Shown piece after piece: positions 1-57,943 of a stretch of 57,943 bases of DNA. The notes beneath the pieces were generated by a model that was not told the origin of the DNA, ran no database searches, and saw nothing but the letters and a program-made list of their open reading frames with translations. How positions within the stretch are numbered: the first letter of the stretch is position 1; the number at the start of each line of letters is the position of its first letter. Source of the stretch: Chiloscyllium plagiosum (lineage: Eukaryota); contig NC_057756.1 of NCBI RefSeq assembly GCF_004010195.1, positions 7,975,707-8,033,649 of the forward strand, in the 5' to 3' direction. A program made the translations under genes and the position numbers.

Positions 1-567
1 AAGGCCGTTTGACCTCATCCCATCCTTTGCTTACCATTATCTACTCCCTCCATCTGTGCTGCCCCTCACAGCATCTTATCACTAAGCCCTTTTAATTGGG
101 GTTTGTTCCTGTGTTTCTGTAAAAGTGGGAAACAGATGTTTATACCTACTGTTTGTACAGGCGTATCTAGCTTAACTTCATCCCCTCACAACATCTTATC
201 TATTTGCCCGTAATATCTACCATTGTTTTGCTGTCACGTTTCATTCTGGCATACAATTTTAGCTTAAAAAAAAACAATTATGCATTTCCTCCACATCATT
301 TCTATTCTTGTTGACTCAGCTCCTGGCTGAAACAATTACACACTGATGTGAGTTCATTTATTTTTATATAATCAATTATAATTGCAGAATTGCAGAAGTA
401 ACATTAATTTACCTATATCCCACAGTCTGAAAATAGGTGGTTTGGGATTTTACTTTTTTTTTAAACTTTTAACATTTGTGAATAGAAAGGCACAATAGAA
501 CAATTACATGTAAGACTGAGCATCATTTTAAAACTGTTCTGGAGTCACTCGCTGCCTGCTTTTCCAG

Positions 568-664
568 GTAGAGATTTTCGTGAATGGAAAGCAGGATTTT
601 TAGTAGCTGGAATCACTTTGAGTATTGGACTGAGTGGATTCTTCATCTACAAGTGTGTGAGAAA
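568..664 (+). CDS. Transmembrane exon of a type I membrane immunoreceptor-like gene (Ig superfamily/Siglec-like; ectodomain exons lie upstream of the window)
   Basis: ttttccag acceptor and aa|gtaagt donor. Phase 1 to phase 2. Reads xRDFREWKAGFLVAGITLSIGLSGFFIYKCVRK: a hydrophobic span followed by a basic stop-transfer segment. The family name is inference. Confidence 0.8.
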
Positions 665-1381
665 GTAAGTGCCAAGCTTCAATTTGCTGTTTTTGAATTT
701 GCAATTCTACAGCTTTATCCCAAAGCATCTCTCAGTCCATGAAGTTTTTCTCAAGTGTTGTGTTAGAGGAAACATAGCAGTCAATTTACATGCAGCAACC
801 TTCCAAAAATAGTGAAGTGACAATGATCCAGGTAGTCAGTTTCTAGTGATGCTGGTAAATGGATATATTCTGGTTTCTGATCTTTCTTCGCCCTCTGGAG
901 GGGGCTGTGAACTATAACTCAATGTCAGTATCTGCCCAGCCTTACATAGCAATATTGCTGCAGAGTCAGGAGACAATCCACTGCACTTTGTTCAAATTGT
1001 GGTCACAAGATCATTCACAACAACACTTGGGGGTTGGTTTCACATCTTATCCAACAATGCAGCCCACCCTCAGTACTGTAACTTCCCAAGTCAGCCAGCC
1101 AGATTATAAAATGTCTTATAATATCATGAAGTTGTGAAAGGAATGATATAAATGCAAGCCTCTCTTTCTTAACTGGATACATCCTTTTCCATTATCTCTG
1201 ATTCATTCAACTTCCTTTTTCTACTGCTGCTTTCTGTCTCTCCCTCTTCCTCTTTCTCTCTCTCTCCCTCATCCTCTTGTACATTGTCCAGTTTCTCACT
1301 GAGTTAAACAGCACTATGTAACATCTGATCTTTGGGAAATTTCCTCTTCACCCTCTGGAGCGAGCAATGAACTGAAACTCA

Positions 1382-1535
1382 GTGATGTGGAGGTGCCAGT
1401 GTTGGACTGGGGTAGACAACGTTAAACATCACACAACATCAGATTATAGTCTGACAGCTTTATTTGGAAGTCCAAGCTTTCACAGCACTTCTCCTTCATT
1501 AGCTAACTATCTGATTGTGTGATTTTTACTTCTTA
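1382..1535 (-). mobile_element. Short degenerate Penelope-associated repeat
   Basis: The minus strand has a decayed hammerhead-like core (ctaatgaaggagaagtgctgtgaaagc) followed by aaataaa. Confidence 0.45.
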
Positions 1536-1569
1536 AACTCAATGTCAATGACTGTCTAGCCTTACGCTG

Positions 1570-3030
1570 CAATGGATGTAGGTTTGCTCACTGAGCTAGA
1601 AGGTTTATTTTCAGACATTTTGTCATCATACTAGGTAACATCTTCAGTGAGTCTCCAGACGAAGCATTGCTGATGATTCCCGCTTTCTATTTATAGGTTT
1701 GGGTTTATTTGGATTGGTGATGTCATTTCCTGTGGTGATGTCATTTCCTATAGTGATGTCATGTCCTGTTCTTTTTCTCAGGGGGTAGAAAATTGGGTCC
1801 AAATCAGTGTGTTTGTTGATAGAGTTTCGGTTGGAATGCTATGCTTCTAAGAATTCGCGTGCTTGTCCGAGGATGGATGTGTTGTCCCAGTCGAAGTGGT
1901 GTCCTTCCTCATCTGTATGTAAGGATGCTAGTGAGAGAGGGTCAGGTTATTTTGTGGCTAGTTGATGTTCATGTATCCTGGTGGCTAGTTTTCTGCCTGT
2001 TTGTTCAATGTAGTGTTTGTTACACTCCTTGCGCGGTATTTTGTAAATGACATTAGTTTTGCTTGTCTGTATAAGGTCTTTCAAATTCATTAGCTGCTCC
2101 TTTAGTGTGTTGGTGGGTTTGTGGGCTACCATGATGCTAAGGGGTCTGAGTAGTCTGGCAGTAATTTCCAAGATGTCTTTGATGTAGGAGAGAGTGGCTA
2201 GTGTTTCTGGACATGTTTTGTCTGCTTGTTTGGGTTTGCTGCTGAGAAATTGGTGGACTGTGTCCATTGGTTACCCATTCTTTTTGAATACTCTGCGTAG
2301 GTGATTTTCCTCTGCTCTGTGCTGCAGTATGTGGTGGCTCATTGGAATAATGTTCTGATGGAGCCTCCCTTGTGGATGTTGGGGCGATTGCTCCTGTTGT
2401 TCAATATTTGGTCCGCATGTGTAGTTTTCCTGTAGATGCTGGTTTGAAGTTTCCCCATTGGCTGTTCACTCTACTGTGACATCTAGGAATGGCAGTTTGT
2501 TGTTGTTTTCCTCCTCTTTAGTGAATTTTATGCCACTAAGGGTATTATTGATGGTCTTGAAGGTTTCCTCTAATTTGTTTCATTTAGTGATGACAAAGGT
2601 GTCATCTACGTAGTGGACACAAAGTTTGGGTTTGACAGTTGGCAGAGCATTTGTTTGAGTCTCTGCATTACTGTCTCTGCTAAGAACCCAGATAGTGGAG
2701 ATCCCATGGGTGTTTTGTTGATTTGTCTGTATGTTTTGTTGTTGAAGGTGAAGTGGGTGGTAAGGCATAGGTCCACTAGCTTGACTAAACTGTCCTTGCT
2801 GATGAAGTTGGTGGTGTTTGGTGTATGTGTCTTTGGGTCTTCGAATAGTGTCGTCAGTGTTTCCTTGGCCAGGTTGATGTTGATTGATGTGAACAGAGCT
2901 GTTACATCAAAGGAGACCATTATTTCATCCTCTTCTATTTTAGTGTCTTTGATGGTCTTTAGGAATTCTTGGGTGAAGTGAGTCTTCTACTAAGTATTTT
3001 AGTCTTTGGTCCTTGGCCAATCTGTAAGTT
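1570..3030 (-). mobile_element. Penelope-like retroelement (RT + GIY-YIG endonuclease), 5'-truncated and frameshifted
   Basis: RT motifs VSFDVTALF, PMGSPLS and YVDDTF (ORFs 2606-2920, 2580-2768). GIY-YIG-like NVIYKIP..C..HYIEQTGRKL..RIHEH (1947-2267). Decayed hammerhead in the 3' region near 1610-1650. Confidence 0.9.
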
Positions 3031-3198
3031 GTACATTGTGCACTGCAATATCATCACAGAGTCAGGATGCAAGGATTAACATTTTACAAAAAATAAAAGA
3101 TAAAGGTCCTGCATATCAGCAAAAAGCATTTCACTTCCTTCCCAACTTCCTGATCTGACCCAGAATGAAACATCTACTGTTTTCAATTCAATACACAG

Positions 3199-3283
3199 AA
3201 TGAGAACTACAGGAAGAGATCATTCAGCCCACACCAAGGATGTTAGCAGAAACACCCCAGGAGAACAGTCAGACAGGTCAAGG
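3199..3283 (+). CDS. Cytoplasmic exon of the immunoreceptor-like gene
   Basis: acacag acceptor and agg|gtaagt donor. The only open frame starts in phase 2, matching the TM exon, and reads MRTTGRDHSAHTKDVSRNTPGEQSDRSR. It ends in phase 0. Confidence 0.75.
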
Positions 3284-3959
3284 GTAAGTAATATAATTAT
3301 TGGAATTCATTGCCTTGATCAAGATTTTCCTTTGTTGATGTTGTGACTTGCAAAGGCAATTTCCAATGATGGATGCCGTCAAAGGTTTCTAGTTATTCAT
3401 GTGATCTGGGTATAGAGTTCAAGTTTATCCAGCAGAACATCATTCCATTCAAATTTCATGGACAGGTTTCCTTGTGATCAAAATGCTTCCAATTACTTAA
3501 GGACTCCAGAGTGCAGAGCCTATCCCATCCGATGAAGAGGTCTAGGGAAAAGTCTGGATCAAGAACAGAATCCTTAAAACTCACAGCCAGGGCCTACAGG
3601 TGCGATGTCAGGAAGCATTTCTTTACAAGAAGGGGAGTTAGATAATCTGTAACTTCTTCTAACAATAACTAGAGCAGATCCAGATCCTGCTCATTTTTGC
3701 TGTGTCCATTCTGTTTCTAATACAGGAGAGAAGGATGATGAAACAAGAATCTAAAGGTAGGCGTTGTACACATGAATATCAAGGAATTACTTCTGAAAAC
3801 TGTGAGATGGATTGGGCTTTGGAGAGTCAGAAGGTGAGTCACGTACTACAGGACCGAGTCACTTACCTCCACTTCTGGGTCTGATATTGAAGTGTCTGGT
3901 CTAGTCGTGTGTCTGGAATCAATGGCACAGCTAAACCCTAACTCAAAACAAAATGCGGA

Positions 3960-6130
3960 ATGTACACTATTCAGAATCAATAATCAAACCCCACCTTGTT
4001 CTGTACTGATAATCAAAGGCCACACTGTTCCGTATCAATAATCAAACTCCACCCCATCCAGTGTTGATAATCCAACCCATCACTGTCAGTAGCGATAATC
4101 AAACTCAACTGCTCAGTATTGATAGTCAAACCCAACACTGCTCAGTGTTGACAGTCAAATCCAATATTGTTCAGTATCAACAGCTTCACCCACCCAGTAT
4201 TGAAAACCAAAGTCCATTCAGTGTCGATAATTAAAACCATAATATTCAAGGTTCAGTCAACAAACTCCATTCAATATAGATAATTAAACCCTAATACTGT
4301 TCAGTATTGACAATCAAACTCCACACCATTATTTATCAATAATTACCAGACCATACAATATTAATGTTCAAAGTGCATACGGACCTTTATGCACTAACAG
4401 TCAAGGCCACATCTTTCAGTACAGATAATCAAACCTGATTTAGTATCGATAATCAAATCCCACACCATTCAGTGTTGATAACCAAACCTCAAACCATTCA
4501 GTGTTGATAACCAAACCTCAAACTGTTCAGCATTAATAACCAAACCCCAAACCATTCAGTGTTGATAATAATCCTCCCACTGAGTATCGTTAATCTAATC
4601 CCACACATGTTCAGGAGCGCGCATCGGACCCCAACCCGTTCAATATCGATAATCATATCCCATTTAGAATTGATAATCATCTCTACACAGTTCGATAATC
4701 AAGTTCATTCAGTATCAATAATCAAATCCAATCAGTATTGAAAATCACTCCCCACATCATTCAGTATCGATAATCAAACTCCATACCATTCAGTATCATT
4801 AATTAAACTCCATGTTGTTCTGTTTCAATAATTAAACCTCAGACTGTCATTATTAATAATCAAATCCCACACTGTCATTTATCAATAATGAAAATCCACA
4901 CTGTACAGCAGTGACATTTATACACCAACCTGATCTTTATGAATATTCAAAGCCACATTGTTCAGTATCGATAATTAAACCCGATTCACTATCGACAATC
5001 AAACCCCATGCTGTTTTCTATCAATAATCATACACTATTCAATATAAATAATCAAACCCCACACTGTTCAGTATCGATAATCAAACCCCACACTGTTCAG
5101 TATTGATAATCAAATACCATACTGTTCAGTATTGATAATCAAACCCCACACTGTTCAGTATCGATAATCAAACCCCACACTGTTCAGTATCGATAATCAA
5201 ATGCCATACTGTTCAGTATTGATAATCAAGCCATTCAGTACCAATAAGCAAATCCCATGCCGTTCAGTATTGATCATCAAAGTTCGATCAGTGTCAATAA
5301 TTGAACACCATTCAATATTGGTTAACAAACCCTACTCTGTTCAGTATCAATAATCATCTCCACACCATTCAGTAACGCTAATCAAAGCTTATTCAGTATC
5401 AATAAAGGAACCGCATTCTGTAGCGATAACTGAATCCCATACAGTTCAGTACTGATAATCACACCCCATTCCATTCAGTGAAAATCAAAGCCCATTCAGT
5501 ATCAATCAACAAACCCTATTCAGTATAAATAATCAAACCCACACTGTTCCATACAATAATCAAACCCCAAACCATTATTTACCAATAATCAAAACCCAGA
5601 CCATACAGCATGAACATTCTAATCAGATACCAGCCTTTATAAATAGTCAAGGCCACATCATTCAGTATCGATAATCAAACCTGTTTCAGTATCAAGAATT
5701 AAACCTAATTCAGTATTGGTAAATCTCACAATGATCAACATCGATAATCGATAATCATTCAGTATCAATAATCATTCCCACACTATTCAGTATCAAAATT
5801 CATTCTCCCACTCATTAGTTTATTGCCACACGTGTTCAGGAGCACACATCAGACACACTGTTCAATATTGGTAATCATACCCCATTCGGTATGGATAATC
5901 AAATCCCAGACTGTGCAGTATCGATCATCAAACCCGATACCATTCAGTATTGATAATAAAATCCACACTGTTCAGAATCGCTCATCAAAGCCCACACCGT
6001 TCAGTATCGATAATCAAACCTCACGCCATTTAGTGTCGATAATCAAACTGCACACCATTCAGTATCAATAATCAACACCCCCCCACCATTTAGTATCGAT
6101 ATTCACCCTCATTCAGTATTGATAATTAAT
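3960..6130. repeat. Degenerate minisatellite, ~29-bp unit TCAAACCCCACACTGTTCAGTATCGATAA
   Basis: Near-perfect tandem units at 5050-5230 with degenerate units either side. It lies within the last intron of the receptor gene. Confidence 0.9.
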
Positions 6131-6203
6131 ATTTATTGCGGTCAATAATATTGAACACTGATCATTCTGGTTGTTGCTTCTCTCCTCTCGGTTTCTATTT
6201 CAG

Positions 6204-6311
6204 AGGCAAGTTGAGGAAATGAAAACGAATCATCATATCAATGCAAGTCAGGACAATGAAATCTATGCGAACTGGAATTTTCATGAGGAGGCTGTGTATG
6301 GGAATATTTAG
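6204..6311 (+). CDS. Last coding exon of the immunoreceptor-like gene (tyrosine-motif tail)
   Basis: Polypyrimidine tract and tttcag acceptor, phase 0. Reads RQVEEMKTNHHINASQDNEIYANWNFHEEAVYGNI-stop (TAG 6309-6311). Confidence 0.8.
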   Translation, partial: RQVEEMKTNHHINASQDNEIYANWNFHEEAVYGNI

Positions 6312-7479
6312 AGCAAAACTAAATAACACTCATGTGGGGCAACACAGATCGAGGGAACCATTTAAAACTCCAACTTATCTTCCTAAAATCTGCCGAAATC
6401 ACTCCCAAGAAATAGTTTGAAATCTCTCGAGATCATATACTGGAGTTTCTTAGAGGTGATGTCATTTCACAGAGTTGCATGTTGGCATCTTAGATATTTC
6501 TGTCTGGATTTAATTTTAAACAACTTTGTTTCCAACAGCAAGGTCCTGTCTCTCCATTATGATTGTCAATGCCTTTTGAATTTTATCAAACTTCTATCAG
6601 GATTAGACAGACACATTCAACTCCGTGCTGGTTCCCTCCCTTTCACTCATCCACTGGATCAATGATCTGTGACTATTCCCCTCACCCAGAGCTCTCCTTT
6701 CTCACTATTTCCCTCCTATGGTCTCTCAAGTCCTCTCTGAGCTCACCGTCAATGAAAGCCTGCTCCACTTCCTTCGATTCAGTTCCCACTAAACCATTGA
6801 TCACCCAACATAACCTCCTGGCTCTCATTCCAGTCAACAGTGTGTTTGTTCTCTGTTCAGGAACTGGTCCTTTCTCTTTTAAGTCTCCTATTCACTCCCT
6901 TCTCCTCTAAACATCAACTCTTCACCTCCTTAAAACTCCTGCTTCTCCCTCTCCTCCTTCAAGATTCTCCAATAACCTAAACTCTTATCTACCTGTCCTT
7001 TCCTTTTTTACTCTATATTAATAATTGTCCAGCAACTCTTTGTAATCTTGCTTTTCAATTCAAAAACCACTGATTCAGTGGAAGTAAGCCTTTATGGTTT
7101 GCAGTCAATCTCTCTCTCTTGAGTTCAACATTAGTCAGTGGAGACTTCCTCACAGACTTCGAAAAGAAGAATGGACAGTTGTCCCTCAGATACTGATACC
7201 ATCTGGACACCATCAAGAGATCTTGTTGGCAGCAGATCAAATTTCTCTGATATGAGGTAAAGAACATGGAAATCTCAAACATTGATAAGCCCTCATTTTT
7301 ACTGGATGGGCATTCACAATGATGTGGTGCACTTTTTTAAAATCATACCATCCTTGCCACATTGTGGGTGAACCTCAACATGTAATCAAATCAGCATTTT
7401 CAATACGCATTTTCAATACCAGATATCACAGAACCATTCAGTCAGATGTTACTAAATAGACAGGATCATTACCAAATCA

Positions 7480-7568
7480 TTACCAGATCTTCCTGAAGAA
7501 GGGCTTATGCCCGAAACGTCGATTCTCCTGTTCCCTGGATGCGGCCTGACCTGCTGCGCTTTTCCAGC
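7480..7568 (+). mobile_element. Short Penelope-derived repeat with a minimal hammerhead ribozyme motif
   Basis: CTGAAGA-A-GGGC-ttat-GCCC-GAAACGTC at 7493-7520. Flanking direct repeat tcattaccaaatca at 7466-7479 and 7569-7582. Confidence 0.7.
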
Positions 7569-7585
7569 TCATTACCAAATCAGTC

Positions 7586-7735
7586 AGGGACATGGTGGCC
7601 TAGTGGTACTATCACTGGACTATTAATCCCGATAATATTTGCGGACCCAGGTTCAAATCCTGCCAGGTGGATGGTGCAATTTGAATTTGAATAAAATCTG
7701 GAATTAGGAATCTAATGATGACGTTGAAACCATCT
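7586..7735 (+). mobile_element. tRNA-derived SINE fragment
   Basis: A-box-like tggcctagtgg and B-box-like ggttcaaatcc. A related reverse copy lies at about 56380-56650. Confidence 0.65.
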
Positions 7736-7819
7736 ATCTAGCCAGCAACATCTTCATCCTGTGAATTAATTTTTAAAAAAGGAAAACAAGACACCAGCAT
7801 TTTCTTATTATTATAACTA

Positions 7820-8195
7820 TGGCTGAGGGGTGACCTGTTAGAGGTATAAACAATCATGAGGGGCATGGACAGGTTAAGTAGCCAAGGTCTTTTTCCCAGG
7901 GCAGGGAAGTCCAAAAATAGAGGGCATAAGTTTAAGTTGAGAGGAGAAAGATTCAAAAGGAACCTAAGGGGCAACTTTTTCATACAGAGGGTTGTGTGTG
8001 TATGGAAGAAGCTGCCAGAAGACACAGAAGCAGGTACAATTACAACATTTAAGAGGTATCTGGATGGATACATGAATAAGAAGGTTGAAGGGAATAAGGG
8101 TAAATGAGATGAGATCAGTTTCAGATATCTAGTTGGGATGCACGAGTTGGACCAAAGGGTCTGCTTCCATTCTGTATAACTCTATGATTCTATAA
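7820..8195 (+). mobile_element. CR1 LINE 3' end
   Basis: ORF2 C-terminus LFPR...RGHKFKL...RGNFFIQRVV.VW..LP and a ctctatga-type tail. Confidence 0.85.
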
Positions 8196-8259
8196 ATCAC
8201 TTCCCAAGGCCATCCTTTTGAGGACAATCTCAGTTGAAATAGTAATGAATAAATTAAAT

Positions 8260-8800
8260 ATGATCAGACCACATTTGGAGTACTGTGCGCAGTTTTGGGC
8301 CCCATATCTCAGGAACGATGTAGTGGCCCTGGGGGTGTTCAAAGGAAGTTCATGTGAATGGTCCCAGGAATGAAGAGCTTAACGTATGAGGAAAATTTGA
8401 CGACTCTGGGTTTATATTCAATGGAGTTTAGAAAGATGAGGGGTTCTAATTGAAACTGACAGAATACTGAATGGCCTGGACAGAGTAGATGTTGGGGGTT
8501 GCTTCCATTAGTAGGAGAGATTAGGATGCGAGAGCATAGCCTTAGAGTAAAGGAAAGACCTTTTAAAACAAAGATGAGGAAAAACTTCTTCAGCCAGAGA
8601 GTCGTGAATTCATTGCTACAGAAAGCTGTGGAAGGCAGGTCATTGAGTATGTTCAAGACTGAAACAGATAGGTTCTTGAATATCAAAAGGATCAAGGGTT
8701 ATGGTGAGAAAGTGGGAGAATGGATTAAGCAACTTATCCGCCATGATTGAATGGTGGAGCAGACTCGATGGGCTGAATGGCCTAATTTCTGCTATAAGTC
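8260..8800 (+). mobile_element. CR1 LINE 3' end
   Basis: RPHLEYCAQFW and RKNFFSQRVVN ORF2 C-terminal motifs. Confidence 0.85.
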
Positions 8801-8989
8801 TTCAGCTCTGAAGAACGTTCTCATTACGGACTACTCGTAGCAATGCATTCAGATCAAGTTTGCAATTTTGTATTTAATAATTTTGAAGTCACGATGGATA
8901 AATTGAAGATAAAAAAGAGTTAAGCCAATAGCAGTACTGACCCACCAACAACGCACCACTGTCTTAGTAATGATCCTCAGTAGTGTAGC

Positions 8990-9560
8990 ATTCACTCAGT
9001 CTATACTCTCTACATTGAGATGCGGTCTCACCAATGCTCTGTATAATTGAAGCATAATATTCTTAACTTTGCTTTCAAGTCTTCTCATAATACAGGACAG
9101 TGTTTCATTAGCCTCCCAAATTTCATGCTGCACTTGCATATTCATACTTTTTGAGTCAGGCATCATAACACTGAGATCCCTCTGCACTCCAGAATTCTGC
9201 AGTTGTTCTCTGTTTAAGCTACTTTTGTTTATTCTTCCCGCCAAAGGAAACTAATTTACATTTTTCCTACATTGTAGTTCATTTGCCAGCCCTTTGCCAC
9301 TCGCTCAGCTGATCTATAATCAGCCTGAAACCTCCTCATGACCATTCCACATTATACTTTCTGACCTGTCTTTTTGCCACTCTCAAATTCAGCTACCATG
9401 CCTTGGGTCCCCTCATCTAAATCATTAAATAGAATGCAAAAAGTTGAGGCATCAGCACAGTCTCCAACAAACTCCATGCATCACATCCTGTCAATTTTTA
9501 AAGGACCTTTTTATGCAAACTCTGATTTCAACTGGCCAGCCAGTCTTTTATCCATTCTAA
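8990..9560 (-). mobile_element. Old CR1 LINE fragment
   Basis: QRDLSV and MLQLYRALVRPHL in ORF 8996-9244. Confidence 0.75.
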
Positions 9561-9699
9561 TCAACTGATCAGCCAATGAGCTAAGCAAGAGCAGCCTTTT
9601 GGTCTGCTAAAATTATAATGACTTTAACTTTATGTTATTCATGCTAATATACAAATCCTACATCATATGCTTCGACTTTTTGCCATAATTCTGTGTGTA

Positions 9700-10580
9700 C
9701 GGTAGACAAACAGGAAGCTGGGAGAATTCAGCAAGTGAGGCAGCATCAGGAAGTACAGAAGTCACTGTTTCAGATGTAACCCTTCTTGAGGACTGGGGGT
9801 GGGTGTAAGGGGAGCTGCAGATAAAGGGGATGAGGGGACAGGTTGGTGAGGTGGAGACAGGTGCAGGGTGCAATCTGGTTGGTCGATGTGAGGGATGAAT
9901 CAGATAGGTGGCTGAGAGAAATGGAAGGGAGGGGAAGGGAGGTTTTTTTGAAATTTGAGAACTCAATGTTGAGTCCTCCGGATTGCAGGCTCCCCAGGCG
10001 GAAGATGAGGTGTTGTTCTTCCAATTTGTGGTTTGACTTGTTGTGGCAATGGAGGAGACCAAGGATGGTCAAGTCAGAAAGGGAGTAGGAAGGGGAATTA
10101 AAATGGATGGTGACTGAGAGGTTCAGTCAGCCCCTGGTCCAGCTGAGATGCTCAGCGAACCATTCCCTAAGTTTACGTTTGGTCTCACAATGTAGAGAAG
10201 ATCACATCAGGATAACCAGATACAGTAAACTACGTTGGAGGAGAGGTAGATGAACTTCTGTCTCACCTAGAAGGACTGTTTGGGGCCCCGGATGGAGATG
10301 AAGGGGGTGGTATGCAGCAGATTTTGCATCTTTTCCAGTTGCAGGGGAAGGTACCTGGGATTTCAGGGTTGTTGATGGGGAGAGGGGCACAAACCAAGGA
10401 TTGGCAAAGGGAATGGTCTTTGCGGAAGGCAGAGAGGGGTGGGGAGGGGAAGGCGTCCTTGGTAGTGGGGTCTAGTTGGAGTTGGCGGAAGTGTTTAAGC
10501 ATGATGTAGTGCCTGGTGGGGTGGTAGGTGAGGACAATGGGGACTCTGTCTTTATTGCGTTTGTGTGTGGGGGGGTGCAT
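9700..10580 (-). mobile_element. Penelope-like element 3' part (endonuclease region and terminal repeat)
   Basis: RVPIVLTYHP, PGTFPC...CK.C and KLEEQHLIFRLGSLQ.GLNIEF motifs. Decayed hammerhead near 9760-9790. Confidence 0.85.
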
Positions 10581-10904
10581 GTAAGTTAACATTTTGTATG
10601 ACACCTTGTCACATGCCTTGTGGAAGTCCACGTTCAGTTCATTAACAAGCTCACCTTTATCTACAGTTCCTTCAAAGAACAACAATAAATTGTTTAAACA
10701 CAATTTCCGCTCCACAAAACCATGCTGAATGTTTATGATCACTCTGAAATTTCCACATGACCAGTTATAACTTGCTCAATGACCGATTGAAACCCCTTCC
10801 TCATTAGAGATTTTAATCTATCTGGCCTGCAGTCCCCTGTTTTCAGCCTCCCTCTCTTCTTGAACACTGCAGTTATATTTGCAACTTACCAGTCAAGTAG
10901 AACC

Positions 10905-11539
10905 TGTGATGATATTTTGCCTTAAGAGATATATTTTGTCCTTTATTTTAAAATGAAGAAAGGTTGAGGCAGAGGTGCCAATCAGTCTACTCAGAGCCAA
11001 TAAAGAAACAATTTGTGAGGCCTTGGAGGTTTTTTTAGTAAGAAAAATTGGAACAACAGAAATAGCCTGAATGGTTTGGTCAAGTTCCCACAGATTTTTA
11101 GTTTTAGTTTTTCAGCAGCAGCATTTTATGGAGTGTTGAAGCTGGGTTTAGATGTCAGACTTCGCTTCCTGCTGCATACTCCCTGAGAATTTTCTGTTGA
11201 TGTTTTTCCTCCTAGACAGGAGAACTGCATGGAAGACAGTCCATTTTACTGCCTAAGTTTATGGGATGTTACTATATTGGAACATTACTGTTTAATATTT
11301 AAATAATCTATTATCTGTTAAGTTGTCCAATAGAGTTGTTATTCCGATTTCGTCTTTATTTTGTTGTATTTTGACTAGAGTATATGAATAAAGTGTGTTG
11401 TGCTTCATGACCGGTAGTTTGACCAATTGAATTGGTTCCGGAATACAACACCTGACACTTGCCTTTAAATAAGAAAAAAAAATACAGCAAAGACTATCTT
11501 CTTAATATATTTTGAGGGGGTTTGGTCTGTTCCAAAACA
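10905..11539 (+). mobile_element. Solo LTR (Gypsy-type) inserted in a minus-strand CR1 fragment
   Basis: TG...CA ends, 4-bp TSD AACC (10901-10904 and 11540-11543) and an internal aataaa. Confidence 0.8.
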
Positions 11540-12969
11540 AACCTTTCCAGAATCTAGCAATTTTGGAAATTGACACCATCACATTACTATCTCATTCACT
11601 ACCGCCTTTAAGACCCTGGAATAAAATCCATCAGGACCTTGAGATTTATCCACCCACAGCTCCATCAGTGTTTCCACTGTTCATCTGGGGATCTCTGGTG
11701 GGAATCGGGTTGCCAGTGGAGATATTGTTGTAGTTATCTGGGTGATTAGGGCCTTGATGTTGAGTGTGCTATCTTGATAGAGATGGCGGCTGCCAGTCTT
11801 TCTTGCCACCACCTCATCACAGCCTGTCATCCAACACGCACACACATTACTCCCGCTCTCTGTCTCCTCCCTACATACATCAGGAGGTTATCTCCAATTC
11901 ATTGGGCTTTCACTTTTGCTATCAGTCTCTCTTGTGGATCCAAATGCAGTGACTTCTTGAAGTCAATAATTGTAAAAGTCATACGCTATCCTTTGTTATC
12001 CACTTTAATAATCCTGCTCAAAACATTCAACGATATTCATTGGCTAAGACCTACCTTTTATGAATCCTCACTGGTCATCTCAGATTCCCCCAAAGTTCCC
12101 AGTCACTCAGTAATTGTTTCGTGTCATGTCTCCAGAGAAGCTGTTCATGACCAGGTTAATAATTTCAAAGTGATCCCTCTGTACTCTTAAAGCAAGGGTG
12201 TAAGTTCAGGAAACAACAAGACTAACAACTGAAAGAGACCTCGGAATAAAAGCAGAAGTAAGAGCAGAAAAAAAATCAGATGGTTGGATAACATTGAGGC
12301 GTGGACTGAGGGAGGTTTGATGAAAGCCAGAGAAGATGAGAACTCGAACTCTGGGTATGGGTGACCCACCCATGACCAGACCGTTCCCTTAAACGTTGCA
12401 ATGGCCTTGTTCATTTTTGTCACTCAGTGCAGCCATTCCTGAATAATGAACATTCGAAAGATAAACGTTCACAATTTCCTCATTGAGTTCTCATGGAATC
12501 CTAAACTGGACATCATTAGATCCAGAATAGTTTACCAGCTTCAGTCTGGTTATTTTCTCCATCTTTATTGGAACTTACACTGAATCCATTCAGCTCCCCT
12601 TCCTGAATTATTTCAAGTGTCCCTTAAGTGCCGACAGAGCTCTCTCCCCTGGAAGGAACGGGTTGGGCCTTAAGGATAAAAGTCCATTGGCCTCACCATC
12701 CCATCCAACTGGTAATGTTTGCCAATTCCAGCTGGCCATGTTGCTGCAGGTGAAATCCACTGACTTTTGCACTTTGAACCAACCATTGACTCCTGCCAAC
12801 TCCAAGCTCTCCTGCCATTCCCATTAGTCACTGATTGTGACTGACCTCAGAGCCATGCCCGCCCACAACTGGGCATTTCTCACCCACCGGTCAATGGCAA
12901 CACTCCCCAATCTTCAACATGATGATAACTGAGGAGGGTGAGTGGATGGAGGCACATTTTGGCTTTTCA

Positions 12970-13140
12970 ATCTCTATTGGGATTGGGTTCGCCAAGGTGC
13001 CATTCTAGGGACAGTTGGTAGTGGGGGTGGGCGGGAAAGTTTGAACCTGTAACGAGCATGGCCGCTGGGCGCGCGCGAGGGAAGCCAACCGTCACCTCTG
13101 GCCCTGCCCACCATTTGGGAGGTTTTTTTCCCGCGGGTGA
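12970..13140 (+). promoter_or_regulatory. Candidate CpG-rich cell-cycle-type promoter (two reverse CCAAT boxes, E2F/CDE-CHR, second E2F site)
   Basis: ATTGG at 12976 and 12982. GGCGGGAAA at 13030-13038 followed by TTTGAA at 13040-13045. TTTCCCGC at 13127-13134. Local CpG enrichment (gcgcgcgcg). Confidence 0.45.
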
Positions 13141-13603
13141 GAGTTCCCCTTCACCCCAGAGAGCGGGAGCTGACGGCAGAGGGAGGTGGGAATGAGGGCA
13201 GAGAGGGTTTGCGCAGCCGATTGTGAAACTTTTAAACGTCAGGAGGAGTTTGTTTGGAAATCGGCAGGTGATTGGAATTGAGCACACTTTGACCCTCAAA
13301 GGTATGCATGTGTTCATTTCGATGTGAGCGAGGGAGGAGGATGTGAGGGAAAGAGAGGGACCTGAGGGTGGGTATAGGCGAGGGGCGGGATGTGAGGATG
13401 ACGACCATGAGGGAGTCGAGGATGGAATGTATGCGTTGGAGATGTGAGGGAGGGAGCGTCATGGAGGGGAAGGTGAGCATGAAGGGTGGAACAGAGGGGG
13501 AGGGGAAAGCACTGAGGATGAGGGAAGTGAGGAGGGAGGTACCTGAGGGGGAGGACAGAGGGAATGTCAGAGAGCGGGAAGGAGGAGGGTGCCATGGGGA
13601 TGG

Positions 13604-14281
13604 TGTGGGATATAGGTAATGTTACTTCTGCAATCATACTTACTTATGCAAGGTAAATGAACTCGCACCAGTGTATAATTGTTTCAGCCAAGAGCTGAGT
13701 CAACAAGATTGGAAACTATGTGAAGGAAATACATAATTGTTTTTGTATTAGCTGAAATGTGCCTGCAAAGAATGATAGATGTTACAGACAAATAGATAAG
13801 GTGCTGTGAGGGGAGGGGGTTAAGCTAGATACGCCTGTACAAATTGTAGTTATAAGCATCTGTTTCCCGCTTCTGCAAAAGCAAGAACAAACTACAATCC
13901 AGAAGTCATGAGGTCATAAGGTTATAACAAGTAAGGGAGGATATACCTAACGATGGCCCACAGCAGGATGTGGTCAAACGGCCTTGTGAGGCCAGACATA
14001 AGCATTTTGCCACAGACAAGCCCGGATAAGGCAAGAGATGAACAAGAGTAATGGGCGCCGGTCGTAGAGAGGTGGGAGATGTAAACAGAGGAGCAATGGG
14101 AGGAGAGAATAGGAACCACATTACATAAATGTTGTGTACTAGTTGAATTCAGTGTGTGTGTGTCTCTGCCTTGTGGACAGTGGACACCACACCCTCTTGC
14201 AAGAGTAAAGTAAATGACATGACTGATTCAGATCTTGTCTCGGACTGAAATTATTGACGTGAGTGAGCTTTGTTTCTCACA
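13604..14281 (+). repeat. 5' LTR of the ERV (678 bp)
   Basis: TGTGGGA...TCTCACA inverted termini. Direct repeat of 16422-17091. Confidence 0.95.
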
Positions 14282-14283
14282 AT

Positions 14284-14301
14284 TGGGGGCTTGTCCAGGA
14301 T
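14284..14301 (+). promoter_or_regulatory. Primer binding site, tRNA-Pro type
   Basis: TGGGGGCTTGTCCAGGAT versus the canonical Pro PBS TGGGGGCTCGTCCGGGAT. Both mismatches are CpG-type transitions. Confidence 0.88.
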
Positions 14302-14344
14302 GTTCTTCCATCGCCGGGGGGAGTGGCTGGCCCTGGACACTCTG

Positions 14345-14437
14345 ATCAAAGGGCCAGTGGAATCTCCAGTTGAGGAAGAGGTCTGGACAGCCGAATCAAT
14401 GCACGAACCACTGAAACTCAGGCTAAAGAGACTTTGA
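14345..14437 (+). pseudogene. pol: C-terminal ~30 codons of retroviral integrase (end of pol)
   Basis: IKGPVESPVEEEVWTAESMHEPLKLRLKRL-stop resembles the W-x7-PLK(L/I)RL-x-R end of gammaretroviral-type integrases. Confidence 0.7.
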
Positions 14438-14529
14438 GTAACTGATTATACAGTGGCGACATGAACGTGGGATTATTTCTGTAGGATTGTATATTAAGTC
14501 TTTTTGTGCGTCAGCACGTTTTTTTTAGA

Positions 14530-16368
14530 ATGCTGGGGATGCTTAGGGTTATGATACAAGCTCTCCTAATATTGGGATATTGTCAAACATTATTTCCATA
14601 TGTGTTCCTGAGTCTGATAATCCACAAGTAATAGACACTGATGCATGTAGCTTAGTAAATTGTGGGGATGTAGATCATCAGAGACAGCACTAAGCTCAGA
14701 GATACATCTTACGTCCTATGGGGAAGGCCTTGGGGATGGTACTTGATATAATGGTCTCGTCACAGTACACCGGGCCCCCTTCCGACCAGCTCGCGATTGT
14801 CCCGATAAAAAGTGTAACCCAATATACCTAACGATAAAGAAGACCACATGGCATGAAGCAATTCTGGGGGGGCACCTATGAGATACAATTAGATGAAACA
14901 TTTGGGATAGAAATGAAAGCAAACGGGAATGATTTCTCAGGCTGTTGTTTTTGAATTAGTGTAGGACAGGGAAAATGGGTAGAACTACTTGATAATAAGG
15001 TACAACGTTTCACCCCTCCTGATGACCCTAAAGTAGTCAAAATTATAGAGGTAAAGGACTTGAAACAGACCATCAAAATAGAAACTGGGTACGGGGATGC
15101 AAATGCCTGGGTTGAATGGGTAAAGTATACTGTAAAAAGTCTGAACAAGAGCCATTGCTATGCATGTGCCTCCGGTAGGCCAGTGGCCCAGGTGGGTCCC
15201 TTTCAGCTCGGGTGGAAGCGAGACAGGAAGGGCATGAAATGTATGATAGCCCTGTATCAGGATGAGGCTGCATGGAATGACAGGAACTGTACCTCCCTAT
15301 CTCTGATGTTCCCTCCCTTGGAGAAAAAAGACTTAAAAGCCCCCCCCCACGTTTTCAGCCACAGTTGGAAATCACACGTCATGTGTGCATAGACGAGGTA
15401 CAAATCGGTCTAGAGATTTGGGGGAGCTGAAATTGTGTACAGAGATTAAGAATGTCACCAAAACGGAGAAGGGAGGGAACTACTCAGCACTAAAGGTTCC
15501 CCGAGCGGATCTGTGGTGGTACTGTGGAGGCAAAATATAGAGACCCACCCTCCCTCCGGATTGGAGAGGGATATGTGCAATTGGCAATTCCATTTACCCT
15601 GGCATTTGAGAAGGAAAAGATAGGAGAGAAAAATGGAAGGAGTAAGAGATCACTGTTAGACACCTCTTTCGATGGCAGGATTTATCTAGACTCTATAGGA
15701 GTCCCTGGGGGGTTACCTAATGAGTTCAAGGTTCTCAACCAGACTGCAGCAGGCTTTGCGTCAGCTCTCTTCTGGTGGGTAACAATTAATAAAAATGTAG
15801 ATTGGATACATTCCATTTTCTATAATCAACAGTGATTTATAAATTATACAAGAGATGCGGTTAAAGGAATATCAGAACAGCTTGATGCGACAAGTAGGAT
15901 GGCATGGGAAAACAGAATGGCCCTTGATATAATTCTAGGGGGAAAAGGGTGTGTGTGTGTGTGATGTTAGGAAGAAGCTGTTGTACCTTTATTCCTAATA
16001 GCACTGTGCCTGATGGTTCAATTACTTAGGCCTTAAGGGGATTAACTTCCTGAGCAGAGGAACTGGCTGAGAAGTCAGGAGTAGACACATCTCTCACAGG
16101 ATGGCTTGAATCACGGTTTGGAAAATTGAAGGGGGTGGTGGTTTCCGTCCTTACTTCCCTGAGAGTGGTAGCAGGGGTATTGGTAGCCATTGGCTGTTGT
16201 ATCATACCCTATTTACAAGGGCTAACCCAGAGACTGATTGTGACAACCTTAATGAAACAAATGTCCCTAAAGAGCATTCGGAGAGAAGGGCTCTACCTGT
16301 TAAACAATGAAAGAATAAGTGACCTCAGGGAGATTTCCAAAATAAATGAAATTTTGTGTAAGAAGTGA
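14530..16368 (+). pseudogene. env: Gamma-type retroviral envelope gene, disrupted by stops and frameshifts (ERVPb1/fish-ERV-like)
   Basis: Signal-like MLGMLRVMIQALLILGYC, DACSLVNCG, CNP, CXXC (CYAC), furin site RSKR, LDSIGVPGGLPNEFK, ISD-like WENRMALD, CX6CC (CVMLGRSCC), and a TM followed by GCC. The start coordinate is approximate. Confidence 0.9.
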
Positions 16369-16403
16369 CATCAGAAAAATGCAGAAGGTAACAAATGATA
16401 ATT

Positions 16404-16420
16404 AAAGAAAAAGGGGGAAA
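16404..16420 (+). promoter_or_regulatory. Polypurine tract of the ERV
   Basis: AAAGAAAAAGGGGGAAA immediately before the 3' LTR. Confidence 0.9.
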
Positions 16421-16421
16421 T

Positions 16422-17091
16422 TGTGGGATATAGGTAATGTTACTTCTGCAATCATATTTACTTATGCAAGGTAAATGAACTCGCACCAGTGTATAATTGT
16501 TTCAGCCAAGAGCTGAGTCAACAAGATTGGAAACTATGTGAAGGAAATACATAATTGTTTTTGTATTAGTTGAAATGTGCCTATAAAGAATGATAGATGT
16601 TACAGACAAATAGATAAGGTACTGTGAGGGGAGGGGGTTAAGCTAGATACGCCTGTACAAACAGTAGGTATAAGCATCTGTCTCCCGCTTCTGCAAAAGC
16701 AAGAACAAACCACAATCAAGAGGTCATGAGGTCATAAGGTCATACAAGTAAGGGAGGATATACCTAACGATGGCCCACAGCAGGATGTGGTCAAACGGCC
16801 TCATGATGCCAGAAATAAGCATTTTGTCACAGACAAGGCTGGATAAGGCAAGAGATGAACAAGAGTAATGGGCGCTGGTCTTAGAGAGGTGCGGGATGTA
16901 AACAGGGGAGCAATGGGAGGAGAGAATAGGAACCAAATTACATAAATGTTGTGTACTAGTTAAATTCAGTGTGTGTGTCCCTGCCTTGCAGACAGTGGAC
17001 TCCACACCCTCTTGCAAGAGTAAATGACACTACTGATTCAGATCTTGTCTCGGACTGAAATTATTGACGTGAGTGAGCTTTGTTTCTCACA
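16422..17091 (+). repeat. 3' LTR of the ERV (670 bp)
   Basis: About 95% identical to the 5' LTR by manual comparison. TG...CA ends. Confidence 0.95.
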
Positions 17092-17456
17092 ATGGTGTCT
17101 GTGAAAGGACTAGTACTGTTGAGGAGGGTGCTGTGTGGTGTTTGCGGTGGGGGTGAGGAGAAAGGTGTGGTGAGGTGTAAGCTTTGTGAGCGATGGGTGC
17201 TTTTTGTTGGGATGTGTCTGAGAGGGAAGGAGGTGACACATTCTTTAAACAAAAGGATAAGGTAAAAAGGCAGCTGTTCCCTGGTGTATTCTCCATGGCA
17301 ACATTTCAACACATTGCTAACCAATTGGTCCCTATATTTTCATACAGTATAAATTGTTGTTCCCTTTGAAACTTGGTATTCCTGCATCTGTCCTGATGAG
17401 TGCAAGATGAAAAACCTGACGCCATGTCACTTGTTTCAGCAAGACTCCAGTTCTTT

Positions 17457-17586
17457 CCATTCCTGAAGAAGGGCTTATGCCCGAAACGCCGATTCTCCTG
17501 TTCCCTGGATGCTGCCTGACCTGCTGCGCTTTTCCAGCAACACATTTCCAGCTCTGATCTCCAGCATCTGCAGACCTCACTTTCTC
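17457..17586 (+). mobile_element. Short hammerhead-bearing Penelope-derived repeat
   Basis: ctgaagaagggcttatgcccgaaacgcc. 12-bp TSD ctccagttcttt at 17445-17456 and 17587-17598. Confidence 0.8.
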
Positions 17587-17774
17587 CTCCAGTTCTTTTC
17601 AGCCAAGTATTAGCCGGGGATGGGCTTTTGCTGAATGAGACTGCGAATGCAGGTAAGACTTCTGGGTCAAGTCCTTCCGGTTTGGATTTGTGAAGCTTTC
17701 CTCCCTCTCTCCTTTGCATTTTGTTATCATTTTGAAGTTTAGATTTTAAAACTGTATTTTTAATTTCAAAAATA

Positions 17775-17965
17775 TTAGATTAGATTAGCTTACTTACAAT
17801 GTGGAACTAGGCCCTTCGGCCCAACAATTCCACACCGACCCTCTGAAAAGCAACCCACCCAGACCTATTCCCCTACATTTACCCCTTCGTCTAACACTAC
17901 GGGCAATTTAGCCTGGCCAATTCACCTAACCTGCACATCTTTAGACTGTGGGAGGAAACCAGAGC
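17775..17965 (-). mobile_element. HE1-like SINE, 3' part
   Basis: Reverse complement of the 47465-47730 copy (gatgtgcaggttaggtgaattggcca...ctaatctaa tail). Confidence 0.8.
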
Positions 17966-18284
17966 TTTCATAAAAAAAAATCCTATGCATATAAACATTG
18001 TCACAAATTCAGTTTGGTTCTGTACAGTAGGATATCAAGTAAACAAACAAATGTATGAGTTTGACTTTATCTCAACAAACCAAACCAAAGGCAACACTTT
18101 CATGCACAAGATTATATTCAGATGTTGAGGCACTAGGAGGGTTTGATAACTGAAAGCACCCCCAGTTAATTTCATGAAGACCTCAGTCAGTGGTCTTTCC
18201 CCACTGTACCTTGGCAGCAGATGCCCCAAGCTTTTATGCATCCTGGGAGAACCTTAGGCAAGGCGCAGTGGCATATGATCACTG

Positions 18285-18408
18285 AGGAGAAAGTGAGGAC
18301 TGCAGATGCTGGAGATCAGAGCTGAAAATGTGTTGCTGGAAAAGCGCAGCAGGTCAGGCAGCATCCAGGGAACAGGAGAATCGACGTTTCGGGCATAAGC
18401 CCTTCTTC
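18285..18408 (-). mobile_element. Short hammerhead-bearing Penelope-derived repeat
   Basis: Near-identical reverse complement of 17459-17590. Confidence 0.8.
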
Positions 18409-19140
18409 ATAGATCATAGAAGAATACAGCGCAGTACAGGCCCTTCGGCCCTCGATATTGCGCCGATCCAAGCCCACCTAACCTACACTAGCCCACTATC
18501 CTCCATATGCCTATCCAATGCCCGCTTAAATGCCCATAATGAGGGAGANNNNNNNNNNNNNNNNNNNNNNNNNNNNNNNNNNNNNNNNNNNNNNNNNNNN
18601 NNNNNNNNNNNNNNNNNNNNNNNNNNNNNNNNNNNNNNNNNNNNNNNNNNNNNNNNNNNNNNNNNNNNNNNNNNNNNNNNNNNNNNNNNNNNNNNNNNNN
18701 NNNNNNNNNNNNNNNNNNNNNNNNNNNNNNNNNNNNNNNNNNNNNNNNNNNNNNNNNNNNNNNNNNNNNNNNNNNNNNNNNNNNNNNNNNNNNNNNNNNN
18801 NNNNNNNNNNNNNNNNNNNNNNNNNNNNNNNNNNNCTGAGTAAAGAATCTACCCCCAACATCTGTCCTATACCTACCCCCGCTTAATTTAAAGCTATGCC
18901 CCCTTGTTATAGCTGACTCCATACGTGGAAAAAGATTCTCACTGTCGTCCCTATCTAAACCCCTAATCATCTTTTACACCTCTATCAAGTCACCCCTAAA
19001 CCTTCTTTTCTCCAATGAAAACAGCCCCAAGTGCCTCAGCCTTTCCTCATACGATCTTCCTACCATACCAGGCAACATCCTGGTAAACCTCCTCTGCACC
19101 CGTTCCAGTGCCTCCACATCCTTCCTATAGTATGGCGACC
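18409..19140 (-). mobile_element. Young CR1 LINE 3' end spanning an assembly gap (N 18549-18835)
   Basis: MIRGLDR...LFPR...RGHSFKL...RFFTQ. The tail is nearly identical to 41700-41822. Confidence 0.85.
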
Positions 19141-19741
19141 TGTCCTACTATTCATTGTCGGGTCTTACGATCCAGATGGTGCAGTTCACGAACTAACAGT
19201 GATGCATCAGCTCTGGGTACTCTCAATGAACCCTCTGTAGAATGTGGTATCAAAACTAGAGAACTTCGAGAAATAAAGTGATATCTTGAAAAGCGTTCAT
19301 ATTACAGTGGAGGTGGTGCTTGATGTCTTGAAACCCACAAAGATGGATTAATCCCCAGTACAATTACAACATTTAAATGGCATCTGGATGGGTACATGGT
19401 TAGGAAGGGTTTAGAGGGATATCGACTAATTGCTGGCAAATGGGACTAGATTAAGTTATGCTATATGGTCGGCATGGACAAGTTGGACTGAAGCGTCTGT
19501 TTCTGTGTTGTGTTACTCCCAAGTGCCAGGGTTCGTGATGTGTCTAGTGTTTTTGGGATCCTTGAGGGAGAAGGGGAGCAGCCGCAAGTTGTGGTCTACA
19601 TAAGCACCAACGACATAGATAGGAAGAAAGGTGGGGATCTAAGGCAGGAATTCAGAGAGGTATGGTGGAAGCTTAGAGCTAAAACACATAGAGTTGTTAT
19701 CTCTGGTTTGTTGCCCATGCCATGCGCTATTGAAGCGAGGA

Positions 19742-20322
19742 ACTACTACAAAACCTACCAACACCCTAAAACAGTAGCTGATGAACTTGAAAGACCCAAT
19801 GCATACAACAAACAAAAGTAATGTAATTTGCAAAATACTTTGCAAGAACTACATTGGACAAACAGACAGAAAACTAGCCGCCGGGACATATGAATTTCAA
19901 TTAGCCACAAAAAAAATGACCCACTCTCATTACTATCTTCAGATATAGAGAGGAAGGATACCACTTTGACTGGGCCAACAAATCCATCATAGGAGAAGTC
20001 AAACAGAGACATGCACTAGAATTCCTAGAAGCATGGCACTCCAACCAAAACTCCCATCAACAAACACATTGACTTGGATCCCATTTACAACCTTGAGAAA
20101 AGGAATAGGAAATGACATCACTACAGGAAATGGCATCACCAACCCAAGGAAACCTAAACACGTAAATAAAAAGCGGGCCGTACCAACAGTGCATCACCGG
20201 CAGCTCACTGATGATGTTACGTGGTATGGTGATGAAACATCTGAAAATGAACCTCTTAGTTCAGCGCCCAAACTTACATCCAGAACCTCAAACTGAGCTA
20301 CAAATCTTGTCAAAACCGGCCT
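19742..20322 (+). mobile_element. Penelope-like 3' fragment inserted in the CR1
   Basis: Homologous to the reverse complement of 1570-2150. Hammerhead-like CTGATGA...GAAACATC at 20208-20241. Confidence 0.85.
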
Positions 20323-21384
20323 TTAGGATGTTGGTTTCAAATGTGTGTACTCCAAGGCCAGGAGCATCTGGAATAAGGTGGGTGGACTTGCAGCATGGGT
20401 GGTACCTGGGATTTCGATATTGTGGCCACTTCAGAGACATGGCTAGAGGAGGGACAGGAATGGTTGTTGCAGATTCTGGAATTTAGATGTTTCAGTAAGA
20501 ACAGAGAAGATGGTAAAGGCAGGGGAGGTGTGGCCTTGATAATCAAGGGTAGTATTACAGCAGCCGAGACTCATCCACTGAGGTCGCTTTGGCTGAGGTT
20601 AGAAACCGGAAAGGAGAGGTCACAATGTTGGGAGTTTTCCAGAGGTGTCTGAATTGTTCCAGGGATGTAGAGGAAATGATAGCAAAGATGATTCTTGATA
20701 GGAGCAAGAGTAACAGGGTAGTTGTTATGGGTGACTTTAACTTCCCAATATTGACTGGGAATATTATAGTACAAGTCATTTAGATGGGTCAGTTTTTGTT
20801 CAATATGCGCAGGAGGGTTTTCTGACACAGAATGTAGACAGGCCAACAAGGGGCGATTCTATATTGGGTTTGGTACTGGGGAATGAACCTGGTCAGGTGA
20901 TAGATTTGGAGGTAGGTGAACACTTTGGCGATAGTGACCACAATTTGGTTATGTTTACAATAGCAATGGGCAGGGATAGGTATATACCGCAGGGAAAGAG
21001 GTATATCTGAGAGAAAGGCAATTATGATGTGATTAGGCGAGAGTTAGAATGGGGGAGGAAACTGCAGGAATGGACACGCTTGAAATGTAGAGCTTACTCA
21101 AAGAACAGCTACTGCGGGTCCTTGATAAGTATGCAATTACCAGGCAGGGAGATAGTTATCGAGAGAGGGGTAATGGTTTACGAAAGAAATTTGAAGCTCT
21201 TGTCAAGAGGAAGAAGAGGCTTATGTTGAGTACGAGGCATGAAGGCTCAGTTAGGGGGCTTAAGAGTTATAAGTTAGCTAGAAAAGATCGAAAGAGAGGG
21301 CTAAGAAGAGGAAGGGATATGAGAAATTGTTGGCTGATAGGATCACAGATGTATCAGGAATAAAAGAATGACTACAGTAAGATG

Positions 21385-21614
21385 AGAGCTGGAAATGTGT
21401 TGCTGGAAAAGCGCAGCAGGTCAGGCAGCATCCAAGGAGCAGGAGAATCGATGTTTCGGGCATGAGCCCTTCTTCAGGAAACTTGATTCCTGAAGAAGAG
21501 CTCATGCCCGAAACGTCGATTCTCCTGCTCCTTGGATGCTGCCGGACCTGCTGCGCTTTTTCAGCAACACATTTTCAGCTCTGATCTCCAGCATCTGCAG
21601 TCCTCACTTTTTCC
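21385..21614. mobile_element. Head-to-head inverted pair of hammerhead-bearing repeats inserted in the CR1
   Basis: Arms of ~96 bp at 21385-21480 and 21487-21582. Direct repeat ctacagtaagatgagagc at 21372-21389 and 21615-21632. Confidence 0.85.
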
Positions 21615-23339
21615 CTACAGTAAGATGAGAGCCAATCAAAGGTAGAGGTGGGGAGCTGTGTGTGGATTCTGAGGACATCGGGGAAGTGCTTAATGAATAC
21701 TTTTCATCAGTATTCACATTGGAAAAGGGCAATGTTAGTGAGAATACGGAGATGCAGGCTACTAGATTGGATGGGATTGTGTTTGACAAAGAGGCGGTTT
21801 TAACAATTTTGGAAGATCTGAAAATAGATGCGACCCCTAGGCCAGGTGGGATTTGACCTTGGATTCTCTGGGAAGCCAGGGAAGCGATTACAGGGCCTTT
21901 TGCTTTGATCTTTATATCGTCATTGTCGATAGGAGTAGGGCCAGAAGACTGGAGGATAGCAAATGTTGTTCCCCTGTTTAAGAAGGGGAGTCGGGACAAC
22001 CCTGGTAATTATAGACCAGTGAGCCTTACTTCGGTTGTGGGTGAACTATTGGAAAAGGTTATAAGAGATAGTAATTATAATCATCTGGAAAGGAATAATT
22101 TGATTAGGGATAGTCAACACAGTTTTGTGAAGGGTAAGTCGTGCCTCACAAACCATTAAGTTCTTCAAGAAGGTGATAAAAAAGGTGGATGAAGGTAAAG
22201 CGATTGATGTGGTTCCACAGGGTAGACTAATGCACAAAATACCGAGTTTCGGGATTGAAGGTGCTTTAGCAGTTTGGATCAGAAACTGACTAGCTGAAAG
22301 AAGACAGAGGGTGGTAGTAGATGGAAAATGTTCATCGTGGAGTTCAGTGGTGTGTCGCAAAGATCTGTTTTGGGGCCAGTGCTGATTGTCATTTTTGTAA
22401 ATTATTTGGATGTAGGCGTAGAAGGATGGGTTCGTAAATTTGCAAAGACATTAAGGTCGGTAGAGTTGTGGATAGTGATAAAGGATAATGTAGGTTACGG
22501 ATAGACATAGATAAGCTGCAGAGTTGGGCTGAGAGGTGGCAGATGGAGTTTAATATGTAAAAGTGTAATTATTCACTTTGGAAGGAGTAACAGGAATGCA
22601 CAGTGTTGGGGTAATGGTAAAATTCTTGGCAGTGAAGATGCATAGAGAGATCTTGGTGTCAACGTGCATAAATCACTGAAAGTTGCTACCCAGATTGATA
22701 GGGTTGTTAAGAAGGCATATCCTGTGTTGGCATTTATTGGTAGGACATTTGTGTTTCAGAGCCACAAGGTTATGCTTCAGCTGGACAAGACAATGTTAAG
22801 GCTGCACCTGGAGTATTGCGTACAGTTCTGGTCACCACAATACAGGAAGGATGTGGAAGCTTTGGAAAGGATTCATAGGAGATTTACTAGGATGTTGCCT
22901 GGTATGGAAGGAAGGTCTTATGAGGAAAACCTGAGGAAACTGAGGCTGTTTTCGTTGGAGAGAAAGTTGAGAGGTGACTTAATTGGGATATGAAATAATC
23001 AGAGGGTTAGATAGGGTGGATAGTGAGAGTCTTTTTCCTTAGATGGTGAAAGTTAACATGAGGAGATATAGCTTTAAATTGAGGGGTGATAGATTCAGGA
23101 CAGATATCAGGGTAGTTTCTTTACTCAGTAGTAAGGGCATGGTACAGCCCGCCTGCAACAGTAGTAGACTCGCTGATGTTAAGGGCATCTAAATGGTCAT
23201 TGGACATACCTATGGATAATAATGGAACGGTGTAGGTTAGATGGCCATCAGATTAATTTCATAGGTTGGCACAACATCGAGGGCTGAACGCTGTGACATT
23301 CTATGTTCTGTATCTCTATGACTGTATGACTTGATCATG

Positions 23340-25035
23340 TATTTCCCAGAGTTTTCCGGCAAGTTAGGGAAGTGATTGCTGGGTCCCTTGCTTAGATATT
23401 TGTATCGTCAATGGCTTGAAGACTGGAGAGTGGCTAATGTGGTGCCATCGGTTAAGAAACATGGTAAGGAAAAGCCAGGGAACTATAGACTGCTGAGCCT
23501 GACATCAGTGGTGAGTAAGTTGTTGGAAGTGCTTCTGACAGACATTATATATGAAAAGGCAAGGACTGATTAGGGACAATGAGGATAGCTTTGTGCATGC
23601 GAAATTGTGCCTCACTAACTCAATTGAGTTTTTTGAAGCAGATTCATAACAGCAGAGGGGTGGACATGTGGCCTTCAGTAAAGTGTTCGACAAAGTTACA
23701 CACAGTAGGCTGATTAGCAAAGTTGGAATCATATGGAATCCATAGAGAGCTAGCCATTTGGATTCAAAACTGGCTGTAAGGTAGAAGACACGGCTCATTG
23801 GATAGCACTGCTGCCTCACAGCACCAGGGTCCCAGGTTCGATTCTGGCCTCGGGAGACTGTCTGTGTGGAGTTTGCACATTCTCCCCATGTCTGCGTGGG
23901 TTTTGTCTGGGTGCTCCAGTTTTCTCCCGCAGTCAAAGATGTGCAGGTCAGATGAATTGGCCATGCTAAATTGCCCATAGTATTAGGTGCTTTAGTCAGA
24001 GGGAAATGGGTCTGGGTGGGTAACTCTTCAGAGGGTTGGTGTGGACTGGTTGGGCTGAAGGGCCTGTTTCCACACTTTAGGGAATCTAATCTAATTAAGA
24101 CAGAGAGTGGTGGTACAGGGTTGTTTATCAGACTGGAGGCCTGTGACCTGCGGTGTGCTTCAAGGATAGGTGCTAGGTCCATTCTTTTTATCACTTATAT
24201 AAATTATTTGGTTGTGAATATAAGAGGTACGGTTAATACATTTGCAGATGACACTAAAATTGAAGGCGTAGTGGACACTGAAGATTATTTCAGAGTAAAA
24301 TGGTACCTTGATCCGATAGGCTGAGGACTGGCAGAAGGAGTTTAAATTAGGTGAATGTGAAGTGTTGCATTTTGACTAGGCAAATGAGGGCAGGACTTCT
24401 ACATTTAGTAGTGGGATCCTGGACAGTGTTGCCAGCCAAAGAGACCGTAGGGTGCAGGTTCACAATTCCTTGAAGGCAGAACAGGGCATTATTTTGGCCA
24501 CTTTTGGAATACTGCATCCACTTTTGGTCTCCCTGCTAGCGGAAGGATGTTGTGAAACTTGAAAGGGTGCAGAAAAGATTTATATGGATATGGCTGGGGT
24601 TGGAGGATTTGAGCTAGAGGGGGAAGCTGAATAGGGTGTGGCTATTTCCCTGGAGCATCAGAAACTGAAGGGTGACTTCATGGAGGTTTATAAATTCATG
24701 AGGGTCAAAAATATGGTGAATAGCCAAGGTCCTTTTTCCCCAAGGTCAGGGAGTCCAAAACCAGTTTTAAGGTGAGAGAGGGAAGATGTAAAAGGGACCT
24801 AAGGGGCAACTTAATTCCTCAGAGGGTGGTATATGTATAGAATGAGCTGCCAGAGGAAGTGATGGAGGTTGGTATAATTACATTTAAAAAGCATCTGGAT
24901 GGGTACGTGAATAGGAAAGGTTTAGTGGCCAAATGCTGGCAAATGGGGATAGATTAATTTAAGATGTCTAGTCAGCATGAATGAGTTGGACCAAACAATC
25001 TGTTTCCGTGCTGTACAAATCTGTGACTCTATGAT
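23340..25035 (+). mobile_element. CR1 LINE (RT and 3' end) interrupted by a SINE
   Basis: KPGNYRLLSLTSVV and FADDTKI motifs, ctctatga tail. Confidence 0.88.
23790..24097 (+). mobile_element. HE1-like tRNA-derived SINE
   Basis: tRNA-like head with ggttcgatt B box, conserved gtggagtttgcacattctcccc body and a CR1-like aatctaatct tail. Confidence 0.85.
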
Positions 25036-25479
25036 TGGCAGACTGAGATAGTGATGCATGGTTGCAGGTTCAGTACTGATGGGTGGTGCATTATGGAGGG
25101 TCAGTACTGATGCAGCGCTGCACTGACAGACAGTGAGTTCTGAGGGAGTGTTGCAGACTCAAATACTGTTTTGTATGCATAACTGTGAAGATATCTGTCT
25201 TGGGAGCAAAAATAAAAAGGCAGATATTGATCTGAATGGCGATAGATTGGAAAAGGGGAAGATGCAATGAGACCTGGGTGTGCCTGTACACCAGTCACTG
25301 TGAGTAAGCATTACAGGTTGCAGCAGGTGGTGCAGAGGCAAATGGAACGTTGGCTTCTGTAGCGAGAAGATTCCTGTACAATGATACAGCAGAGAAGATG
25401 GGCATTGTTCCCCCTTCATTCCTTTGCTGTCTCATTGAAAGTCCTCTCCTCACACCCTCATCTTTTCTTTCCTCAAGGT

Positions 25480-26020
25480 AAAAACAAAGACTGCAGATGC
25501 TGGAAACCAGACTGTAGATAGAGTGGTGCTGGAAAAGCACAGCAGCATCTGAGGAGCAGGAGAATTGACGTTTCGGGCAAAAGCCCTTCATCAGGGGTAG
25601 AGGCAGGGTGCCTGCAGAGTGGAGAGATAAATGAGAGAGGGGTGGGGGTGGGGAGAAAGTAGTATAGAGAAAAAAGGTGAGTGGGGGTGGGGATGGAGGT
25701 GATAAGTCAGAGAGGAGGGTGGGGAAAGGTAGCAAAGTGTACAATGGGTGAATGTAGGATGAAGGTGAAAGGTCAGAGAGGAGGGTGAAGTGGATAGGTG
25801 GAAAAGAAGATAGGCAGGTAGGACAGGTCATGAGGGTGGTGCTGAGCTGGAAGGCTGGAGCTGGGGTGAGGTGGGGGAAGGGGAAATGAGGGAACTGGTG
25901 AAATCCACATTGATGCCCTGGGGTTGAAGTGTTCTGAGGCGGAAGATGAGGCGTTCTTCCTCCAGGCGCCGGGTGGTGAGGGAACGGCGGTGGAGGAGGC
26001 CCAGGACCTGCATGTTTATT
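25480..26020 (-). mobile_element. Penelope-like 3' fragment with hammerhead motif
   Basis: RRLEEERLIFRLRTLQPQGINVDF. CTGATGAAGGGCTTTTGCCCGAAACGTC on the minus strand at 25567-25594. Confidence 0.85.
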
Positions 26021-27959
26021 CCCCTTCATGTAAGTATGCAACTGTCTTTTGAAATTCTTGTTGAATCTTCCTCCTAGCTGTTTTTGTTATTGCATTCCAG
26101 ATGACAACAAATCCCTGCATTAAATATTTTTCCCCCTCATATCATTTGGCTGTTCTGCTGGCCATCTTCAAAATGTGTTTTTTTTTTTGGTTTCTGACTT
26201 TCCTTCCTCTGGAAATAGCTCCTTGTTTTCTCTGTTAAGATCTGCCATGATTTCAAAAATGTCAACGATCTCACCTTTTAACAACCTGTGCACTAAGGAG
26301 AATAATTCTAACATCCCCTATCTCTCCACATGAACCAAACTTCCCCCATCCCTGGTACCATTCTGTTCAAACATCTTTCCAACCTCTCTAAGGACATGAT
26401 ATCCTTCCAGAAGTTGGACATAGAATCAGTCACAAAGTTCCATCTGCGATCGATCATAAAATTTATCCAGTATCTGGCAAAAAGAACTTTGCTTGTGTGC
26501 TCTTGAGTGTAAAATGCCACACTTTGTTTGGAACTATGAATTGAAAGAGATGTTGGACTTCAAAGCTGAAAAAAGGAACATTTTATAACTTGAACATTGT
26601 GTTCTCTGTTGAGCTGTGTTGGTACAATGTCACTTTTTGTAGCGGAAAGAAGGAGAATTCAGGGATGATTTTCACCATGAGTCTTTGAGTTCAGACAATT
26701 CTGCCTGAAAACATCCCTCTGTTTAAGCTGCAGAGTGCTTACATGTTCCCAGGGCCAGGACAGCACCAGAGGGAAAGAAGCACTCTCTCGCTCTTTTCCC
26801 CTTTTCTCCCTGAGTGGAAAAGGCAGGAAAACAAAAAGCTGAATATGTAGAATTCTCAAACGGATATCATTCTCGGTCCAAATGGTCAACCATCAAATCG
26901 ACGAATCATCTTTGCCACATGGCCGATGGCATGTCATCATTGCAAAAATCAAAATGACTGTGAGAAAATCATTCCCATGCTGTGCTCTGACAACTCATGT
27001 TCGATGTAAACAGCGTGTTATCTAAATCCACATTCCGGTTTCTTGCATCCGAGAGCTGATGAATGCAGGATAGAATGCTTCAGCATTTATGCAACTATCG
27101 AGCAATGATTATGCCTGTCCTACCCAACAATCTTTAAATAAGGGTCTGTCGATGTGGTAGAGTTGTGGGTGAAGACACACAAGAAGTGTGGGCCAGTTGG
27201 TCTGAATGGCCAATTTCCACACTCTGTAACCTCCATCGTTTACAGCAGGGGCCTCAAGATTAATTGTGTGACATCTTGCCTCAAGCAATGGCATTACACA
27301 CGATGACAGAAGAACTTCATTTTGGCAACATTTCGCCAAAAGCAGTAAATTCAACATACACGTTGTGTACATGTTGTATACATGCTCTCGCTCTCGCTCG
27401 CTCTCCCTCTCACACACACTCTCACACTCTCACTCAGCGTTCCTTCCAAGGCAGCTGGCATATAGAAGTACATACGTTTGTCTTAACTCTACAGGGACTT
27501 GGTGAGCACACACCTAAAGTACAGTGTACTGTTTTGACATCCTTATCTGAATTTCTTTACCTACCTGAGAGCATGATGCATTGAAAGGTCACAAGACTGA
27601 TAACTGGGATGAGCAGGTTGCCATATTAGAAGACATTGAGTAGACTGGGCCTGTATTCTCTGGGAGTTTAGAACAATGTGGGGTGATGACATTGAAACAT
27701 ATAAAGTTCTTGGAGCTTCACCAGCTGAACAGTTTAAAGTAAGACAGGAGTGCTTTCCAGTGTCCAACAGACATCTTCACCTTCCTCCAGCACTCCCCAT
27801 CCACTGGGACCTTTCCCTCTGGCCTCTTACCTACATTTGACCTTTTCATTGAGAACTGTCGACATGATATTGGTCACTTTAATTTCCCTTCCAGCCAACT
27901 CACCCATTCAATCCTATTTAACCCTGAACTGACTGCACCCTGTGTTCTCAGATCCAACC

Positions 27960-28810
27960 CTGGCTTTCTAATTGTGTTGACCCACAAGGGTGGTGCTGTT
28001 GTTGACTGGCTCACTGACCTTTACATTGCAAGCGCTAAATACCAGTTCTCAGACACCTCTCTCCATTTCCCCTTTGACAATGACCCCAATGTAGAACATC
28101 AATGTATTGTGTCCTCAGTGGTCACTAATCTCATTTTATCTGGTAATCTCCTCCCCAATTGCCTCCCAGCTCAGAGCCCACCCAACCAAGTCAGTTCTTT
28201 CACCTTCCCAAAATCCACAAACAGGGCTGTCTGGGCAAAGTCATTGCCTATGCTTGTTCCTGCCCCACAGAATTCATCTCTTTCTAACTCAACCGGACTT
28301 ATTCTCCCCTTGTTCAGTCCCTTCCCACTTCCATCCACAATTCCTCTGACGTGACTTTCAGAATTTTCACTTGTCTGACTCCAGGCTGCCTCCTCTTTAC
28401 CATGAGCATGCAATCCTTTTGCATGTCCGTCGTCCATCAGGATGGCCTCAGAGATCTCCGCTTCTTCCTGGAAAAAAAAGGCTTTATCCTGAAAAAAATT
28501 CTCTTTCACTCCTTTCACTTTCTTCAGGTCAGAGGGATGGCCACAGACTCCTGGTCCAGGTTTTTTCCTCTCACTTTGTGGGGTGTGTGGAACATTCCTT
28601 GCTCCAGTAGTATTCTGGCCCTTACCCACATCTCTTTCTCTGAGACATTGATGACATTGTTGGCACTACTTCCCTTTCTCGCCTGGAATTGGCAAAGATG
28701 ATCAATTTTGGTTACACTTTCCATCCTACCTAACCCTCTCCTGTTCCACCTCTGACTCCTCCCTTCCCTTTCTCGACATCTCTGCTTCTAATTCTGGGGA
28801 TAGGTTGGCT
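27960..28810 (+). mobile_element. Degenerate Penelope-like RT fragment
   Basis: Remnants resembling KGGAVV, LPKIHK, LLFTM and YIDD-like positions, heavily frameshifted. Confidence 0.6.
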
Positions 28811-28819
28811 ATCGTTACA

Positions 28820-29610
28820 CCAAGATCAGTCAAGGTCACCCCCAGGGGTCAGTCAGGCCTTCAGTCAGTGTCACCCCCAGGAGTCAGCAGGGAGCTCAGT
28901 TAGGGTCACTCCCTGGGTCAGCAGGGTCCAAGATCAGTCAGCTCCAGGCGTCAGCAGGGAGCTCAGCCTGGGTCACCCCCAAGGGTTAGCAAAGAGCTCA
29001 GGGTCATCCCCAGGAGTCAGCTGGGAGCTCAGTCAGAGTCAGGGTCACCCCCCCAGGGGTCAGCAGGGAGCTCAGTCAGGATCAACCCCCGGGGTCAGCA
29101 GGGAGCTCGGGGTCAGCAGGGAGCTCAGGGTCACCCTCAGGGGTCAGCTGGGAGCTCAGTCAGAGTCAGAGTCACCCCCCCAGGGGTCAGCAGGGAGCTC
29201 AGTCAGGGTCACCCCCCAGGGTCAGCAGGGAGCTCAGTCTGGGTCACCCCCAAGGGTTAGCAAAGAGCTCAGGGTCACCCTCAGGGGTCAGCTGGGAGCT
29301 CAGTCAGGGTCACCCCCCGGGGTCAGCAGGGAGCTCAGTCTGGGTCACCCCCAAGGGTTAGCAAAGAGCTCAGGGTCACCCTCAGGGGTCAGCTGGGAGC
29401 TCAGTCAGGGTCACCCCCCCGGGGTCAGCAGGGAGCTCGGGATCAGCAGGGAGCTCAGGGTCACCCTCAGGGGTCAGCTGGGAGCTCAGTCAGAGTCAGA
29501 GTCACCCCCCCAGGGGTCAGCAGGGAGCTCAGTCAGGGTCACCCCCCAGGGTCAGCAGGGAGCTCAGTCAGTGTCACCCCCAGGAGTCAGCTGGGACTCC
29601 AATCTGGGCC
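28820..29610. repeat. GC-rich minisatellite, ~36-bp unit CAGGGAGCTCAGTCAGGGTCACCCCCCAGGGGTCAG
   Basis: About 20 tandem variant units visible directly in the sequence. Confidence 0.92.
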
Positions 29611-30059
29611 CTCAGGAGAGGTAAAGGACTTGATTGTATGGGAGCTGAGTCTTCAGGAGAGAGGGGGCAGCAGTTGGTGAATTAGGAACCTGTGGGATAA
29701 ATGAACTTTCTCTATTTTTAGAAACAGCTTTGTAGCTGTTCTGCATCTCCTCCGCAAGTAACAATCCTGTGTCAATGTCACACCAACTTGGCTACTAACT
29801 TGGCTAGCCCTCCATCGGATATCTGAATTGCCCCTTTTCTCTCAAACCTGATGGGTTTATTATATTCCTTGAGATTTCAGTTCAAAATTAGGAATGTCTT
29901 TATCTGCCACTGACATTAATCTCTCTCACTCACTCTGTCTCTGCAACATTGCACTAACTCACATTCTCCATTTGTCCTTATCTTTCTACTTCAATCACTA
30001 TAATCTGTGACACTCACTTCTCTTTCAGCTTCTGCTGGTGCATTTCTATATCCTTATAT

Positions 30060-30600
30060 TGATTGGTTGGCTGTGGGCATTGCTGTCTGGTCCAGCATTT
30101 ATTGTCCATTCCTAATTGCCCCATTGACAAGGTGGTGGTGAGCTGCCAGTTTGAATCACTGCAGTCCATGTGCTGCAGGTAGACCCACAATGCCCCTTGG
30201 AAGGGAATTTTCATTTTCTGATCCAACAACACAGAAGGCTACACATGGGGTGGTGAGTGGCTTGGAGGGGAACTTGAAAGGAATGATGTTCTCAAGTCCC
30301 TGTTGTCCTTTGTCTTTTGCTGTCTAAGAATCTTTGACGAATTTCGGCAATGCATCATGTCGATAGTACACACTGCTGCTACTGAGTGTCGGTATTGGAG
30401 GCGGTGGACGTTTGTGAGTTTGGTGCCAAGCAAGTGGGCTGTTCTGTCCTGAATGGTATCAGGCTTCTTGAGTGTTGTTGGAGCGGCACTCGTCCAAGCA
30501 AAAGTGGAGTATTCCATCACATTCCTGACTTGTGCCTTGTTGATGGTGGACAGGCTTTGGGGAGTCAGGAGGTGAATTCCTCACTGCAGGAAGCCTGCAG
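30060..30600 (-). mobile_element. CR1/L2-clade LINE 3' fragment
   Basis: MEYSTFAWTSAAPTTLKKPDTIQ..A.LL. A similar copy on the + strand lies at 43850-44385. Confidence 0.7.
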
Positions 30601-30819
30601 AGTAACCTCCTGCCTCACTGTAACCTACAGGGGTATGGAAAAATGATGCATATTCAGGCTCATTTGCAGAACTCATTGTTTGTGGAATATTGCCAAGATG
30701 CAAATGCGTGTCTGTGAATTGTTTGTTTGTGCTTTCAAATCTTGCCTGAGATAAATAATCACATGGCCCATTTGTACAACCACTCTCATGTCTTCTGAAT
30801 GAAATTCAGCATTGATCAG

Positions 30820-30825
30820 TTTATT
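30820..30825 (-). terminator. Candidate polyadenylation signal of the LU-domain gene
   Basis: AATAAA on the minus strand, about 930 bp downstream of the stop codon. Confidence 0.4.
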
Positions 30826-31756
30826 GCGGAATATTCAATTAGAGTCCAGCGAAGTTTAACGATCAGCTTTCTGAATGTGATTTGCATTCAATAATTGTGT
30901 TACTTTAACATCTTGAAATTATCCTGAACTGTAAATCTCCAGGCAATCTCCTATGGGAATGATAAACAGAGCTGGTACACAGTTCAGAGAATGAACGCAC
31001 CACCACTACACCACCAACTTTCCCTCCCTGCCCCCAATCCACACCTCAATTCCTTGCATGAACCTCCAATATTTACAGCCCTGTGTCAGTACTGTCCCTC
31101 TGACAGTGTGGCACTCTCTCTGTGCTGACTCTCTGATGATGCAACATTTTCTCCACACTGTTCCTCTTACAGTATGCTGTTCTTCACTGTTGGTATCAGC
31201 CGACATATTCTATTCAACTTCCTGCAGTGCTACTCAAACCCACCATCCACTGAATCAGAGGCTTCAGTCACCAACTGAACCATGATCAACACAGGAGAAT
31301 GTCTGTAAATATTGTCAGAGGAACAGAGGAATGACTGACCTGGATTAAAGCCAAGGTACAAACATTATGGAAGGCTAAGTACAGAGAATCTGCAGGGATT
31401 CTAATCAACTGAAAGATGGAGACCCAAAAATAAAATTTTGTTTGAAACGAGAGAAGAAAGACATCCCCATGTTATATTAGTGATTCCAACAGATGATTCA
31501 TTGAGTCTTCAAGCAGCCATAACTGTGCTAGCTCAAGTGTGCTATGCAGCAAGTCCCACTCATCCCAAACCCTGTGAATTTTTCATGATAAAATGTTTCT
31601 CCAATTCTCCCTGTGTCAAGTTGAATCTGCATCCCTTGCCCTTTCAGGCAGCATGTTCCAGTTACACAACAACTCAGGAAAACCAAATTCTTCCCCTCTC
31701 TGACAGGATCATCTGCTAATCTCCCACAACGCAGCAGAATTCTCTCACACCCCTGA

Positions 31757-32166
31757 CTAAAACAAGTCCTGTACAAGGACAACTAATGGCAGGAGCAGAA
31801 AGGTCACTGTCTGTACTGTGCTGCCCCCTGAATCTGCGGGCATTGCTGTCTGTACTGTGCTGCCCCCTGAATCTGCGGGCATTGCTGTCTGTACTGTGCT
31901 GCCCCCTGAATCTGTGGGCATTGCTGTCTGTACTGTGCTGCCCCCTGAATCTGTGGGCATTGCCGTCTGTACTGTGCTGCCCCCTGAATCTGTGGGCATT
32001 GCTGTCTGTACTGTGCTGCCACCTGAATTCCTAAGGTTGCAGCCGTTGTCTTGGCAACAGTAGAAGTCTTGTTTTGGCTGCAGGTTGTAAAACTTCATGA
32101 CGTCTGAGTTTCTGCAGAAGCTCTCAGATGCACAGCCTTTAACGATTACATTGTGCTCTGGGAAAT
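31757..32166 (-). CDS. LU-domain gene exon 9: second half of LU4, 13-aa repeat stalk, GPI-signal-like tail
   Basis: ttttcag acceptor. Reads DFPEHNVIVKGCASESFC...FYCCQDNGCNLRN(SGGSTVQTAMP[T/A]D)x5 SGGSTVQTVTFLLLPLVVLVQDLF-stop. Confidence 0.9.
31808..32026 (-). repeat. Coding VNTR, 39-bp unit, about 5.6 copies
   Basis: Tandem ctgtctgtactgtgctgccccctgaatctg(c/t)gggcattg units. Confidence 0.95.
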
Positions 32167-32263
32167 CTGAAAAGAGGTAAAGTCGGTGTGAGGCGAATGA
32201 TACGTTGATGCTGCGTCAGTGTTACGTTGGGAGACAATTGATACGGTAAAACCCAAGACTCAC

Positions 32264-32398
32264 CTGTAGCTGAGTAGTGAAGACAGCGTGTCTGATGCCC
32301 GACACATTTCACCAAGTTCCTGCGATCTACGCAGCTCGTGTTCCTAAATGGCATGCATCCGTAACACTCCAGCCCATTATAGGTGGTGTTTATTTTTC
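32264..32398 (-). CDS. LU-domain gene exon 8: first half of LU4
   Basis: AG/GT flanks, phase 1-1. Reads GKINTTYNGLECYGCMPFRNTSCVDRRNLVKCVGHQTRCLHYSAT. Confidence 0.92.
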
Positions 32399-33203
32399 CT
32401 GAGCAACAGAAAAGAAAGGCACATGTCAGTTTCACTGTGCAATTTCCTCAATGCGTCCTTGTATCAAAAATCCTAAGGGAGCATCCTTTGTTGGAATCAT
32501 AAGGAAGTCATATTCATATTGGATAATAGCTGTCCAAATAGAGGTGAAGGCTAAGGGGAGCACTCAGGTGGATAAGGTCAGATGATGTAGCCATATTTGC
32601 ATTAGCCACAACAGCATCATTGTGAAAGTTCTAGTCTCCGTCATCAAAGCATGTAGAGGCACGGGAGAAGGTGAACTTGAGATTTCGAAGATTGCCTTCA
32701 GAAGCTATTGGATTTATCTGTAGATATCTGGTTCTCTTCTTTCTAAAAGGGAGCAAGCTAAGAGGGAATTCTGTTTATTTTCTCACATCAATGAAAGGTG
32801 TTGATAGGGTAGAGAAGGTGTGGGAGACACCAGACCCAAGGGCCATCAATATCAGAGACACAATAATCCAAGCAGGAATTTAGGAGAATCGTCCTTATTG
32901 AGGGACTAGGAGACTGTGGGCTTGTCACCTTTGAAAGTGGTATCATGTCAGTTTAAGTTGGAAGCTCCATTAAATCCATGGGGGAGAAAAGAATCTAAGA
33001 CTATAGCAATGGGGTGAGCTGAGGTGGGGGGAGGGTGTAGGGGGGGATGGAGGATGTCCATGTGGAGCATGAAAGCACCAGCGTGCAGCAGATGGACTGA
33101 ATGGCCTCTATCTTTGCGACAGATACTTTCACATTTTGACATGGACATAGCATGCTACCTTTGTGTGTGTGTGTATGTGTGTGTGTGTGTGTTTATGACC
33201 TAC

Positions 33204-33341
33204 CTGTGATTACTGTGTCATTGCAGAGCTCTGATTGGCAGCAGGACTCAGATGTTTCCACTGAGAATGTCCCAGCGTTAAAGGACAGATTGCCAGTACA
33301 GTTCCCACAACCACGAACGCCAAACTGTCTGATCGTCCCAC
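33204..33341 (-). CDS. LU-domain gene exon 7: second half of LU3
   Basis: AG/GT flanks, phase 1-1. Reads SGTIRQFGVRGCGNCTGNLSFNAGTFSVETSESCCQSELCNDTVIT. Not in the ORF track. Confidence 0.92.
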
Positions 33342-35094
33342 CTGTACAAACAGAGTCAGGCATTTAACTGAGACAAAACCCAGAGGAAGGATCATGCAGG
33401 CAGATGGCTGCCCTATTGTTCTGGCTGAAGTTCATTCCTGGAATATTGTACTTCCAATATTAAAGGCTTCCCTCCACGAGTCCCACCACTCATCCTGATC
33501 TCTGTAAACTCCCGCAGCCTCTCTACCCCTCCATACCTGTGTAACCTCATTCAGGCACTACATGCCTCCCTATTTCTGTAACATTCCCCAGTCTCTAGAC
33601 TCCTCCCTATCTGTTACTTCCTCCAGCCCCTAAACTTCTCTCTATCCCTTTCTCTGAACTTTCTCTGAAGATCTGAAACCTGAATACAGGTGGAGGTGAC
33701 TAGTTGTTATCAGGGATAACCATTTAACAGATGCTGTCAATAACCTAGGTGGCAACAAGATGGCTTCTCAAAACAAATAATGTAACAAAATGGCTTTTAG
33801 GCTGCAAACTGACAATTCTGCTAAAGCTGCATAAAATGGCTTTTCAGTTACTAACTGCTAATTCTGCTATAGCTGCATAAGTGATTAACCTCAGTCTGCT
33901 TCAATAGAGATTAGCAGACAATGTGCCTTTTAAGGCATAGAAATAACTCTATTGGCCATCCTAACTGACCTTCAGATGCAGGTGAAATGGTGCGGTTAGT
34001 GAGATAAGGGTGGTCTGAGTGTTGGAAAATATAGTTGGTTCCCAGGAAGTAACTGTCAAATAAAGCAGTATCGTGTAGTGATTGGTAATTGTTTGAATAT
34101 ACTATGTGATCATGGCCTGTACCCTTCATTAAGAAAAGTAGAGAAATGTCTTTGTGTTAAGCCATGTGTGCCGCTCCTCTGAGGAATACGGAAGTACACA
34201 ACTTCTGTGTTTCACAGCCGTATGAAGAAATAAAGAATGAAGTCTTAAAGACCTGGACTGATTGTGAGTGCTTATTGACCGATCACAGAACAGATGAACC
34301 CCCCCCCCCCCCCCCACCCCTCCAAACCACTCATGGGGGTCTAGATCTTTACCTCCAGCCCCAGCAAGCCTCAGAGGTCCCTCAGACCCTCCAGTTCTTT
34401 CCTTTTACCTTGTCCCCAATTCCCATCGCTCCACTTGTGGTAGCCATCTCTTCAGCTGCCTGGGGTCCCAAGGTCTAGGATTCCCACCAAAAACCTCTGC
34501 ACCTTCCTCCCTACCTCTGTCTCTTACTCTATCTCTGCACCTCCCTCTTTCTCTCACCTTTATCTCATTTAAGATGCTCCAAAGGTCCTTCATTTTCCAC
34601 ATTGCTCTCTGTGGCCGGTTGTAATATCTCCATTTCTTACTTGGTGTCAAACCAAGTATTATGTAATCATGTCAAATTCCTTCAAGGTGTTGCACTATGT
34701 TAAAGGTGTTTTATAAATGCAAGAGATTGGTGTTGGTACACTCCTTGATTGCTTCAAGACATTTATTCAAGTTATCCTCTAAGCCACTCACTATTCTGAC
34801 TTGAAAGTATATCGCTGTTTCTTCACTGTCATTTGGTCAAAATCCTGGAATTTCTCCCTATTGAATTGTGGGTCAACCCACAGCATGTGGACTACAAACG
34901 GTTCAAGAAGGCAGTACATCACGACCAGGGATGGGCAGTAAATGCTGGGCCAGTCAGTGACACTCGCGTCCCACAAATGAATGAATTAATTTTAAAAAGT
35001 GATGTATCCCAGAGTCAAACATATAAAGTATCAATGATTTAGACTGAAAGAATCTTCAGCTATTTGAAGCAGACTTTGTTCCTGGGTTACTTAC

Positions 35095-35199
35095 TAGTGT
35101 CTTCTTTGATCAAGATTGCTTTACAGTCTGAAGAGATGCATTGTATTGGAGTGGGTTCACAGCTTCCAGACGCACTGTCACAGGATTGACATTTTCGTC
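35095..35199 (-). CDS. LU-domain gene exon 6: first half of LU3
   Basis: AG/GTAAGT flanks, phase 1-1. Reads GRKCQSCDSASGSCEPTPIQCISSDCKAILIKEDT. It follows an 80-bp intron. Confidence 0.88.
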
Positions 35200-35279
35200 C
35201 TTCACAGGGAATGAAGACAGAATATTAGACGGAATGAATGTAGATTTCAGTTTCCCACCTACCCATGCTGTATTCGTAC

Positions 35280-35429
35280 CTGGGAGAGTTCTTTCATTGT
35301 TACACAGATTCCCTTCACAAAACTGGATGTCAGAAACCGTTTGTACTCCGAAAACCGATGATGATTTGACTAGCTGACGGGCACTCTCAGATACACATCC
35401 CTTGACGATAACCGAACTGTGTCCTCCAA
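35280..35429 (-). CDS. LU-domain gene exon 5: second half of LU2
   Basis: AG/GT flanks, phase 1-1. Reads VGGHSSVIVKGCVSESARQLVKSSSVFGVQTVSDIQFCEGNLCNNERTLP. Confidence 0.9.
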
Positions 35430-35699
35430 CTGTTGGTGATAGAAAGTTCCAGGTATTTTCAATTGAGCAATTGTATAATAACCTGTTCATTCCACTTGCT
35501 TGTTCCTGAAGCAAAACCACAACCAGCAGCAATCCTGGAAAAAGGTCTTTAGACTCAAACATGCATTTATATTCTTCTAAAGATAAAACAAAACAAGTTG
35601 CAAAGATTGGGACGAGACTTCAGGAGAAATTTGAATCCACACGTGAGATTTCTCCTCCACCTGTCCATGTCGGTGTCACTACCTCACTTCCTGCAACAT

Positions 35700-36350
35700 T
35701 CCCTAGATCTGTGTTTGCATCCAGCCTTATCACTGTAATCTCCTCCAACTGCCAAAACCCTCCCCATCGCTGTAATCTTGTCAGCTGCCTCCCTATCTCC
35801 GTAATTTCCTCCAGCATCTGTGCCCTTCACTGTCTCAAACCTGCTCCATCCCTACATCTCCTTATTTCCTTCAACCTCCTCGTGTCTACAGCCATCCTTA
35901 TTTACGTAACTCCTCCAGCCCCTGTACCCCTCCCTACCTTTGTAAATTCCCCCCGTCTGTATACTGTACTCTAACTCTGTAATCTCTGCTAGCCCCATCA
36001 TGCCTCCCTATCTCTGTAACTGCCTCCACACCTGACAGTACTCCCTATCTTTGTAGCCTGCCTTAAACCACTTTCATCTCCCATCCCAGCCCCTAACTCC
36101 TCCCTAGCTCTGTAATCTTCTCCAGCCCCGCCACCTCTCTCACCTCTGTCACCTCCTCCAGCCCTGACACCCCTCCCTACCTCTGTAAACTGCTCCAGCC
36201 CCAGCACACCTACATATCTTTGTAACCACCTCCAGACCCAGCATCTCTGTAACCACTTCCAGCCCTTACACCCCTCCCTATCTCTGCAACCTCCTCAGCC
36301 TCTATATCCATCTCTATCACCATAAGCTCCTCCTGCCCCTACAACCACTC
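35700..36350. repeat. Degenerate C-rich tandem repeat (ctccctatctctgtaacctcctccagccc-like)
   Basis: Recurrent motif; a shorter tract occurs at about 33470-33660. Confidence 0.7.
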
Positions 36351-36722
36351 AAGATTTCTTTACTCCTCCTTTCTACGTGATGATCATCCGAAATTGCAAT
36401 TTTCAGTTCTGCCTGTCCCTATCTGTCTCTCTCTCTCCATCTCTCTGCTCCTTGAAGATACTAATTCCCTTTTTGTCTGCTTGAATTACGTGGAAGGGAA
36501 GACGGTCATTGTTCATTTGATGGCTGTTTGGAGAAGAATCGCAGAGTGGGTTGTGATTGTAGGATTCACACCATCAGCAGGAATATTCCTGAAATAACAT
36601 TGCATGGCATAACCGGATTTCACGTTTGAATTTCATTTTCATTCTTCCCTCCCTGAGAGTGTTTTCCTCAGTGAGGCACTGAGTGACATTTCGTCTCTTG
36701 GGATATCAGTTCAGAAACTTAC

Positions 36723-36866
36723 CAATGGGCAGCTGAATGTCAGTATATCCGCAGCGATTCTCGATCCCTGTACATTTCACAATGGTTAAGCTGTTGACAC
36801 ACTCACTGACAGAATTACTGTAGCACCCATAGCACTCGAGACCATTCACTGATGTGTTCTGTTGTA
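36723..36866 (-). CDS. LU-domain gene exon 4: first half of LU2
   Basis: AG/GTAAG flanks, phase 1-1. Reads VQQNTSVNGLECYGCYSNSVSECVNSLTIVKCTGIENRCGYTDIQLPI. Confidence 0.92.
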
Positions 36867-37086
36867 CTGAAAGAATAATATCGAACATTAAGGATTACAA
36901 TGGGACTGCCATGGGGAGGGAGAAACAGAGTTACCCTTGTCATTAATCAGTCACACAGAACAGAATGAGGCATTTCAGCCCATCGTTCCTCTGTGAGCAT
37001 TTCCCCGACAGCCTTGCAACTTGTTCCTTTTTGAGTGAGTCATTCACTCGAAGGTGCTGCTTGGTTCCACATGTTTCTGACCTTAC

Positions 37087-37224
37087 CTTGATAATTGACA
37101 TTGTTACATAAGTCAGAATTACAGCAACGGGATCCCTGGAAAAGAGCGATTGAACCAAAGTTGAAGGAAAAAGCATCGTTGCAGAATCCACAACCTTTAG
37201 CAATGTAGCTGGATGTTGTTGAAC
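37087..37224 (-). CDS. LU-domain gene exon 3: second half of LU1
   Basis: AG/GTAAG flanks, phase 1-1. Reads GSTTSSYIAKGCGFCNDAFSFNFGSIALFQGSRCCNSDLCNNVNYQ, with the CCxxDLCN signature. Confidence 0.93.
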
Positions 37225-38669
37225 CTATAAACACACAGAGATTGACTGTCCTTGATTCAGTACAAACAATCACTTCCTCTGTTATTCCATACATACATGT
37301 TTGTCTATCATTTTATCAAAGTGTATGTTTTCAAATAGACATGCTCAGCAGCGAGTAGGACTCATATTTGGAGTATTGTGTATAATCTGGTCGCCCTGTT
37401 AGCGGAAAGTTATTAAACTGGAAAGGGTGCAATAAAGATTGACAAGTGTTACGAAGTTGAAGGCGTGTACTGTACCTTTAAGGGAGAGTGAATGCTGTTC
37501 TAAAGTGAGAGATTACAAGTCCCTGTGTATATGACTAGATGGCAGTCCCAGAGAGTACTGGAAAACTGAAAAGATGTAACATTTGGCCATAAAAGAGATA
37601 CCTGAGTTCTGGTTGCTATTTTGCCAGCAATTCAAATTTAACCAAACAGTTTAAATTGTGCTCAATCAAGTTTGAACTTATTGTTTTACCAACATCGAAC
37701 TAATGAGACGATCCACTGTTGAAGGTATAGAGATGCAGCATTTTGAAAATTGGTCAGAGAGCAACTACCACTGAGCCAGAAATGCAGGGAAGGCTAATAT
37801 CTTGCTCTCCAAAAAAAATTAGGAAACACTCTGTATCAAGGGTACCTTTTCATGCGCAGTAAAAATGAAGAAGGTGAGCCAGGGAGATTTTCAGCTGGAA
37901 GAAAAGAGACACAGAAGATGACAGCAGCTTTTGAAATTAAGTTGGTGTGATTTTAAAAGGTGTTTTGCTGGAATAGTATATCGTTTAAGACTTGGAGGCA
38001 GATAATAAGCGGGTAAGAGGAAGAGGGGCTTTGAATTGTGAATATTTCTTTAATGTTTACTTCTAGAGTTTTAAAAAAAATGCTATTTTCTTTAAATAGT
38101 GGAATTTGGGAGTTCTCTGTCCTAAATGTTTTAACAGATTAGGAGGCGAGGTGAGTTTTTCTAGCTGTCTGGTTTAACTAACAGAGGGGTTCATCTTCTA
38201 GTTGTGACAGTTTGGGGGTGTGGGTCGGAGATTTGGACAGGTTCAGACAGATTCAGTCTGAAGTTTTGAACAGATTTGGAGTAGAAAAGATCCCTGCAGA
38301 TTTAAATACTTGCCAATTAGTACCCCAGCTCTTTAAATAGAACATGGGTGAGAAAGTTTGTTTAATTCAGTTACTTGCGGTTAGTTAAATTAGAAGTGAG
38401 GGCATTGGTTGTTGAGATTGGGGTGTGAAGATGCTTCCCAGATTTGTCAAGGAAGTTTAGAAAGTCGGAGGAAACACCTATTTTTAGAATTAACAAATAA
38501 GTTAGAATTGTTTTAACCAGGAACAAAAGAAAAGCTGAAATTGTAATGAGGTTGGTCAGCACTCAGGTGTATCAGAGAAACAGACAAGTACAATAAAGTT
38601 AGAAAAATGTAAATTGCAGTTGAGGGAAATGGAGTTAGAAGATAAAGAAAGGGAAAGAAGAGCCACGTT

Positions 38670-39295
38670 AGAGTCATAGAGATATACAGCATGGAAACAG
38701 ACCCTTCGGTCTAACCCGTCCATGCCAACCAGGTATCCTAACCAAATCTAGTCCCACCTGCCAGCACCCAGCCCATATCCCTCCAAACCCTTCCTATTCA
38801 TATACCATCCAAATGCCTCTTAAATGTTGCAATTGTACCAGCCTCCACCACCTCCTCTAGCAGCTTATTCCATACACGTACCACCCTCTGTGTGGAAAAG
38901 TTGCCCCTTAGGTTTCTTTTATATCTTTCCCCTCTCATCCTAAACCTATTCCCTCTAGTTCTGGACTCCCCAATCCGAGGGAAAAGACTTTGTCTATTTA
39001 CCCTATCCATGCCCCTCACAATTTTGTAAACCTAAGGAGCTATGAACCTGCACTCCAAGGTCTCTTTGATCAGCAACACTCCCTAGGACCTTACCATCAA
39101 ATGTATAAGTCCTGCTAAGATTTGCTTTCCCAAAATGCAGCACCTCACATTTATCTTAATTAAACTCCACCTGCCACTTCTCAGCCCATTGGCCCATCTG
39201 GTCAAGACCCTGTTGTAATCTGAGGTAACCCTCTTCGCTGTCCACTACATCTCCAATTTTGGTGTCATCTGCAAACTTACCAACTGTACTTCTTA
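38670..39295 (-). mobile_element. CR1 LINE 3' fragment nested in the Gypsy element
   Basis: ORF 38798-39019 matches the CR1 ORF2 C-terminus; KFADDTKI near 39260. Confidence 0.85.
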
Positions 39296-41219
39296 TAGAA
39301 AAGGAGAGAAGATTCTTAGCTGAGTAAAAAGAGAGGAGAAAGAGAGAGGAAAAAGAAGGGGAAAGAAGGTTTTTTTTAGCTGAGCAAAGAGAGAGAGGAA
39401 AATGAAAAGGAGAGGCAATTTGAACTTCACAAGTTGTGAATTAATCAGCAAAGTCAAGTTAACAGGATGGAGATGAAGAGAGAAAGTTAAACATTGCCAC
39501 CTTTTGATGAGAAAGATGTCAAAGCCCTTTTTATTTCATTTGAAAAATTGGCTAGGAACTTGGAGTGACCAGAGAACTTGTAGGTAATGCTAATTCTGAC
39601 TAACCTGGTAGGCAGAGCTAGTGAGGTATTTGCAGCGCTATCGGATGAGGAGTCAAGAGATTATCCAGATGTCAAAAAAGCTATTTTGAGTGCTTGCGAA
39701 TTGGTATCAGAAGCATAAAGAAGGAACCAGGTCAGACTTATGCTGAGTTTGAAAGAATTAAACATAGTAATTTTGATAGATGGGTGCGGGCTTAAAAATA
39801 GACAAAACCTATGAGACTCTAAGAGAGGTTATTCTGCTGGAGGAGTTTAAAAACTTACTTCCTGAGATGATAAGAATTCAAGTGGATGAACAAAGTTCAA
39901 GAAGTGAGAAGAGAAGCAGAGATGGCAAATGAATATGCATTGGTGCCTAAGACGAAATTTAGCTTATGGCAGGAATATCACCCTGTGAGGGCTGGAAGTT
40001 AGGCAAAGAGGAAATCCTGCACTACAAAACAAAGAGTAGATCACACTGGGAATAGTGTATCACAGGTGAAAAAGGAAACCCAAGAGGGTGAGAAAAAGGT
40101 GAAAGGTCTCAATGTGTTTTCACTGGAATAGAGTGGGATACAGAAAATTACCATGCCAATGGATTAAGAAAGGACCTGGGAAAAAGTGATTTTACTGCAA
40201 GAGCAAAATCACAATACTGGTCGTTGTAGAAAGGCACTGTGGAAAAAGGTGCATTAAAAGTGGCTAAGTCAGTGGGATTAAACAAAGTAGTAAAGGAAAC
40301 TCCGAAAAAAGTCAGAGTTGCAGGAGAGTGCCTAAGCAGGGGCTGAGTATTGAGTCATGGCCTGATCTCTATAAGAACTTCACCTCCGTGGGTAAAGTTT
40401 ACTCAGGAAGAATAGGGGGAGAAGGGAAAGAAGTTAAAATTTTGAGAGACACAGGAGCTATAGTAAGAGACAAATGTAGTAAGAGACAAATGTAAGAGTA
40501 AGAGAAAGTAAGAGACAAATAGTAAGAGACAAATGTATTTGCACTCCTTCTGACATGTTATCCAAGTGAATGGTAATCCGTGGAATAGAAATTTAGCTTT
40601 TCCCTGTGTAAGATCAGGTTGGAGAACCAAATCAAGACTCAGGAAGTAACAGAGTCAGTTCCAGAAATATGGTTTGTTTTTGGGGACAGTTCAGCAGGAG
40701 CCAAGATGGGAACGAATCCCCTTTTCGTGGAAAAGCCAAAGGGAGGCCAGCGAATTGAGGAGTTAAAAGAAAAATACCCTGGAATTTTTCCAGATTCTGC
40801 AGTAACAAGCTCCCGCTGTCATTAGTCACAGCAAGAAGCAAATGCTAAGGAGAAAGATGGAGTAGAAGTACAATTAGCTGACACGGTGTTTGACGTGATG
40901 GTGCAGGAAAACCTGAACAGGTAGAGGTTCAGGCAGAAGTGTTTAGTCCTGACAGGTGAATGGACTTACAACAGAAAGACAAAACAATGAAATACACAAT
41001 ATATATTCATGCATACTCAGAAAAGGCATCAGAATGTATTCCTGGGAGTTATTATCTTAAAGATAGAATCCTAAGATGAAAATGGAGACCATGGCAGGTT
41101 AGTGCAGAGGAGAATAGGGCATAAGTGCACCAGATTGTGTTGCTGGTTGTATACAGACAGGGAGTGTTATGGTAGCATGTAAATTATCAGTAGGACATCA
41201 TCTACGTGTGAGGAAGTTC

Positions 41220-41822
41220 TTGAGGAGTGGAATACGATAGTGACCTATCCGTTGAGTGGGAGCAGCGGCCGAGTTGAGGTGAACCCGGGAGACTACAGCT
41301 AAGGTAAGAGTTTTTTTCAAAATTACTTACCTGTAGCGGGCATCGGTGTTTTGTTTTCTCTCTCCTTCACAGAAAGAGCGGGAGCAGCAGAGGAAGTGAC
41401 GGCAAGCAGAGGGACAGCCGNNNNNNNNNNNNNNNNNNNNNNNNNNNNNNNNNNNNNNNNNNNNNNNNNNNNNNNNNNNNNNNNNNNNNNNNNNNNNNNN
41501 NNNNNNNNNNNNNNNNNNNNNNNNNNNNNNNNNNNNNNNNNNNNNNNNNNNNNNNNNNNNNNNNNNNNNNNNNNNNNNNNNNNNNNNNNNNNNNNNNNNN
41601 NNNNNNNNNNNNNNNNNNNNNNNNNNNNNNNNNNNNTGGAATGAGCTGCCAGAGGAAATGGTGGAGGCTGGTACAATTGCAACATTTAAGAGGCATTTGG
41701 ATAGGTATATGGAGGATAGTGGGTTAGTGTAGTTTAGGTGGGCTTGGATCGGCGCAACATCGAGGGCCCAAGGGCCTGTACTGCGCTGTATTCTTCTATG
41801 TTCTATGTTCTATGTTCTATGT
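41220..41822 (+). mobile_element. Young CR1 sequence around an assembly gap (N 41421-41636)
   Basis: The 3' end has a (ttctatg)n tail. The CpG-rich segment before the gap may be a CR1 5' UTR. Confidence 0.65.
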
Positions 41823-43153
41823 CTCGTGACCAAGAACTGAATTGAAAGGCTTGTTGCAGTGGTAGGAGGACATAGGAAGGAATAAGATGGGGAGGCCTCA
41901 TACCATTACGCATGTGGTGGAAATAGGGAATGCTGCTCTGATAAAATAACACCCCTATTAATCCTATCAAAGCCACGTAGTTCCAGAAGGAATTGAATAT
42001 GATGCTCAACAAAGACATAATTGAACTAAGTCAGAGTGAGTGGAGTTCGCCGATCGTGTTAATCATTCTCAAACCTGACAGGACTCAATGATTTTATGTG
42101 AACTATCGGAAGGTCAATGGTGTAAGAAAATCAGACTTCAATTCAATACCAAGATTGGAGGACTGTATCGAGAAACTTGGACAAGCCACTTACATCACTA
42201 AGTTGGACTTACGGCATGGTTATGGGCAGATACCTTTATCCGAGAAAGCGACAGAAGTTTCTGCGTTTGAAACTTCAGATGGGCTATATCTTTGAAATGA
42301 AGACACACAAGCCACATTCTAAACACTCATGAAGGGAGTTGTGGCCAGATTAATAAATTGTGCAGTTTATCTGGATGACGTAGTGATCTTTAGGTAGGCT
42401 TGGAAAGATCACATGATACAGTTGGCAGAGCTTTTTGAACGATTATGAGAAGGAAAACTCGGAATAAACCTAAAGAAAACAGAATTCAGGAAGGCAGAGG
42501 TGACATTCTTGGGACGTAACATTGGTCATGGAAGGTTGATCCCAAGGAATGCGAAGCCAAAGGCCTTCGAGGAATTTCCACGACTGTCCTCAGAAAGATG
42601 TGCTTTGATTTTTGGGACTAAGTGGATTCTAGCGGAAGTTTGCTCCAAACTTCAGCAGCGAGGTCATGCCACAAACAGATTTACTAAAGAAGAACACAAA
42701 ACTTTGGACGGAGGCATTTGAGAATTTAAAAGCAGTATTAACCACCACACCAGTTTTAGCTATATCAAATGTTTTTAAATCCTTCAAAGTTGCAAACTAT
42801 GCTGCCAATATAGGAGTTGGAGCTATACTGCTGCAGAGGATGATGGTGGAATTGAGCGGCATATTGGCTACTTTTCAAAGAAACTCAACACCAACCAGAG
42901 AAAATACTTTTAACATCGACAAAGAATTATTGAGTTTGATTCTGGCTTTACAACATTTTAATGTTTATGTGATGATAAATGTGTCGGAGACTGTCATGTA
43001 CACTGACCACAATCCTCTTACATTCTTGGAAAGACTTAAAGACAAAAATATGACAGTATTTCATTGGAGTCTTATGTTATATTATAGACTTCTAATTTAC
43101 AAATTATACATGTTGCGGACTTAGAAATTTTAATTATTCAGATGCACGCTCAC

Positions 43154-43264
43154 CGATTCTTACTGTGTCTAAGAAGGTTGTGCATTGCAGGCCTGGACGG
43201 CATGTGATCTGCCTTGTACAGTTTCCGGTTGGATTAAGACAAGTGTAACAGGTCAGAGTGGAGG
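43154..43264 (-). CDS. LU-domain gene exon 2: first half of LU1
   Basis: ttttcacag/GTGAG flanks, phase 1-1. Reads ASTLTCYTCLNPTGNCTRQITCRPGLQCTTFLDTVRI. Confidence 0.92.
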
Positions 43265-43608
43265 CTGTGAAAAGATGCAAGCAAAGAGAAAATGATCGGT
43301 CAGAGTTGGAATCACATGGAACGGAACTCATGTGTGGGACTAAGGAACAAGCGCCTTTGGAGTGTCAAGGACCTTTCAGATCACTTCCAAACATAGGTCA
43401 GAAGTTCACTCCCCTCCATAGCTCAGAGAAACATGGCAGCCAGTTGATGCACAGCAAGATATAGCAATGAGATAAATGATTGGCTGTGTGGTACACCATC
43501 CAACCCATCCATGCTCTGTCTGAAGGCAGGTTTTGATTATTAATTGGAGATAAATATTGCTCCAGGCTAGCATGGAGAACTCACTTCATTCTCAAATAAT
43601 TATTGTGT

Positions 43609-43685
43609 GGTTGTGCACATTAATTTCAGAGTTCAGTTGGGGACTTGGTTGTGCACATTAATTTCAGAGTTCAGTTGGGGACTTA
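43609..43685. repeat. Perfect tandem duplication of ~38 bp
   Basis: ggttgtgcacattaatttcagagttcagttggggactt occurs twice in tandem. Confidence 0.9.
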
Positions 43686-44389
43686 GTTACTTTCTCGGAG
43701 TAAGGATACTTGGGAGCATTATTCCCTCAGTACTGTCAACCTGGTTTTTATCTGTTCAGTTCTCTGGAAGTTGAACATTGAGCTGGGACTTTGTGACTTC
43801 AGAAATGAGAGTGTTACCCACTGAGCTAGAGCTGAGATTTGGAACATTTTCAGATTCATGGTGCTGTTTGCCATTGACTGGAAACTGAACTGGGTGAGCT
43901 GTATAAGTTCAGTGGCTGCAAGAGCAGGTCAGAGGCTGGGGATCCTGGTGCGAGTAACTCGCCTCCTGACTCACCAAAGCCTGTCCACCATCGACAAGGC
44001 ATGATTAAGAAGTGCGATTGAATACGCCCCATTTGCCTGAAGGGGTGCAGCTCCAACAACACACAAGAGGCTTGACACCATCCACTTGATCGGCACCGCA
44101 TCCGCAAACATTCACCATTCACTCCCTCCACAATGAATACACAGTGACTGTTCTGTGAACCATCCACAAGGTACACTGCAGCAACTCACCAAGGCTCTTT
44201 ATTCAGCACCTTCCTAATGATCCCCATCACGGAAAGGACCAGAGCAACAGATATGTGGGAACACCAATTTGTTACTCTCTAAACCATGCTTCACATTGCC
44301 TTTCCTTCACTGCTGCTGGGTCAAAATCCTGGCATTCCCTTCCTAGCAGCGCTGTGGTTGCATCCACACCACACAGACTGCAATATGGC

Positions 44390-44722
44390 CATGGCACATT
44401 GGTTCATTGGTTAGCAGTTCTGTCTCACTGCGCCAGGGAGCTGGGTTCAATTCCACCCTCAGACAACTCCCTGTGTGGAGTTTATATGTTCTCCCCGTGT
44501 CTGCATGGGTTTCCTGCTACAGTCCAAAGATGTACAGATTACATGGACTGACCATACTAAACTGCCCAGAGTGTTCAGGGATGTGTAGATTAGGTGTGTT
44601 AGCCATGGGAAATCTAGAGTTAGACAAAAAAGTAGGGAGGTGGGTCTAGGTGGGATGCTTTTCGGAGGGTCAGTGTGGACTTGTTGGGCCAAATGACCTA
44701 TTTCCACACTGTCGGGATTCTG
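44390..44722 (+). mobile_element. HE1-like SINE
   Basis: Same head and body as 23790-24097. Confidence 0.8.
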
Positions 44723-45069
44723 TGAAAAATACCCAGTATCACCTTGTCAAGAGTCATGAGGGTTAGGTATGTCATCATCTCCAAAGAATGTGTTAAAAAA
44801 TTCACCACCTGTGTCTGGAATGAAGTCAGATGATAGGACTGCTCTCTCATTCAAGAGAAAGAGTTGACTGCTGGTGGCTCCCCACACCTCAGGAGAGGGC
44901 AAAGGTTGAAAAGGAGAGTCCTTCATGTAACCTCAGCCAGTGTGGGAATTGAATCCACACTGCTGACATCACTAACTGTATTGCTATGACAGTGCTCCTC
45001 ACTAATATCTCCATTGACATGATCAGCCTGAAAGAGATGAACAAGTGAAATATTGAAGAAACATCTCAC

Positions 45070-45118
45070 CTCCAGTAACTAGAACAAAAACGTTGAGAAT
45101 ACTGAAGAGGAACTTCAT
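45070..45118 (-). CDS. LU-domain gene exon 1: signal peptide
   Basis: ATG at 45118, MKFLFSILNVFVLVTG + G|gtgag (phase 1). An in-frame upstream ATG at 45136 is also possible. Confidence 0.85.
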
Positions 45119-45208
45119 CTTGCTTTGATCGTCCATGTTCCTTGTGTAGATCAGTGAGTCAAACCCCTTCTCTTCAGGGCTGTGTAGCTGGTGTCTGACA
45201 CTCAATAA

Positions 45209-45215
45209 TTATATA
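45209..45215 (-). promoter_or_regulatory. TATA box of the LU-domain gene
   Basis: TATATAA on the minus strand, about 90 bp upstream of the ATG. Confidence 0.6.
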
Positions 45216-45389
45216 CATGAGGTTGAGGAGGCACATCTAGAATTTCTTCTGTTCTTGAGTTACAGTGAAAGCGGTTTCAATTCTGCTGAAATAGAAAATT
45301 AATATGATGGGTGTTCATGGCTCATATCTCCCCGAAAAACTTTCTCTCAATTCCACACCAACTTCATCCTCTTGCACTGAGATCCATGA

Positions 45390-45540
45390 GTGAGGATCAG
45401 TGAGTGAGAATCCCCAGTGAGGGTCAACACTGGGATCAGTGGGTGAAGATCCCCAGTGAGGATCAGTGGGTGAAGATCCCCAGTGAGGATCAGTGGGTGA
45501 GGATCCCCAGTGAAGGTCAACACTAGGATTAGTGATTGAG
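45390..45540. repeat. Short minisatellite (ggatcagtgggtgaagatccccagtga-like)
   Basis: Four to five tandem units just upstream of the LU gene promoter. Confidence 0.8.
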
Positions 45541-45569
45541 CATTCCCAGTTCGAATCTGTACTGAGCCC

Positions 45570-46640
45570 TCTAATTTTGAATTACCCTGCCCTGAGAAAA
45601 AGATCTTGATTATTCACCCTATCTGTGCTCCTCATGATCTTATAAACATCACCCCTAAAACTCCAACAATCCAGGCAAAATGGCCCCAGCCTATTCAGCT
45701 CAAACACTCCAACCCCAACAACATACTTGTAATTTCTTTCAAATTAAACAACACCTTTCCTCTAGCAGGAGGCCAGAGTTGAACGCTATATTCCAAAAGT
45801 GCCCTAACCAATGTCCTATACAGCTGCAACAGGACATCCCAATTCTTATACTCATTGCACTGATGAATAAAGGGAAGTGTACCAAATGCCTTCTTCACTC
45901 CCCTGTCTACATGTAACCCACTTTCAAGGAACTGTGAACCTGCACTCTAAGGTCTCTTCGTTTGGCAGTAACCCAGTATTAACTGTAAATCCTGCCCTGA
46001 TTCTCCTTACCAAAATGCAACATCCAATACCAAATCCAAATCAAACTCCAGCTGCCACTCCTTGGCCCATTAACCCGACTGATTGAGGTCCTGTTGTACT
46101 CTGAGATAACTGTTGGTGTTCTCTGCAAGCTTACTAACCATTCCTCCGATATTCAAATGCATATAATGTATATTAATGATAAAAAGCAGTGGACCCAGCA
46201 CCAATCCTTTCATCACATCGCTAGTCATATACCTCCAATCCAAAAAACAGCCCACCACCACCACCCTCTGTCTCCTACCTTCGAACCAATGTTTTTATCC
46301 AAATGGCTCTCCCCAGTGATAGAACCTTGCCAACCAATCCAACATGGAGAACCTTGCTGAATGCCTTGCTGAAGTCCATATAGACAACATCCATCACTCT
46401 GCCTTCCTCAATCATCTTTGACACTTCTTCCAAAAGTTCAATCTAGTTAGTGAGACATGATTTCCCATGCAGAAAGCTATGTTAAATATCCCTAATCCAA
46501 CCCTCCTTTTCCAAATACCTATAAATCCTGCCCTTCAGAATCCCCTCCAACAACTTACTCACCACTAACGTCAAGCTCACTGATCTGTAGCTCCTTGGCT
46601 TTATCTGACCATCTTTCTTAAATAATGGCACTTTGTAAAG
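45570..46640 (-). mobile_element. CR1 LINE RT fragment
   Basis: YRSVSLTLVV, GLVLGPLLF and LYRTLVRALLEY motifs. Confidence 0.85.
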
Positions 46641-46846
46641 ACTGATTCTGCAATCACTAATATGGCCACGCCAGTCTTCACCTCCTGTAGAACTCGTGAC
46701 CATTTAACCAGACATTTATTTTGATTGGTTCAGATTTGAATATTGTGAAGCAATTGAACTATTCCAAACCAGATGATGGTGGACTTTCCAGGGTGCGAAC
46801 TCCCCTGGAGATCGGCCTATGGGTTCACCTGCTCCATTTAGATCTG

Positions 46847-47052
46847 CAGGTCGTTCTGCTATAATGCGTGTCTTGTTCACATGAATTCATTATAACGCAA
46901 TTGATGAACTGGGGACACCGTTTCTAAAGCGCAAACCTTTAAAATGTGTGTTGGCTGTAGCACAATGACATTGTTAATACTTTAAGCGCGATATTTCTCT
47001 AATGCAAGGTTGCACAAGAATGCAACCATCACATTCTAGAAGAACTACTGTA
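46847..47052. mobile_element. Possible Tigger/pogo-like MITE
   Basis: Imperfect terminal inverted repeats caggtcgttctgctataatgcg / cacattctagaagaactactg-ta. Confidence 0.5.
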
Positions 47053-47464
47053 GTGGGACTCTTTGCTGTCTCAACCCCACAACCCAGCAGCAACTACAAT
47101 GGCTTACCAGCCCGGATCCTGAAGAAAATTTTAACCATTTGGCTGGTTCATAACCAAGAGAGATGGTGATGTATCCTGAGTGAATGAGTAGGCAACACAG
47201 AGTACATCGAGGGTGATCTTTGTATGAGGAAGCGTTATGTTTAACCCCTTGAATGGGCATCATGCACGCTGACCAGCGAGTTATAGATCATGTGGATTGG
47301 TGAGATGCATGCGCAGAAACAGAAATGGAGTGAGTGTTTCCCTGTGAGTGCGAGCAGACAGACAGAAAATGGTAAAAATTACCTATGCAGTGCTGACTTT
47401 GTACATTGATGACTTATCTATATGCCACAGTTATATTCGTTCACTTAATCTGTCAATATTAAGC

Positions 47465-47730
47465 GACACGGTGGTTATCACTGCTGCCTCACACTGCCAG
47501 CAGACCTGGGTTCAATCCCTGCCTCAGGCAACTGACTGTGTGGAGTTAGCACATTCTCCCCTTGTCTGCGTAGGTTTCCTCCCACAGTCCAAAGATGTGC
47601 AGGTCAGGTGAATTGGCCATGCTAAATTGCCTGTAGTGTTAGGTGAAGGGGTAAATGTATGGGTGGGTGGTGGGTCGGTGTGGACTTGTTGGGCCGAAGG
47701 GCCTATTTCCACACTGTAAGTAATCTAATA
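47465..47730 (+). mobile_element. HE1-like SINE
   Basis: tRNA-like head, conserved body and taatctaa tail. Confidence 0.82.
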
Positions 47731-48120
47731 TCTCTTCATAATTCAGTGCTTCCTTTAATACAGCTACAATATTGACCACTTTGTGTAATTTGCAAATTTG
47801 GATTAGTGGTGTCATCTAAATTGTGAACAAATATGGTGAAAATTTGAGACTTAAACCCAGTACCAAACACAACAACACTGGTTACATCCTATGGCTCTCT
47901 GACAACACTTTTGCTTTGAGTCATAACGTTCCGGATTCAAGCCCATAGTAAGGTCTGAGTGCAAATGAAACACTATTAAGTGTGTTACAATTTGACTGAG
48001 CAGTTAAACAGAAATTCTGTCCGGACACCCTTTCTTTCATGATAGACTAGCAACCGCACTCCTTCCCCTCTTTCCCCCCCCCAACCCTGGCATAGAAAAC
48101 GAAATAAATGTGAGATTCAC

Positions 48121-48459
48121 TTGTCTGTAATGACTTGGTTTCACAGTGGCATGCACACTTTCCCAGCCTGAAGGAACAGTTCCCAAGTTAAGAGCTTTAG
48201 CAATTGAAAAGTAAGAGTAAAGTCACTGAAATTCTACAGGACCATAAGGCTACTCTCTCATTGCAGAGAGAGAAAAACGACTGCTGGTGGTTTAAATTGA
48301 GAGGTTGAGAAGGTATAGATTTCAAGGTTAATTTTTAGAAGATTATAGTTACACAAGTCAGTCTGTAACACGTAATGAGCAACACACTGAATAAAAACAA
48401 ACCTCTCACCTTCGTTAATAAAAGCACAAACGATGTAAATGCCAGAGAGTACGTTTCAT
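48121..48459 (-). pseudogene. Remnant of a paralogous LU-domain gene: exon 1 (48410-48459) and exon 2 (48121-48194)
   Basis: Removing one A after the ATG gives the 49-nt phase-1 signal exon MNVLSGIYIVCAFINE|gtgag. The next AG/GT exon reads AL...GNCSFRLGKCACHCETKSLQT and lacks the CxxC. Confidence 0.65.
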
Positions 48460-49576
48460 CTCCAGTTTCCTTCTTGCAGGTCAGTGAAATAAACCTCTTT
48501 TAAAAGCTCTACAGACTGTTTCTATCAGTCAATGTAAATATAATATAGATAATCACCTCCAACACCCAGAACCCTCCTACTTTCCTGATACCTTGCCAAG
48601 ATGACTCTGTCAGTCATTACAAATTTTGTTTCTTTTTCTTTCTTAGCCCCAAACTGTCACTGTACAGTAGTAATGCACATTATTACCTGTGTCAGTGTGT
48701 GTGTGTGTGTGTGTATACTGACTCCATAAAAAAGACTCCATTGTGTAAAAATTTCAATCAATATTTCCACCACCAGGAAAAACGCCCAAGTGGCCAACGT
48801 ACCATTAACAAACAAAACCCGAGAAGTGCAATGGTTACCTGAAGAAAGTGAAGAGGAAGGATAGGGATTAAATTAAAATTGAATTGGAGAGCAACAAATA
48901 CTCTTTATTTGTGTGGCAAAAAATTGTCGACTGCTTTCATTCTGAATTATCCAGAGTGCAGGTGATAAATATCAAATTACTTTCATTTTTAAAAATTATT
49001 TGTTGCTATTTCCTGTTGTCTTTGCAGATTGGTGTCAGTTGCTTGCATCAAGCTAATTTCTGACCTGTAACTGCCAAAAGGTTAATATGTATTTCACTGA
49101 CATTTATTCCCCTCATCAACTAAGCCCTGATATTCCCTCATGAGTCACAGTCTCTGAAGCTTTCTATGAAGAAACTTTTCTTGAGCAGTACGACTGCTCT
49201 GTTTGCTCTATTGGCTGAGATAAGTTTCTACCTTTTATAGAAACGTTGGAAAAGAAGGATTCAACTCAAACCCTTGAGCTTTTTCTGTTATTAAAAAAAA
49301 ATGACGACTGATCAGTGACCTGACTTCAATGACCAACTATTGCCCCATGTTTCTTAACAATTTTGTTGCCAAAAGTTTATCATTTTGGAATTAAGTTAGC
49401 AAATAAGATAAACCAGCAACTGCTTTCTGCAAAGCGTTTCAAAATTTGTACACTCTTTGTCTGAAAATTCTTCATTTCAGTTCAAATGAAACAATTCTTC
49501 AACACAGGATTGTAAGGCTTTGTATGATTGGATGATTTTGGTAATTTCATGAATTCAGTTTGAATCATATGGATTG

Positions 49577-49680
49577 TGAACCAGAATAGATTGATACATC
49601 TAGAACCAGAATAGATTGATACATCTGGAACCAGAATAGATTGATACATCTGGAACCAGAATAGATTGATACATCTAGAG
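49577..49680. repeat. 25-bp tandem repeat, four copies
   Basis: gaaccagaatagattgatacatct(a/g). Confidence 0.92.
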
Positions 49681-50079
49681 AGGAAAAGGTTGCTGGGAAT
49701 GAACACAGGCTTTGGACAGAAGTAGGGTCTCACCTCGGCAGGTGGTGAAACTGGGGGTTACAGATATACTAATACCTCTGGAAGGTATGAAAAACAAGTT
49801 ACTTGCCTGAACCAGATCATTTTGGAATTAAGGTAATGTACTGTCCATGTAACCTTCCAATAGGTATAAATATCCAGCGTTTCTCACTGGTTAGCAGAGT
49901 ACTACCTCAGAATTCTCTCTGCAGAGGCTCAACAAGTGATTGTTAAACCTGAACCTGAGATTCCTGAGATTATTTCATAAAACAATCCACCTCAAAGTTG
50001 TCTGAACAAGTAAAGAATTTAAGTTTTATGGTTCGGTTTTACATTATAATCAAGATGTTACTGATCATTTCTCATTGGA

Positions 50080-53000
50080 GTCATAGAGTCATAAAGATAT
50101 ACAGAATGGAAACAGACCCTGTGGTCCAACTCATCCATGCTGATCAGATATCCTTAGTTAATTTAGTCCCATTTGCCAGCATTTGACCCATTTCCCTCTG
50201 AACCATTCATATTCATGTACCCATCCAGATGACTTTTAAATGTTGTAATTGTACCAGCCACCACCACTTCTCTGGCAGCTCATTCCATATACACACCACC
50301 CACTGCATGAAACTTTGCCCCTTATATACATCTTTACCCTCTCACCTTAAACCTATGCCCCCTAGTTTTGGGGTCTTCTATCCTGTGAACAAGACTTCGC
50401 CTATACAACCTGTCTACATCCCTCATGATTTTATAAATTTCTACAGGTGACTCCTCAATCTCTGAAGCTCCAGGAAAATAGCCCCAGCCTATTCAGCCTC
50501 TATCTGTCGCTCAAATCCTCTAACCATGGCATAATTCTTGTAAGGCTTTTTTGTGACTTGAAGTTTAACAACATATTCTCTCTAGCAGGGAGACCAGAAT
50601 TGAAGGCAGTATTCCAAATGTAGCCTAACCAACGTCCTGTACAGCTGCAACATGATATCCCACCTCCTATACTCAATGCACTGACCAGTCAAGGCAAGTG
50701 TATCAAACACCTTCAACTACCTGTCCATCTGTGACTCCACCTTCAAGGAACTGTGAACCTGCGCCCCAAGGCCTCTTTGTTCAGTCATCCATGCCAGGAC
50801 CCTTTCATTAACTGTGTCAGTCCCACCTGATTTGCCTCACCAAAATGCAACAACTCATGTTTATTCAAATCATGCTATTCCAACTGCAACACTTAAGCCC
50901 ATCAGACCACCTGATCAAGGACCTATTATACTTTAAATAAAATTTTTCACCATCCACGACACCACCGATTTTGGTGTCATCTGCAAACTTGCTAATCATT
51001 CTTCCTATATCCAAATCCCTGTTATTTTTATCAGTGTGAAAACGCAGTGGACCTATCACCGTGTGTCACTTCGCCAGTAACAGGCAACTAATCCACCTCC
51101 ACCCCCTGTCTCTTACCTTCAAACCAGTCTTATATGCAAATGGCTAGCTCTCCCTAATCAAACCTTGTTAACCAATCCAACATTATCGAATGCCTTGCTG
51201 AAGTCGATATAGACGATGTCTACTGCTCTGCCTTAATCAATCTTCTGTGTCAATTGTTTAAAATACTAAATCAAGTCAGTGAGACATGATTTCCCATGCA
51301 CAAAGCCCTGTTGACTATCCTTAATCAGTCCTTGCTTTCCAAATATGTTTAGATCCCATCCCTTGGAATTTCCTCTGACATCAGGCTCACAGCCTATAGT
51401 TCCCTGGATTATCCTTATCACATTTTAAAGTAATGGCACCACATTAGCCACCCTCCAGTCTTCTTGCACCTCAGCCATGGCTTTTGATGATATTAATATC
51501 TCAGCAAGGGGGTCAGCAATCAGTTCCCTAGCTTCCTACAGAGGTCTGGGATACAGTTCTGGGGATTCATCCACTTTTATGCATTTTAAGATTTGCAGCA
51601 CCTCTTCCTCTGCAATATGAACACTTCTCAAGATTTCCCTGTTTATTTCTCCAAGTTCTCCACAGTAAACGCTAGCATGAAATACTTTCTCATTGACATC
51701 AATGACACTCTACGCCCATGTTTTAATTCATGCCCTCAACACATCTGCCTTGTTCCTCAGACTCTTATACTAAAATAAATCATCCAATTGTTCTAACTCC
51801 TTTGTGCCCTAACAAGCCAAAAATGTTTCCACCTTCATGACTCACTTGTTGTCTCTTCTAATTGCGGCAATTCAGTTTTCCTTGCTGGATCCAACACACA
51901 CTCTCACTCTCTCTCACACGCACATCACATACACACACACGCATATACACACTCACACATCACATACGCACATACACACATGCACACCAAAAACAGTCTC
52001 CATGTCCCAGCAATCTATAGACCTCCCTCCCGCACAATCTCTCCAGCCACACATCCATCAGGACTAACCTATTCCAATACTTGCTTCCACGTGACACCAG
52101 AAGTAATCCAGAGATGATGACATTTTGAGTCCTGATCTTTCATCTACTTCCTAGCTCCCTGAATTCTGCTTTCAGGACCTCATTCCTTTATCTCCCTACT
52201 TCATTGATACCAATATGTGTCATGACCTCTGTCTGTTTGTTCTCCCCTACAGCCATTCATTAATATTCCTGACCATGGTACCCAGGAGTCAACATATCAT
52301 CCTGGAGTCTCTTTTTTTTATGGCCACAGAAACATCCGTCCAGTCCACTTGCAAATGACTTTTCTCCAAATCTGGCCCTGCTGTTTGTTTTCCTCCCCTC
52401 TAGTACAATAGACCCACCCAAGCTGCCATGAAGCTTTCTCCTGTATAGTCACCTCCCCCAACAGTATCGAGAATGATTTATCTGTTAGAAAAGGGGATGG
52501 CCAAAGGGGGGCTTGCACTACCTGTCTTACCCAATACTGCCTGGTGGTCATCCATGTCCTGTCTGCCTGTTCAATGCATAGCCGAGTTGTAACACTTCAC
52601 CGAACCTGTTACCCAAGACTTGCTCAGCATTGCAGATGTTCCACTATGTGAATTCACCCCCAGCTCCACAATGTGGTTTGTCACCACTGTGATGAAGCTG
52701 CTCCTTTAACAAGGTTATGCTGTCCTTGGCTTTTTTTTCAGAGAGGTCGTACATGATGCAGACTCCAAAAGGTCCAGAGTTGAAGGGTTTTAGGGTCAAT
52801 TTGATAACAGCTAACAAATACTGTCTCAGACAGAAGGCTTTCGAGTTTTAAGAAAGAACACTTGTACAATAAAAGGAAAGTGGCCAATTCTCCCAGCTCA
52901 GCTTTTCTCTGGCTTGGTTTTTAGCAGTAGTTTGAAAAATGCTGCTGCACCCAAAGAAGTAAGCCCAGGCTGGTACTTTCTCTGACTTCTATCCTGTAAG

Positions 53001-53750
53001 ACCCTGTGTTTGATTTTCCCTTTACCAAGGGGTGTTTGTGCGGATTGTTGCAAATATTTGAATCAGCATCATTAAATTGGGATGATCTATTTGGTTTTTG
53101 GAGAAGTTATTCTGTTTTCTGTTCTTTGTCTTTCATTCAGTAATTGTGTAAATAAGTTCTGTTTTGTTTAAAACTAAGTGGGTTGACCAGCGGCATTCCT
53201 CCTGGAATATCCAGTTTACATTTGCTTAAAAGAAGTATAAATGTTTTGAGGGTTCTGGCCTGGTCCATAGCACCACCTTCAACACCAGAGACATGTTATG
53301 CTCTTGAGTAACTCTCTTTTTGAAAACAACAATGATGCTAAGGTCAAGGTCATTAACTTCCCTTACACTAACTGTACCTTACTTATACTACCTTGCTTCA
53401 TTACATTGGTCCTGGCTTGTACTTATTCCTATTGAGTCTTGTTAATCCTTTTCTCCCAAAAGCTGACATTTTTTTTCCCAAATCACGGATGAATCAATGC
53501 ACCAGTTTCCTGTGGTGTCACTAATTTGATTTTTTCTGCCAATCAGCAGACCCTTGAAAATACAGTCGGGAAGTTAAGCCTCCCTTCTCTCTGGTCAGTT
53601 GAAGCTGAAGAAAAAAAGTTGTACAAGCAACAAACCCTGAAAAAGGGACATTAAACTTATGAAAAAAAAAACCACAAAGCGCTACTTCCTGTTTTCACTC
53701 ACTCCAACGATTCCTCACTCTGGATCTTGCTTCTTACAGCGGCCCCATGC
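50080..53750 (-). mobile_element. Long degenerate CR1 LINE, interrupted by a solo LTR and a (CA)-rich tract
   Basis: Tail at 50080. SKFADDTKIGG in ORF 50865-51059. The continuation into ORF1/5' sequence (52050-53750) is less certain. Confidence 0.75.
52688..53272 (+). mobile_element. Solo LTR (Gypsy-type)
   Basis: TG...CA ends and 4-bp TSD CCAC (52684-52687 and 53273-53276). The ends resemble those of the 10905-11539 LTR. Confidence 0.82.
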
Positions 53751-55534
53751 AACACATAATGATTCGAGGTGAAACCAAAATCTAGTCCCTATGTTTTATC
53801 AGCTGGGGTCTAAAAATCAATTATTTGGGAATTTTTCATATTTCTTTTAAAGTCTTGATAACTTTTGTGACAGATCTAGAAAAAGCAGGGCTTTCTATCC
53901 AATGTGCTGATCCCAGTGAGTGAAGACATGATCCTTTCTATTTAATGTATTAATGATGTTGAGCACTTTGATTAACTCTCTCCTATCTCATGATAACATC
54001 TTTAGTCTCCCAAAATATATAAATGATCGCTCTCTGCTGGTACTGTTTTTGTGTATCTCTGCTGAACCAAGGCCTTGCCATGTTTTATATAATGTATTGT
54101 CCCCAGAACTGAACAAGGTGGTATGAATGGAACATTACTATATTTGAACAGTTACTGTTTAATCACTAACTAATCTACTCTTCTGATAAATTTTCCGATG
54201 GAGTTGCATTTCAGCCAATTCTCTTTATTTTCTCTTTTGTTGTATTTTAACTTAGTGTGTGAAGAAAGTGTGTTTTGCGTAACATCAAGCAGTTTGATGT
54301 AAATACCTCACTAGCTGGAACCACCAACTTTGTTTGCATCAACACCACTCACATAGTCACCAGCCATTGCATGTGTTTAGCCACTTTCTCAAATAAAATT
54401 GGAAAAGACTTCTACATCTTTCTCATCAAATGTAAGTAATGCTTGGACATATTTAAACAGATCTCCACCAGGCCATAGTCTATGATAGGACTGCACAGAA
54501 AATTTCAATGGGTGGAGAAATGTCAGGAGACATTGACAGCCTGAAAGCTGGGTTATCCACCGCCTCAATATGAGCAAAACCCAATTATGCAAATGTGTTC
54601 AAGGTGGCTATTGTTGCAAGTGATGTGGGTGTTGCATATACTTTCAATCCTTGAACTGCTGCACTTCTCCCTTCCCTACATTCCCAAATATCTTCTAGGT
54701 ATGCTTCTTTGACATTCTCCAATTGTTGCCTCACGTTTCAACAGTATCCCTTTTCACATATTATAGGACATTTTTTTGGCTCTTTGAAAATTTGGGTGAA
54801 CTGAGTTCCTTCCATTTGTGGTTTGTAAATCTCAAAATGTCATCGTACACGTCTGGCAAGTGATTAGCCAGGCAAAAATGCTTTAAAAAGAATGACTTTT
54901 TAATTGCAATATGAAGTGGGGTTAGTTTTGCTGCAGTGGTATATGACATTGGTGAGACCACATCTCGATGGACGAATGGCCTCACTCTGATTCTATATCT
55001 TATGGAGTACTGTGTACAGTTTTGACCTGTTTTCACAGGAGACGCTATAAATTCCTTAGAGCCATTTCAGGGAAAGTTCACTGCACATAAAGGAGGTGAC
55101 AGTGGAAGTTTATACAAAGATAATTATCCTTCTCTTATTTCCTTGTGCCAAAGGCAAGGTTTCCTCCAGATTGCAATCTTCCCCATGCTTTATGGGGTAT
55201 ATATATTGGCTGCATGAACATTGCTCTTTGTGATGCACACCCTGACTGCACCAATTCCCTGAACTGGAACAGTTGGCACTCAATCAATGTCATTGTCACC
55301 TCATTTGGAGAAGTGCCTGAGAAATACTTCATCTGACCCCTGGCAATCCACTTATAAGCCTCTTGGGCCAGTGAGAACCTCCTCTCTATGTTAATTTCTT
55401 TAATTGTATTATAGACCTTCTCCCTGGTTTTTATCCCACATTATCCCTCTAACTAGTGAATACCAATTGAAAGTATTCATTTAGAACCCTACCTACATCC
55501 TCTAGCTTCACACACAAATTATAACTACCATACT

Positions 55535-57755
55535 TAATGATACCAGACTGAACCCCCTTAAAATATATTAAGAAAGTAGATTCTTCCCTAATGTTTTCCT
55601 ATATTAAAGGTAAGGTGTTGTTTTGCAGGTACAATTTGATTAGTCAAACTGCTTAATGTTACGCAAAACACACTTTCTTCACACACTAAGTTGAAATGCA
55701 ACTCCATTGGAAAACTTATCAGAAGAGTAGATTAGTTAGCGATTAAACAGTAACTGTTCAAATAGAGTAATGTTCCATTCATACACCCTTGGCAAATAAC
55801 AAATTCAGAAAACAGATTGTCTCACATTCGACTCCAACAGTCCAGGAGGAAGAAATATCAAGAGAAAAGTCAGACAGGGAATATAGCAAGAAGAGATGTA
55901 CTTCAGCAACAGACCTAGATATAACTGCTGTTGAAAATGTAAGTTAAAAATCCTAATTCTGAGAGAGCTTGAACATACCCATTTAGTTTGCTTGTATTGT
56001 TCCAACATAATAAAAAAAACAAGTCCTCACAAGCTGTTTGCTTTATTGGTTTTGATACTTGTGTGTTAAAACCGCTCTTCAAACAAAAAGGGGCAAAATA
56101 ACCTCTTAAAGCCACAGTATCATCAACCCCCCCCTTAAGAAAACCATCAATGCCTTTTATTAATTTATGGGACTTGGGTGATGCTGGCTGGCCAGCATTG
56201 ATAGCCCACCTCTCTTTGCCCTTGAGAAGTTGGTGGTATGCTGCTTTCATGAATGACTGCAGTCCACTTGCTGTAGGTTGACCCACAATGCCGGTAGGGA
56301 GGGAATTCCAGGATTTTGCTGCTGTCTTTTACGATTTCACATGGTCCGTCGGGTTTCATTTCTTTGTTGTGATTTTCTAGCGGTTGATATGACTGATTGG
56401 CTTGCTAGGCCATCTTAGAGGGCAGTTGAGAGTCAACCACATTGCTGTGGCTCCAGACCAGATACAGATGACAGATTTCCTTCCCTAAGGGACATTAGTG
56501 AACCAGATGGGTTTTTATGACAATTGACAATGGTGTCACGGTCATCAGTCAACTCTTAATTCCAGATGTTTTTTATTGAATTCAAATTCTACCATCTGCC
56601 AAGGTGGTATTTGAACCCAGCTCCCTAGGTTATTATTCTGGGTTTCTGGCCCATATTACAAAAAAACCTTCATCTAGCTCAGTTAGTACACTACAATACA
56701 TGTACATTACATAAACTCTAAGCACACAAACATTTAGTGATACAGTCCACTTCAGTCTTTTTTCTTTCCCTGCCATTGAACACTACTCAAAGCTCCATCT
56801 TCCTTCGTCACAGTTATGTTTTATCATCCTGCTCCGTGTATAATTTTCTTATTGAATGGCTGCAATAATAAGCTATATCTAAACATCTGGAATTTTTGTG
56901 CTTAAATTTTTCAATTAACTTTATCATATACAATTGTCTCAGATATATTACTGATAATATAAATGGTGAAATGCTGCAACTTCAACACTAAGTCAAGGTC
57001 TCCTTCTCAATTGAGGAATATTTCTGTTGATGTTTATTCAATTTTCTAGGAAAATACCCAATAGGTCTTTCTGTCTTCTTGTCATCTTCCTACAAGAGTA
57101 CAACAGTGACACCCACATCACCTGCATCAATGGCTACCTTGAATGGCTTTGCACAATTAGTTTTGGCTAACACTGGGGCAGTGGTTTACGCAGCTCTCAG
57201 GGCTCAAATACCTTCTGACAGTCCACTACTCACTGAAATTTTCTGCATTTCTTCAATAATTCAGTTCATGGAGCAACGACGCAGCTTTAGTTCATTATCT
57301 TTCTGTTCTAATTCAGCTAAATTCTCTGAAAGAAAAATATCCACTTTGTCCTTCACTTCCTCTTGTTTCTTTTTCTCAACATTTGATCAAACATGGTCTC
57401 TGATAATTGAACATTAACTTCCTTATCTTTATTCTTTGATTTCTCCTCCGGTTTTAATCTGTGACTCACCATACATTCCAAGATATACTTCCAGAGACTC
57501 CTCAGTTGCCTGATTTTCCACTGGCTTTTGAACTACTGTAGGCATCATTCCCACCTGTGATCCAGCCAAATCATTATCAAGAATAAACTGCATTCCTGCC
57601 ATGAGAGCTTCTCTATTACTGCGACTACCACTTCACTACTTTTCACCAGACTCTCCAAAATCACTTTACATTGTCTCACCATGAATTTCATATATTATCA
57701 CCTTTCCTGGCAATACTCATTCTGAATTACATACCTCCTCATCTGTTGCCATCAA
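55535..57755 (-). mobile_element. Gypsy (Gmr1-like) element 3' part: post-protease region, RNase H, PPT and 3' LTR (about 55535-56125), with SINE/LINE inserts
   Basis: Minus-strand QFILDNDLAGSQVG and FKVAIDA...PIGYF.RKL...YSSIEKE. A G-run PPT at 56127-56134 precedes the LTR. Confidence 0.75.
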
Positions 57756-57943
57756 TAAGACCATAAGACCATAAGACATAGGAGTGGAAGTAAGGCCATT
57801 CAGCCCATCAAGTCCACTCCGCCATTCAATCATGGCTGATGCGCATTTCAGCTCCACTTACCAGCGTTCTCCCCGTAGCCCTTAATTCCTCGAGACAACA
57901 AGAATCTATCAATCTCGGCCTTGAAGACATTTAGCGTCCCAGC
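57756..57943 (-). mobile_element. Young CR1 LINE 3' end
   Basis: (ataagacc)n tail and a CR1 3' UTR running off the end of the window. Confidence 0.75.

What the first reader, a model, noticed from the sequence alone, without database searches (positions are those of the whole stretch)
31757..45118. Complete four-LU-domain, probably GPI-anchored protein built by duplicating a two-domain PLA2-inhibitor-like cassette
Seen: nine exons, all introns phase 1, 1380 nt (459 aa), no internal stops. LU1 resembles LU3 (GCGxC..(F/L)SFN.G...CC.S(D/E)LCN; both second-half exons are 138 nt). LU2 resembles LU4 (NT..NGLECYGC, VKC.G...RC, VIVKGC.SES). Established: gamma-type PLA2 inhibitors and PINLYP have two LU domains, uPAR three and human CD177 four. 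Inference: a CD177-like architecture in a shark, either orthologous or independently derived.
Basis: partly seen in the sequence, partly recalled or inferred. Interest (0 to 1): 0.7.

Follow-up and report, generated by a model that had tools for sequence, protein, structure and literature searches.

The report
Shark four-domain uPAR-like surface protein
This is a real, spliced shark gene for a probably membrane-anchored protein with four 'three-finger' domains; sharks and rays most likely built it by doubling a two-domain unit, so it resembles the human neutrophil protein CD177 in layout but is probably not its counterpart.

Summary
The gene is real: nine minus-strand exons, eight GT-AG phase-1 introns, 1380 nt, 459 aa. 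It is identical to RefSeq XP_043539170.1 (Chiloscyllium plagiosum, 'uPAR-like'), which starts six codons earlier. Seven of 8 junctions, including LU2-to-LU3, are listed in one public run, so it is not two genes. The layout is (A-B)x2. Four-domain orthologues occur in sharks and rays. Both units carry a short C6-x2-C7 loop seen in 28 of 32 named elasmobranch units and 0 of 14 bony-vertebrate units. This points to assembly in the elasmobranch lineage, independently of CD177. CD177's disulfide pattern (3-4-3-4) is not met (5-4-5-5 here), and the PLA2_inh profile is not hit. The nearest solved structure is uPAR domains II-III. Deep trees conflict, and CD177 could not be put in them. Most likely role (inferred): a GPI-anchored, glycosylated surface receptor that holds an extracellular protein ligand; the ligand is untested. 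No description of the family was found in six literature searches. Repeated LU multiplication is common in fishes, so interest is moderate.

The parts
45070..45136 (-). Exon 1 coding part: signal peptide.
   Evidence: junction 45070/43264 in run X1
43154..43264 (-). Exon 2: first half of LU1 (A-type), 5 Cys
37087..37224 (-). Exon 3: second half of LU1, 138 nt, short C6-x2-C7 loop, 5 Cys
36723..36866 (-). Exon 4: linker and first half of LU2 (B-type), 5 Cys
35280..35429 (-). Exon 5: second half of LU2; only 3 Cys (C7 and C8 lost in Chiloscyllium)
35200..35279 (-). Intron 5 (80 nt), joining unit 1 to unit 2; spliced out in run X1, 106 letters on the shorter side
35095..35199 (-). Exon 6: first half of LU3 (A-type), 5 Cys; acceptor ends in AAG
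33204..33341 (-). Exon 7: second half of LU3, 138 nt, short C6-x2-C7 loop, 5 Cys
32264..32398 (-). Exon 8: linker and first half of LU4 (B-type), 5 Cys
31757..32166 (-). Exon 9 coding part: second half of LU4, Ser/Thr-rich stalk, hydrophobic C-terminal tail (GPI-type), stop codon
31807..32028 (-). 39-nt tandem repeat, 5.7 copies, coding a 13-residue stalk repeat
31410..31756 (-). 3' untranslated part covered by a high-depth X1 contig (31410-31815, depth 6481); true 3' end not determined

Best explanation
An elasmobranch-lineage four-LU-domain surface glycoprotein of the uPAR/PINLYP/C4.4A group of multi-LU proteins. SHOWN: one spliced gene; a signal-peptide-like N-terminus; (A-B)x2 domains; a Ser/Thr-rich stalk; a terminal hydrophobic tail with no basic cytoplasmic residues; orthologues in sharks and rays. 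WELL SUPPORTED (about 0.8): two copies of one two-domain cassette were joined, through phase-1 introns, before sharks and rays split and independently of CD177. INFERRED (about 0.4 for the specific role): the protein is GPI-anchored and held away from the membrane by a glycosylated stalk of variable length. Each A-B unit packs as a compact module like uPAR domains II-III. The protein works without catalytic activity, as a receptor or adaptor that captures a secreted protein ligand, most likely a protease or innate-defence protein, at an epithelial or leukocyte surface, as uPAR does with uPA and CD177 with proteinase 3. The ligand and cell type were not tested.
For: Gene model and junctions. 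Identity with RefSeq. A-B-A-B scores. Four-domain orthologues in Heterodontus, two Scyliorhinus species, Heptranchias, Pristiophorus, Hemitrygon and Narcine. Unit 1 and unit 2 each form supported shark+ray groups: 99 and 97 in the 73-row quick tree, 99/98 and 97/97 in the 41-row careful tree. C6-x2-C7 spacing in 28 of 32 named elasmobranch units (the other 4 lack C6 or C7) and 0 of 14 bony-vertebrate units (11 have 4-5 residues, 3 lack C7). All 23 elasmobranch-group rows (20 named, 3 unnamed) form one group, 85/92, after long branches are dropped. Terminal hydrophobic tail in 9 of 10 orthologue rows. Model LU3-LU4 superposes on uPAR residues 92-276: Z 15.4, rmsd 3.1, 162 aligned.
Against: The 41-row careful tree did not keep the elasmobranch rows together, and the AU test rejected that clade (p 0.023); long branches were flagged in that set. 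Unit 2 grouped with the uPAR/LYPD3 group was not rejected (p 0.42). Unit 1 + unit 2 as sisters was neither found nor rejected (p 0.32). CD177, human PINLYP and snake PLI were not in the trees. The structure model is modest (pLDDT 68.8, pTM 0.55, 16 sequences) and may lean on known uPAR structures. No tissue, ligand or GPI-predictor data.
Confidence: 0.7

Rival explanations
1. It is the elasmobranch co-orthologue or functional stand-in of uPAR: LU2-LU4 play the part of uPAR DI-DIII with an extra N-terminal domain, and it binds shark uPA to focus plasminogen activation on cells.
For: uPAR is the best PDB sequence match (E 9e-9, residues 134-378 along DI-DIII) and the best structural match. LU2-LU4 have the uPAR cysteine pattern 8-10-10 in Chiloscyllium. 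uPA first occurs in cartilaginous fish (PMC6337849, passages). AU does not reject unit 2 with the uPAR group.
Against: The 8-cysteine LU2 is recent: 7 of 9 unit-1 rows have 10 Cys in LU2, one has 9 and this one has 8. LU2 is B-type, while mammalian DI scores A-type or ambiguous. Both halves match uPAR DII-DIII, not DI-DIII. uPAR DII has a 5-residue C6-C7 loop, against 2 here. PMC6600238 section 4.3 says uPAR-binding uPA sequences occur only where the first LU domain lacks the 7-8 bond.
Confidence: 0.12
2. It is the shark orthologue of CD177, a granulocyte receptor for a neutrophil protease.
For: Same count of domains, the same two-by-two layout and probable GPI anchor (PMC13022285 passages). 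Human CD177 also has nine exons (PMC4839075 passages). Foldseek lists CD177 9igp at E 3.3e-10.
Against: CD177 has 3-4-3-4 disulfides; the cysteine counts here imply 5-4-5-5, and 5-5-5-5 in most orthologues. LU1 keeps C7 and C8, whereas the N-terminal domain of the human 19q13 multi-LU proteins lacks that bond. The 9igp match has TM 0.23 and rmsd 14.3; against CD177 subdomain I only one domain aligns (84 residues, Z 5.9). Nine exons follow simply from one leader exon plus two per domain. Four or more LU domains recur in other lineages.
Confidence: 0.05
3. It is a doubled, membrane-bound gamma-type phospholipase A2 inhibitor that binds and blocks secreted PLA2.
For: The two-domain A-B layout is that of PINLYP/PLI-like proteins. 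The top Atlas clusters by features are PINLYP-like and PLI-like, at 0.85, a lead only. Elasmobranch two-domain relatives carry such automatic names.
Against: PLA2_inh not hit. The names are automatic. No inhibition data were found for any shark member in the searches made.
Confidence: 0.1
4. Two adjacent two-domain genes wrongly joined by the reader (or rare read-through).
For: Two-domain relatives of unit 2 exist as separate genes in Hemiscyllium and Hemitrygon.
Against: The LU2-LU3 junction has the highest depth of the listed junctions (3401). Unit 2 has no leader exon in the 80-nt intron. Full-length four-domain proteins are annotated in seven other species.
Confidence: 0.02

Closest known systems
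uPAR (PLAUR), three LU domains
   Same: Best sequence and structure match; each shark unit resembles DII-DIII; probable GPI anchor; RefSeq calls the gene 'uPAR-like'.
   Different: Four domains in A-B-A-B order; the N-terminal domain keeps C7 and C8; short C6-x2-C7 loop; long repeat stalk; no evidence of uPA binding.
CD177 (four LU domains, two subdomains)
   Same: Four domains as two pairs, nine exons, probable GPI anchor.
   Different: Disulfides 3-4-3-4 against 5-4-5-5 implied here; pair packing does not superpose beyond one domain in the model; not listed in PDB sequence searches at E<=10.
PINLYP / gamma-type PLA2-inhibitor-like two-LU proteins of fishes and amphibians
   Same: The same two-domain cassette, a linker of about 17 residues and an NGLxC start of the second domain.
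   Different: Doubled; no PLA2_inh hit; elasmobranch-type loop deletion; human PINLYP is predicted to lack a GPI signal.
C4.4A (LYPD3)
   Same: Multi-LU surface protein; profile match E 1.5e-11. A Ser/Thr-rich stalk in C4.4A is recalled, not from a call.
   Different: Two domains; first domain lacks the 7-8 bond; only one domain superposes.
Elasmobranch two-LU 'uPAR-like' genes (XP_060708526.1, XP_072910525.1; Squalus and Scyliorhinus entries of PMC6337849)
   Same: Nearest relatives; the two RefSeq proteins share the C6-x2-C7 loop.
   Different: A single unit only.

Membership tests
Ly6/uPAR (LU) superfamily | LU domain with 8-10 conserved cysteines ending in CN | tested here: met
   Pfam UPAR_LY6, four stretches, E 2.2e-26; Cys 10-8-10-10
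Ly6/uPAR (LU) superfamily | Leader exon plus two exons per domain | tested here: met
   Nine exons, all introns phase 1; typical gene layout in PMC4839075 passages
GPI-anchored LU proteins | C-terminal GPI signal and actual anchoring | tested here: inconclusive
   Hydropathy only: 12-residue mean 3.02 ending 4 residues before the end, no K/R after it; small residues about 23 from the end. No GPI predictor or experiment.
CD177 | Four LU domains in two pairs | tested here: met
CD177 | Three disulfides in LU1/LU3 and four in LU2/LU4 | tested here: not met
   10-8-10-10 cysteines here, 10-10-10-10 in most orthologues, against PMC13022285
CD177 | Head-to-tail packing of each LU pair | tested here: inconclusive
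   Only one domain of the model aligns to 9igo_B; model pTM 0.55
CD177 | Groups with CD177 in a tree; synteny with the 19q13 cluster | not testable with these tools
   No CD177 sequence was returned by the protein searches; no genome held; no other host gene found in the window
CD177 | Neutrophil expression, proteinase 3 / PECAM1 binding | not testable with these tools
   Tissue of run X1 is not on record
uPAR | Three LU domains | tested here: not met
   Four domains
uPAR | N-terminal domain lacks the 7-8 disulfide | tested here: not met
   LU1 has 10 Cys; the loss is in LU2 and only in Chiloscyllium. Lungfish uPAR-like proteins also keep the bond, so this feature does not define the whole lineage.
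uPAR | Groups with the sarcopterygian three-LU clade | tested here: inconclusive
   Apart from it in the three cassette trees, but AU p 0.42 for unit 2 + uPAR group
uPAR | Binds uPA | not tested
   No shark uPA sequence was fetched
gamma-type PLA2 inhibitor / PINLYP | PLA2_inh (PF02988) domain | tested here: not met
   No hit at E<=1; 0 of 10 elasmobranch four-domain relatives at E<=0.1; 3 of all 28 proteins scanned hit, all below the cut-off
gamma-type PLA2 inhibitor / PINLYP | Two-domain A-B cassette | tested here: met
   Present twice
gamma-type PLA2 inhibitor / PINLYP | Inhibits PLA2 | not testable with these tools
   Needs an assay

The most novel reading that the evidence does not exclude
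Sharks and rays built their own multi-domain urokinase (or granule-protease) receptor from the same cassette as uPAR DII-DIII. Bamboo sharks then lost the 7-8 disulfide in the domain three from the membrane, the same position and bond lost in tetrapod uPAR DI, by convergence towards a flexible ligand cavity. Cell-surface plasminogen activation would then predate, or have arisen twice beside, the lungfish-tetrapod origin given in print.
Probability: 0.12. Interest if true: 0.7.

Novelty: new variant of a known kind. Interest (0 to 1): 0.35.

Why it matters
The published survey of this system found only two-domain relatives in cartilaginous fishes and dated three-domain genes to lungfish and tetrapods (PMC6337849, sections 9 and 14). 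Here a four-domain gene is conserved from sharks to rays. It shows that the CD177-type two-by-two layout arose at least twice and gives a natural comparison for how LU pairs assemble. The Chiloscyllium-only loss of the 7-8 bond in an inner domain, against relatives that keep it, makes a direct test of the idea that this loss creates flexibility. The gain is for specialists in LU proteins and shark immunity: the gene is already annotated, and domain multiplication is frequent in this family.

Tried and rejected
(1) Two separate genes: rejected. (2) Reading LU2-LU4 as uPAR DI-DIII because of the 8-10-10 pattern: my first idea, dropped when orthologues showed 10-10-10-10 and both halves matched DII-DIII. 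(3) Synteny: no genome is held; tblastn and profile scans found one LU gene in the window, and 13 other ORFs scanned gave only retroelement domains (2 of 13). (4) Expression by cell type: no holder is on record as RNA. Single-cell run X5 (about 2% read) gave no depth in the bins of exons 4-9 that were free of repeats, and X6 laid nothing; this is no evidence either way. (5) Getting CD177, TEX101 or snake PLI into the trees: three word-index searches and one HMMER search (best 150 of 241 listed) returned none recognisable; only 21 proteins were looked up by name. (6) Single-domain FastTree of 338 domains: splits A-type from B-type, but support is weak and the output was cut in the middle. (7) CD177 absent from the top 50 rows: not counted as evidence. 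(8) Earlier notes of this scan: four look-ups, nothing returned. (9) A shark skin-mucus proteome lists one UPAR/Ly6 fragment, A0A401Q2V9 (PMC10707392, passages); I could not match it to this family. (10) No complex prediction was run: no candidate partner sequence was on hand.
Full report
OBSERVATION. The feature is on the minus strand. Nine exons at 45118-45070, 43264-43154, 37224-37087, 36866-36723, 35429-35280, 35199-35095, 33341-33204, 32398-32264 and 32166-31757 join through eight GT-AG phase-1 introns into 1380 nt and 459 aa with no internal stop. The product has a hydrophobic N-terminus, four cysteine-rich domains with 10, 8, 10 and 10 cysteines, seven N-glycosylation sequons, a 13-residue stalk repeat (39 nt x 5.7) and a terminal hydrophobic tail. 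A search with the last exon found one protein. It is identical over all 459 residues, with six more at the N-terminus from an in-frame ATG at 45136: RefSeq XP_043539170.1, 'urokinase plasminogen activator surface receptor-like isoform X1', Chiloscyllium plagiosum. The gene is therefore already annotated. Pfam gives four UPAR_LY6 stretches, E 2.2e-26, and no PLA2_inh hit at E<=1.

TRANSCRIPT EVIDENCE. Four of 16 listed runs were laid. Contigs of run X1 show 7 of the 8 predicted junctions with CT..AC ends at depth 1414-3401, each from one contig, with 28-134 letters on the shorter side. The LU2-to-LU3 junction has 106 letters on its shorter side, and one 313-nt contig crosses exons 4 to 7. Intron 7 is not among the joints shown; 296 joints were not shown, and the exon-8 contig has 26 unplaced letters on that side. 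X1's library type is not on record. I take it as RNA because of the spliced joints and because its listed intron contigs are at depth 31-173. X4 shows none of these joints, as expected of DNA. X5 and X6 were uninformative.

INTERNAL STRUCTURE. Profiles built from each domain position score the window's LU1 with the LU3 profile at 50 bits, LU3 with LU1 at 50, LU2 with LU4 at 52 and LU4 with LU2 at 80; all other cross pairings score at most 10. Pairwise scores against cysteine-fixed shuffles give z 4.9 (LU1-LU3) and 12.8 (LU2-LU4), with 0 of 500 shuffles reaching either. The other four pairs give z 0.6-3.9. The order is A-B-A-B.

RELATIVES. Full four-domain orthologues were found in C. punctatum (93% identity), Heterodontus, Scyliorhinus torazame and S. 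canicula, Heptranchias (two genes), Pristiophorus and the rays Hemitrygon and Narcine. LU2 has 10 cysteines in 7 of 9 unit-1 rows, 9 in S. torazame and 8 here; C. punctatum also has 8. The loss of C7 and C8 in LU2 is therefore recent. Stalk length varies from 19 to 179 residues after the last domain, and 9 of 10 orthologue rows end in a hydrophobic tail; the exception is the S. canicula isoform.

ORIGIN. I cut proteins into two-domain units and built three trees (175 columns). With 73 rows, unit 1 (9 rows, 99) and unit 2 (13 rows, 97) are each a shark+ray group, inside a 35-row group of elasmobranch and unnamed rows (93), apart from the uPAR/LYPD3 group (95). With 41 rows (32 dropped, mostly unnamed or redundant) the two groups hold (99/98; 97/97), but the deeper order is open. 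In that set the AU test rejects one elasmobranch clade (p 0.023), and does not reject unit 1 + unit 2 (p 0.32) or unit 2 + uPAR group (p 0.42). With 33 rows, chosen after seeing that tree to drop the longest branches, all 23 elasmobranch-group rows join (85/92) and unit 2 sits with separate two-domain genes (87/81). The trees alone do not settle the deep position. A rare character is clearer. The loop between C6 and C7 of the A domain has 2 residues in 28 of 32 named elasmobranch units (the other 4 lack C6 or C7) and in 0 of 14 bony-vertebrate units (11 have 4-5, 3 lack C7); three of those 14 were assigned by likeness to lungfish and coelacanth proteins in a paper's supplements. Among 27 unnamed rows, left out of that count, 6 have the short loop, and these lie beside elasmobranch rows in the 73-row tree. 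The one Callorhinchus two-domain protein seen in the supplement has 5 residues there (read by eye). Both LU1 and LU3 carry the short loop, so both units most likely descend from an elasmobranch-lineage cassette, and their presence in sharks and rays puts the joining before that split. Internal duplication and fusion of neighbouring paralogues remain open.

HOW COMMON IS SUCH DOUBLING? Common. Other four-domain combinations occur in Stegostoma (two unit-2-type copies), Mustelus and S. canicula (a different first unit), S. torazame and the frog Engystomops. Bichirs have proteins with 8 and 14 domains and the clingfish Gouania one with at least 24. All-phase-1 introns make such shuffling easy (established knowledge of exon shuffling; not from a call). 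Four domains and nine exons are thus weak evidence of kinship with CD177.

STRUCTURE. The AlphaFold2 model (pLDDT 68.8, pTM 0.55, 16 sequences; stalk disordered) matches uPAR best: Foldseek E 1.3e-11, against 3.3e-10 (TM 0.23, rmsd 14.3) for the CD177 ectodomain. LU3-LU4 superpose on uPAR residues 92-276 with Z 15.4, rmsd 3.1, 162 aligned. Against CD177 subdomain I, TEX101 and C4.4A only one domain aligns well (81-84 residues). A predicted model may lean on known uPAR structures, so this is supporting, not decisive.

COMPARISON WITH PRINT. [quoted passage not shown] PMC6600238 (abstract, section 4.3) says the N-terminal domain of the human 19q13 multi-LU proteins lacks the 7-8 bond. PMC13022285 (passages) gives CD177 as two head-to-tail pairs with 3-4-3-4 disulfides, binding proteinase 3. 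PMC4839075, PMC8417595 and PMC10707392 were seen as passages only. Six searches (shark/uPAR/Ly6 terms, five accession numbers, CD177 with shark, PLA2 inhibitor with elasmobranch) listed no paper on this four-domain family. The library lacks most subscription journals, and supplements are not searched.

MECHANISM. Shown: splicing, domain order, conservation. Inferred from anatomy and from the known members (uPAR, CD177, C4.4A): entry to the secretory pathway, GPI anchoring, heavy glycosylation, a stalk that lifts two compact LU pairs above the membrane, and non-catalytic capture of an extracellular protein, most likely a protease or defence protein, at an epithelial or leukocyte surface. I put about 0.8 on the independent elasmobranch origin and about 0.4 on this role; uPA receptor 0.12, PLA2 inhibitor 0.10, CD177 orthologue 0.05.

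VERDICT. Observation confirmed; interpretation partly supported. The protein works, most likely, like other multi-LU surface receptors. It is not a member of CD177, uPAR or the gamma-PLI family by the features that could be tested. New variant of a known kind, interest 0.35.

Noticed in passing
window 13596-16978 (+): A 2.8-kb element bounded by near-identical direct repeats (13596-14161 and 16414-16978, 94-96% alike) holds broken reading frames (14955-16368) that look by eye like a retroviral envelope gene (cleavage-site and immunosuppressive-domain motifs, recalled). No Pfam hit at E<=0.01.
   Followed up: partly
window about 39400-43130 (+), inside intron 2: Decayed LTR retrotransposon (RT_RNaseH hit at 42633-43121, E 7e-15), opposite in strand to the gene, with a 216-base assembly gap at 41421-41636. 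A similar decayed element lies at about 56900-57700 on the minus strand.
   Followed up: partly
window 31807-32028; P0002, P0003: The stalk repeat carries a D-S-G-G motif in each copy (6 Ser-Gly pairs here, 10 in C. punctatum, 0-1 in other orthologues), which resembles a glycosaminoglycan attachment site (recalled). The 452-aa RefSeq isoform lacks exactly one repeat, which may be an allele or an alignment artefact.
   Followed up: partly
P0023, P0027, P0029, P0030: Related multi-LU proteins (P0023 from Pristiophorus; the others unnamed) end in a hydrophobic segment followed by 11-18 residues with basic residues, i.e. type I transmembrane rather than GPI forms.
   Followed up: no
P0024, P0035, P0038: Very long LU arrays annotated as 'mucin-17-like' (Gouania, at least 24 domains) and 'prestalk protein-like' (bichirs, 8 and 14 domains).
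   Followed up: no
window 45136-45160 (-): An acceptor-like sequence sits just before the upstream ATG, so a non-coding first exon may lie further upstream; no such joint is listed.
   Followed up: no
window 28826-29596 and 3964-6105: Degenerate tandem arrays of about 35-nt and 29-nt units, not examined.
   Followed up: no
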